From: Phoronis australis
Lineage: Eukaryota > Animalia > Phoronida
Length of the DNA stretch: 64,000 bases
NCBI GenBank assembly: GCA_002633005.1
Contig: NMRA01000304.1
Span: 213,200-277,199, forward strand
Direction of reading: 5' to 3'
Shown here: in pieces, positions 1 through 64,000 of the stretch
How positions within the stretch are numbered: position 1 is the stretch's first letter
Layout of the letters: each line of letters starts with the position of its first letter
Program-made: the position numbers and the translations under genes
The notes under the pieces: model-generated
Told to the model about the DNA's origin: nothing
Seen by the model: the letters and a program-made list of their open reading frames with translations, nothing else
The model's database searches: none

Positions 1-253
1 GCCAAAAGTATTCAGACAAAATGACCGGTAATATCCCGTCATGACGACTGGGTGGAAACCGAATTCGTCCTCATAACAGTTTTCTCTCGTGTCCGAGAAT
101 GAAGGTGAATTAAGGACAGTTAGTGACGTGGCTAAGCCACTCTGTAATTAGCATTTTGCCACCTTATAGTCAATATCAGTCATTGTAGCTGTTAACAGAA
201 TTAGCCGTCGTGACGGGGAAATCGTTTGTCTTGACTACTTTTGTCTTGTACTG
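1..253 (+). mobile_element. MITE family A copy 1 (Tc1/mariner-like ends; left end cut by window)
   Basis: ccaaaagtattcagacaaaa at the start is inverted as tttgtcttgactacttttgtcttgtactg at the end; internal similarity to 36770-37004 and 28260-28480. Confidence 0.75.
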
Positions 254-1329
254 TCTTTTCTACAGCCATATCCCGAATTCAGCCCTTTTGCGGAGGTAGA
301 AAAATGCATGTTAGGATTGTTGTGGTTTTCGTTTCAGCATTGTCACTCATTGTGCAACAGTGAAAATTGATTCTGGCATTAGACTTGACTGATGCTGAAC
401 GACATTTGATGTAAAATAGTGATTAGCCATGAACGAAATATCCTGCTTCCACACCACGCTAACTGACATTTTTGCTTGTTTTGCTTCATGTTAGCTTTGT
501 AATAATGAAAATGAAAGTCGTCATTTCAAGCTTTTGCTTTTTAATATTGCTGATTTTTGTAAAAATATTTGCTTGTCAAATTTCCTTGAATTTCCTCGCT
601 GTACTCATTTCATTCTCTATGGCAGATAACTTTTGCTGATTTACGGTAATTTTCTCTTTAGAATATGATTTATGTTTCTCTGTGGAATATAATTTGATTA
701 AAATTCTCAAACCAAGGTATTTCGAATTCATTTATGTGACTTGTTGGTGTTTCTGAAACGTAATTGTTTCTGTTTTCACCCTTAGGTTTGGTTACCATTT
801 TTTTCCAGATTTTAATGTGTGATGTTTCTTTTTCTCGTATGACACAGCTTCTAGCTTTTTAGTATTATTAATATTGTTATTATTCTGTATCTTTATGCTA
901 ATGTGAATATGTGCCACATTTTCCAAGTGATTTGCTTGTGACTTTGGAGGCAATTATTCCTCTGCAGTCTGTGGAATCAACAGAGAAGCTCAAAATTCAC
1001 TGTCATGGTGTTGGTAGTGAAACAATAGGTCCTACTCCTACCTGAAAATGCACGCATTCAAGCATTGTTGTGTGGGACTTTTATCTCACGAGCGCCCCCT
1101 AGCTGAGCAGCTAATTTTGTTCTCAGTCTACTGTTCAAGGAATGAAAAGTGGGACTTTTTGTTGAAGAGTACTGGAATATACCTTTATTTCCACTGCGTG
1201 AGATTTCCTTACAAATGCACACCAGAGAGCTGACCCAAAGTGCCATCTATTGTGTACTATGCTAACTGGTGTACATCCAGTTTTCCACAGTCATGTGTGT
1301 TTTGTTATATCTTTTTCATTTTAACACAG

Positions 1330-1477
1330 GTTTGATGAAGAGAGTGAGGTCCCCACAGAGTTTGTCGAACAGATGGATGAGCTCTGCTATTGGCTGGATG
1401 AGACGGAGAGCATCGTCAATTCGTCTCTCAGGGTGGCCGATCAGGAGCATCTAGCGAGCTTCCTGGAAAAATTAAAG
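1330..1477 (+). CDS. DMD: Dystrophin exon, spectrin repeat (FDEESEVPTEFVEQMDELCYWLDETES...LEKLK)
   Basis: Acceptor ttaacacag at 1329, donor AAG|gtgtgc; phase 2 to 0; helix-A Trp motif of a spectrin repeat. Confidence 0.88.
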
Positions 1478-1946
1478 GTGTGCACACTGTCTTTTTCCTC
1501 AAACTGCAAAAGTCAAGCACCTCAAGAAGGCCTCAATTTTCCGTGGCCTCTACAGATTTCAAACAGTTCAAAAAATACAAACTTGAGAGGATTGGGACCA
1601 GTGTAACTTGAATTTTCAGTTGTGCTGCAACTTGCTTTAGAATTTGTTTGTGTTTTGGGCGCTGGAGGAACAATGAAACCCAGAGATTACATATTGTTCA
1701 GACTCTCATCGGGCAAATGCTTAAGGTCTGTCCCTCAGCAAGTTATTAAATTAGCAATTGCACTGTCAAGTTATGTTTTTGTTTGATTGTTGTATACGAC
1801 CATGAAATTTTGCACGTGGTTCAATTTAGGCAACACACTTTCCTGGTCTAATCTACCTTTGTCTTGTAGTCTTTCTACTGTATGGGGACTTTGTAGCTGC
1901 AGTCTTGATGCAGCTGTCTTAATCACCTTTCTCGTTTCTCTTCCAG

Positions 1947-2096
1947 GATAGGGAAGGTGATAAAGAGGCTAAGAGGCGGAGCCTGGACACAGTGACAGAG
2001 AAGGCTGGGCTACTAGCATCATCTGAAGTGACCAGTAAAGAAGATAAAGAGAGCATGCAGAAAGACATCCAGACACTCACCAATAAATGGCAGCAG
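1947..2096 (+). CDS. DMD: Dystrophin exon, spectrin repeat (DREGDKEAKRRSLD...LTNKWQQ)
   Basis: Pyrimidine tract plus ccag acceptor, donor CAG|gtaagg; 150 nt, phase 0 to 0; helix-C Trp. Confidence 0.92.
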
Positions 2097-3369
2097 GTAA
2101 GGGGGTGTTTTCAATTGCTGGCAATTTACGAGTGTTATAGCCATATGTTCCAGAGGATGGGTTGTTTGGGCTTGCTGCCTGAGTACCTTTTGTTGATGTC
2201 AAAATGATGTCTGAGCAATGAGTCAAAAACAAAAACCACAGACTTTTTAAAAGCTGTTCCAAAAGGGTGATTTATTTTACTTCTTTTTACGGACTATTTA
2301 ATCACTAAACAAAACCGGCTATCTTTCAGGATATGGCTAACTCGTTGTATTCCTAATTACAACGTTAGTTGTCAGTCATATTGCTGGTGGCCGTCACTCG
2401 CGATTGCGTTTAAACCATCTCTAAATTTTTAGTTTCCCCTCACCCTACCCTCGTTCATCTAACAAGGATAGTTCACTTGAAAAAATATTTCCTATAGTTC
2501 TTGCAAGTTAAAAACATTTTGTTTTACAATTTAAACACGCATTTTTGTAAGACTGCAAGCAAGTATTAAGTTAAACAAAATTAACGTGCAAAGAAATAGC
2601 TAAAATAATAATTTTTTTGTTTTACTTTTCACAGCACTTTACAGATGGATGTCAATGTATTGACCTTTGGAGTATAGTTAAATTTGTAACATGGATATTG
2701 ACCAATAGAAATTTCAACATTAATTTTGTGCATACATTCATGAGGAGAGGATCGAGAAAAGCATACATTTTGTAGATTCATGAAAATGTTGTTTTTCGTA
2801 AACAGTCTCTAAAGAAATTATACCACCTAGGGTTTCATTGATACAGTTTATCGTGTATTGCATCTTCTTGACCAAAAAGGTTTAGTTCCATTGCATTAAA
2901 TTGCCTGATTGTGGCTCAAGGTGTCTTCTCTGTATTGTCTTGTTATGGTTAAGGTCACCAATCTCCCAGTTTTTCTCGGGAAGTTTTAATGACGGTTCAT
3001 GTTGCATGATCTAGCTATACCATATGGCAGCACAAAGTTTTGGGTTAGAGGGTTTATTTCAATCTGTGAAGCTTGAATAACTCAGAAATACAACGTTGTT
3101 ACTAAATTCATTGCCAGAAATGCATAGAAGATTTAATTCTTGGGATTATTATGTTTTCATTTATTTTTTACTCACTTTCAAGAAATACCCATCTTTGAAA
3201 AAAAAATTTAAAATTTCACAGTTTTGTACAAGGCTAGTTTTTTATGCATAACTTTCCTAGTTGGAGTTCGACATCCCACTTTTTATGTACTTGTGGGGAA
3301 GAGAAAGAGTTGTGTGTGGGAGATGAAATTGTAATTGCAGTGAGAGTAATATCCTCGGTTTGTGTGCAG

Positions 3370-3555
3370 GTTTGCTCTCAGCTTCATTTGAAGATCGACC
3401 AAGTAGAACAGCGTCTGCAGCACATCCGCGGTTTTCACGACGAGTTGGACGACCTGGAGCGGTGGATTACAGAAACGAAGAGTCTGCTAGAGTCGCAGCA
3501 TGTCACCTCTACCACCTCAGCTGACGACCACGACTCAGTCGTGATAGACCCCCTG
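3370..3555 (+). CDS. DMD: Dystrophin exon, spectrin repeat (VCSQLHLKID...LERWITETK...VIDPL)
   Basis: tgcag acceptor, donor CTG|gtgagt; 186 nt, phase 0 to 0. Confidence 0.92.
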
Positions 3556-4248
3556 GTGAGTGGTTGACGCAACAACTGTGCCAAGATTTCTCTGTGTAAC
3601 CTGAGGAAGGGCAGTTTAGCCCGAAATGTTTACCAGATGAATATTTATTATACTGACGCAGACCGTGAGGCATCTCTCTGTGGTTGTTTAGTGATGTATT
3701 ACTGTCGTAGTGACTTCCATTTTATTTTTACTGAAATTCCAAAATAACAATTTCCCATTTTTTAAGTGGAGATACTTTCTGTTTTTAAAAATGCTAAGAA
3801 TTTTACCTGAGGAATGTTCCGTGACAGATGTTATAGTATACCTTTATGTTTCTGTCGAAGAATTTGTCAAATTTAAGATCCACGTCCAGTTTACTACACT
3901 GTGTGCAACATTGAGGAGTCGAGAGTTTGCCATTAAACTATGACCATAACATTTCATTTGATGAACTAAGTTGGCGATTTGGTTCGACCACTATTGCAAA
4001 GTTAAAGTAACTACTTTATACAAAAAAGTTGACCTGTCAGAGCTCATCGAAACTAGAGATGTATTTAATGCAATGCATAGTTTGTCTGACATATAGCCGG
4101 CATTTCACCGTTTTGCTAAACTAGGATTCCGGAGCTCAAACCATTGACTCACACTGTCATTGTATAGTTCAAATGGGATTCACTGTTAGTTTAAGCTGAG
4201 TGAATGCTAATGCATTATCATGGCTTCTCCTGGTTCTCTCTCATTTAG

Positions 4249-4468
4249 ACAATGCAGAGTGCTCTGGCTGCCCGTAAGAGCTATGTAGAGAGTGCCAACA
4301 GTTCGTGTCAACAGCTAATGGAGGAGTGCCGTGACAACAACCAGGAGTTCCCTGCCGCCATCAGCGAGAAGATGGACAGGATCAACACTAACTGGAATCT
4401 GATTATACACATGTCCAACAACCTCCGTCCAGTGTCTGAATCTAGCATGGAGTCTATGCTAACTGAAG
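4249..4468 (+). CDS. DMD: Dystrophin exon, end of repeat and hinge-like linker (TMQSALAARK...INTNWNLI...MLTE)
   Basis: ttag acceptor, donor AAG|gtatga; 220 nt, phase 0 to 1. Confidence 0.9.
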
Positions 4469-4686
4469 GTATGAAGATATAGAAATGTGGGCATACCCCT
4501 CGGGTGATATCAGGTCACATACAACGTGTTGTGCACGAGGAACCAGTCTATATGAGAAACCGTGATTTCGGCTAAATTTTCCTAGCCGTGAGACAGCTAC
4601 TGAACTTTGACCCTCTGTTGTTTTGCTCCAGTTAACTTTCTCCAGTTTGACTGCTGCAGTGACGATACTTCTTGTTTTCTTTTCAG

Positions 4687-4856
4687 AAAAAGTACAGAAA
4701 CGAGTAAGTGTGGAGACATTATCGCCGTGGCCGGACTTCGACAAGTCTGTCGCTGAGCTGCATGACTGGCTCACCCTGTTGGAGAGAATGCTCAAGTCGC
4801 AGGTGGTTACCATAGGTGATGGTGATGAGATTCGTGACATGATGGTGAAACAGCAG
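4687..4856 (+). CDS. DMD: Dystrophin exon, homologous to 3' part of human exon 51 (FDKSVAELHDWLTLLERMLKSQVVTIGD)
   Basis: ttttcag acceptor, donor CAG|gttggt; phase 1 to 0; resembles the human repeat-20 start (ELTDWLSLLDQVIKSQRVMVGD). Confidence 0.95.
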
Positions 4857-5030
4857 GTTGGTGTCAATCAATTTCACATGGGAGGCGGGAGTACACAAGA
4901 AATGTGTGTTGTTAACTCTTGGTGAAGAATTATGTGCTTTGGGCCACCAAATCATGAACTAACTAGCTCTTCTGATGTGCCAGTCAGTTGCTAGTCTTGT
5001 CTGCAAATATGCAAATTAGTTGAGTTCATG

Positions 5031-5973
5031 CACAGATTCATTCAATGGTGTGATCAGTTATATTTGTTAAGGTATGGTATTATCATTAAAGACTAGTTAG
5101 TTGATAGGTGTACATAACATTGTTCACTCTTGTCATTCCCACCATCAGTTTAACAACAGGAGCACATGGTTATGGACTTAAACAATGGTTCACCTTCATT
5201 TTAAGGTGTCCAGAAGTTCACACCAAATGTGTACCTGTTCAAATTTAAACATTTGCTGAGCCAGGTACATTCTGTGGGTATTTCAACTAATTTTTTTTTT
5301 TTTTTTTGCTTATAGTTTAAACATTTGCCAGTTGTCGTTACTGACTCATTTGTTTTCAAGAGGCTGTTAACTGTTGTACAGTTTTTATAGGTTCAGATTT
5401 TAGAACTATCACCCATTACCTTTCCCAGTTACAATGCACATTCGCAGTACAATATTTCAATAGTCATCAGAAATTGTTCAGTAGTTCCTGCTCGACATGT
5501 CCCNCACAGAATCATTCAATGGTGTGATCAGTTATATTTGTTAAGGTATGGTATTATCATTAAAGAATAGTTAGTTGATAGGTGTACATAACATTGTTCA
5601 CTCTTGTCATTCCCACCATCAGTTTAACAACAGGAGCACATGGTTATGGACTTAAACAATGGTTCACTTTCATTTTAAGGTGTCCTGAAGTTCACACCAA
5701 ATGTGTACCTGTTCAAATTTAATCATTTGCTGAGCCAGGTACATTCTGTGGGTATTTCAACTAATTTTTTTTTTTTTGCTTATAATTTAAACATTTGCCA
5801 GTTGTCGTTACTGACTCATTTGTTTTCAAGAGGCTGTTAACTGTTGTACAGTTTTTATAGGTTCAGATTTTAGAACTATCACCCATTACCTTTCCCAGTT
5901 ACAATGCACATTCGCAGTACAATATTTCAATAGTCATCAGAAATTGTTCAGTAGTTCCTGCTCGACATGTCCC
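5031..5973. repeat. About 470-bp near-identical direct duplication centred on an N (5504); probable haplotype-overlap artefact
   Basis: 5031-5503 repeated at 5505-5973 with a few SNPs and a poly-T length difference. Confidence 0.9.
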
Positions 5974-8900
5974 ACACTAAATAGTGCCTGGACATGGTTC
6001 CAATCATCGTGCCAACCTGAAACCTGAATGACAAAAGTATCAAGCCAAAAATAGGGTAATCGGTTCTGAGTTTGTGTTGTTTTTTTTTGAAAACTGATGC
6101 AGTATTTTTAGTTGTCCATATTTTCCAAAAGAAAAGTCAGCAAATGTTAGTGGGAATGGTTCAGGATCCTTCACCTTTCACACAGCACCTCCTGGTGACA
6201 GCCTTGAGTCCGGCGCGGAACAAAATCAAAGAGGCTCATGGGATGAACTGAAATTTCCCACTTTGCAAGCCATGCGTCATTTAGTTATGTTTGGTGACAG
6301 TTATTTGCAACATTTTATACATGCCTACCTTTTGTGGGAAAAGCAACTCGTTGAAAATGAAAAGTATATTCTTGAAAACTCATTGAAAATCAAAGAATGT
6401 ATAGTAATTAGAAGGAAGCATGATGAAGATTGTTGACCTGCAGGGGAGCCTGTGGGTGCTTCAATAGCAGACTACTGGGGAGAGTCTTTCTCATAACTTA
6501 GGACAGCTTTTGGTCTTACACTCCACACGGACTGAACGTCTATGTATTATGTTAGGCAGTTTTTTAGCCATATTTATCAGCCAGGAAGCTCTTTTGAGGG
6601 GGTGTATACCATGCTTTTTCTGTCCATCTCCGTGTTTGGCTGTAAGAGACCTGTGATTGTGCCCTTTCACTAATGAGGAACTATTTTATGTGTGGGGATT
6701 GCCGGAATAGTGAAAACCTGAAGTCTTGTTTAACTTCATAAAAACCCACCCCACTTTGACCAATAGGTGTCGCTGATGTGTTTTACTTGGGAACAAAGGA
6801 GCATCATTGAAAACCAATCACCTTATCAGCTTGGGTAGCGTGTAGAGCGACAAAGTTGACTTTTATGTCATCCAAAAATTCAATGTGGCAGCACGTTTTA
6901 ATGATTTATTATCAAATTACGTTTTTATTATTATTTATGATGAATATGTGCTTGAGACAGGTTATGAAGGATCCCAGAAAATTGTTGTTTAACTTCAGAA
7001 TGCCGTATCTCAAAATGGCTGATCATATTCAAATGAAACTTTCGCATATGTTTTATTAACTGTTGTCCAATATGCTTTTTGGAATTGGTTTTAAAATGTT
7101 CCACTTTTGCAGTAGAGGCTACAAAAATAGGGCTTTTATGATTTTCATGAGAAAATCAAAAAGTTGCATAAACGAAAACAAAATATTTTGTCTTTAACAT
7201 TTTTACCGATGATCATGTTATTGATGCTGTTCTTTTGCTATGAATGCACTTTTCTTTTTTGCTCAATTTTACTGAAAAGACATGGTCACATGACCCAGTT
7301 CATGACAGATTGGTGTAAAGTTAAAATTCAACAAAGTCTGCGTGCTTTCTACATTCAGAAAATATATATTTTTGAGGAGTTAATTTCTCCAGTTTTTAAA
7401 TATTTGGTTAAATGTGCGAACGTGTCGATAATGTCCTGCATAGCTTTAGATTGAAATGACACCTTTGCAGTGATATATTGTTTAATTAATAGTGGGGGTT
7501 TTTGCATTTCTTTGTTCGTTGATGCCAAAATGGTTTTAAACTGCTTATTTATTGATTGAGTCCTTTGGTGCAATGACTTTAGATCCCACCTTGAACTGTT
7601 CTGCTTACAAAACGCTACTATGAATATTGAGCTGGCAATTATCAAACATTAGAGTATTTGTAGACGTGACAGCTCCAGGCAATCTGTCTCGTTCATATCT
7701 ACCTGTAATCGCTTCCTTTTCTGGTTCGCCTTGTACTGATCATCGGTAAGTTCAAATAAAACATCAAAATCATTTTTACTAAATCAGTTGCTTGTTGTTA
7801 TGAATGCTATGCTCACTGAAGAAGATCAATATTACTCTTAAGTCAGCTTTCTAACACAAACATACAATAAACCTCGCCCTTAGATCCTCGCTCATGCGTA
7901 TATAATTGTCGATGTTAATGTGATAGCCGTAATTATTCTCCATACTCGCAAATCCAGCCAATAAATAGCTCAATTTGAGCATGAAATATAGAATTATGCT
8001 GGGCCATGAAATCAGACTAATTTCCATTGATGAATTGAGGACAGTCTCAATGTCAAATCTGTGACCTTATTTGATCATTTTGAGGCGGACTTCGATGCTG
8101 GATGGGACTACAGTAAAGAGGGGATACTATTAGACTACGTCATAATTGTAAGGTAATGGACGTTAGGATTAAAAATGAAACAATTTATTTTGATTTTGTC
8201 CTGTTCTAACTCTCTATCTGATGATTATTGATTTTAGACAAGGTTTAAAGTTATTGTGTAAGTCTTGAAACGAAGTTTTTTGGACAGCTGTGATTTGTCG
8301 TTAATGTGGACTTGATTTCATTTTTTCCTCACTTTAAGACTTGTGCTATGATTCTTTTGCTATAACTAATTAACGAAGTATCACTGAACAACTGTATTAC
8401 GTATAGCCTCAGGTAGGGATTTTGATTTTTTGCTGATGTCGCAGTTACCGGTTTCCCCAGTTAATCAGACATTTCGTTGGATTGAATTTCGGATTACTGA
8501 TGGTACACCCTTGCCATCGTGTGGAAGATAATTTTAACTTATCAGAATCGAAGGGTTTGTTCCTATTTGTTGTCACTTCAAGGAGGCACAAAATCGTCTC
8601 AAGCTGTGCCTTCGGGGATTTGCAAATCTTTTATCTTTTTATTCGTTACTTAGGTATGTGCCTCAAGTTTCTTGATCTTTATCTCAGGTGAAATGGCCTC
8701 GAGGTAGTTTGCCATTATCATGCTAGGTGGCGTCACTGGCTTCAGCAATGTAACCTGATCTGATTTTTGTTAGTGCGTGCATTGACCAAGATTTTCTCTT
8801 TTGATTTTTTTTAATAGAGCTATGTCTAATAGATCTTTACATGGAATAGCTTGTCATAAGTATTTTAGGTTTTTTTTGACTGTCTGTAATTGTCTTAATG

Positions 8901-9255
8901 TAACATTTTTTCGGGGTCCTGTTCGTATGTTATTAGGAATGCATTCATGAATGATAATTTTATCAGCTCAGAATGCTGGTTTTTGTTAATAGCCTGTTAA
9001 AGAAGGACATATTAACATAAAGAACGTTTGATGATTTCTTTGTATTTCCACCCATAATAATAATAATTGATTGACAAGTTGCTTCAATATTTCCCTATAG
9101 TGGTGTACGTGCAGAACAAGTAAATCGTATCGAGAAGATGTGCGCTGTTGCTGTTCGCAATTTGTAACAGAAGGTTAACATTTCCCCTCTGCCAGCACTA
9201 TGGTGTGTGATAGCCGGAGTGGCATTTGACTGGTGTCTTATTGGTGTATTTACAG

Positions 9256-9373
9256 AGTTTAGTTCAAGACATAGAATCCAAACAGACCGTCTACAGTGAC
9301 CTGACGGCACAGGGTGACAAGCTGCAGAGAGAGACCGACAACCTTGCAGAACAGAGTTTATTGCGAGAGAAAG
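9256..9373 (+). CDS. DMD: Dystrophin exon-52 homologue (SLVQDIESKQTVYSDLTAQGDKLQRETDNLAEQSLLREK); absent from ORF track
   Basis: tttacag acceptor, donor AAG|gtaact; 118 nt, phase 0 to 1, same length and phase as human exon 52; bridges the flanking exons. Confidence 0.92.
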
Positions 9374-11085
9374 GTAACTGTACACTGCTTAATACAGGAT
9401 AATTATTACAAGTAATTAAAGTGCACCATTGTGGGTGATTGATTGCTATCTGATATGCCTGTGTCAAGCTTCTAATTTAGATTGTCCCACTGTATGACAA
9501 GGAGAATACAGCCAGTTGAATTACATTTGTGATAGGATAGATTAACAAAGTTGGATCACAGAAATGACCACAGATCGTAGTACAGGTTTGTTTGGGAACT
9601 ACTGGCTTTTTGTTCATGCTGACATTCCTTTTCTCTGTGTTGTAAATGTGTACATAGTTCTGGAAAGCGATATCTTAGAAACTAGATTCTTTGGAGAATG
9701 CAGTGTCAAGAGTTGTGTTGATTATTGTGCGATAGGTTCATGTATGTTGTGAAGAATTATGATGGATGTGATTTATTAAGATTGGTGCTTGCTCCTTGCA
9801 TGTGGACATTATTAGGGTCTGTTTGAAAACCAATGTCCACATGGTGCTGTTGTGAGTGCAGTTTTAAGCAGCAGGTATCGATGAAATTTGTCGGTTTGGT
9901 GATTCTTGAAAAAATCGTGGTTGATTAAGGGCACTGGTCCTAAGTAGTTTCAGCTGTAAAAATTAAGGTTAGCAGCTAAGTGTGTTGCACACATGGACAG
10001 CAGATGGCGCTACTGACTAATACATGACATATTTTCCTTGCGAGACAAAAAAGATGAGATGAGACAGAAAAGAACGTTGAGTGAATCATGTAACTTAGTT
10101 CTGCTTTTCATTAGATTTGTTACTCCATTTGATGCTCCGTTATCCTGTGAGTGAGTGCTGGTGCCAAAAATGTGTGCTTTTAAGTGATAATGAATTCTGT
10201 TCTGGATATTGCAAATTTTTTATGATATACTATTATATTTCATCGCACTTTTTGTTATTGTTAATTTACGTGTGGACATGTAAGTTTGCGAATTTTTTCC
10301 TTCTTGCCTCCTTTATTTTACAAATTAACTCAAGAAAAGGATAAATGAGAATTGTCAAAATTGGGTATTTTAATATGAAATTACAAGCATGCCATAGACA
10401 GCTGTAACAAAATGTTCTTCCTTAAACCAGTTGTCAACTTATGCGAGTAGTTGCCTATGATCTTTTCTTCAAAACTTGCGGTTTCTTTTATCCTACTGTC
10501 AATGTTATTTCCTTTGTGGGGTCATACACCTTCAAATATTTAAGATAGTCATCCAGCTTAAAAAAACACACAATAGAAAAACCTTTATGATGTTAAATGA
10601 AGCACGCTCCATCAGCTAAAGAAACGGGTCGTTGTTTATAACAATAGAGTCCTGTGTAGAAATCTGGTCCTTGAACTGAGTTCAATGTTTGTTTGTCTTG
10701 GATCTTAGTTCTCCTGCCATAATCTTGTTCAAGTGGACCAGGGCTTACCTGGCCAGGTACCAAGGTGTTGATACATTCTTACCTGCGTGTGTATGCCTGT
10801 ATCCTCACCCAGCACCGGGACCACATGTGTGTCAACGTGTTATCTGTGGTTTCGTGGATTAACTTATGTGGCACCTAAGCATCAGGTTGTAAAGATGGAG
10901 TTGTCAACGGGTCACTGTTCTCATATCACCTGGATTTCTTCCTGACTGAGAACGAAGAGGGGACTAGCATAATCAGGGTTCGACTCTCTTGGCTGGATGC
11001 CTGTAGACATAGCTTAGGCACTGGGTGTGTTGAGGTTGTGGGGTTTTCATTGTACGTGGATTTTTTCGTGGGGACATAGAGCGGC

Positions 11086-11137
11086 ATGGATGACTACATT
11101 ATCGCAAGAGATAGCATGGATCTCTCCTCAGAGATAT
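11086..11137 (+). CDS. DMD: Candidate alternative first coding exon (MDDYIIARDSMDLSSEI), splices in frame to 22815
   Basis: ggcATGG start context, 17 codons + 1 nt, donor |gtaagt, phase 1 matches the acceptor at 22815. Confidence 0.65.
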
Positions 11138-13844
11138 GTAAGTAGGGTTGATTTCTATGTGTTTTTGTAACAGCAAAGTACCTTAATTTTCTCTGACAAC
11201 CTTGTGAGAAAAGTGGACCTTATTCAAAATGTTGTCATTTTCGTTAATAATTGGGATCCGGAAGTGTAAGATGGGTAGTAATATTCACCCTCTTGTGTAT
11301 ATGTTTATGTTAAAGACAAGGTGTTGGTTATGTGGTCCTCAAATGGTAGCAGTGACTGGTACATGGCTCTGAAATGCGCAAAATTATGTGAAATATTTCC
11401 ACCAATAACAATCCTGCAATGTGACTGCTTAAAATAAGTCAACATCTGGACTTCATGTTGACTTAAGCCTCCCTATCAGTGTTAAATGTGTTAAGAAGAA
11501 TTTTTAAAATTTTTCTAAATGTGCAATAGTGAACCACAAACACATGAGTTTTGTTGACAGCAGATCCAAACCAGACCTCAAAAGGATGCCCAAGGCTATG
11601 GCTTTACTCACTCCACTGGTGTTGTTGGGTCACACTCTGTTGTCTACCTAGCTATTTACCTTTGGATCAGCCTGTAAATTTATCCACCTGTCAAACATTG
11701 TGGTTATTAATGAGTCATTAATTGAGCAAGGATTTGACTGGACATGGAGAATTCTCTTGTTATGCTAAGCATTAGTTTGGTAGTTTTGCTGTCACCATTT
11801 GTTCTATCTCTGTGAATGGTTAAGGTGCTATCTGAGACTATTTATCAGCAGCTTTCCATTTGATTGTTTTAGGTCGAGGTTGAGGATAAAATTCTGATAA
11901 GAAGGTTTAATGATCCGTTTTTGACATTTTGATTTCATACCCTGGGTAATAAAAGTGCGAGTTATATCTGTTAGATTTATAATAGCTTTCACTTACATTA
12001 TTTCGGGGGGGACTTGAAAATTAAGATATCCGCCCACCAAGAGAGTGAACTCCAAAAAAGGCAACCATTTACTTGGCAGCTTTTTTTTTGAAAAGTCACC
12101 ATTTCTAAGGGTTTTTTCTTCGCTAGTCACATGAATGTTATTGTTTTATTCATAATTGCTGCCTTGATCGTCATGGTTGTCGTCGTCCTCCCCATCGTCG
12201 TCTTTTCGATTAATTCCGCCAAGTGTCGCTCCTCCGAGTGCTCTCGTTTTGAAAAGTCACCATTTCTAAGGGTTTTTTTCAGAAGCGCCACCCGTATGGG
12301 GGGTTAATCCCATAGACTTTGCCCCAGCTTTCGTAGGGATTCTCAATCTACTGTTGATCTAGTCTGAACTGCAAGAAGACATGCATGTTGTCAGAAATAA
12401 ATACATCTTTTGCAACAAAGGTTTTGAAATAATATTAAAAATCTTTCTACAGATTTGTGTTGTTGGAAAAAAAGAAAACATTTTATAGACTTTCGAACTC
12501 TCAAAGTGAAACCTTTAGGAAATTGTCGTAAAAGACGCCTTTTTGTAGTAAATTTTATTAGAAAAGGCGTCTTTTCATAGGGAAAGTCACCGTGGAAAAG
12601 TCACTCTCCTGAGCTGCGTGTACTGTATACCTCTTGTATGGCAGTACCCTCAGGATTATTTCTGTTGATTGCAATGTCGATGTACCTTTTGTTTGTGTTT
12701 ATTTTCGTATATGCTGGAAGTTTTACATCATAATCAAAGTAATGGTCATCGTAGGAGGCTGGTCACTGAGTTCTAGGGATTTCATTTCAATAACGAAACG
12801 CTGGATGTGTTTCTCCCAATGAAGCAAGTTTTGTGGGCATTTCATGTTAAACTAAAATGTAATCAAATTAGGACACACTGGGGTGGCTAGTGAAATTTCT
12901 TGCTGTTTTATAAAAAGTGCGCTGCAAAAACGCTTTTTTATGGTCAAGTTTTGTACCATACTTTAACCGTCAGACTAGATTTTGAAAAAAAATCTAAGCC
13001 TTTACAACAGTTAAATGACCTTGAAAAAATTAAAAAGCAATTATTTTTGTTGATAATTGGTGATTTCTTACCGCACAATTAATTAACAAGGGTATTTTCC
13101 ACTCTTGTGTCCTCTCACCTTAAGCATGTGTTCTCAAACATACAATTTTCCTGGAACTTGCAGCATGTCAAGTAATTAACTAACTGCTAAGTTTGTGGAA
13201 CTGTGCTATATCTTAGATGCTGGCACGCACAACTAATGAGGAATGTGTATGCCAGTGGTTATCTGACAAAGTTTTTCTAGAGTCCCACACCAGTCGGGAG
13301 TGGGCTAAGACGTCACTATCTCCACATTGGTGGATTCCCTGCTGTTGATGACGGACAGCTCTTTGTTTACTCAAGGGACAGCAGGTCACATAGCTTTCAT
13401 TCAGTGTGGTTTTCTTGGCCTGCCTAAATCTACACTTAAAACGCCTCTTGTTGATGGAATGTCATCTCACTGAATAGAGCTTAGATACTGGCCAAGTTCT
13501 CTGATGGTTCCTCGAATGGCATGGATGAGCAGATAGCAATGCAGTGCTAATTGTTGATGGATTTATGAATTGGTTTGGTGCTGATGTTGGTGGTGGCAAG
13601 CAAGAACCCGTATCAACAGCAGACAGTTGTCGGTGGCACTTTTTTATAAGTTCCATCTGGACTGTGGCGCTAACTGTTAATTTTCAAACCACATTGTGTG
13701 TGTGTTCAAAGTGACGGGTGGTTGTCTCATCTGAAACCTCTACATCTGAAACTTGTACATCTGAACATTGTTGAATAAGTGGACCAGTGGTTGTGGAGCC
13801 TTAGGTTTTATTGAGGAGGGTAGGGTAACATCTCTCAAGTCGCC

Positions 13845-13941
13845 ATGGATACATCGGAGACCTCGGTCATGAATAGAGCTGAAATCAGAGACTCCTTGGA
13901 TATGGATTTTTCATTTGATTTAGACCTTGAGAAAGAGTTTG
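13845..13941 (+). CDS. DMD: Candidate alternative first coding exon (MDTSETSVMNRAEIRDSLDMDFSFDLDLEKEF), splices in frame to 22815
   Basis: gccATGG Kozak context, 32 codons + 1 nt, donor TTG|gtaagc, phase 1. Confidence 0.72.
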
Positions 13942-14132
13942 GTAAGCCTCTGTTCTGAATGCTTTAATTAATATCTCTTTTGTTGTGGTGTGAATTGCAA
14001 ATGCAACACTCACTGTCAATTTTCATTGATATTTTGTAAAGTGAATCATCAAGTATGTTGCTGTCAACTACATGAAGGAAGCCAGACAAAGAATACCGTG
14101 GGTTTTCACAGCCTAAATTGATTCCATCAAAG

Positions 14133-15765
14133 CATGTTTTCCCAATTGCTCCGTCTGTCTTGGTGTTTCACTGGTTTATTATGGGCGTGTATATGGTTTT
14201 GAGATAGACATTGAGTAATTAAAACTTTGTCGTTTTAAAGTTGACATAACCTCAGCTGTTGGGTTTGTACTCAACTTGACAGGTATTCATAACAGTCTTA
14301 GTTAGTGTGTAGTGAATCATGCTCAAGTTCCCTCAGAGAGGAGTGTACAGTAGACCTGTGTGGAGGAGTTACCTTGAGGTCAATACACTCCTGTATTTGT
14401 TTTATTTACAGTGGTTCTGATTACTATACAGTTGTACAGTTCCGTTCTTTAACACAGGCTGTCTTGAATGCACTGACTCAGTCTGGTTCCAATCCCAGTC
14501 TCTACTTGTAGTATCTGAACTTGGCAATTGTGGCGGAGGTCATTTTTATGTGGCCTTATTTTTAGGCGCCAATTAGTCCAGTGCTTTCGCGCAATCAAGT
14601 GTGTAGGGTGGTTGCCTTATCTTTTTGAGAAGGATGCTTTCTGGACTTCTTCAAACAGCTTGGCATTTTATTGGTTGCTGTCAAGGCTGTGGTGGAATTA
14701 TCCATTTGAAATATTACCCCCTGTGAAAGACTTCACAATGTTGCTACTGCCTGAGGCCCGAAATGGGTGCATGTTAATAATTCGACACTGCTAGTGTTCT
14801 GAAGACACATAGGCACGCCGTCTTCTTGTTTCAGTTGGGAAAATTTTCCATCTTGGTCCAGTCTAAGTTTATCTCTGATTCGCTGGAGTTCTTGCTGATT
14901 ACATTGTTGGCAGTATTTCTCTGTTTGACAATTATTGAAGATTCNCATGTTTTCCCAATTCCTCCCTCTGTCTTGGTGTTTCATTATCACTGGTTTATTA
15001 TGGGCATGTATATGGTTTTGAGATAGACATTGAGTATTTAAAACTTTGTCGTTTTAAAGTTGACATAACCTCAGCTGTTGGGTTTGTACTCAACTTGACA
15101 GGTATTCATAACAGTCTCAGTTAGTGTGTAGTGAATCATGCTCAAGTTCCCTCAGAGAGGAGTGTACAGTAGACCTGTGTGGAGGAGTTACCTTGAGGTC
15201 AATACACTCCTGTATTTGTTTTATTTAAAGTGGTTCTGATTACTATACAGTTGTACAGTTCCGTTCTTTAACACAGGCTGTCTTGGGTGCACTGACTCAG
15301 TCTGTGGTTCCAATCCCAGTCTCTACTTGTAGTATCTGAACTTGGCAATTGTGGCGGAGGTCATTTTTATGTGGTCTTATTTTTAGGCGCCAATTAGTCC
15401 AGTGCTTGGGCACAATCAAGTGTGTAGGGTGGTTGCCTTATCTTTTTGAGAAGGATGCTTTCTGGACTTCTTCAAACAGCTTGGCATTTTATTGGTTGCT
15501 GTCAAGGCTGTGGTGGAATTATCCATTTGAAATATTACCCCCTGTGAAAGACTTCACAATGTTGCTACTGCCTGAGGCCCGAAATGGGTGCATGTTAATA
15601 ATTCGACACTGCTAGTGTTCTGAAGACACATAGGCACGCCGTCTTCTTGTTTCAGTTGGGAAAATTTTCCATCTTGGTCCAGTCTAAGTTTATCTCTGAT
15701 TCGCTGGAGTTCTTGCTGATTACATTGTTGGCAGTATTTCTCTGTTTGACAATTATTGAAGATTC
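14133..15765. repeat. About 815-bp near-identical direct duplication centred on an N (14945); probable artefact
   Basis: 14133-14944 repeated at 14946-15765; explains the twin 88-aa ORFs at 14528 and 15349. Confidence 0.9.
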
Positions 15766-16399
15766 GATTTTCAGTTCACCTTCATAGAGATGATTTTAGT
15801 TAAACTTTTTGTTTGAAATTCTAATCGATACATTACATTTCTTTGATTCCCAACTGGGCAGGTGTGTACCTAAATCCTTATCCATTTCACCCAAAAATAA
15901 TTGTCAAAATGGTACATATTCTTTTTTGCAAAATCTGATTACCTTGCTGCAAAATCAATGCCATTGGGAACTTTACCAAGTGTTAATACTTGTGCTATTT
16001 GGCACAAGTCAGCGTGTTGATATCAGGGATATTCCTAGACTGCAGCTTCGCGCTATTAGCGTATGAAAAAATAGAAAGGCGCAAGTGCATTGCAGCAGTG
16101 TGCCCCAGCCGGGTGCGTCTTTTTAAAACACAGCACTCTTCCAAAAACGCAAGGTTCTACTCAACTTACAGCCAGTCGGGTCAAACATGCCTCTCTTCTT
16201 ATTTAATTTGCCCTTGGGGTTTCTGTTTCATATGTTACCAATTTAATTGCAGTAAGTCTGCTGGACAAAATTTTTTAAAAGAGGCACACCTTTTTTATAA
16301 CTAGGTGCACCCATAGGGCACAGTTTCAAACCTGGTTTGTCCATCCCTGTAATATCATATAAGTAAGATTTATTGGTCTTCATGCATGTTCCATAGTTG

Positions 16400-16525
16400 T
16401 ATCTGAAAAGATCTCTGTCCTGACCGAGGTTCAGTTGGAACCCAGGACTTTCTGCTTGCTATGCAGATGCTCTAGTCCACTAAACTATCGGGACCACTGG
16501 TAAATTACAGAAATCTAAACAGAAC
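16400..16525 (-). mobile_element. tRNA-related interspersed repeat family C, minus-strand copy
   Basis: Reverse complement resembles 56370-56490 (ccagtgg..agtgaactagagcat..gcagaag..gacagaaatcttttcaga). Confidence 0.55.
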
Positions 16526-17184
16526 TTAGTCAGGGTAGAGATCTTTTCAGACTTAACTATAGGTCACCTGATGTGACCAACATAATTGACTAATAATTCT
16601 TACTTTTACCAAGTGTTGTTTATGACATCTCGACTGTTCAATCCTTGCTAATAATAGATTATTTTTTTTTAATTTTCATTGTTGTTGACAAACTTGAAAA
16701 AAATAAAATATCACTTGTCACCCTTATTCTGTGCTGAATCGCATGAGGTTCAAAATTCAATTAACCTATTTCACATGTTAGCAAGATAAAAACTTTTCTC
16801 TCTCAGTGCAACACCAACTGGTATTGCAGAAAAACGGAATCTCTCATAGTGGTGCTGTGTATTAAAAGTGGTATTTTTAGACCTGTTCTCATTTCACACT
16901 CATTGTTTCATGTCGTCAGGTGATTTATTTGTTTAATGCCTGTTTCCAACTTTTCAGTAGTTCTAATGTACTTCTGTGACATTTAAATGGATGAAGTCAA
17001 AACATGAGGCATTTGTTCCCAGTGGGCTATTCTTGCTTTATTGAAAGTAGTCCAAGTGTTTCAAATAGATCTGCATTCTATCATTTTAACAAAATAAACA
17101 CCTTATCACTGGTCTAGACATTAATGGCTATTGAAAACAAATACTCCTGACTGACAAAAGCCAAGCTTTCTCTCCAGAGACATT

Positions 17185-17641
17185 AGGGACTTTCCCACTA
17201 GGTTCGAAGCTTAGCAAAGTTTCAGTCAATTGGAACACTTAACTTTGGTTGTGAATTGAAGGTAACAGCGCGAGTTTACTCCTGAGTAAAGAAATGGATT
17301 TAATGGCAAAGTGTTGATGCTTCGCTACAATGGATACACTTAACTTCAGTGCCACTGAAGTTATTGATGCGAACAGCAACCAGTGACTTGTTAATATTTT
17401 GTTCTCATACTTTTATTATTTTGGTAATATAAGCATTATGCTTCAGTTCATCTGTGTATTTGCTACATTCACTGTCTTTCTTCAGGTCAATTGATACTCT
17501 GCCACCTTGCAATAACTCCACTGAACTAGATGTCTGAATAACTCCAAAGCTGATGGGAACAGTAATGCTTAATTCCTTGGTTAACTGTTGCTAACATAGA
17601 AGCTGTGACAGCAACTGAGTTAACTGCATGGGAAAGGGTCT
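17185..17641. mobile_element. Degenerate MITE related to 31669-32164
   Basis: Ends agggactttccca / tgggaaagggtct; shares internal taacttcagt..actgaagtta and tggatttaa..agtgttga segments with 31669-32164. Confidence 0.55.
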
Positions 17642-17745
17642 ATAGGCAGGGGCAGCTCTTTATTAAACAAGGGTCGTAAGTTTGGTCGTAGCTAAGAAAA
17701 TAGTAACACCACACTAAATAATCTCATGTGATTGTTGAGTCAAAC

Positions 17746-18071
17746 ATTAGACGAATTTCATGAAACATAATCGGGTAACAATAAACTGAATGTTTTAGAG
17801 CGCCAATGACTATGGTCATCCTCAGAATGATGTTTAAAGTCGGCTTGCAGTCACGTGATGAAGCTCTCACTTTGAGCCTTGTAATACAACATCATAAGAG
17901 TCAGAGAAAAACATGAAATCGTATCTGGTGGCCCAAGGCAGATTAACTTCATCACACTACTGTTGGTCCTCCTAAACATCATTCTGAGGACTATCGATCG
18001 CAGCCAATAACAATCAAAAACTTCAATTTATTGTACGTACCTGATTATGCCTCATGAAATTTGCCTGATAA
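17746..18071. mobile_element. Fold-back MITE with inverted arms of about 90 bp
   Basis: atttcatgaaacataatcgggta..aataaa..tcctcagaatgatgttta versus taaacatcattctgagga..tttatt..tacctgattatgcctcatgaaat. Confidence 0.75.
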
Positions 18072-18865
18072 GTCTTAATTTCCAAGTTTCATTTACACGC
18101 AGTTCATCAATATGACAACATTATGTCAGCTGCAACATCTGTACTCTTCTATCTTCTAAATAACGCGGCATCTTGTTTGATATAAGTGCCTACCATTATC
18201 TCTGCTACGACTGGACTTGCGAGCTTCAATGAAACGGGCCTCTGAATGCTTACATAAATTTTGCTTGGACTTGAAAAATTTAGGGTTCGATTACTGTTCA
18301 GTCATAGTGCTCAAAACGTGCCAAGTTCTCATTTTTCAATGGCTGCTTTGCTACAATTTTCAATTTTCTGGCACTGGTCTCTTGACAGGACAGTGTACAT
18401 TATGAACCATCAATGATTTAGTTTAGTTGAGAAACTTTTCTATGACCCCCAGTCAAATTGCTGTTATAGTGGGTTATGATACAGTTTTTCGTATCTTGCT
18501 TCATTTCTTAACAAATCTTTTATTCTTGTCAGGCCAATTAGCTTCTTGAGTAGTGGCTGCGTGTTAAAAGATGGAGATACCCATGCATTTTTGATTATTT
18601 GACCTGGGCGGCTATCTGTTGAACAGGGCGTCCTAGCTAGGATGTCTAAGTTTGAAGCAAGGTCCATTTGGATGCCCTGGACATCCTCTAGACGAAGGCT
18701 TAGTTATGTGTTAAATTTCGTGGAGTCATTACTGAGAATTTTAGGTTATCTCTTTACAAATAATCTTGAATCAAACACACGGTCACATGTTGATCCAGGC
18801 ACATTATCTACCATACGTGAAAAGATACCATATCTGTATCACCATCTTTGGAAACTGATTGGGCT

Positions 18866-18966
18866 ATAGTCTAACATGATGGGCCTGCATTTTGAGAACC
18901 AGTTGATGCCCGTTATTCAGTGGAGAAAACTGTTTCTCAAAATGCAGGCATGTTATGTCAGACTAT
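18866..18966. repeat. Imperfect palindrome of about 100 bp
   Basis: atagtctaacat..gcctgcattttgagaaccagtt / aactgtttctcaaaatgcaggc..atgtcagactat. Confidence 0.75.
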
Positions 18967-19714
18967 TAGCGACCGAATGAATGATATCCTGTCAGCATTT
19001 CAAAGAAATCAAAAATATTCCTGAACATTAACTGCATATGGAATCCTTGTCCTTCCTTTTAGCACTCAATGCAGTTTGTAGGGAAGCTAGGCTATTGTTT
19101 TCAAGTGATAAAAAAAATTATTATTCTTATTGAGCTTTTTCAAAATCAGTATGTGTCACATGACCTGAAGATGGCGTTAGTGTAAGGTAGTCTTTGCAAA
19201 CTGCGAGCACTTCAAGCACTATCGGAGTTTTAGCAAAATGACATTTACAACTCGGGTAGATGCTGACCAGAGTCTGCCATAGAACATTGAGGTTCTGGTG
19301 TGTTGGTTCTGTAGGTCACCACTATCATTTGAAATAGCCTTTTCATGATGTAGGTTGCCATGTAATTTTATGTCTACATGGGGACACTCCATTCTTTTCA
19401 AAAACTTCCCAGGATTGTTGGGCATTCTTCTCCCTGTTTGACAGCAGGGTGTGGCTTACCACAGAGTCTTGCTACTGTTGTCTGACAGAACATGGTTTGT
19501 TGGTATGCCATTTTTACCAACTGCAAGCAAGGTGTTGTTTTAACCAGATTGAGAATGTTGATTGTGTGTTGATTGTGCTAATGTGAGCCATCTTGCTGAG
19601 GTTGTCCACTTTTTTTCTTTCAGGAAATTCGCGTAAAACTATGTTAGGCTAATTGTTAAGGATTTAAAAGGTTGTGTCCATTAGTTAATTGTGTTTGAAG
19701 CATTTAATGATAGT

Positions 19715-20285
19715 AGCTTCATTATTCTCCTCTGCTTATTGAAAAACCCATTACAGCGTCATCTTATTGCACCATAATGTTCTGCTTTGCACTGTTTGAG
19801 CCTCCATAACAGCACCTCATTATTCTTTGCACTATTTGAACTCCATATAACTGTATCATTTTATAACACCAGAATTCTGTTTTATGGGATTTGAAGCCCA
19901 TTTCACCACCATCTTACAATACCATTATTCTGCTTTGCACTATTTGAAGTCACGCTGCGAAGACAGTTGAGTGAGGTTGCTTGATGAGAGGAGATGTCGG
20001 ACAGCGTAACAACAGATAGTCTTTTACACCGTTATTCTGTTTTGCACTATTTGAAGCCTCGTAACAGCACCATCTTATAATACCATTATTTTGCTTTGCA
20101 CTGTTTGGAACCATGTAACAATACTGTCTTATAATACTGTCTCCTGTTTTGCACTATTTGAAGCCCCATAACTGCACCATTTATTACACCATTATTCTGC
20201 CTTTCACTATTTGAACCCCATAATGGCACCATCTTATTTTTGTATTACAAAACGCTATCTGAAGCCTCAAAACAGCACCACCTTT
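19715..20285. repeat. Degenerate minisatellite, unit about 54 bp
   Basis: Repeated caccattattctgctttgcactatttgaagccccataacagcaccatcttata, interrupted near 19955-20020. Confidence 0.85.
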
Positions 20286-22466
20286 TTGCCCTGGTTTTGT
20301 CTGGAGCTTATTTTAGTTTCATTTTATTGAAGCGAGTAAGTGTTCATTACTTTTCTAGAATGCACTGTCAACCTAGTGGAGTTCCATTTTGCCCGTGCAG
20401 CGGTGTCCTTCATTTAACATAGCTGTAGTGGACTAGGTTTCTGTATCCGTATTTACCTTTTACATTTGTGATCGTATTGAAAACTATTTTGATTGCTGAA
20501 AACTTTATTTCTTTTTACAAAAATCTTGGCTAAAAACCAGTATCTCCAATTCAGTGTACATTCACTTGTCGCAGGTATGCTGCTTTTGGTATCATGTGAT
20601 GCACAGTACATCTGAATAATACAATACATGACCCTTGTGGATATCTTGTTATTTGAATTTAATGTTTAATGCCTTTGTTATCACTTGGTGTGTAGTACAG
20701 TTTAATTTGTAGACTAGACATAAACATATGTTTCTGTTCAACCTCATGTTTTATGGATCTGGTGATTTGCTTTCATCTCCTATTTCTGTTCTGTGTAACA
20801 TGGTGACCTCTTACGGCCTTTGACCCAGAGATGACCTCTACGGTGTCCTCTGGTCTATTATCAGATGTGGTTCTTGCAACTCTTTACTAGCGATATATCA
20901 ATGGCTTCCTATGAGTTCTTGCATTCCATCTGTATCGATTACTGCTAGTTTGAATAAAATAATCCATGAACAGACCAGTTTAGTCTTACTAGGTCATTAA
21001 TATTCATTTAGAAGCATTGAATGCAATTTCCACATTTATTTGAAAGTTTCCACATTTCCATATTTACGGTATTTGAAACGTGATATATTAACCCTGTGTC
21101 ATTCTTAACTCCAATGAAGGTTATTGTTGTGGAAATTGGGGTTTGTTGTCTAACTGCATCGAATAAACATACACTATTTGTAGCATAATTTTCACTGTAG
21201 AGTTATGCACTGAGGTCAACATCAAACAATGATGTCTTTTGACATGAATTTGCATATAGTGACCACCCAAGTATAAGATGTTATGGAGGTAGCATAAGTA
21301 ATTAAGCTTTGTGTGCAACCATCTCCCATCTCTTCCCCCACCCCCCTCCCCCCAACACATAACCATTAAAACTACAGTCTCCTTGGTAATGGTAAGATGA
21401 GTGATGCCGCAAGACTCTAAAATAGATGTAGGAAACCAGCAAGAGTTGATTATGTCTTTGGCATATAGTCCATTATTTACCTCATCTTTTCATTGACATT
21501 TTAGTGTATCAAATAGTGGTAATATTGTCACCCAGACAACGCTCTACTCCGACAATTTATTACAGGCATATCCGTGTTTGCTCAGTTCTTCATCCTTGAT
21601 TAGGTTCTGCCGTTCTCAATTATAACCCGTTCAATGGACCCAATCGTTTGTGTATGTGTTTCATCTCATAACTAATGTTCAATACAATGATCAAGTACTG
21701 ATTCGTATCCTGGAAGATATTTAATTCATCATATCACCCAGGGACAATTTTATTCACTTGTCTTTAATTATCTATCTGGTAATAACTTGGGAGTATACGT
21801 CACACACAGTGGTTTGCATATTTCTTGATTGCTGCAAGCATCGCTTTTGCTCTTTGTCGCAGACAAAATTTGTTAGCTGCAAGCAAGCTGCAAACATGCT
21901 GTATGCTTGCAGCAAACTCAGTGTTTTCGTATGATGTTCTTTAGTAGCACAGTAAGACCATTTGGCAATACCGACACGGTCATGGACAGTTTCTTAGAAA
22001 TGTTTTATTCAGTCCTCGTTGTGACATGATTTATGAAAAAATTGGTTTTCTTTGGCTCTTCAACAGTCAGAATATCTAGTCTTGGTCAAATTTTACCATT
22101 TGGGATTTCAGCTTAGTGGCTTGATTCCATTCCTGTTGAAATTTAGTTGCAATTCTAGTTTTACAGAAGCCTTAGGTGACTATTTGGTACCACCAGTAAT
22201 CTAAACCTAGTCATATAAGTCTCATCATATCCATTGTTCTCTCAATTCAAACAAGTTTGTTACTTATTTCACCAACATTTCCTGGGCATCTTATTGTCGG
22301 CCATTGAGAACTTGATATTAAGTGTTGTCTGATATCTTTTCAGTTGAATGGTTTCAGCACTATTGTAAAAAATTCTTAAACCCTATGTCTTTTTCTTTCA
22401 AATAATGCAGTCGCAGACATAGTCGACGTTTTCAGCAAAAAGTTGCACCAAAATTTGCGGAGCTCT

Positions 22467-22770
22467 AGGCCCTGTTTCTTGAAGAGATGGTGCACTTTTG
22501 CCTTTTGACTTAGACAAAAGTCAGAAATCAGTCTGCAAATAACCCAAAGTTGATTTTTTGTCAAACTTTTGTATTTCTCAAAACGTTTTTGTCTTCTGTC
22601 AAGTTGAGCAGAACTTTTGTCTTTTGATTTTGATTTGCAGACAGATTTTCTGCGGACTTTCAGCCTTAGCCAGCAACTTCTTTTGTGAAACAGGCAAAGC
22701 CAGATGTCAACTCGTATTTAGCTGAAAGTCAAAAGGCAAAAGCCAATAAACTCTTTCGAGAAGTCCCCTG
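22467..22770. mobile_element. Fold-back MITE just upstream of the exon-53 acceptor
   Basis: cttttgccttttgact / agtcaaaaggcaaaag and gtctgcaaat / atttgcagac inverted pairs. Confidence 0.65.
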
Positions 22771-22814
22771 GTGGGCTTGTTAGGTGGTTTCTAATGTTGG
22801 TGGTTTTATTACAG

Positions 22815-23026
22815 TTGAGCGCCTGCAAGAGCACTGGCAGGACGCCAACGACAAGGTGTCCAAGAGGAGGAGCGAACTGGACGATATCTTACTGGACAGT
22901 GATCAGTTCAACGAGCAGAAGGCAGCCCTTGACCAGTGGCTAGACAGTGCTGAGAAGCAACTTAACAGTATCCAAGAGCCCGGCCAGACCCTTGAGGCTA
23001 TTGAACAACAGAGGGAGCAACTGCAG
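22815..23026 (+). CDS. DMD: Dystrophin exon-53 homologue (ERLQEHWQDANDKVSKRRSEL...QQREQLQ)
   Basis: 212 nt, phase 1 to 0, same as human exon 53; ttacag and CAG|gtcagt sites. Confidence 0.96.
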
Positions 23027-25337
23027 GTCAGTCACTCTGTCTTGTTAGGGATAATAATAATGTCCCCCGAGACAAAAAGTCAAACCCTGGGCTTTTGTTT
23101 TTGTTTTTAAGCAGGGTAATGACATGGTTTCTTGAATTTTCTGCTGGCTCTCTGTTGGTATGGTTACTTTTGTCTGTAAATTATATTGCTTGAATTGTGC
23201 TTGGGAACCTGTTGTCTGTGGGCATTTCCCTGAACTGTATGGTATCTTATCACTGGACAAGTAGTTAGCCCATCATTTCACACACGTGCATGGTCAAGTT
23301 AAGGGCATGGGTTTCACTGGAAGAACTTGAATAGGTTTGAGCCTTTTGTGCAGATAAATATCAGGCTGTACAAAGACTCTCACATCAGAGTTATCTATCT
23401 GGACCAGGCATAAGTACAGGGACTGGTTATTTATAGATGTTCGTATTGTCTCTCTATGGGAAGCTTCGCTGATCTAAGGAAATGTTGCAAAAATCTCTTT
23501 GGGCCAAACATTTCATCGGTGGCTTTTTTGAGTTTCACGCCGTGGATTTACTTTTCTTCATCTTGGTAAAGGTAATGCTTGTTCACTTTAGACTGGGATA
23601 ACTGCAATGGTGAAAATTTCATTTTTTTCAAATTTTTTAACAGTCTTGAACAAAAGAAGATTAGCATTATTCCGTTATTGGAATAGTTGTGTGCCTGTCA
23701 TTAACTATATGTATAATGCCTGAAATTCTGTACATTTCTGGTAATGCAGTTTCCTTGTTTAAAAGTTTTGAAAAACAGAAAATGATAGTTTCTGCTACAT
23801 AGCCGAATATCTAAGTTCAGTTTGCCAAGTGGAATTCGATGCAGCTGGTGTTCAGTCTGCTGCATCTGTGTACTGGGTCGTTTCCATTCCCTGTAAATTC
23901 TTTTTTTTTTGCCGTCTCAGCTCATTGCTCATCATATCCAACTGTGCTCTATTAGGATATGACTAAAAATACTCATCTGGATGGGTCTGCTAATGGTGTC
24001 TGCATCTGTTGACTGATGGAAACTGTTATTGGCATGCCTTCCTGTTAAGCCATAAGCTGTTTGCAAGTGTTTTTTGTGTCCTGATTGTTGCAGAAAAATT
24101 ACCCTGCCGGCTGGCATTGTAATAGTGTTATGGTAGACTAAACATTACTCCCCTGACCTTATTAATAGGGTAAACATACCAATGCAAATTTTTTGACCTT
24201 TGGTATTTTCTTTTTCTGTGATAGAGACATGGTATTTTCTTTTAAAACAGGTGGGTTGAGGTCCAAATGTTATCTAAGAACGATTATTTTTTATTTTAAG
24301 TAGCACCATCTTTTGCCTGAGTGGCAAGTTATTTGGTGATAATGGCACTAGTCGATTTTGCTTTGAAGCAATAGCTATAAAATTGTGACTTAACGAAGCC
24401 TTCATAGGGAGGCATTTGTCTTCCCTGCAGTTTGGTCACTCTCACCTTCTCTGCGTTGGGTTTCAGGTGATTTCTAAAATATGCAGGCATGTAATGGGTT
24501 CTGCACTTGATTAGCTGGTTGCTATGGTTACCTTTGTTTAATCTTACATCAGTCTGTCATGTGGTCTGGTCTGCATTGAATAGCAGATGAACATTAATAA
24601 AAAACAGTCTTCTGCTCCTGGGGTCTTATTCGAGGCCATGGAAGCAACAAATTCAGCTGCATTCTTGGGCCATTAGAAATCACTGAATAGTGAAGGTGAC
24701 TGTGCCATTTCTTCAGGGATGAGAAATTACATATTCAAGTCTCTTGTTGGAGTGGAATGGGTTTAATTTGTGTTTAAAGTAGCGGAAAAATGGAATGCCA
24801 GTGGTGTGTGGGGAATTATGCAACAGTCTACATTGACTTACCAAGAGGGGGCATTGTTGCCCTATTTATATATTCACCAGTGTATTAGAGTGTATTGGAT
24901 AGTGTACTCCTTTACCTGTAAACACCTGGCTGGTGTCTTCTCTGGGTCTGACCTGCGTGACTCCCGGAAGCTTAAGTATTTGATGTTGTCTTCAGGAAAT
25001 ATTTGTCTAGTTGGCTGTTCTTAAACTGTTTTGAGGGGTGACAACACTTCGACTTCTGCATTTTTGAAATGTTAGGCATAGTGTTTGTTGTGACTTGTTT
25101 CCCATAACTTTCATGATAGCTGGTGATACATTTTGTTGAAATTAATCTGTCTTCGTAGCAGTTATTGTGTAATCGTGGAGAATTATTGTAAATTGCAATG
25201 AGATGGTGATTACACGTTTTTTCAAGAAGACTACACTCATCAATTCTACTCTCCAATGAATGGTTAACAGTGCTTTTTGCAATGACTTCCACCTCTTATT
25301 CACTAACAGTCGTTAAATATCTGCTCCCTAATTGCAG

Positions 25338-25492
25338 GCACTCTCCACTGCTGTTGAGGAGAAGCAGTCTAGCATCGACCAACTGAATCAGACCGGTCAG
25401 AAGTTGATCGCGGACTACAGTCAGGATGACACCAGTAAGATCTCAGTGACTCTGGACACAGTCAATCGCAGATGGGAGGCTATTCAGACTAA
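25338..25492 (+). CDS. DMD: Dystrophin exon-54 homologue (ALSTAVEEKQSS...KLIADYSQDDTSKI...RWEAIQT); absent from ORF track
   Basis: 155 nt, phase 0 to 2, same as human exon 54; DYSxDDT motif; donor |gtaagg. Confidence 0.95.
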
Positions 25493-25588
25493 GTAAGGCA
25501 ACTGTTTCACTCTAAAGGCATAGTGTCATGGATGCTACCCCTTTTTTTTTCTACCATCAAAATATCTGATTCTACCTGTGAGTTGTCT

Positions 25589-25812
25589 GAGAGGAGGCAG
25601 TGTGGCCTAGTGGGATAAGTATCCTCTTCCTTTGCTCGAGGTCGTGCATTCGAGTCCCACTGGGGCACCCTGCTAGACCCTTGAGTCAGGTGTCTAGTTC
25701 CTCAGCTTGGTTTTAACTATATGTTAATAAACCATACAAGGGTTCCAGGTGATCAGAGCGGCCTGCGTACGTCTGGTACAACGTGTATCAGGCCGCCTGC
25801 AATTATTGTTAT
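25589..25812 (+). mobile_element. tRNA-derived SINE family B
   Basis: A-box tggcctagtgg, B-box-like attcgagtccc; body and tail match the reverse copy at 62487-62730; a tail-only fragment lies at about 49348-49400. Confidence 0.85.
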
Positions 25813-26449
25813 TTGTGGGTTGTCCCAGATTTTAACCCTAAAGTGCATGTAGCAGAGAAAGTGTTAGAGTATGTTAGAGTAAAATTTCTTGAAGATGTAA
25901 CATAATGTTACAGAAAAATGAAAACGAAAATCGTGTTTTGTGAAATAACCCAACAAAACTAAATGTTACAAAAACATGTCTCTATTGGATTCATAACCTG
26001 CACTGTGCAGTAGAGAGCATTTGAAAATGCAAAAACGATACTTTTTGCTGGAACTTAAAAAACATATTGTTGCATGTGTATGCTCTTTGCTCACTAAGAT
26101 TATGTGAGAGGGAGACCTTATCAATGCCGGTCTACGCATCTGGTCCTACTACCTGGAAAATGTGGAGTTCAACACAGTAAAAGTACATATATTTTCTGAT
26201 AATACAAAGCCTTTAGAATTAGATTTTATACTGAATCAAATCTATCATTAACTTGGTCATGTAGATTAGGCAAAAAGAAACTTGTGACAAAATGTTTCTG
26301 TTTCAATTTTCAAAAATGTTTTCATTTCGTTTTCATTTTAGGCAACTTTTGTTGTCATAACTATCATAAAAGTCTTATGTTTTGTTAGTTCTTCTTGCAG
26401 AAGTGTAATATTTTAAAAACAATTCCTAGTTGCATTTTGGTACATAAAT

Positions 26450-27319
26450 ATAGATTATTACATGGCGAAGTCGTTATCCCCTGTTATTTAGAGCCCGAGT
26501 GGATTTTTGGAGAATTATCGCCCGAGGGGCATTAGCCCCGAGGGTGATAATTCTACAAAATCCACGAGGGTTCTAGATAAGGGGGATAACGACTGAGAAC
26601 ATGTAATAATCTATTTATACCACATACCGAACGAGAAACATTGCAATGAATCGATCTACCTTTCTCAACTCGCCTCGGCTTTGTAACTACTTTCTATGTC
26701 AGAGGCCCGTGGTCGGAGGTCATGACCTTTTAAGAAAAGCCGAGCTATTTTTGTCAAATAATGCTTATACTCAAAAGCAATTGAAAATTTAAACAAAATA
26801 AAAATAAAGTGAATCTATAAATTAAGGTTTAGCAACTCTTATAGCTTACTACACATTTTATCACGCTAAGCTTCGACCGGGAAAATATCGTCTGCTAACC
26901 ACTGGTAACAGAGTATAATGCTCAAGTTGAAGGATCCCGACAAATCCCGCATACCCGCATTCAAATTGGAGATCGGTGATTTACAAGTGAGAGAACACTT
27001 ATAGAGAAAATTTTCACTGAATTAAAATATCGTTTTTATGGAAATTATGCGTCTTATTTTTCCTAGCATATAAATGTCGGTACAATGCCCTTTGCTGAAC
27101 ATGCGATTGTTGCGCGTGCTCATTTAAGTATTCTATTTTCACGTTCGATGACGTCAGCCGTTGAGTGGTGTAGTGGTAAAGTTGGCGACTCACAACTCTT
27201 GAGGCCCGGGTTCGAATCCGGCCTCGGTTTCCGGCCAAAATGTTATTTCACCAGTGAGATAACTTTATGGGTTATTACACTGCTGTATCTTCCATTATTG
27301 GCTAATATTGTGGTATAAA
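26450..27319. mobile_element. Non-autonomous element with a 165-bp terminal hairpin and an internal tRNA-like segment
   Basis: Palindrome 26450-26614; tttataccac (26614) and gtggtataaa (27310) form an inverted pair; tRNA-like sequence at 27157-27229; CpG-richer than flanks. Confidence 0.65.
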
Positions 27320-27900
27320 GCTTAGTATATGAAAGTTTGGTATGAATACAACCGGCTATTTCAGAGGTATGATACTCTGACGTTATCCAACGTTGGACGT
27401 TTTTCTGGGTGCCAAACAATCTTAAGACATCCCAGTTAGCGCAGTGCCCTGCACACTCTTATTTAATGAGAGTATCTCCATGTTAGCAAGTGTAGACTTC
27501 TTATTAATATCAGTAAAGCATAGTTGGTTCTGAGCTCTCTGTTTTTTGTGTTTTTTTTTTTTTGAAAATCTTGCCAGNGAGATAACTTTATGGGTTATTA
27601 CACTGCTGTATCTTCCATTATTGGCTAATATTGTGGTATAAAGCTTAGTATATGAAAGTTTGGTATGAATACAACCGGCTATTTCAGAGGTATGATACTC
27701 TGACGTTATCCAACGTTGGACGTTTTTCTTGGGTGCCACACAATCTTAAGACTTCCCAGTTAGCGCAGTGCCCTGCACACTCTTATTTAATGAGAGTATC
27801 TCCATGTTAGCAAGTGAAGACTTCTTATTAATATCAGTAAAGCATAGTTGGTTCTGAGCTCTCTGTTTTTTGTGTTTTTTTTTTTTGAAAATCTTGCCAG
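27256..27900. repeat. About 322-bp near-identical direct duplication centred on an N (27578); probable artefact
   Basis: 27256-27577 repeated at 27579-27900. Confidence 0.9.
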
Positions 27901-28259
27901 CGGTGCAGTATTTTTTTAGTTACTCACTTTTTCAAACAAGAGGAGCAGAAATGATGCAGGATATGTTTTTTACTCATAGCTTGGCAAATCGTGGCGTTTC
28001 ATACCTGTGTGTTATTGTGCAGCTTTTCCAAAAAACATGACCCTGGTTGAAATTGGTGTGGGCTTCGCTAAGAGCTGGTCTCAAAATGCTTAATGTTCAA
28101 GTGTAAAAATCCATTTCAAGTTTACGTGGTTGGTGACAAATTTCGTAGACTTTGATCATTTATGTCTCAAGTAACAAGAGTTGATACAAAGTATTTTCTT
28201 TACAGAAAAGTTTGTATCTTTTCATCTGACTTGTTCTCAGATTGCCATCATTTAAATTA

Positions 28260-28480
28260 CAGTACAAAACAAACGTAATCAGTCAAAATACCGTTTTCTG
28301 TTATGGTGGCTAATTCTAATGACTGGTAATAACTATTAGGGCAGCAAAATTCTCATTACAGAGCGGTTTAGCCACCAGTTAATTCCTTTTTATTCTCGGA
28401 AGGTTGCTCTGACTAAGAATTCGGCTTCTGCCCAGCCATCATGACGCATCATTTTGTCTGAATACTTTTGGCTTATACCG
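28260..28480 (-). mobile_element. MITE family A copy 2
   Basis: ta-cagtacaaaac...ttttgtctgaatacttttggcttataccg-ta; TA flanks; reverse similarity to 1-253. Confidence 0.7.
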
Positions 28481-28659
28481 TATGTATGAGCAGCCTATTG
28501 TCATGCATTGTTTTAATATCATTGCGCAAATATTTGCCATAATCAGTCTATAAGTCACTGGCCTGAAATCATAAATGAACATTTGATCAGGGACCAATCA
28601 AAAGCTTTGTTGCATAGTGCTTTAAACGGAATATTAATCCAATATGCTTACATTTTCAG

Positions 28660-28807
28660 AATTAACATTCAAGGTACAAATCTGGACTCAGCAATGAATT
28701 CGCTACGAGGTTTTGACAGAGTGTTCGTGGATTTCTTCATTTGGTTGGCCGATATTGAGTCAAGGCTGGAAAGTGAACAGGGCACAGATAGTGAAGTGAA
28801 GCGTCAG
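28660..28807 (+). CDS. DMD: Dystrophin exon-55 homologue (INIQGTNLDSAMNSLRGFDRVFVDFFIWLADIESRLE...)
   Basis: ttttcag acceptor, donor CAG|gtaaaa; 148 nt, phase 2 to 0. Confidence 0.9.
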
Positions 28808-30117
28808 GTAAAATATTTTCTTCAATGTCAGTTTTTGGCCTTCGCATTTGGTACATGTGAGTATACTACAAAAGACCTATATGGAAGAAAAGTTCTGTTC
28901 TGACTTTCTTGCTTCTTGGTTCTTCCAATAGGTGGCTGCACTGTAAGATGGTGCATCACTTTTCTGAGAAGATAACTTTTGTGAAGATAACAGGCCTGCA
29001 ATATGTGTGCAGATAGTGTATAGTGCGTTCATTCCAGTTTTTTCACTTTCTTAGTGCTCCTTTCTTCTAATAGATGGCGATACTGTACAGTGGGTATATC
29101 ATTTGGTTGCTGATAAGAATACGGCGCTTGTGAAGCTAATAGTTCTATCACTTTCCCCTCACTGGTTTGTTTCTTCCAATAGGTGGCAGTACTTTACAGT
29201 ACTATGTCAGAAACCTTACTCTTTGTGGACCATTGAGCTTTTGTACTTTATGTGGAATTAAGATATTGTGTAGCAGTATTTTTCTGTGTTCTACTCTTTT
29301 TGCTGTTTAGCTCACGTGTTTATTTTATAGTTACAAGTAAATGCAACAGAGAATTTTACCGCATTGCCCAGAAATCTTTGTATGAGGTGAAGGATTAGGA
29401 TGGAAACATTACTGTTAAACCTTGTATATAGGCCATGCATTGCGTTATATTCGTGAGTGGGTTTATATTCAAGGTTGCTTGCATTCTGGTGTGAGTAAAA
29501 GCATATGAATTCATAACAAACTTTTAATTTAGGTGACCGACGATTGTAAAATATGTCTCAAATTATTCCTTGTTGAGATTTTAAGTGATTTTTGGGCATG
29601 TAAAGAACTATGAGTTCATTCTTACTTGATACCAGGACCTCCTATTTGGCTTGTCACGGGGGGGGCTCCTATTTGGCTTGTCACCGGAGTCGTGTTGTGC
29701 ACAGAACATGTCCTCAAACAATAACACAATTGTCAGTTCTTCCCAAACTCAAAAACCATTTCCACTATGAGAACAGAAGAAATTGAGTCCAGTTTTATTT
29801 GTCTTATTACCTTGTGTTTTTATTACCATGTGCCAACTTCAGATCTGTACTCGTGTCTGGTCTATTGTTCAACAGAGGATACCTGAGTACTTCAGTGCAC
29901 ATTGTTGATGAATGTTTAATAACATGACTCACTGATGGGTTTTTATGCCAAGTGCTCTCGTAAAAGATAGATTAGAGATTCGCTTCATTTTCAAAATTGG
30001 CTTAACTGTTATTCTCGCAGCAGCGATGCCTGTCATCAAGCCGTGGTATTTGAACGATATACTATTAAATTTGTTTGAATATGAACAATAGCACAGCCTT
30101 CAAAGTTATTTGGTTAT

Positions 30118-30565
30118 ACCGTAGTCATCCCGGTAAACGCCAAAGGGGCTTAAAATTGTGAAATGCAAAAAGCAAGGGGTGGGCGCTCCAAGTCTGGGGC
30201 ATTTAAAAATTATATTTTTTTGAGTAGTGGGGGATTAGCATTCATCGACTCGCGCAAATGCCTTCACCATTTTTGCGTACTAGTACATGAGCCAAAAGAG
30301 CATTTGTATCTCATCAGTAAAAAGTTGGGAGATTTTCTACCCACTGGAAACTAAAGGTATGCTGCGTACATTTTGGGAGGTAAAATTCTTGCGAGACGGG
30401 TGTTCACAAAGACTGGCACTTTTGATTTTTGCAGAAGTCTCCACTGTATAAATTGAGGGTGACCGCTAAGCCAAGCAAGGGTGTTTAAAAGTGATGAATA
30501 AAATGTAGAAACTTCATGGATGGGTGTTAAGCTGAATATGGGCGTTAACCCAGAAATGCACTGTA
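30118..30565. mobile_element. Probable Tc1/mariner-type MITE remnant
   Basis: ta-ccgtagtcatcccggtaaacgcc ... ggcgttaacccagaaatgcactg-ta imperfect terminal inverted repeats. Confidence 0.5.
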
Positions 30566-31668
30566 CTATTTGTTAAAATCTAAAGTGGAGGCTGATCATG
30601 ACGTCAACATGGTTCACTTGGGTAAGATGATCAATAATTTTGAAGTGTACTCATCGTCAATGACAGTTGGAATGCAGGAGAGACCGGATTTACTCTACTA
30701 AAGCGGATCATTCTCTTAATTGCGCTCCTGTTGGTAACGATTAGAAATTGTCGGCTTTGTCAGATACTCATTATTGTATTTTTGCACGAAATTTAAATTA
30801 ATCACGGTGTTGTTTTTTTTTTAAGTTTTTAAAGAAAAATTAGTTTTATTTTTTCCAAATTTCTATATCCTGGCGAAGCTACTGATGATCATACGTTATT
30901 TGTAGTTTGATAAGAAAGAAAAAAATTAAATATTTTAAGAAAATCATTGGCATTTTCTGTTTATCTCTTGGTTTGTCTGTGTGCATTTTATGGCACATAT
31001 GCATATTTACATACATTTGCTACATGTGCTCCTGCATATGTATGTATATCCATGCTTTTGTGGATTGTGCACCGAACCTCCGGGCAAATTCCTCGCCAAA
31101 GTTTGCATCTCCACATACCGGTACCGAATGTGACAGTGTTTTATGCAAGATATCCTGAACTTTTCTGTTTCCCTGGCTTCCTTATGTCAACAAATGTCAT
31201 GTGAATTAGACCGGTAATGTCAAGATGTGCGATTTCGTCCATCTAGACCCGGCAATTAATGGGGAGCCAGCGCATTCACTGTCCCTGTTCACTGTCCGCA
31301 ATGTAGATTGATTGATCTGGCCACTTTCTGAGATGCGAACTGCTGCTTTCAACATTGTTAGGCAATTTAGCTGCTAGTTTTAATGATCGTCTGGATGAAA
31401 AGGTAATTTTATGTGTCATCATCTTATTCATGTCTTGTAATTAGGTTTGCATGAGAGCTAATCCTTAATCTGATTAATTGTTTTGTGGGATATGTGAATG
31501 CCCTGTTAGTTCAGTATATCTCGTCAATTGTTTTTAGGGTGTTATCATTCATGGGTGCTCATTCATGTCCTGCAATCCATAAATTGAAGAATGGCATAGT
31601 TTGATTTAATGGGATTTTTAGTAGTGTTCTACAGAAGTCTTCACTAATGTCCTGCATTCAAACACTTT

Positions 31669-32164
31669 AGGCCGTTTCATACAAATGTCGACGTGTCGAT
31701 GTTTTGGAGAGTTGCAGTCAGTATGAAGGGTTAACTTCAGTCCTGGACTGAAGTTAACAGTGCCAGTTCACTTCACAGTAAACGGGTGGATTTAACAGCA
31801 GAGTGTTGACGCTGCGGTTTGGTATTAACAGTCAACTCCGGTCCCATTGAAGTTATCGCTAGGGGTGGCTGTAATCGTCAACAGTGTCTTTGCTAATAGT
31901 TGCTTAAATTTTGGTGGAATAATCACTAATCGAATTAGAAATAAGTTTTACGTCAATTAGCACATGTAAATGTTCCCAAACTGTCACATTAAAAAAATCT
32001 TAGCATGCACGTGGTGCATCAGCGCCACCTTGTGATTACTTCGATGATGACAGCGTGACTTCCGGTTTACTTCTATGTCCGTATGCCGGTATGAACGGTT
32101 TAGTTAACTTCCCCAGTTTTCGTCAATGCACTCAAACCGGAATTAAGTCAGTATGAAAAGGCCT
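31669..32164. mobile_element. MITE with PIF/Harbinger-like termini
   Basis: aggccgtttcatac ... gtatgaaaaggcct terminal inverted repeats; internal palindrome gttaacttcagtcctggactgaagttaac. Confidence 0.75.
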
Positions 32165-34804
32165 TTTGTAGAATCCAGCCCAAACATTGTGTAAAAAACG
32201 AGTGAACTGCTGCTATTGGCTATATCTCAGTTATGATGAAATGTTATTGTGTTCCTAATTTAATTATTAAACAGTTTGTTCATACCTAATTGAAGCAATT
32301 TCTGGTATCACTCCTATCTCACCCTGTCTAGTCTTCCCCTGGGAACAATTTCTAGTGCTGTAATTGCTTCCCAGGTATTAATTGCCACAGTTGTCATTCA
32401 GTAATTTCTTTGTGGCTAATGTACATTTGACATGTCATTGTGTCAGTCCTGCGATTACCTCTGTGACTATTTGCTTTAACATTAATGGCACAGCAGATCC
32501 AAGGTTGGAGAAATAATATATGGTGATGTTTGAAGTGAGGATTAAGGAAGGTTTATGGAGTCTGGGCCTGTGAAGTAACATGAAAAGACACCTCATGGAT
32601 GGGTATTGATTGGAAGGGCTGCACGTGTATGATCCCACAATGGACGGATCGACCTTACACCTTGCTTGACCAGCCAGCAGGCTTGATCGTCAGTGGCCAC
32701 AGCTGTCGAGAAGGATCATTGAAATAATGTGTTTCTATCATCAACTTGACACGGGCTACATGCTTTCTCCATCCATGTCTATTTGAGTACTAAGTTAATC
32801 TCCAAAGATGCCGCAGTTGCAATGAAATGTACTTTGGTGGCATGTTTAAAATGGACGTCAAATTCTGACTTAACGTTGTATGGGAAAGTTACTGAAGTTA
32901 CTGTTGGTTTAAAGTGGGAGGCGAAGTGCTGGGCACAGTTCAGAATAATCTTCTGGTTGCTGGTATAAAGCAGATGTTGAATCCGATTTAGACAGGAGTT
33001 AAATCCTGGTGACAGTTGAATTCATAGGAAAGTGTTCAAGCTGTTGCATTAAGGGCAGACATTGGTGGTCCCTTTGGTATAGGACAGAATTCTCTTTTGT
33101 GTTGCTGATGGAAAATAAGACAGCAATGATTGGCTGTCCCTTGTTGTGCTGTAAACTTGACTAGAGAATTGTTTGCGAATCGCCATACAGACAATGGAGC
33201 GTCATTCATAAATCATAAACTTGGATTACACTAGCTGATGTCGTGAGATTGATTTCTCTTCAAGCATATGTCACTCCTAGGTCTATAGGGTTTGGTCCGG
33301 GTAGCTGGCTAAAGTTGATGTCAGTATGAGAAAATGACCACATGTAATGGTCAGTCCATGTCGATGCCTCTGCTGCAGGATATGACCATCGGATAATCTT
33401 TGCTACTTTGAGGAGTATACCTAGTGTTTCTGATATGCATAGAAATCTGCTGCTGTGGTTTACATGTTGCTGTATTCTTACTTGTCTCCGGGAACATGTG
33501 TTAACACGCCTGTTGTGACCAGTTCGAGGACCAGTTGTCAAGATTGGGGACAAGCCGACACGCGCGCCTTCCTCTGTCAATTTCTGTCCAGAGATGATTG
33601 GTCTAAATTTGACTCTGCAGAAATTGCTCTTCAATTTTGAGAAGGTAGACTTAATGGAGTGTTTCGAAATTGTCTTGTGTTGTTAAAATGCCGTGATGCC
33701 TTTTCGTGCCTACTTGACTCGAAGCATCTACAGCTGCTCTGTTAAATCTTCGTGTTTACTGTGATGTTAGCTAATGTACAGTTGAAGGTAATCGTTCATA
33801 TCTACTGACACTTTGCAAAACATTGACATGTTGACGTTGCTAAGGCCTAATGCATACTACAAAAATTGGTCTGCTGCATTGTTGTCCTAAATTGCGCTAT
33901 TTTTGCTGTACCGTTTTCTGCTTACATCAGCTAATTTGTTTATGAAATCGCTTGCCTCGTTTCAGAATTTGGAAATGTTCTTAATATCCTGTATTTACCA
34001 ATATGCGTAGGGTGTCTTAGATAATCCGTTTTGGAATCTTGTAGCACAATGTTAAATAAATGTAGATGGCTGTGCACTGATGGTATGTCTGACATATGGT
34101 TAGTCTACAGCAGATAGGTGCCTGTTGTAGATAGCTTACTGCCATGTAGTCCCAGGTCCACTATAGGCTCATGTCAGGTGTTGAGGGTTCTAGCGAAAAT
34201 GTGGTGTAATTGAAATCTTCGGGGCTTATGCTCACCATCTGTGAAAATTCGTTTTTCGGCTGTTAAACCCCACCGCGAAAATGTATTCTAGTTTTCATTG
34301 AGATATGATTTATTCTTCTCTTATTTCGCACAAAGTAATTGCGAAGAAGGTAATAATGTTTTATTTTTAAAGGCTGGGTGTCATTCTGCAAGTAATAAAA
34401 ATTTACTTATTAAGTTGTTATTTAATGACCTCCGCATCATACAGTGAAGAAGAATTTTTTAACAATCATTTTTGTCGGTAAACTTACCAGGATAAAGTTC
34501 TGTGTTTTTACTGTGTTAATTCTGTGCTTAACAAGTGACAAATTGTATAATCCATAGTACAAGACTTCATTTGTAAAAAATCCCTGTAAAGCATAAAATG
34601 TATCAATGCTTTCCACTAAATTCATCACGCTATTAGTGGATGGTAAGTTGTTAATTACTATTTCCTGTCAAAGGACTTAAAACTAATCTTTGAGACCTGG
34701 CCTTGCACAAGTGCCTATTAATGGAATTTGCTGAAGTTGTTTGCCCCAGGCTTTGTTCAATAAAACTTAACTCTTGCTTAAACCAGTGCTTACTTTAATT
34801 GCAG

Positions 34805-34974
34805 GATCTTAAAGCTGAGATTGACGCCCACCAGAAACTGTTTGAATCACTCTCGTCAACTGGCTGGCAAATTGTTGCCAATGGTGAGCCATCAGAAACT
34901 GCTCAGACCAAACAGAGGTTAGAAGAGATGAACAAAAGGTGGCAGCACCTGGAGAGGACATCCGTGGAAATCAG
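34805..34974 (+). CDS. DMD: Dystrophin exon-56 homologue (DLKAEIDAHQKLFESL...RLEEMNKRWQHLERTSVEIR); absent from ORF track
   Basis: 170 nt, phase 0 to 2; resembles human DLQGEIEAH...RLDNMNFKW...IR; donor AG|gtgagg. Confidence 0.96.
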
Positions 34975-36769
34975 GTGAGGCCATTGAGACTCTGTTATAT
35001 TTTTCATTTTCATTGATCCTTTGTTATTTCTTGTCATTTTACCATGCCTGTTACTTTGTCATGATGTTTTACATTTTTGTCTATATGTTTCTTGTTCTAT
35101 TGTCATGAAGCCAATCAAAACAGTATTTGGTATGTTTCGTCCATCTGTGCTCTGAGTTTTTGTATGAAATATTACGTTTCAAAAGTCAGGACTTTCTGAG
35201 GTACAGGGGGGGGTCATTTTTGGGCAAAATTCGTCATTTTTGAGTTTGGAAATGAGTGGTTTCTCCATACTTTCAAATGAAGCATAAGAATTCTAGTGAA
35301 GGTATTACAGGCATGTATTGGTATGGGTGAGTAGGTTGGTCTCTAAAAACCAATGCACAAATAAGAAATGCGTTGCCATGACAATCAGGAAAGTTTGAAA
35401 TGTACTAGGGAAGAAAATTGAGCAGTACCGTAAGTTATGACAAGGTTTTCACCCTCTGTAGGACGTATGGATTAAAAAATTACTCAACAACTATCATGGC
35501 AAAGACCTAAACTTTCAGAAATAGAAATAAATAGTTCACAGCAACTTCAGTGGAGACTTCCAACTTTCAAAAATATAAGTAAAATATACTGTCACTTCTG
35601 CAAAGACCTGAACTGTCAGAAATGGAAATAAAAAAATTGACGCTTTCTGCCATAGCTAAGTGTTGACAGAAGTAATTTACCACCATGTTGAATATTTATG
35701 AAGTTCAAGTATTGTTTTTCAACTATTTTATTGAAGATGCCTGTCATAAAATGGTATATTGATTCTTAGGGCCTGTATGAATGATATTTGAGTAATATTA
35801 CATACTGCCGGTACTCAGGCAAAGTGTGAAACCAATGACAATGGTTGGAAGGACAGAAATCAGCTGTAGTGCAGCACAGGTTTGGAGGTTTGCTTGCAAT
35901 TTGTCAAGGTAAATGTTCCGGCTGAACATTAAGACAAGGTTCAGTTACAGTGTGTCATGTTGAAAAACTGTACCAAAAACATCAAAATGGATTTCGACTG
36001 TGTTGGGGGAGGGACTTGGGGGGGGGCAGAGAGGATGTGAGATGAAAGTAATGGAGCATTTTCAAAAATTAATCTGTGTGGTATATAATGTTCGTCAGTC
36101 ATGGATCAAGATTGTAGATCGCAGTCATTGATTTTTTTCAATATTTTAAAGTAATTTTTAATATAAGGCGACGCAGGTGGCGTAGTTACATCGTCATTAA
36201 CACGAATAGACTAGGAGTATAGACTATCACTGCACAAAGGATTGCACATTTAACAACATTTAACAAATTGATACTAACAATAGTAAGACCAAGGTTTTCA
36301 TATCATACAAAGCAAAACCCAATGGTAGGTTTAATTTGTTTACATTCGGAAACATTTTCAGATGGTAGTCTCTGAGACAGTGAAACAAATAATTACACTG
36401 AGTAGCCATTGGGTCTGTCGGAAACAATAGGGTGGCCGGAATCATAAATACTCTAGTAATACAGCTAAATACAATGTTTGGACCCTGGTATGTAATGTCC
36501 GATCAAATTTTGTGGTGAAACCTATTCATCAGCTGTCTTTAGAATAAACCAGGAGGTCTGATTCAACTTTTCAACCCAAAAGTTTGGACAAGATCTTTTT
36601 TCTTTTGTTTACTCTAGACGTCTTGCAAAGGTGTTAGTGTGTTAGAAAGAGTTAACTATGTTTATTTGGGCAGATAATCGGCAGTAAAACATCAAACATA
36701 ATCTGTCTGTGAAATCCTACTCACCAGGGAACTTCGCTCAGTCTATTGATCATTACGGTTCATCTTACA

Positions 36770-37004
36770 CTACACAATCCAAAAGTATTCAGACAAAATG
36801 AAATGGAATTCCACATCATGACGGCTGGGGGGAAGCCAAATTCGTTGTCACTGTAGTCTTCTCTCATGACAGAGAATGAAGGGGAATCAACAGGAAAGTT
36901 AGTATGGTGCCTAAGCCATTTTGGCGCCTGAATAGTTATTAACAGTCATTTGTGCTTTTAACAGAATTAGCTGCCAAGACGGGGAAAACCATGTTATTGT
37001 ACTG
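36770..37004 (+). mobile_element. MITE family A copy 3
   Basis: ccaaaagtattcagacaaaatga...gagaatgaagg...ctaagcca...aacagaattagc, colinear with 1-253. Confidence 0.75.
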
Positions 37005-40000
37005 TATGTCAAAAATATAAGTTTCAAATAGTGTTGTTCTTGGTTGGTAGAGGGTCTACCCTGTAGTGTGTTAGTATCTCATGGTTCTAACTTGTTTTTC
37101 GATCTTGAATTTGAATATTTTTGTCTGTTGCATAACAAAAAAAAAATTGAGTAAGTGCCCTTATTGAAGATATGAAATGGAATTGATTACGTAACTGAAT
37201 TTTGTCAGGTCTTCTCTGTGTCACATGATTCCCTTATAGGTGCATGGAGAACACTCAAATTATCCGAAAGTTTATTGTTTGGCCCCCAGATGGGAACAAT
37301 ATGTATTTAGATAAGTGTGAGATTTCCCTTGAAATAAATTTCTGTCAACATTTTCAACATCAAAAAGATCACTCCGAATAAACCACAGCAAGGAACTGAG
37401 TTTTTGTTTAACTGAGTCTAGTCAGACAATTAAACATCCTAACATTAATGACAACAGTCATCCTAACATTAATGAGAACAGTCCTTAATGATTGAATACA
37501 CTACGCTTATGCATTATTAAACAATTCTCCACATGATGTTGAACTTACATTAAGGTAGTTGATGGTGACTGATATCTCTCACCTTACGCTCCAATAAACC
37601 TCAAAAGATGGGTCCTTTTTCTTTTACACGCCAAATGATCAATTGATTATGGGTATATTTTAAAGCATATCGTTAGCAATGTAAAGCATCAAATAGATGC
37701 CAATAGATGTCCTCTCACTGACAGAAGCAGGGATTATAAGGTCTGTGATCACCAAATTTGGACAATTTTCAAAAATATCATACTGTCATTTTTCAAAGGC
37801 ATCTAACATTGTTGCAATTGCCCACAAGTTTTCAAAACTTTGATTTCAGTTGTGGCACTAATCGTGAACATGGAAAACCATTTAATTTGGTCTACATATG
37901 TTTCTTGGAAAATGTGATAAAATAAAAATTCACTTTTCGACCATATTCTGTCCTATTTTGATGAGACTTTTTTACGAAAACTTTCAATACTCTAATTAAG
38001 CAGCTTTGTAAAATCACTATACAAGTCTTCAGTCATTTAGCTTACAATATGACCGATGAGTGGAATTCTGTTTTGTCAAATTTATTCATAAAATTAAAGT
38101 GTAATGAAATTTAAGCCTATTATTAGCCTAGTTTGGACTTTATAGATGTCATAAGACAACATTTGGTTAAGTTTCCACTATTTGTAAATAAGTAATCAGC
38201 TTTTGAAAAATGGAAAATGATAATTTTGGCGGTTTTGTACAAAATAAGTGGAACATCCTACTCCGCTCTTCCAATAGGTTGGGAGCTCATTTGTAAGATA
38301 TTTGCCAGATTGAAGAAAAAATGTTTCAAGCCACGCACATAATGTAGCCATTCAGAGGAGGGTGAATAAGCTTTACCGGTATTTCAATTTAGGCATTATC
38401 TTAAAAACTTGGTGCTCTGGCACTGTTGAATTATCCAAGTAATCAAAAACAATCAAAACCTTCAGAAGCTGACACACGTCTTTAAAATGTAATTGAGTAT
38501 TTTTGGACAACGGTCTTAAAAATAGATTTTTCAGCTACAATTTCCATAAACCATCTGGCCTATAACACCTGGTATAGTTTTCTAATGGCTATCTTGTATG
38601 TAACTGCTATTGGCATGTTTGGGTGAATAGTTGAAGTTGGGGTTGTTGGTCTGTTATGATTTGGTCTGTGTTATGCCGTTGGAACCATGATCATTGCTAT
38701 GCTGAGTTGTTTTTGGCAAGCAAATGTGACTCAGAAATGGGTCCTGTTCACTGAGATATTCAGGCTTCTGGATGACATGGTGATTTTTTTTATTTTCGTA
38801 TTGAAGTGTTTGTATTTGGTAAATGTACTTGTCATAATTTATTTTTATTAAATCGGTATGGTTTCCACTCTGCAGGAACATTAAACTTAGTTTGAAGCAC
38901 ATATTTGAGGCTAGGGTGGTAACGTTCATGCATAGCGTGAGACTATAGTGAAAATGAGACTTGGTAGAATCAATGTTATGATGACCAGCACGATGACAGA
39001 TTAAGTTATGGTATATTATTCTTGACACAATACTCCTGAGAAAATGGCCTCTTTTCACTGCGAAAACTGAGTGTCGTGGCTCAAAAATGTCAATACTGTC
39101 ATAAAAGTAACTGTATTTAGATCCACCCATTAATACCTGCATGCCAGATTTTGTTCTAATCTGTGACCTCCACATTGCAATATATATTCGGTGCTGTCGT
39201 GGAATAAAAGTTTTGCCATTGTTGCTCACTTAACCAGTTCATCTTGTGACCGATGACCTGCTATCCCTAGAGATCAAAATTCATTTCTTTGGAACTAAAC
39301 TGCATATAAAAAGAGTTTGGTATCATGTACTGAATTCCGTAGGCTATCTCGTCTATGAAGGATGTCAAAAGCGAGATATGTGCAGTTCGTTATGGTAACA
39401 GAATTGCCAAGTACGATATTTAATATGCAGTAACAGACCTTGTATCATACACCTGTGCTACACTGTCACATTAAATATTCTCTTCCAGGTAATGTATTCA
39501 GAAATGTAGCATCTTACCCCGCTCTGGTCAGTGTTGTGTCACACGGAAGTTTTATGTGTCTGGTCACACCGAGTTCATTTATTAGTCGGAAAAATTAACT
39601 GTAGGTTTTATTATGCTACAGCGACAGTTCCACCTGTACAGCACGCCATCTGGTGGGCTAATAGTATTTTAGTTTGACATTTTTTGTGTAAAAATGATAC
39701 CTTGTCATAAAATTGCTTTTAAAATTTGAGTGTTTGCAGCTGCGCAGAATGCCTTGGCTGTCATTTTGTGCAAAGTTGGTGAAGAAACACAGCAAAAACA
39801 ACTAACAAATTCATTTATTTATTTACCTGGTTTGACGTGTAAACTGTCCTTAAACAATATTTGGTAGACATTAATTACCATTGTCAAGGCCTTTGAAAAA
39901 GAGAGACAATGTGAAAATATTCCATTTTGTAAGTTGTGATTGATTAAATGTGAGTTAAAAAATGTTGCCTAATACATTTAAGTGTAATTTTTGCCATTTT

Positions 40001-42038
40001 GCAGTAATTGGATCTATATAGCAAACTGCAGTCAGAGGTTTTCTCAACCTGCTCATTGAGGATTCCATAACCTAAGGGGGTGAATACCTTGATAAAAATA
40101 CCAACTGTTGACTATTTTTTCTCACCGATGTAATGTTCTTTGGCATCACCATGGATTATCGTTTCATCCAAATTTCGGTACATCTGTTAGGTGTGCTTTC
40201 AAAAACTCTTGTCTTTCTTTGGCTTTTCTTTCGTTTTATAAAGACTCGGGTCTCTCTGTAGGATAGCACTTTAATTGGTGATTTTATTTTGATTGTCAGT
40301 TAATAAATGAAGGTTTGGTTTTGCATGAGGATAATAGAGTGGGTGTTACGTATGTATTGTAGTTTTCCTAATGAGAGTCCAGTTATCAGTGGCTGTAAAA
40401 AAATTGAATATTTTATTTGAGTTATATATAATAATATGCAGCTTTATGTTACTAATCATGCTAGTTATGAAAGAAATTTTTTCCTAAACTTTGTTCTTTT
40501 TGAGAAATTCAACGGTTGAATTTCACTTGTTGGTCATATCGTGTGTTAAATTGAATGGTGTTTGTCACATGTTTCATGCAGTACTTGAGTATTTGTGTTG
40601 CTGGAGATATAAAACATCCTGGCATATTTAATCGTTTTTCATTGAGGGTCTGCATTGAATGTCAGGGAACCTTGTTTAAGTCCAGTTCATCTGTTTTATA
40701 AATATAAGTTCACTGCCCATAGGCGTTTCCTTGATGTTGGTATTCATAACTGGTTAAACAGTGCTCAAGCAGGGTAAGTTATTGACCATACGCTCTCTGA
40801 TCCTGAATAGTTTACATTTAGTAATTCCTGTGATGAGCTGAGTACCAAATGCTCATCAGAACAGGAAAAATTTTTATCCAAAATAGTCTTGACCCAATGA
40901 TCAACTTGACCCGTTGGTCGGGAATTATTTATAAATCATCTGTCAGCAGTTGACGTTGATAAATGTGATAGTTATGCAAGTGCAATCGATGAATCTCTTG
41001 TACTTAATACCATGCATTCTGAATCTTAAGTAGTTTGAGTATCTGAATTTTCGGAGACATTTCGCAATTATTCTGTGGTTACCGTGTAGGATTCTGTTTA
41101 TCGTCAGCATCTTATATCAGCCAGGTTGAGTAATTTACAAAAACTTCCTCGCTCAAATGTGAAAGTGTTTACAACACAGTGATTCAACAACTTATCAGTC
41201 AAACCAGCTGTCACTTTGAGCCCGCCCTAATTCCTAATCGGGTCGGTTACCTGGTAAGAACTTCTAGCCATGAATCTTCTGTGGCTGACATCTTAGTCTG
41301 CTGTATGATTTGCGAAATCTTGAATTTGGTGTGTGGGCTGGATGCTGGAGAATTGGAAATAACCCTACTGAAGTGGCTCGGCAGAACTGATATAGGTAGT
41401 AAGACGGGAAGTCTGCCAAGAGCTCGGAGCAAACCTGACTTGTGGTCCTAGGCAGTGATGGCCATGTTTTCCTTACCACCATGAGGGCTCTCTGTGTGTT
41501 TTTTATTGTTGCTGGAATCAGATAGACAGATATCGTTATCTGCTAACACAGCAGAAAGCATCTCGATTTAACCTCTTCAAAGAAATTGAAAGCCAATTCT
41601 GAAACAATGGAATACAGTGACATAGACTAGGAAGTCATCTCTAGTGTGTCGGTTTATCTGATTTCTTTGCTAAAAAGCATTACAACAGACATGTGATCCG
41701 TTTATCTCAACTTGTTAATTAAGTCCGTTTTCTCATGTATGAGGTCATGAGACTGTCTTGTTGTTTTCAAAAACAAGTCGAGCGAAAGGTTCTGTGGAGG
41801 CATTTTGACAAAGACGACCACGGAAGCTGGATGTGCTAATTGTGTTGACTTCGGAAGTAGATGTGTAACACTTGTAGACTTGATATCGAATTAACTCGCC
41901 ACAGCTTTAACAAGGGAATACGCTTTATTCGATTAACTCCATTGCCAGCCTGCTTTACTCACCGTCCTCATCGGATTACGTATTTATGACATTTATTGAT
42001 ATTTGCCCGAGTCGGCTTTAGTTGTATCCCCAACAATA

Positions 42039-44215
42039 ATGAAGTGTGCTTTGGTTGAGATCCCAATGCACAACGGAGAATACTTCCACCCATTGAAAAA
42101 CGGTTATCTACAGGTCCCGATGGAGGAGCGGCATAAGTACCCAGTCTCACCTTGGAATCGTAGGAAGGTGAGCTTTGCCGACGAGGTAGCGTCGAATCCA
42201 GTCAGGCAAAAAAAGAAAGACAGCATATTGAAGCGTACGTCATACGACAGCGGTTCAGCCACGAGCTCGGAATCCGATTCAGACAAGAGTTCCATTGACA
42301 GTGGACATAGCAGTCGCATCAGTTGTACAAGCTCTACACATAGCATCAATGGTAATGGTGGGATATTAAAGAGTCGACTGACAGTAGATCAGGTGAATGA
42401 TCACCTGAGGAACCAGGTGTTCTTTGACGACTTGAGAAAGAGAATATCAGAAAAGGTGACCTTAAATGATGATTTGCCCGATGAGTTACCTGAAAGTACT
42501 TTGCACACATGTCAGAAGTCTGTCCGAAGTCATGGTTGTTGTGATTTTGATCATAAACAGCTGAAGGACTCAGTAAAGTCTAGTACAAGACCACAAGTCA
42601 GGCAGGGCTCTGAGCCTCTTTTGTTAATGAATACATCAAGTGCTGTTGATGGTAATTCATTTCATGGTGCATCAAACTGTGACTCCTATGTTCAAACAAT
42701 TGACAAGCAGAAAATTGACAGGTCAAGTTTATACCTACCGCTGCGGACATCATCATCATCCCTCAAACGGCTGTCTGCACCAGCAGGGCTTGTTGATCTG
42801 TCAGTTAATGATATTTACAACGAGAGCTTAGAGTTTGCTATCAAAAACGAGACAGGTTTGAAAAACACACCAAGAGTTTCAACCCCTTTTCCAAAATCCA
42901 CAGAAATTCAGTGGGAAACATTAGATGACAGATGGCAGTGCCAAGACACCATCAGTAAGTTGGCAAAAGACTGGACAAATTGTCGTAGGAAATCGGTGAC
43001 AGGGTATTTGCAGGAAGCCGACTTGATGGACAAAATGGTGGATAGTTCGTCTCCAAGTTCCATCCTAGAAAGACCTGAAAGTGTCTTGAGTACTGAGGAG
43101 TATGACAATGTAAAACCACTTGGCAGTTACACAACCAATGAGAATAAAAAGTCTCGTAATTGCAATCCTGTGATGAAAAATGACTGTCGAAGTGATAGGC
43201 TTACATCTTCATGCGGTAAAAATGAGCTGAGTGAGGCTGAGCGGCAGGCCAGCTATAATACTATACTAGAATCTATTAGTGAGAATGAATTCTGTGGGGA
43301 CAGAATGCAATTAGGGAAAAGTAATAGCAATGACAAATCTAATGTTGGAAAACTAGGCAATGCTCACAATCTTGGAACATCTGGCATGCTGAATGTAGAT
43401 GGTACAAATGGCATTAAACAAGACTGTAGTGACTCCAGTAGACATTATAATCATTCATATGGGTTACCTCTGTTCTCTGTGCAATGCTTAACTGAAAGAG
43501 CCACTGAATCATTTGATGGTGATGGTAGGATGGGACAAACGGCTGCGTGTCAACCAAGGTGGGTAGCTGAGGATGGGTGCTGTCAAAGTTCCCCTCCACT
43601 TAACACATCAAGTGGTGGAGTATTGTACAAACAAACACAAGATGGAGTTCCCATTATCCATCAACCTGGCCCATTACAGCCTGCAAACAATGGTGGGTCA
43701 CAGTCTGGTGGCAATCAAGCCAATGGAATTCAGGACAATGTTTTGAAAGATGGTGAAGCCCATGACAGGGTGGATAATGATATCAACAACCTGTCTGGTG
43801 AAGTTGTGTCCAGTCCTCCATCAGCATTACATCCTACCACAACCACCACCAACGAAAGGTGTATGGATGAGAGGCTGACCATTGAGGACGTTTTGGAAAA
43901 GCTTGCAGTATTTTCTCCCGGCGTGGGCGATAACGGTTTGAGTTTTGCCCTGCCAGGTGTTCCTGTGGGCATGGAGTGTGGAAGCGAAAGTTCTGTAATG
44001 ATTAGTGATCATCACAGTGTTCCGTCCATTGGTGGCAGTGACTGTGTTCCATCTATTAATCATGGTGGAAATATAGAAGAGATTCATCGTCACTGCAATG
44101 ATAGCGGTATTGATGAGCCTATGGGGAACGGCAGGGATGAAGGCTCATCCGCTGATCAATGGAACCGATTGATTAACATGTTGAGTGGATTGGCCGACTC
44201 AGTGGGAAGACCACC
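42039..44215 (+). CDS. DMD: Giant candidate alternative first exon (about 726 aa, Ser/Asp/Asn-rich, likely disordered), splices in frame to 46895
   Basis: Only long ORF in the window; first ATG at 42039 (ataATG) after an in-frame TGA at 41997; ends CCA CC|gtaagc, phase 2, matching the exon at 46895; no transposon or enzyme motifs recognised. Confidence 0.8.
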
Positions 44216-46894
44216 GTAAGCATTCCTATCCTCCTCTATCATATACATAATGTTTCAGACTTGTACATTTTTAAATTTGTCTGCTGTTGGCTGTTCTGTC
44301 ACTTTCTCTTTGATTACCTCTTAGTAATTTCTTATTTGTAATTTTTGTGTTCGTGGGTACTTAAGTTTGATGGTGTAAAGCCTTAGGATAAGGCTGTGCT
44401 ACTCAACAAAAATGTGTAACTCAGGGCAAAACCATTCTCATTCATGTGTTGCTCATTTCATTGTCATTACATGGGATTTTGGTTCATGTCTCATGTAATA
44501 ATCATCATTGCTGCCAACGTACATAGGGAAGTTGTATTGTTGCGATTATTTCCGTACTTGAGTGTCATTTTTTCCTGGTGGTTTTGAGTCATCACTTGAC
44601 CTTTATATCAGATCTGATTTCAATCTTTCACCAGAATCAACTGCAGTGTTCCAAAGGTAACATTTTAGGAAATAATTTTACACATTGAGTGAACACTTAC
44701 TGTTGTAAACAAGCTTGTTCAACACCATCTTCCTCAATTTCTGTGTGCTGTGCTAAATAAAATGATACCAAATTGTGTGCAATGGGTTTCTTTCCAAATC
44801 CAACCCAATCCTTGTCTTTTTCTAAAGTAATTTTATGGCACTAGAAATGTTTTTGTGTGTGTAAAACCAGGAAGTTGTATGTATAGAAGATTAAATTTCT
44901 TACCTCCTCTGTGACTATTCACCAATGAATTCACTACACACTATATTTAAATGATCAATCAACAAAATGTTCAATTTTTTTGTATAATAAAACCTGGTCC
45001 ACTTTTTGATTGGCTAATAACAGGAGCTTCACTTGTATCTAAAAAACAGTGGCTAACCACAGAGCTTCAAAGTTTGATGGGATCACCTGAGTAGTTCAAT
45101 ATTCCAAAAAATGGTTCCCACAAGAAATCCATTGCATAAGCTCAAAAGAATACTTAACCCTGTTTTGGGGATTTCAATCAATCTTCATTCTGTCATATAC
45201 TAATGCACCATTGGCGGTCCACTTAAGTGATAAAAGCAGTTTTTATTTAAAAACTGGTATTTTCGTTTAGGATATTTGGGTATGGTTCTTGACAGGTGGT
45301 CTTTCCCTACAGCTGTCACAGGTAACTCGCCTAAAGCACACGTCACGCTTGCACATTTAGCGGACTTTGCAAAGAATTTTCAACTTTACTCGAAACATCT
45401 GAGGGTTGTTGGGGGTTACAGAGCATTATTTTGTTTCAGAGAACTCAGGATGGGAACGTTGTCTGTATCTGTAATAGGCCAGAACCGGGAGGTTTCATGC
45501 ACTTTTAACAGTATTATGTACATGAAGATGTACAGAAACAGACAAACATTGTATTGAACGAGCATAGGTGGGAAGATGGTTTCTAATGTTACACTGTATG
45601 TAAAAATAAACACGACTGCAGACTAAACGAATAATATGGATGGGACTGGAGGTCTATTGTCCTTGTCTTCTCATACCTTGTATTTTCCTGCTAATGCTAT
45701 CAGCTAGCATGTTTGAGTGGACCACAGGGTTAAACAAACAGTCCACCTATCAAAACATTGGTTGTTTTTTGTTTAACGAGAATCAGCTGCTAATTAGTTG
45801 GAATCTCTTGACTATGGAGTAGCCCACAACTAATTAGTTACTTTTTGCTTTAAGAAATCTAGTGTCTATCCAATTCTGTATTCTGGTCTTCTTATTTTAT
45901 AGTTTATGCTCGTTCTTATTTTTGCGAAAGTTTTTTTTTTGATTATTCTGAAAAAATGGTCTTTGTGGTTCCTGGTGGATTTTGTGTTTGGATTCTAGGG
46001 ATTTCATTTCCTGATACGTATTGATAACGGTCACAGTTTAAAATCAGTGAAGCAACCCTTTGCCTTAAGAAAATCTTAATAAGTCATACAATAGATGTCT
46101 CTCGGTATGTCTAAGAGAGAGTTGGAGGGAGAGACAGACAGAGAGAGAGAGGGAGACAGAATTTTCAAGTGGCTCCAAAGCAACTCTGTGGAACATAAGT
46201 GGCAATTAATTATTGATCTCAATTAAGGAATCTTGATTAGCAGCCAATTGAAGTGTCATTATCTTTAAGTTACGGCAATAACTATATAGAGTGATTGACT
46301 AACTTCAAACCTTGGTAAATCACTTGAATGCCAAATTTAAGTGTTATAAATTTAGTTATAAATTCTTGACCGATGATTTTTTATTAATTGTGAAAATAGG
46401 TGTATCCTCCTTTTTATAAGATTACTTTCATTCTTCCAAAATATGTAAACCTCTGAGACTCAAACAGTTACTTTCATTAATATAAAAGTTACACGAAGCA
46501 GCGGACATTTCCTTCTATATGCCAGTGATCTTTTATCGTGTATTGCCAGGAAGGGGGCGAGGCCTGTGGTTCACACCAAAAACTTAACCGATGGACCTCT
46601 TTCAAAAGGCTTTGATTAGATTGAGAAGAGGCTCTAGTTTCTGGCTTAACACAGAGCTCACACAGAGTCTGTGTTATATGTTAGGAACAAGAAAATGAGA
46701 TAAAAGCTTGTTGTTTATTTCTCTTTGAGAAGTGTTTGCAGAAACAACACCTTTCAGTCATGGTTGTTAACAATGAGGCATTATGGGACTTAACAGTCTT
46801 TGCTGTTCATTGGATTCTAAAGATTCTGGAATGTTCTTTGCTGAAGTTTCACTAGGACATCTGCATGAACTAGAAATGTTTATTTCTCTTCTAG

Positions 46895-47051
46895 GAGTCG
46901 TTTAGAGCAGAATAGTGATCAGTGGATTGAGTTACAAAACAGACTGTGTGAGCTCATTCAGTGGACCACTGCCAAGGAAGAGGAACTGTTCAGACAACAG
47001 CCAATAGGGGGCGATCTGACAGCCATCAGGAAACAGAATAGTGATGTGTTG
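46895..47051 (+). CDS. DMD: Dystrophin exon-57 homologue (SRLEQNSDQWIELQNRLCELIQW...QQPIGGDLTAIRKQN); absent from ORF track
   Basis: 157 nt, phase 2 to 0, same as human exon 57; PIGGD motif. Confidence 0.97.
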
Positions 47052-47885
47052 GTAAGGATGAAATATCTGTAATCTGGAGCTCTGTGCGGTGAGGGGGGGG
47101 GCTTCTATGATTTACTCTGTCCGTATGGATGTGCTGCACAACTAGAGCAAACATGACCTGTTTTATCAACAAACCCTGCAGAGTATTGGCTAGAGAATCC
47201 TGTCTTGATGAAGTTTTGAAGTGGAGAAAATTAATGGTGTGGGGTGGGATTTTTTCCAGTAGGCCTGGTTGTTTCTTGAACTTGTTGATTGTGTGTTGTT
47301 TGTAGTTTTATTTAGCTTGATGGTGCTGCACTGCCAAGAGTGCTCGTACTTTTCAACACATTCAACTAGTTTCGTCTAGAGTTCCTTTGAACTGTGGTTT
47401 ACTGTTAGTAATTACCACATAAAATTGCGTTTTGCCTGTTGCTTATGTCTGAAATTGGTTGTTTTTTAAATTTCTTGGGGATTATCATTTGATTGTTGAA
47501 TTTTAAGATGATGTATACAATTAAACACGTTTGGTGTTGCCTAAGACTGGCTGAAAACATTTGCCCGTGAAATACTAGTTGAAGTCACAAGGCGAGAACA
47601 AGAAACTATTTTCTAGAGCAGTGGAGTATTCTCAGCTTAACGTGGCACTACAGAAGCACTGTGCCCAATACATGTTAACTTGGCACTACAGAAGCACTGT
47701 GCCTAATATATCTTTACAGCTTAACTTCACCCTCAAGAAATGCAGTTCCCAATACATCTTTCGCTGAGTTTTACGTCTGCTTTACCAACCCGTAATATTA
47801 AGTTTACTATGTTTTGTTCATTTTCATTGTACTGATTTTTGTAATGACTTTTTTGTGTTATTTATCTTCCTGTGGTTCTTTATAG

Positions 47886-47985
47886 GCGCTCAAAGCTGAA
47901 CTTGAAGAGAAAAGACCAGTTGTGGAACAACAGCTACAATTGGGCCAGGCTTACATTGAGGGAAGAAGGAAAGAAGGCTCTGAAG
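47886..47985 (+). CDS. DMD: Dystrophin exon-58 homologue (ALKAELEEKRPVVEQQLQLGQAYIEGRRKEGSE)
   Basis: tttatag acceptor, donor AAG|gtcagt; 100 nt, phase 0 to 1. Confidence 0.92.
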
Positions 47986-50284
47986 GTCAGTTGAACTATG
48001 GTATCTGTGTGATTGCTGAGTGCAGAATGAATGACATGCTAAAAGTTTGCATACAAAATTTTTCTAGTCACTTGCAGGGTTCCTGGATTTTGAAAACCAG
48101 TTTTTATGCCTATTATTCAGTGAGGGAGTCTCGTTTCTCCAAATCCTGACCCCTCTTTAGTAAATATTGCACAAAATACGTATCCATGTCCTGGCGCCTT
48201 ATTCTGTTTACATTCAGTAATGGATGGTAATGACTCATCGCTCTTTTGACAAAATCCTTACTGTAGAAAAATGTTGTTGTCTTATTAGCTTTCTGTTAAC
48301 TTCCCTCTGACGGACAGCTACTTTGACAGGCAATTTTACTTTCTCTACCGTTTTGATTAGGGATTCAGCAACATTTTGTTCAATTTCTTCTGTTGTGTAC
48401 TCTGGAGGTTATGTGCTGGTGTCTCAGTGCAGCTGGTTTCTCTTTTATGAAAAGTGATTTAAAGAAAAGCTTGTGCCTTGCTATTGTTAGCGCACAACAG
48501 TTTAGAAGTAATTTATGAAAACTATCGGGGTCACAAGCAATTATGTATATTTTCAGAGATCTGTGCTTTTGTTGAAGTTTGTTAAAATAATTTTCCAAAA
48601 ATAATTGTGTGAAGCATTAAACGAAAATTTTGACTAAAGTCTGATGTCATTTAATATGAAACAGACCCTGTGTTTTGTTCTAGCACAGGTTTAATGGTAA
48701 ACTTGATATTCACTAGGGGGTGCTGATGAAAAAAGGTCCGTCTTTTTAACTTCTGAAATAGATTAAGAGCAGGAGCGATCATTTGATAAGCGTACCACGT
48801 GAATATTTGATTTCTAGCGATCCTTTGGGTAGTCCCCTTGTTGCACTAGTGCCACCTAGTGTACTTCAAGTCACTCACTGTACACATTCAGAGTGAAAAG
48901 TGATGGAGGCAACACTGTTGGACATTTTCGTAAAATCTGCCTGAAGGCTATTTTAATACATAGTAACAGTAAATTAAGTAGCTATTTTAATACATAGTAA
49001 CTGTAAATTAAGCAATCTTAATAGTACAGTTATCTGGTATACTCATCCAGATTTTGACCCAGAGTAACTGAATAGAGAAACTCAAAAATCGGGCAGTGTG
49101 AAGCTAAGCATGGTTGTTTAAAAACGATACAGCATTGAGCATTAACGCAACTATTGTTAATCCCCTGGAAGTTATCTTTATGTCAGTCATTTCACATCCA
49201 GGAACCTAATCGAATTGTGAACAGTGACCTTTTCTTTGTGGTGGCATTCACAAACTTAAGGGCGCTTTTAAGGAACTGCGTACCGTACTGTGTGCATAAG
49301 GGGTGGTCGTATAACCAAAAATTATTATCATTGCAATGAGCCTACATGAGCGGCCTGCATACGTCTGGTACAATGTGTACCAGACCATCTGCAATTATTT
49401 TTTTAATCAAAAATGGGCTTTCAAAAAGTGTATCGTTGAAAATCAGGGGTGGGTGTTAAACCTAAAATACTTTATAATCAGTATCTGTTAATGCACAATT
49501 TTTTAATTTTTCCAGTCTTTTTATCGGTGTTGGCGGTCTCTTTTTTGTTAGTTTCTTTTTTCCATGTAGCTGTGATTACCAGAGTTCTCAGGGAACGTTT
49601 ACTTCCACAAACCTAGAATGCAAACTATAAACCAGGTTTCTCAGTCATACAAACTAAATGTCAAACAATCGCACACCATGATAGAACAGGATAATCATCT
49701 TCAAACAGATTGTGTTGGTCATTTGGTAATTTGTATAAAGCTGTGTCAAAAAGCCATCCATTTTGAGCTATGTTGGTCTACCTTTGTATTGTTTGCCTGT
49801 GATTTCTCAGTTCCTTTCAATGGTAGCAGTCAATTGCTACCATTGACAAAGAAAATTTCGAAATGAGTTTTGTTGAGATAATCACCTTATTTCACAATTA
49901 TAATGTTGTGAGTGAGAGGAAAATCCTTTTGAGCTTCCTTCTTTGAGGTCTCCATTAGTGCGCTTCCTCCAGGCTTCAGAAAGGCACTTAAATAATTTTT
50001 CTCAGTGGGGAAGCGTTGCCTAGGTGACGCGTTCACTAGTCTTCTGTGTAATTATAAAGTTAGTGTTTAATACCATAAATCTAAAAAGGTTATTTCAGTC
50101 TGATTTGTTCTGAGATTTGCTTGATGTTTGAAATTTTATGCACTCTTGTTTGATGAATTTGATGCAATACGGACCTGAGATCACCTGCGTGTTTGATGCT
50201 GCGGTTATAAAACGAGTTATTTTTGTAAACAATCTTACAGAGTAAAGGACGTAAATTTTAAGAATGAGAGTGGTGAATTTTCAG

Positions 50285-50430
50285 GTATCAATGTTGAAGA
50301 CGAAATGGAGGTTGAGGCGAGAAAAATAGTGCAAGACATTTGTAGCAACGTGAGTCAGCTTAATCAACTGTGGGCAGACGTCAACAAAAACACTGGCGAC
50401 TGGCAAAACAAGATTGATGACACGATGAAG
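50285..50430 (+). CDS. DMD: Dystrophin exon, 5' half of human exon 59 (INVEDEMEVEARKIVQ...LNQLW...DWQNKIDDTMK)
   Basis: ttttcag acceptor, donor AAG|gtgagt; 146 nt, phase 1 to 0; DWQxKID motif. Confidence 0.92.
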
Positions 50431-51670
50431 GTGAGTTTTTTGTGAAAGTTTGTTTTTGCTACTCCCTCTGTGGCTTAAGAGTTGGGGTACAGTGACCTGT
50501 CGTGTCGGAAACAGCATTGTTCGAATGTCGGTGGCTATCTTTGAATACTTGATGTAAAGCATTATGTTGATTGTCTGACAATTAAGTTAAATGTTATGGT
50601 ACTGAGGCTGTCTAATAGATTAAACCTTTTAATGGATATTATCATACCCTGTAGTGAGCTCACAGTCCGCTTAAGTAGTCGAAGGACTTTCAATGGCAGT
50701 GGAAGCGTTGGAATGTAAATGGTTTATAATATCTTCATTTTTTAATAGTTTGTAACGTGATGCTAGAGGTCACCATTACCTAGGATGCGGTACATCGCGT
50801 TTTCTGTTTCGGTTAGACACTGAAAATCGATTCACCAGATTTAACTCACCTTGATATTTGCTGTAGAAGTCACCAGTCTAATTATGCATTCCTAAGTTAA
50901 TTTGCTATTTCGTGAGTTGAAAGTAGCACTTCTATGTATTTCCAAATTTACCATTCCTTAGAGATAAGAGTAAGGCTGTTTAATTAAGTTCTTCATGCTA
51001 GTCCTCCACGTAAACTGTATTGGCATATTCCCATCTATTTGTTTGAGTTAGGATGTTAATATATTCTCTGTAACCTACAGGGAGTAGTGATTCTTCTCTG
51101 TTTAACTAGTAAATAACGGAGTCTCATTCTGTGATATTGACAATTTAGCTACCGTTAAATGCCTCTTGAGAGCCCGTCTTTCTGTTCAGATATACTTCGC
51201 TAATTGTAAAATTTAATTTATTGATAGCTTGACTCCAGGGGTCTCTGCTTCCTTATTTATTGAATGGTTTTAGTTCTTGCTTGTCGTATCAATTGTTGTA
51301 CTGAAAAAATTCTGTCCGGTCGTAATTAGGCGGAGTACAGTAGTCATTTGTTCTTTGACCATCGCCAGCCTGTCATTTGCAGTGATGGGTCAAACCTGCA
51401 CAAAAGCGAGGTCTATTTTTTGTCTGGATCATGGACAGGCTCAATGGATGTATGATGTATGGTTTGCCATTTGTATCATTTTTGCACCACCAAAGTAGAC
51501 AAGTTAGCTGAGTTTTTAAAAGCTAGAAATTAGTCATTCTATGAATGTCGTCTGTCTGCTTCTTCAGTCAGACCACTGCTGTTTTGTGTGCTTGATATTG
51601 TTACATAAATAAGCATGTCAGCTTAAAAGTATTGTCTGCCTTATGACCGCATGACTGTGCTACTTTGCAG

Positions 51671-51805
51671 AAAATGCGCCAATTTCACCAAGGCATGGAG
51701 GATGTTCTGGAGAAACTGCACAATGCTGAAAGTAGAAAGCAGAAGTGGAAAACAGTTGGCGATATTATTCTGGATAATCTTCAGACAGAAATTGAGCAAA
51801 CAAAG
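51671..51805 (+). CDS. DMD: Dystrophin exon, 3' half of human exon 59 (KMRQFHQGME...KWKTVGDIILDNLQTEIEQTK)
   Basis: tttgcag and AAG|gtaagt sites; 135 nt, phase 0 to 0; WxxVGD motif of the last repeat. Confidence 0.96.
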
Positions 51806-51970
51806 GTAAGTAAGGTTTTTCAAAGTCTGAATCTCCCTCATTATTATGCTAGCTGGAGGTATGTGGCTGGGAATGTGATGCTGTGTTTTTGCAAGGACAA
51901 AATATTGCAACCTACCTAAATTTTGATGATTCACATTCACAATTAATCTTAAAGCACTTGCTGCTTACAG

Positions 51971-52397
51971 TCCTTCCAAAAAGACCTGGTCCCTGTGCAG
52001 GAACAGGTGGACCTGGTCAACGATTCCGCCGCCCAGTTCACTCTGATGGACATTCAGCTGTCTCCGGCCAATCTTGACCGGGTGGAGGACATCAACACAC
52101 GGTGGAAGGCTCTGCGCACGTCCGTCGACGACCGCCTACGCCATCTTCAGGAGGCTCTTCGCGAGTATGGCCCTGCATCCCAACACTACTTGGCGGGCTC
52201 AGTCGAGCCACCGTGGGAGCGCTCCGTGGGCGGCAACAAGGTGCCGTATTACATGAATCACCAGAAGCAGACAACACATTGGGACCACCCGCAGATGACG
52301 CAACTGCTCAAGTCAATACTCTCCGACCTGAACGATGTCAGGTTCTCGGCGTATCGCACTGCCATGAAGGTCAGGGCAGTGCAGAAGAAACTGAGTT
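51971..52397 (+). CDS. DMD: Dystrophin exon equivalent to human exons 60-64 (last repeat, hinge 4, WW domain, start of EF-hand region)
   Basis: 427 nt, phase 0 to 1; [47 protein letters not shown]. Confidence 0.98.
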
Positions 52398-52656
52398 GTG
52401 AGTATCTTTTCAAGTTTGCTATGTCAGTAATCCGTAATGGTACTTTGCATTGATATGCAGGCGTACACATAAAGTACTCGGTCATTTATTGAACTGGCTT
52501 AGCTACACCATCAGAACGTTAGACTGCAACCTCAAATGTTGCATGTTCGATTCCGTGCAGAGGCTGGTCTTGGAAAATCACTTTTCTTCCCAATATTCCT
52601 TTAAAATTTGGGCTGCTGGAATGTTTTGTCTTAATTGTTCTCGCGTGTTATTCTAG

Positions 52657-52861
52657 TGGATTTGGTGAGTCTGAACAACGCCATCGCTGTCTTCAACCAG
52701 CACAATCTTGAGGGACAGAACGACCGACTAATGGATGTTCCAGAGATTGTTGCCTGCCTTTCGGCCTTGTTTCGCATAGTTGAAGACGACCACCCCAACT
52801 TCATCAACGCTCCACTGTGTATAGATCTTACCCTCAACTGGCTTCTGAATGTTTATGACAT
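52657..52861 (+). CDS. DMD: Dystrophin exon-65 homologue, EF-hand region (...PLCIDLTLNWLLNVYD)
   Basis: ttctag and |gtaagt sites; 205 nt, phase 1 to 2. Confidence 0.97.
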
Positions 52862-53841
52862 GTAAGTACACTGTAAGACCACATACGGTTTTCCTTCCAT
52901 GACTGCTACTTCTGTTAACAGCAAAAATGACTGGTAATAACCATAAAGGCAGCAAAATTCTAATTACATAACGGCTCAGCCACCTTTCTTGTTAATTCTT
53001 CTTTATTCTGATCGTGAATTCACCTTCTGCCGACCCATCATAACCCGGGAACTCCGGCTCGTTTTGTCTGTATTCTTTTGACTTGTACTGTGGATGAAAT
53101 TCAGTGGACTGACTAATGGTTTTTGTTTCCTGGTGGTTTTAGCTGATATCTTTATTAAATGCATAAACACAACTTGAGAAATTAATGAAATTGTTCTTGA
53201 AATTCCTAAAAATACAGGCATATTCTAAGACGGAACTCTCTCCACAATAATGTTATTTTATGTAACTTGAATAGTCGTAAAATTTAGATATTGCTGTCAG
53301 CTAACTTAATTGATTTACTTGTAACAAAATATTAGGCTCGAAGTAAGGAGGGTGTCATTGTCACGTGTTCCAAACTGAATCTCTTCTCGTAATTTAGCCA
53401 AAAAATGTGACGCACAACTGGAGTTTGATTTTGTCAGATTTCTCAGCAATTATTATAGACTGAGGAAATTTTACTGAGTGTGTAATCAATCTGCACAGTT
53501 TGTACTGTACATCAGTAAAAAAAAAATAACACTTGGAAGATTGTTAAAAGCCTTTGAAAATATAGGAAAGTGACAGTTTTTGCAATGATTGCTTTCGTGC
53601 AAAATAGCTGAAAATTACTGCTGTGAAAACCTGGAAATTTACCGCTCAATATAGCTCTCATCTTTGTGCCTAATGTGTCCAGGTCAAAGTAGGACGAAAG
53701 TTGACTGACAGATTAGGTGTAATATGCACTGTAGTCTGTAATGAATGTGATCGATCATTCTTACAACTCTGGCTGATCACAAATGTTGTCCGCAGCTACC
53801 ATCTGATTAGCCTCAATTGCCCATTGGACTTTAATTTGTAG

Positions 53842-53927
53842 GTGTCGGAGTGGTCAGATACGGGTACTCTCCTTTAAAGTTGGCGTGGTCTGTTTATGTA
53901 TGGCTCACCTGGAAGATAAATATAGAT
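53842..53927 (+). CDS. DMD: Dystrophin exon-66 homologue ([28 protein letters not shown])
   Basis: 86 nt, phase 2 to 1, same as human exon 66. Confidence 0.97.
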
Positions 53928-55241
53928 GTAAGTTTGTGTTTTAATGACATGCTTTCTTATAATTCCACTTGTTTAGAAAGTGGAAATAAAGTGACATCAC
54001 TAGAGTAGGAAATTTTTGTAAATTGCAGTTCTGGATGTGTTTGCGTTTTTTTATTGGCAATTCATAAAAAATCATTTTGATACCGATCAGTTGTGGCGGC
54101 CATTTTGTAGGTGCAGTACCTGAAATTAAAAATTATCTTGAAAATTTTGGCAGTGTTTGGTCTATCTGTTCTGTGCAATGAACAAGATGTAACTGAATTG
54201 GGTTCAGTTATTTGTAATAAACAGAAGTGGACTCAGGATGCAGTGACATCTACAGATCCTGAAATCATGGAGATCTGTCCTGGTGTAAGGTCTTGCCACT
54301 GTAACCAACATGCATACCCTTGTCACACTGCAAAAACGGCGTTCAGACATAAACCAGTGGCGAGAGGTCACTTTGACATATGTTGCCCATTACGAGAATA
54401 ATGAAGTTGCACTCCCATAGGGAGTGATAAATAAATATTTCTGAATATTTGGAGACATAACGCGCTGTACAGGGCCTGTATTGCTGAGTAGTCTGCACTT
54501 GTAACTCATAGCCATTATCTATATGACGAATGTAACTGTTTGGTGAAAATGACTAAGTAAACCCAACAATAATTACGAGTCTTCAAAATCAGGGCATCAG
54601 TCGTCCACTGCAGATACTGACCTGTAGCCTAGTAGAAATTAAAAATGGAGTCAGAAACTGGCCTCGTGTAGACCTGCTTGCAACTGACCTCTATTACCGC
54701 CATTCTTACCATCTTTATACTCCCGTCCAGCTTTTTGTCAAAATTCTCCGACCAGATTGCCCAATTCATCCTAGTTTTGGGTACGCCTTCTACACAAATA
54801 TTCCTCTTGTTGCCACTATCAATAATTCACCAGTAATTATTAAAAGTGAAATAATTTTGCTCTGCAAAATTCTCTTCAATTTTATATGTAGTCAGTCAAA
54901 TCATTTGGTCCAATTTGCTCAGTTTCATTGAAATGATGAAATCTATGATGACCAACTGACCACAGGATGTGTTTACCACGTTTATCGAGTGCAATTTTGT
55001 TGATTAATTTTGGTTTTATTTTACCAAATGAGAAGCTACCGACTGTGTAGCTCAGTTTGTGGAACAGTTAGACCGTTGATTGAAATAGGAAAATGACTCT
55101 GCAGGTACTTGAAGAGATTGTTAAATAGTTGTACTTGAGAAATTGAGTAACTTGTGCATGCAGTGTCACTTTGGCAAACAAACATTTGTAATTGAAAAAT
55201 TGACTTATTGCAAAATAATTGTAGCAGTTGTAGATGCTTAA

Positions 55242-55629
55242 GGGTGTGTAGGACCCTAGTATGATGGCCAGTTTTGGAACATCGTTCCTTGGAAATACCG
55301 ATCAGATTCGTATGAAACTCAATACAATGCTTTATACACTGTTTTTGAAAAGGCTGCTGGGAATTTAAAATGTCCCACTTTTGTGTGAGGGTCTATCAAA
55401 AATGTGACTGATGATTTTCATGAAAAAAGCTGAAGTTCTTCGTTGCTAAATTTTCCTAAATCCATGGTAACGATACTCAATTAATGGCAGATCAATAAAA
55501 AGTTGCAAATCAAATGCTACTGGCCTTCTCAGTTCTTTCAGAAAATACATAATTTTATTAAACATCTATAGTTTTGTAGATATTTGGTTAAAAATTTATG
55601 CAGACTTGTCTATTAGGTCCCACGTACCG
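55242..55629. mobile_element. Possible TTAA-flanked non-autonomous DNA transposon remnant
   Basis: ttaa-gggtgtgtaggacc ... ggtcccacgtaccg-ttag imperfect inverted ends. Confidence 0.45.
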
Positions 55630-56012
55630 TTAGCCAAGTGTGCCTGAGTCAATAGGTCAGTGAGTGAGTCCTAAGTTCTCTTGGAGACCTGTTTTCCTAT
55701 TGTATCAATTACCTTTTACTGTGCTTAAAATTCGATTGGTTGAAATTGATAAAAATAAAGTCAAACTCGCTCTAAATTGACCTGAAAAGACAGGACCATA
55801 GTGAAACCTAATGTTTTGCTTGTGTGCTTATTTCAATAGTATGAACGGATTGTATTACCAAAGTCACATGCAGTACTGAAGTCGCCAATGTTCTACCTGT
55901 CGCGTAATTTTTTAAGACTATTTGAAGTCTTACAATACCCAGGACCTTCGAACTGCTTTCAAGTTCAACGTTAGGATTTGAATTCTCAATGCCATTATTT
56001 ATCTATTTCCAG

Positions 56013-56170
56013 ACCTGTTCCGCCTTATTGCCGATGCTCAAGGATTTGCCGACCAAAGAAAGCTAGGTTTACTTCTCCATGACTGTGTTCTCATTCCACG
56101 ACAACTGGGCGAGGTGGCCGCTTTCGGAGGAACTAATATTGAGCCTAGTGTCCGCAGCTGTTTTGAGAAG
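56013..56170 (+). CDS. DMD: Dystrophin exon-67 homologue ([52 protein letters not shown])
   Basis: 158 nt, phase 1 to 0, same as human exon 67. Confidence 0.98.
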
Positions 56171-56369
56171 GTGAGAGAGTAATTAGACTCGCTGAGATAG
56201 GTCAGCAATAGGCAAGACACTATTCTAAAATATTTTTTGACCAGACAGTGACTTTCTAGTTGTCTGCAGTTTATCATTTGTTTCATTGTTATGTAATTTG
56301 CACAGTACCTTGTTTAAATACAATTTTGCCTCAATGATAACCTATGATAATGATAATAATAAAAATGTC

Positions 56370-56520
56370 TGGTTGGATATCTGCATTCTGCCAGTGGAGC
56401 TGATGGATCAGTGAACTAGAGCATATGGAGGGGTTGCAGAAGGTCGTAGGTTTGAACCCCGGTCAAGACAGAAATCTTTTCAGACTTGCAATTACTTGGG
56501 CTTGGGTGTGACCTCATTTG
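56370..56520 (+). mobile_element. tRNA-related interspersed repeat family C, plus-strand copy
   Basis: Degenerate B-box ggtttgaaccc; similar to 16400-16525. Confidence 0.55.
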
Positions 56521-57394
56521 GCTCTTCAGAGAATCTTGTCTATGTAATAAACATTATGGATGATAACCATGATAATCATAATGATAGTAGTGATAACATG
56601 CTTCTTATATCATGGTTATGTTTCTGAGTGTAGTTGGTTTGAAATTGCTTTGCTTAGTGAAACGGTGAAGTGGTCTGATAATGTGTTCTCAGTCGTTAAA
56701 ATACTTTGTAAACACAAGTCTCTTGTTAGCAGTGTCTTTTTTAATTTCATTATTGGTAACGTAGTTATATTTTATGCTAATATTAAAAATGTCAGGGTAT
56801 TATTCTTTCTATGATATTGGTAATGACAACTGATATCTATTAAAATAATTATGTAGTCATAATAACTGTTAACACCATTAATACTAGTACGCATATGTGG
56901 ACCAATCCTCGGGGCAATATTAGGTTATGTGAACCTCTGCAGAGCAATGCTGCTAATGCTCTCTCAAGGTCCATATAACTTGACATCCCCTTGGAATCTG
57001 TCTATATTTGTTTCATTATACGTCCATTGATGTTTCTTTCCTCCAATTTCTTTATCTATTAGATTGGCATTTTCCCTGCTTTGTTGTTCTGCCATTGTCT
57101 GATCACTGACTTTGTTTACTGGGTTAGGGTTTCAAGGTTTTTGCAGCCTTTAATTGGCCAGTTCATTCACGAGTAGTAACTTCTTTTGTCTGAGTTGCTT
57201 GAAGAGCGATATTCCATAGCTAACGTGGCAACATTCACATCGCAATGGATGTCACCGTACAGTGTTTTAGCGTATTTGAGTACAGTAATATTTGTAGCTG
57301 TATATTTGTGCTGTCTAGTTCTAGGTCATAGGTAGCACATTGTAAAACTTCTAAAAATGAAAGTTTAAGAATGGGAAACAATTTTTGCTTTCAG

Positions 57395-57561
57395 GCTAAC
57401 AGTGGAAATGAAATCCAGGCCAAGCACTTCATTGACTGGATGAAGTTGGAGCCTCAGTCGATGGTGTGGTTACCAGTCATGCATCGGTACGCAGCCTCAG
57501 AGACGGCCAAGCATCAAGCCAAGTGCAATATTTGTAAAGTATTCCCCATCGTCGGGCTCAG
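57395..57561 (+). CDS. DMD: Dystrophin exon-68 homologue ([27 protein letters not shown]; start of ZZ)
   Basis: 167 nt, phase 0 to 2, same as human exon 68. Confidence 0.98.
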
Positions 57562-57605
57562 GTAAAGTACTTGGAATGGCTTGTTTTTAGTTATGACTCT
57601 TAAGC

Positions 57606-57759
57606 TTATGTATGACTTATGACTTATGTATGACTTATGTATGACTTATGACTTATGTATGACTTATGACTTATGTCTGACTTATGACTTATGTATGACT
57701 TATGTATGACTTATGACTTATGTATGACTTATGACTTATGTATGACTTTATTGACTTAT
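57606..57759. repeat. Compound minisatellite of ttatgac and ttatgtatgac units
   Basis: Direct reading: interleaved 7-bp and 11-bp units. Confidence 0.95.
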
Positions 57760-58568
57760 CTGTGTAATTAGCCAAATATCTACAAAGTTATAGATTTCAA
57801 TCCTGCCTCAAAAGAGTATATTTTTAAAGTAGTTATAAACCTGTAGAATTTTGATTTTTGACTTCTCAGTTTTTACTAATCTGTCTTTAATTGGGTCATT
57901 TTACTGTATTTTTAATGAAATTTGCCTGAAATGAAAACTACATTGATAACAGAACAACATGTAAATAACATGACCAAATTTTGTTCTAAATTATCATTTC
58001 GTTGTACGTAACTTTTGAGTTTTATCACAGATATAGCAAAAGCTCTGTTTTTGATATCCTCTCTCGTGCAGCTGCAACATTTTATGCAAAAATTCTTAGG
58101 AGTGTTGTGGAGAGCATTGCATACAGTTGAGTATCTGAATGTTTCATGTGAACTAATCGGCCATTTGTTAGATCTAATGTTACCAAGTTAGCCTAATTTG
58201 GACATTTTTCTGGGGTCCTTTAGTCTAATTTTGCTCCTTCGTTAGTTGAAGAAAACTTTTGTATTATAATGATGTGTCGTGTATAACTTTTTAATTAAAT
58301 GGCACTACTAAGTTGTGAAAATAACAATAATGACAACGAAAATATTTATCTAAAATAATTATAGCAATTTATAACTAGTATTTCATTGATACAAATTATT
58401 TAGAGCTACATTCGTTTTTGGTGCAGGTGTCCCCAGAATTAGTTTATAGTAATAATGATACTGATAACAATAATAATTATGATAATAATGATGAGAATTT
58501 GTGGTAGTAAAGATAGCAAAAATGAAAGCAATTATAAAAATGATAAGCATGCATATCTCTTTCTGCAG

Positions 58569-58680
58569 GTATCGCAGTCTGCGTCACTTCAACTTCAATC
58601 TATGCCAGAACTGTTTCCTGTCCGGTCGAACATGTAAAGGTCACAAATTGACCCACCCCATGCAAGAGTACTGCACAACA
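58569..58680 (+). CDS. DMD: Dystrophin exon-69 homologue, ZZ domain ([37 protein letters not shown])
   Basis: 112 nt, phase 2 to 0, same as human exon 69. Confidence 0.98.
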
Positions 58681-59384
58681 GTGAGTATTGATTGGATGGC
58701 ACTGTGACTCGTTTCACAGCACTTCCTAATCAATAAACGCCGACGACATGTCGATTTATTGACTGCAGGTTGTTGTCCTGCCGTGATTTGATTAACTCGC
58801 TGCTATGAGCAATTCTTGTTCAATTACTCAAGCAGTTACTGAGTTCATTGTCTGACAAACCCAAGGTCGTGTTTTTCCTTTAGATGAATTGAAGATTTCA
58901 TGGTTCCGTATTAAAGAACGTTGTGTCTTCCTGTTCAATGTTTTTTGTCAATTGAACCTGAAATTGACAAGAATTTATCAAAAACTATTAATAATAACTT
59001 TCCAAGATGTTACGTTTTAATTTAAAAATTTTTTGTATTTTATTTGTATTATTTTTAACTCTTATTGTTGATATAATTATAATCATAACTTTTTATTATT
59101 ATTTGGGTTATTTTTGTTATTACTGTTATGATTGTAGAATTTTTCCGATTACAATCAGTTCTCGAAGTGATTTTGAAGGCAACATAGCCCATGTTACCAT
59201 ACTTCGCCTCGTTTAACTTAGAATATACCTCACTGAATGCAGGTATTCATGAAGTGATTGCCAATAGAACCATTCCGTTAGTTCCCAGTGCTGAAGTCAC
59301 TGCTCCGGAAAAAATTAAATTAGTGGAATAGCATTTTGATATCAAAATCAATAACACTCGCAATGCACTCCTGAATACTTCCAG

Positions 59385-59521
59385 ACAACCTCAGGAGAAG
59401 ACGTGCGAGATTTCGGTCGAGTCTTCAAAAACAAGTTCAAATCAAAACGCTACTTTAAGAAGCACCCTCGCCTTGGCTATCTACCTGTACAAAGTGTGCT
59501 GGAGGGAGACAGCATTGAAAG
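59385..59521 (+). CDS. DMD: Dystrophin exon-70 homologue ([45 protein letters not shown])
   Basis: 137 nt, phase 0 to 2, same as human exon 70. Confidence 0.98.
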
Positions 59522-59546
59522 GTATGTTTTCATACAAGGTTGGATT

Positions 59547-59625
59547 GTTTAATTGACGCAGGCGTAAATTGATTGAAGCAGACGTAAATTGATTGAAGCA
59601 GACGTAAATTGATTGAAGCAGACGT
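59547..59625. repeat. 20-bp tandem repeat (aaattgattgaagcagacgt), about 3.5 copies
   Basis: Direct reading. Confidence 0.9.
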
Positions 59626-61456
59626 TATGGGGTTTTAATGACTACCAATATGGTTTCATAGTTTGCTGTGTGGTTAGTACTTTCAGAATTTCATTAACAG
59701 TGTAACACATTTTAATTAATGAGTTACAATTAAAGATGCTATGTCTCATTAACACCATGAATATTTAAATTTGTTGCAAGCGCCACATAGTGACTTCCTG
59801 GAGAACTTTGTGTACTGATATATAATCAGGAAAAGAAACATTTTGTAAATATACTGCAGTTTTAAAGAAAACACTACAACTGATATACTTAAAAACAAGT
59901 GTAAACATATAAATCAATCAATCAATTTACTTCTGTATTATAAAGACCATAGGCCCACTGTACAAACGAACAACATGTATCTAACTTACGAGTGCAGCAA
60001 GCTATCACGGAGTTAAAAAGGACAAAATTATTTTCATAGGTTAACTAATTTAGCATCATCACTTGTTCACATACAAAAAAACCTAGTAATTATTATGCAA
60101 TTGCTATTTGATAGTGAAATAAACAAATAATAAAAAGTGTGCCTTGTTTCATTAGGGTAACGATGGACTATTACCTAATACGCATTTACGTTAAAGTGGT
60201 CTCGCAATTTAAGACTTTCGCGAAATTGTAATGGTAACCGGTTCTCAGATGGTTTACAGCACACTGGAGGACCCGAGGTTATTTGTGAATTAGTGTTCAT
60301 TTGCATATAGTCACAATTAATGAGACTATGCATCTTAGACATAAAATCTCACCAATTTAAGATGCCAAAACTGCCCGCTGTTTTTAAAGTTCAAGGTTTT
60401 TTAAAATTGTTATGAATAGCCATGTTATTTCAAGATATTACCAGGTAGTAGATATGCTACAGAAAATTGTTAATTTGGAGCTGCAGATCCTCTGTGGAAA
60501 TATTGAAACAAAATTAGAGTTGTGTACCCTTTTGTTGTCTGTGATTGAAGAGATCTTGTCATAAGTACTTGTCACGAAAAGATTTATCTGTTACAATCTC
60601 CCAAATCTCTTTTGGTGTTACCAACGAGCTAAGCTAATTTAAATTTTTGGTATTCCTTCCAATATTGTATTTTACTCCTGCTGGGACACGTGTAACTGGT
60701 AACTGGCAAGTGTTTGAAGTAAATCTTGTGTTAATTGGTTTATGCAATTATTATTTGATGTTAATCTTCCCATAATTGGTTTACGAAATTACACTAAGTT
60801 AATAGAAGCGACATCACGCAATGATCTGTCGAATGATTGGTTCTTCTCCAGTTTACAACATCGCTGTGTTCCATTTGAAAGTTCAGATGAAGTAAATCTA
60901 AACAGTATTAATTTTATATGCGGTGAATAATCAATATTAATCTGTTTGGTTGTACAAATAAAACTCTGATTCTTTTGATTATCAGTTGTTTCAAAGTTTT
61001 GCTGAAGGGATGTCAAACGAGGTTCTCAGTACTGCTGTTAATAGTACGGCTAAGCGTGTAATCTTATTCATTAGCGACCAGCCAAAGCTGTGTTGAGGAT
61101 TATGATGAGTAGATCTCTTAGGAATCCGGCCAGATTTATTTCTATTGACTCAAGTCTGTGTCAGCAATGCACTTATACCTAGTGTAACAAGCGCATGGAT
61201 TATTTTCCTCATCTATAAACACACGATTGGATGGCCACATTAGTTGAATAATTCTGTTACACACAACCTCAGTCCAAGTATTGACTCGAAGCCTTCAGGG
61301 ATAGCACAGGCGCGCATCTTTTCAGTGGCAGAATACATCACAGATAGTGTTGAAATCCAGTCTGCTGTGTTAATGATTGTATCTGAGTGACGCCATCACC
61401 ATGCTTAGGAGACAGAGAAAAGGCCTGTTCTCTAAACTCCTGGATTTCATTTGCAG

Positions 61457-61558
61457 TCCGCCCACATCGCCCGATCAGCAGCGGCAACAGCCAAGCCCTG
61501 CCCGTCAGGTGACCTCCACGCCGGATATGCATGCCAAACTGGAGAGATATGCCAACAG
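61457..61558 (+). CDS. DMD: Dystrophin exon-72-like (PPTSPDQQRQQPSPARQVTSTPDMHAKLERYANR)
   Basis: tttgcag and AG|gtattt sites; 102 nt, phase 2 to 2; resembles human DTHSRIEHYASR (syntrophin-binding region). Confidence 0.92.
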
Positions 61559-62109
61559 GTATTTGTCCTAGCTGTCACTTTTAGTTTCGTAGCCATCGTG
61601 TGAAACTATTATCTGTCCATGTGATTGGGATCCGCAACTGTCACAAGTTTGGCGACATTTGACTGTTTTGGATGTTTGTGTAGCTGTAAAAACGGAAATA
61701 AAACCTGATTCACTAAGTGAAGGGCACTATTTTGGCTGAAGCTTCAGTCTGTTCACAAAATCAAAGAAAATCTACTGTCTCGTTAGGCGTTGTTGGATCC
61801 TGGGCCGAGTTTTGTGGATGCAAGAATCTCACATAGGAAGCTAGTGTGATCACGTTTCGGTTGTAATAGACGGCGATATCTCATGAAGTCTTGTGTGATC
61901 TTGTATTGTTGGCAGGTTTACATGCCTAAGGAACGCACCCCTGGCCAACGATTGAGTTTTGGTTTGAAATCATAATTACGACTTAAGTTGACATAAGGAG
62001 TTTTATTAATAAGGAGAACAATCGACTGTTTTGTTATTCTGGTCTCATGTACTGCTCTGGGTAGGTCCACTCACTAAGCTTATTTTATGTTGTTTTCCTT
62101 AAATTTCAG

Positions 62110-62151
62110 GCTAGCTGAGGTGGAGCAAAAACACTGTTCAACAACAGAGCC
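62110..62151 (+). CDS. DMD: Dystrophin exon-73-like small exon (LAEVEQKHCSTTEP)
   Basis: tttcag and |gtaagt sites; 42 nt, phase 2 to 2; resembles human RLAEME. Confidence 0.92.
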
Positions 62152-62486
62152 GTAAGTAGGCTTTTTATCCAGTATCAATACAATGTAGTTATCAGTCAAA
62201 GTGGTGTGCCGGAGACACGAGTTGATATTGTCAGCAGATATGGCATCTGTTTTGTGGAAAGAGACTTTTACGTCAGAAATTTGGTTTTGCATAACTATGT
62301 TTGAAAAATGATTAAATCTTGCTTGAGCACAGTAAAAAATATACATTTAACCGCTAGGTACTGACGAGATAATTTAGTGAGTAAATTGTTTCTAGACTGT
62401 GTGTGCGTGTGATATGCTCATAATTACTTGACTAAATATTTATACATTAATTGTAAAGTGGGAGTGGAAGACCAAATTTCGGTCTT

Positions 62487-62730
62487 AATAATAAAAATAA
62501 TTGCAGGCGGTCTGATACACGTTATACCAGACGTGCACAGGCCTCGCATGTGGGCCCATTGCACTGATCACCTGGAAGTATTTTTATGCTTTATTAACAT
62601 GTGGTTAAAACCGAGCTGAGGAGCTAGAAACCTGGCTCAAGGGTTTAGCAGTGTGACCTGGTGGGACTTGAACCCACGACCTCGAGTAAAGAAAGCGGGC
62701 ACTTATCAACCAGGCCACACTGCCTCCTCT
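62487..62730 (-). mobile_element. tRNA-derived SINE family B, full length with 12-bp target-site duplication
   Basis: aatttcggtctt at 62475-62486 and 62731-62742; A/B boxes on the minus strand; AT-rich (TTA)n-like tail. Confidence 0.9.
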
Positions 62731-62949
62731 AATTTCGGTCTTGAGTATTAAGTCTCTTGTTATGAAGGAGACCCTTGCTCATATATGCTCTTGTTAATTT
62801 GTTAATGAGGATGTGTCTCTTGCATCTTGTAACTGTTGGTATTTTGTGACAACACGTTGGTCACTGTGTGCTACAAAAATCTCCCCACATTCTGTCTCAA
62901 AATAATAACACGTGACGATTAATTTTTGTGTCTTATACACACGCACGGT

Positions 62950-63880
62950 CTTGAGAATTAATTTAATAAATTTTAAGATATTGTGTGAAACCATTCTGTA
63001 CCACACATGACTTGTTATTCAGCAATTTTTGTTTGATTAGTTGAAACATTGTGCACAGCCATTCTGCACAATGTGTTTGTTAAATTACTGAATATTATAT
63101 TCTCCTGTTGGACATCTTACGTCAGCCACACGAATGGTCATACTGTATGTTATACTACAACTTTTTCTTACAAATTATTAATTCATTAAGATATTTTGCA
63201 TATAACCATTCCATACAATGTGTGCAGTAGACTACTTAAAAGCACACTCATGAATGCATGCATTATTTCGCCCATGGAAATAGTCACGTTTTATGTAATA
63301 CGGTAAAATTTGACCAATTTTGGGCAAACAAATTGTCAAAATTACGCTTTCTTCATTTTTCACATGCTGTTAATGTTGCTGTGGATGAGTACACTTTTTT
63401 AAAATATTTTCTGGTGGTTGCCATGGTAAAGAACTTGAACGTGCAAAATTGTTAATTTGATGCTACGTCTTATGAAACGAGTGAGAAAATAAATTTTCAC
63501 CCATTCGGTATATTGTGTCCTAATTTGGTGAAATTTTACTGTAATAATGCAGTTTTAATGGTTTTTATAATTAGTTAATCAAGATATTGTACACAGCCAT
63601 TGCACACAGCGTAATGCTAAGTAAAAACATACCCAACTCGTACAATATGTCACCCACGGGAATTATCACATTTTATGTAATATTGCAGTTTTAGTTCTTG
63701 TCATAATTAGTTAATTAAGATATTGTATACAGTCATTCCACACAGTGTAATGCTATGTAAAAATACTCCTTAACACATGCATTATGTCACCCACGGGAAT
63801 GATCGCATTTTATGTAATAATGCAGTTTTAATTCTTGTTTTAATTTGTTCATCAAGATAATGTGTGCAGCCATTCCAAGT
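62950..63880. repeat. Degenerate tandem repeat, unit about 135 bp
   Basis: Recurrent aagatattgt..cagccattgcacaca..atgtcacccacgggaat..cattttatgtaata blocks, clearest from 63570. Confidence 0.7.
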
Positions 63881-64000
63881 GACATGTCCTTAATAATGTA
63901 TTATTACATGACCACTGGTATTTTTCTATCCCCTGATTGGCTGAAGTGTAGTGCAACAACTTCCAATACAGTGTAATGTTTACCAACTTAGTTTGGAAAT

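Follow-up and report, generated by a model that had tools for sequence, protein, structure and literature searches.

In this work, we analysed a window of 64,000 nucleotides (64 kb) from the genome of Phoronis australis and found, in the intron between the dystrophin exons 56 and 57, an open reading frame that is likely to be an internal-promoter first exon. The short dystrophin that it would encode has a head of 726 residues, predicted to be disordered, which may dock protein phosphatase 1 (PP1). Short dystrophins lack the actin link.

The host gene and its giant open frame

The host gene was identified by profile search as dystrophin. On the + strand, its exons encode, in order, spectrin repeats, WW, EF-hands and ZZ, and both this domain order and the conserved exon pattern are those of the dystrophin/utrophin family. 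The open frame lies on the strand of the gene, and the exons on either side of it (34805..34974 and 46895..47051, both +) align with exons 56 and 57 of relatives, the latter as the sequence-only reading had it; the numbers 56 and 57, which are those of the human gene, agree with PMC1790709 and PMC5664101. Exon 56 belongs to the long isoform and is absent from the short one, whereas exon 57, with the start of spectrin repeat 23, is the first shared exon and is followed by ten more (47886..59521, +) that encode spectrin repeats, WW, EF-hands and ZZ, the gene continuing beyond. The shared part is 55-62% identical to its 20 best relatives, with the annelid Ridgeia the closest (62%) among the relatives fetched, and it groups with spiralians (88/88, which is under the starred level of the tree) in a careful tree of 17 chosen proteins. 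Thus, this is probably the dystrophin gene of a spiralian, as judged from its sequence.

The stop-to-stop frame runs from 42000 to 44219 on the + strand and comprises 739 codons; in an ORF scan of the window, the next longest of the eight frames of at least 120 aa reaches 191, so that the giant frame is, as first described, the only long one in 64 kb. The computed chance of a 739-codon open frame is ~3e-17 for the window, and the remaining five frames over the ORF carry 26-82 stops. The ORF proper (42039-44219) reads from the ATG at 42039 through 726 aa; the in-frame stop that had been noted 5' of the ATG is a TGA at 41997-41999, and the terminal TAA sits within the donor GTAAGC that follows 44215. 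The coding part of the giant exon (42039..44215, +) consists of 725 codons plus 2 nt and encodes a unique head of 726 aa (79 kDa, pI 5.4). Its donor is in phase 2, as is the donor of exon 56 at 34974, and both lead to the acceptor at 46895, the match between the giant exon and this acceptor being the one that the initial reading had seen. Joined in this way, the 12 exons of the window form a single open frame of 1335 aa with no stop and with no actin-binding or upstream rod sequence; 6 of its 11 junctions, as far as 52657, are supported by reads, and the five later ones were set from GT-AG and homology.

Several features of the window lie outside the giant exon. A single 427-nt exon (51971-52397) combines WW in full with the tail of the last spectrin repeat and the start of the EF-hands; in the human gene, this region is distributed among several exons, with the Dp71 promoter in an intron inside WW (PMC1790709). 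Since the Phoronis exon holds the whole WW, there is no intron here for a Dp71-type first exon. Near-identical tandem duplications at 5031-5982, 14133-15604 and 27251-27891 (~470, 820 and 320 nt, respectively) each flank one of the three Ns of the window and are probably assembly artefacts at contig joins. A compound minisatellite with 7- and 11-nt units (57576-57781) is located directly 3' of a ZZ-region exon, and short open stretches at 13824-13955 and 61377-61568 may represent further exons or exon extensions.

Transcription and splicing

The RNA data for Phoronis australis come from two studies, one providing three stranded RNA-seq runs (X2-X4), of each of which 18-19% was read, and the other a contig set (X1) that is RNA by guess; a joint was accepted with at least three reads or a contig. 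The predicted splice 44215>46895 (GT..AG; intron 44216..46894, +) appears in 4/4 runs from both studies, with one contig in X1 and 2, 2 and 1 reads in X2, X3 and X4, and the spliced isoform exists as RNA. The canonical splice 34974>46895 is represented by one contig and by 10, 8 and 3 reads (21 reads), the giant exon supplying 5 of the 26 junction reads into exon 57 (95% CI 7-39%). As in short isoforms made from internal promoters, a unique exon is joined in frame to the C-terminal exons that the isoforms have in common.

Coverage is on the sense strand only and extends from ~41036-41350, that is, from 700-1000 nt 5' of the ATG, to 44215, being unbroken over the coding part in the four runs and zero in 38706-40336 and 44298-44530. 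These bounds, together with the joint, exclude intron retention and favour a first exon of ~3 kb. The 5' UTR leader (41036..42038, +) is drawn from sense reads beginning in the bin 41036-41268 (X3) and from the X1 contigs 41348-41677 and 41811-42455, the latter spanning both the in-frame stop and the ATG; its 5' limit is approximate (~41036-41350, possibly 40760, where a small contig, 40760-40922, has a depth of 3.7). The loose end of an X1 contig corresponds to the exon-57 start. On the 5' side of the giant exon, there are no loose ends and no joint among those listed for the four runs, with the reservation that, at the low depth (0.1-5.7 per bin), a rare upstream joint would go unnoticed. 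The giant exon is likely the first exon, and the preference for a first exon over a cassette exon expressed in the sequence-only reading is supported inasmuch as coverage crosses the in-frame stop and no upstream joint is seen.

Matches to TATA, GC-box and MEF2-like elements occur near 40.9-41.2 kb, lack a chance control and are not counted as evidence; Rfam yielded no match in 35000-47000. Short dispersed repeats at 36779-36959, 38193-38230, 38443-38476, 45282-45445 and 52898-52987 attract many loose-ended reads from transcripts elsewhere.

The head and its terminal helix

The head is predicted to be disordered: in a single-sequence structure model, the mean pLDDT is 35.7, with 703 of the 726 residues below 50, although this model was built without an alignment and such models are often poor. 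Of the isoform layout that had been proposed from the letters, the spliced RNA, the open frame, the shared spectrin, WW, EF-hand and ZZ parts and the lack of an actin-binding domain have been recovered, and the disorder stands as a prediction. The head has no Pfam match (best E 0.15), no homologue by word search among 7978 longer candidates, and no match by phmmer against 1.84 billion representatives, against PDB sequences, against viral contigs or by exact look-up. The matches in the atlas are all below 0.9 and are to be taken as leads only. With the whole head as query, they are to exophilin-5, ITPR-interacting and APC-like disordered proteins, and a query with residues 25-145 has a fungal 'GLC7-interacting protein 1' cluster as its second match (0.77).

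The sole trace of dystrophin in the head is at its very end, where residues 703-718 (44145..44192, +) resemble the start of exon 57, i.e., the first helix of spectrin repeat 23, with a profile score of 8.9 bits. This score is reached by 1 of 5000 shuffles and is the second-best match in the six frames of the window, in a post hoc comparison; with the window's own exon 57 alone, the resemblance attains only 14% significance. The structure model has a helix at residues 704-719, and insect heads likewise end in a conserved stretch ahead of the donor. The 3' end of the giant exon may be a decayed, old and partial, duplicate of the exon-57 start.

Alternative readings of the transcript

The giant exon could be internal rather than first, either following a small non-coding upstream first exon, with the same protein as the product, or being a cassette that follows exon 56 via an acceptor within the ORF, which would interrupt the rod of full-length dystrophin with a disordered segment. 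Its donor has the same phase as the exon-56 donor, which would allow a cassette in frame, and the read depth is low. The initial argument against a cassette was that the AGs near the ORF start (42011, 42021 and 42113) are not in phase 2; this is correct for these three, but 21 phase-2 AGs are present within 42164-42590, and therefore the argument from AG phase is insufficient on its own. The transcripts speak more clearly: no joint from 34974 to the giant exon is found in the four runs as against the 21 reads for 34974>46895, coverage continues 5' of these AGs without a step and passes over the in-frame stop, with no 5' loose ends, and no AG in 40900-41450 has a pyrimidine share of at least 0.67, a value reached by 8 of 12 real acceptors. 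We consider an internal exon unlikely. Even more remote is the notion that the ORF belongs to a separate nested gene or derives from a transposon, with the splice into exon 57 as leakage. The head indeed has no dystrophin homology save the 16 residues at its end, but the junction reads largely refute this possibility: coverage does not pass the donor (zero in 44298-44530), and splicing removes the stop codon. Furthermore, a transposon match, named at the outset as an observation that would speak against an exon, was found neither in Pfam, PDB, the representatives and the viral contigs nor among the repeats listed for the window (the 20 largest of 25 direct and 10 inverted), and the reads are one-stranded and free of loose ends, unlike those of the transcribed repeats nearby.

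A different question is whether the head is translated, given that the mRNA might be real and the head mostly a long untranslated leader, with a short Dp116/DRP2-like protein made from a later ATG, as SuDp98 uses an internal start (PMC1790709). The leader holds 15 upstream ATGs, and the codon usage of the head is intron-like: GC3 is 0.41 vs 0.57 in other exons, and the codon log-ratio of -0.08 per codon is nearer to intron than to the other exons, whose score is in-sample. A signal of purifying selection in the head falls short of significance, the 22 alleles listed there comprising 7 synonymous and 15 non-synonymous ones, with pN/pS of 0.58-0.83 (P 0.17-0.42), which is not significantly different from neutral. 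On the other side, a 739-codon frame cannot persist by chance, the ORF is in frame with exon 57, the 22 listed alleles include no indel or nonsense change, and all three alleles in codons 1-139 are synonymous (P 0.016, post hoc). The pattern of alleles and codons suits a loosely constrained disordered region, without proving translation, and we regard an untranslated head as improbable, slightly more so than an internal exon. Our preferred reading remains that of a translated first exon.

A putative cluster of PP1-docking motifs

The head contains three pattern matches to PP1-docking motifs, all on the + strand: the RVxF-type motif RRKVSF at residues 41-46 (RVxF proper 42-46; 42159..42176), a SILK motif at residues 62-65 (42222..42233) and a second, SILK-type motif, GILK, at residues 108-111 (42360..42371). 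The motifs were spotted by eye before testing, so the statistics are post hoc; 14 patterns were scanned. The definition of SILK was that of PMC9813921. An RVxF match alone appears in 13-17% of shuffles, whereas RVxF with one SILK within 70 aa appears in 0.14-0.26% of 40000 shuffles under three shuffle schemes, and RVxF with two SILK is absent from all 40000 shuffles of each scheme, while a span of 110 aa gives 4 of 20000. By the motif scan and the model, the head thus combines RVxF and SILK in a predicted disordered region, the sequence pattern of a PP1-targeting subunit. No RVxF match was found in the insect heads scanned (32 proteins, P0074 left out), and a literature search that covered subscription papers thinly found no RVxF motif of a dystrophin.

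RVxF and SILK are docking motifs for PP1, and phosphorylation of RV[S/T]F blocks the binding (PMC8786283, PMC9813921, PMC3989773 and PMC3410773). Both orders of the two motifs occur (PMC3410773), and RVxF ahead of a SILK-type motif is the arrangement solved in RRP1B (PMC9813921). Like the Phoronis head, RRP1B and Rif1 have RVxF and a SILK-type motif close together in a disordered region, with a phosphorylatable serine in RV[S/T]F (PMC9813921, PMC3989773, PMC3410773, PMC8786283). The spacing between RVxF and SILK is 20 and 66 residues in Phoronis and 41 in RRP1B; PP1 binding is shown for RRP1B and Rif1 and only predicted for the Phoronis head, and no sequence homology is implied. Docking of PP1 by the head cluster is a tentative proposal, to which we give somewhat less than even credence.

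Comparison with known short dystrophins

The promoters of Dp116, G-utrophin, SuDp98 and Dp205 are located in the orthologue of intron 55 (PMC1790709, Jin et al.), and Dp186, Dp205 and Dp117 have unique N-termini with 4, 2 and 0 repeats, respectively (PMC2840664). The probable Phoronis first exon is not in intron 55 but one intron further 3', and does not splice to exon 56. Intron 55 of the window (28808-34804), the conserved promoter site elsewhere, carries no long ORF on the sense strand; sense reads are few and lie at 33668-34334 (depth 0.5, X2 only), and, with reads examined over the last 1.8 kb, this intron may still contain a small first exon. The vertebrate isoforms Dp116 and G-utrophin (Up113) are made from an internal promoter, as the Phoronis isoform probably is, and, like it, comprise repeats 23-24, WW, EF and ZZ, but the first exon of Dp116 is in intron 55, with 91 bp and 10-24 aa, and that of G-utrophin, also in intron 55, encodes 48 aa (PMC5664101); the Phoronis exon, in intron 56, has more than 2.9 kb and 726 aa. 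DRP2 and the sea urchin SuDp98, too, amount to little more than repeats 23-24 with the C-terminal domains (PMC1790709); DRP2, however, is a separate gene, SuDp98 arises from intron 55 with an internal start, and neither has a long unique head.

The closest parallel is in insects. The database isoforms P0108 (X16) of D. virilis, P0026 (X6) of Megalopta and P0119 (X5) of Aedes, which from their layout we infer to correspond to Drosophila Dp205, have heads of 670-900 aa joined to exon 56. The head of P0108 (898 aa) is also annotated alone, as the 915-aa ORF P0234 that runs past the donor into the intron, and the head of P0026 is likewise annotated alone, as P0247. Since P0234 and P0247 read through the donor, these two heads are single giant exons, as in Phoronis australis. 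These two first exons are annotated as separate genes under the names 'uncharacterized protein' and 'alpha-protein kinase 1-like'. The Dp205-type isoforms share with the Phoronis one a large, single-exon, low-complexity head with a helix-like end, followed by two full repeats, WW, EF and ZZ, and no actin-binding domain (PMC2840664); for Phoronis, two Spectrin stretches were counted in an annelid model that starts at exon 57 and was used as a proxy. In contrast, the insect exons join exon 56 by a phase-0 donor, whereas the Phoronis exon joins exon 57 in phase 2, without the end of repeat 22, and the heads have no sequence similarity. Consequently, the claim of a novel giant N-terminus has to be divided: the head sequence is unique and the intron is another one, but the layout is known. 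The sequences indicate that the giant-first-exon design had its precedent in insects and that intron 56, phase 2 and the head sequence are what differs here; the putative PP1-docking cluster in the head is new.

None of the 227 dystrophin-family proteins compared (120 + 107) aligned with the head at E <0.9; they were taken from the best 120 of 131 and of 1253 matches and shorter than 2000 aa, a sampling by which spiralian isoforms are thinly represented. Among these 227, an exon-56 match before exon 57 is lacking only in DRP2s, models with short starts, weak matches and the 'hypothetical' insect models P0074 (102 aa) and P0106 (406 aa), which are taken as annotated. The Lamellibrachia protein P0230, longer than the Ridgeia model, was considered as a possible bearer of a head and rejected, since ordinary rod sequence precedes exon 57. 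A literature search found no intron-56 dystrophin promoter, in a sample thin in subscription papers and without the original Dp205 and SuDp98 reports.

A proposed scenario and its implications

Under the proposed scenario, transcription would, very probably, start near 41.0-41.3 kb, and the head would, with nearly as much confidence, be translated from the ATG at 42039 or from one of the two in-frame ATGs that follow, at 42066 and 42120. The full-length protein would have ~1650 aa, to judge by an annelid model of 940 aa with its start at exon 57. The shared part of the family binds dystroglycan, syntrophin and dystrobrevin (PMC5664101, PMC10293626), and, by analogy with Dp116-type isoforms, the shared WW-EF-ZZ and C-terminal part would anchor the protein at the dystroglycan complex. 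Much more tentatively, the head could be envisaged as taking the place of the actin link and serving as a scaffold that bears motifs, with RVxF-SILK-GILK targeting PP1 to the complex and phosphorylation of the RVSF serine as the switch. Beyond that, we can only speculate that spiralians evolved the intron-56 promoter independently of the ancient intron-55 one and that the giant first exon makes the short dystrophin a PP1-targeting subunit, anchored by dystroglycan, in which the head delivers the phosphatase to the complex at the membrane; taken as a whole, this extension is rather doubtful.

For annotation, it matters that heads of this kind are readily mistaken for orphan genes of their own, which was the case in D. 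virilis and Megalopta. The giant-first-exon design probably occurs outside insects as well, in another intron, and this points to repeated invention rather than to one conserved promoter. If the proposed docking is true, the cluster of three PP1-docking motifs would make a dystrophin a phosphatase scaffold.

Follow-up and report, generated by a model that had tools for sequence, protein, structure and literature searches.

The window analyzed here, a 64,000-nt stretch of Phoronis australis DNA (contig NMRA01000304.1, positions 213,200 to 277,199 of the forward strand), carries part of a dystrophin gene whose spectrin, WW, EF-hand, and ZZ exons all lie on the + strand of the window and whose C-terminal exons, coiled coil included, extend beyond it. 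We refer to its exons partly by human exon numbers, a correspondence that we assume. RNA evidence came from three stranded runs that belong to a single study and from a contig set of a second study, the latter taken to be RNA by guess. The upstream exon at 34799..34974, the exon-56 equivalent (5′ edge approximate), has a splice joint in 4/4 runs and a Pfam Spectrin match, and the exon-57 equivalent at 46895..47051 starts spectrin repeat 23 and is the acceptor for both isoforms described below. Read-supported exons at 47886-47985, 50285-50430, 51671-51805, and 51971-52397 encode repeats 23-24, WW, and the EF-hand start, and the dystroglycan-binding region continues through EF-hand and ZZ exons at 52657..59519, with the first joint placed by reads and the others by homology. 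The single 427-base exon at 51971-52397 spans the end of repeat 24, WW, and the start of the EF-hand, likely through intron loss; the same stretch presumably comprises several exons in vertebrates. In a tree, the window's dystrophin nested in none of the clades sampled (mollusc, echinoderm, arthropod, and chordate), with cuttlefish and chiton nearest by path.

Between the exon-56 and exon-57 equivalents, stranded RNA depth and a splice joint define a further + strand exon at 41134..44215, which encodes a long unique head. Sense-strand coverage runs from about 41.1-41.8 kb to 44215 in all four runs, although the 5′ limit is uncertain, with reads starting in the 41134-41250 bin in one run and contigs at 41348 and 41811. 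A GT donor stands right after 44215, and the GT..AG joint 44215→46895 was found in 4/4 runs (contig depth 26; 2, 2, and 1 reads), as was the head-skipping joint 34974→46895 of the long isoform (depth 31.8; 10, 8, and 3 reads); 5 of 26 raw-read joints into the 46895 exon originate from the head exon. Because none of the 4 RNA runs contained a joint leading into the head exon, and because upstream intron bins mostly lacked RNA depth outside repeats, we identify it as an alternative first exon of dystrophin. An internal cassette exon was ruled out, as no joint enters the exon and depth runs unbroken upstream. The short form would be made from an internal promoter; RNA depth climbs near 41.8 kb in two runs, where there may be a second start site. 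The splice phase is 2 at both donors, placing the head in frame with the 46895 exon, and the resulting isoform retains two spectrin repeats together with WW, EF-hand, and ZZ. RNA joints and homology together support its being a genuine dystrophin that keeps the WW-EF-ZZ region.

The coding part, 42039..44215 on the + strand, encodes a Ser-rich head of 725 residues from the first ATG, which has A at -3. It lies in an ORF of 739 codons (42000-44219), compared with a longest frame of 174 codons in 1,000 shuffles, and after splicing the frame opened by ATG 42039 meets no stop over 1,047 codons, the last of them at the WW exon's end. GC content is 44% in the head against 35-36% in the flanking introns, and the within-species variants listed in the head include neither an indel nor a stop. 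The 739-codon frame is not due to chance. In the 5′ leader (41134-42038) there are 15 upstream ATGs if counting begins at 41134 and 3 if it begins at 41811, together with a stop-to-stop frame of 105 codons at 41134-41451. The upstream ATGs could in principle block the head, so that the exon would be mostly untranslated leader and the protein would start downstream, as in sea urchin SuDp98, which reportedly has an internal start; a pN/pS of about 1.1 across most of the head points the same way. The length of the frame, its phase with the next exon, the raised GC, and the intact variants argue against such a leader, which we regard as very improbable.

No Pfam family matched the head, and its single-sequence structure model has a few helices and low confidence along its whole length (pLDDT under 50, mean 35.6), which model failure would also give; the head is likely disordered. 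Its Ser content is 13.5%, with six basophilic sites. The last predicted helix (44151-44195) is the most confident stretch of that model and has a DQW..L pattern like that of the next exon's start. It may replace the helix that repeat 22 lacks; its alignment with the next exon at the DNA level was not convincing.

Short dystrophins with internal first exons have been described in other animals. Dp116, G-utrophin, SuDp98, and fly Dp205 begin in intron 55 (PMC1790709), and Dp205 combines a unique head with two spectrin repeats, WW, ZZ, and a coiled coil (PMC2840664). With Dp205 and the arthropod Dp205-like, Dp186, and Dp117 forms, the Phoronis isoform shares an internal first exon and a long unique N terminus that replaces the actin-binding domain; with Dp116, G-utrophin, DRP2, and SuDp98, it shares an internal promoter, repeats 23-24, and the dystroglycan-binding end, but those forms differ in having short or non-coding first exons in intron 55 (PMC1790709). 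In the arthropod and sea urchin isoforms that we retrieved, the junction is at the DLQxEIE exon (exon 56). By contrast, the Phoronis head exon comes after the exon-56 equivalent, outside intron 55, and is spliced not onto exon 56 but onto the exon-57 equivalent, so that arthropod Dp205-like heads join one exon upstream of its junction. Compared with four Dp205-like proteins (P0031, P0013, P0062, and P0133), the head gave no BLASTP match at E 0.1. Judged by sequence, the head isoform is Dp205-like in architecture, yet is not a Dp205 orthologue.

A first-pass annotation of the window had reported a cluster of motifs resembling docking sites for protein phosphatase 1 (PP1) at the start of the giant exon. 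We confirmed RRKVSFADE (42159-42185), SILK, and GILK at the positions given, all in the 739-codon frame and spanning 71 residues; the cluster does stand at the start of the coding part, 40-110 residues into the 725-residue head, but not at the start of the exon, which the 5′ leader occupies. RRKVSF (42159..42176, + strand; ORF residues 54-59) matches the extended RVxF consensus [KR][KR][ACHKMNQRSTV]V[CHKNQRST][FW] as used in PMC4794898, and the secondary (S/G)IL(K/R) pattern is matched both by SILK (42222..42233, + strand; residues 75-78), 15 residues past the RVxF Phe, and by GILK (42360..42371, + strand; residues 121-124), 61 residues past it. The RVxF Ser (Ser58, RKVS) and the SILK Ser (Ser75, KKDS) both lie in basophilic [RK][RK]xS contexts, and SILK is followed by KRTS. 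Two DSGxx[ST] pattern matches (42246-42263 and 42297-42314, + strand) sit between SILK and GILK; we take these to resemble beta-TrCP phosphodegrons. A further DSGIDE occurs near the exon end (44100-44117), and DSGYRS is also present in two hymenopteran Dp205-like heads (P0062 and P0133).

Such motifs might have arisen by chance in a fast-evolving disordered head, in which case the isoform, like Dp116 or Dp205, would be no more than a dystroglycan scaffold without actin binding. To gauge this, we shuffled the head, in a test that was post hoc, as the motif itself had been chosen, and that ignores the clustering of such words in natural proteins. A loose RVxF appeared in 30% of 20,000 shuffles and alone means little. 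Among 100,000 shuffles, the extended RVxF appeared in 292, one SILK-type motif in 4,889, and two in 119; the extended RVxF with one SILK within 80 residues appeared in 4, and with two SILK-type motifs in 0. When residues 14-150 only were shuffled, the full set was found in 0/200,000 and a loose RVxF with two SILK-type motifs in 2. The stringent combination argues against chance, whereas loose pairs speak for it: 8/205 fetched dystrophin-family proteins have a loose RVxF and a SILK-type motif no more than 80 residues apart, none of the 8 with an extended RVxF, and these pairs likely fall inside spectrin repeats. The RVxF and SILK pair was absent from the five arthropod N-terminal regions scanned and, because arthropod Dp205-like heads lack it, is no general trait of short dystrophins; for Dp116, G-utrophin, DRP2, and SuDp98, the available text of PMC1790709 reports no PP1 motif.

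The order of the motifs had been raised as a caveat, on the grounds that SILK normally lies N-terminal to RVxF. The objection proved weak, as PTG, RRP1B, and yeast Rif1 have SILK-type motifs after RVxF. In crystal structures, the SILK pocket is bound from the C-terminal side by PTG (RVVF 84-87, SALK 124-127) and by RRP1B (KVTF 683-686, GVLK 724-727) (PMC9582199, PMC9813921), and budding yeast Rif1 carries KSVAF at 114, SILR at 146, and GILR at 222, in a module regulated by kinase sites nearby (PMC3937515). Inhibitor-3, checked as a further C-terminal case, has its SILK N-terminal instead (PMC10066265). Because C-terminal SILK-type precedents exist, motif order is no strong objection. The head differs from each of them: PTG/PPP1R3C and RRP1B have 36-37-residue linkers, make further contacts, and use non-canonical SALK and GVLK motifs, compared with gaps of 15 and 61 residues in the head, which has no carbohydrate-binding or other domain in common with them; Rif1 matches the head in motif order (RVxF-SILR-GILR) but is an unrelated nuclear protein with a 27-residue gap. 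The 15-residue gap between RVxF and SILK is shorter than in PTG, RRP1B, or Rif1.

Searches for orthologous heads covered proteins, dystrophins fetched by their body sequence, and metagenomes, and were blind to short motifs within diverged flanks. In a word search of longer proteins, none of 7,972 candidates scored as a homologue of the head, phmmer over 1.84 billion representatives gave 0 matches, and a metagenome scan gave 224 pattern matches, none of them confirmed. Dystrophins fetched via the dystrophin body (30/30 matches, the best 120 of 573, plus cluster members) included no verified positional orthologue. Seven screened proteins matched exon 57 without an exon-56 match, and four were inspected, with fish P0056, P0065, and P0096 left out. 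As positional orthologues we rejected P0007, apparently two gene models fused, P0062, in which exon 56 is present with an insert, and P0135, which has rod sequence; the moth gene model P0024, whose 103-residue lead contains loose RVxF words but lacks SILK, was put aside as unverified. The absence of a homologue from all searches run is what chance motifs would predict.

Within-species variation gives a further view of the head. Among the 23 variants listed in its coding part, counts that are tiny and mostly from one contig set, residues 14-152 (139 codons, bounded by the contig end) hold 3 silent and 0 replacement variants, whereas residues 153-738 hold 4 silent and 16 replacement variants, with a pN/pS of about 1.1 (Fisher p = 0.02 for the contrast). 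Two of the silent variants, at 42173 and 42185, fall inside RRKVSFADE. The contrast weakly favors constraint where the motifs lie and little of it elsewhere in the head. The apparent lack of constraint over most of the head is consistent with motifs arising by chance; that every variant in the motif-bearing part is silent speaks against it.

The first-pass annotation had proposed modeling the complex with the PP1 catalytic subunit. We did so with a fungal stand-in, a PP1 from metagenome locus L028 whose similarity to solved PP1 chains reaches E about 1e-190 and which has the SILK-pocket residues identified for PTG. It was folded together with residues 46-128 of the head, and no alignment was used. 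The model passed its controls, scoring 0.85 in three runs against 0.01 for the best of 3 controls, with a run-to-run contact agreement of at least 51% and a partner pLDDT of at least 44. In calibration, which excludes peptides and disordered chains, the score mark was reached by 51/78 solved and 2/108 mismatched microbial pairs, and by 71/105 solved and 2/126 unrelated eukaryotic pairs. KVSF is placed in the RVxF groove of the model, where R55-A60 touch PP1 residues 168-169, 242-243, 261, and 288-293. The other confident partner residues, K73-R79, surround SILK, with I76 touching PP1 55, 86, and 116; the modeled SILK contacts, which include PP1 P50, L53, E54, L55, E56, E116, F119, D166, and E167, correspond to the pocket named for PTG. 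GILK was absent from the confident contacts. The prediction of PP1 docking is backed by motif statistics and by the complex model, in which RVxF and the first SILK are placed and GILK is not.

The pass may reflect memory, because many RVxF/SILK complexes have already been solved, and the model shows likeness and geometric feasibility rather than binding. The predicted occupation of both pockets at once nonetheless counts against chance motifs, and, with the shuffles and the silent variants, leads us to consider a coincidental cluster in a plain scaffold unlikely. A PDB sequence search with the motif segment gave 0 matches at E 10, and in two queries of the ESM Atlas a known PP1 regulator, Gip1 of yeast, came second each time, at 0.78 and 0.75; these values are under the level reached by shuffled proteins, which makes Gip1 no more than a lead. 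Giant-virus PP1-like proteins were too divergent to serve as PP1 stand-ins; nine viral-collection contigs (L001-L009), five of them labelled giant-virus MAGs, encode such divergent PP1-like phosphatases.

These observations suggest a PP1-docking dystrophin isoform, which is likely lineage-specific. An intronic first exon before repeat 23 gives, through an in-frame splice, a short dystrophin with a 725-residue head, predicted to dock PP1 via RRKVSF and the first SILK, with GILK as a possible spare or alternative SILK site. The dystrophin-family WW-EF-ZZ region binds beta-dystroglycan and would keep the isoform there, while roughly 600 probably disordered residues of the head might act as a tether that presents PP1. 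Basophilic kinases could phosphorylate Ser58 (RKVS) and Ser75 (KKDS) and so release PP1; PP1 is reported to be released by a phosphorylated RVxF Ser in GM and GL, or SILK Ser in KNL1. Because the contexts of Ser58 and Ser75 match these release sites, kinase control may reasonably be inferred, and PP1 might, as the first-pass annotation had envisaged, be recruited to the dystroglycan/syntrophin complex under such control. Given the motif statistics and the model, with targeting deduced from family knowledge, we lean slightly toward the short dystrophin being a PP1-targeting subunit at the dystroglycan complex.

The phosphatase could instead act mainly on the head itself, for example at the DSGxx[ST] sites, setting isoform turnover and delivering none of its activity to partners. 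Two such motifs lie inside the docking cluster, the Ser content and basophilic sites of the head would offer substrates, and the docking evidence from the complex model fits equally well; set against this, matches to the degron consensus are no great rarity where Ser is abundant, two or more appearing in 520/100,000 head shuffles. We think this self-directed role improbable. Docking of PP1 in either role, targeting or self-regulation of the head, appears quite probable from sequence and model. The fuller account of a targeting subunit, in which the lineage made a kinase-switched PP1 regulatory subunit from dystrophin, using another intron than Dp116 and Dp205 and nesting phosphodegron-like sites within the docking module, is more tentative, and we put it a little short of an even chance.

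Neither component is new by itself: short dystrophins that bear unique heads are known, and so are RVxF/SILK modules. The literature searched, in which most subscription journals were absent, yielded no report of a dystrophin docking PP1. In mouse muscle, PP1beta was the top non-sarcoglycan co-immunoprecipitate of sarcoglycans, with a direct link unsupported on follow-up (PMC8783446), and a review assigns no biochemical partner to the unique heads of invertebrate short dystrophins in its available text (PMC2840664). Direct PP1 docking, if true, would provide one such head with a function that can be tested, hard-wire a phosphatase to the dystroglycan complex, and add a natural canonical SILK just 15 residues after RVxF. 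Its importance is tempered by the head's apparent restriction to a single lineage and by the familiarity of its two parts, short dystrophins and PP1 motifs.

Elsewhere in the window, near-identical duplicated stretches with N between the copies occur at 5345-6027, 14519-15787, and 27014-27919, and are likely assembly duplications at gaps. Four short intronic repeats, at about 36780-36960, 38190-38230, 45200-45450, and 52900-52990, gather many both-strand reads with loose ends and likely represent a dispersed element.
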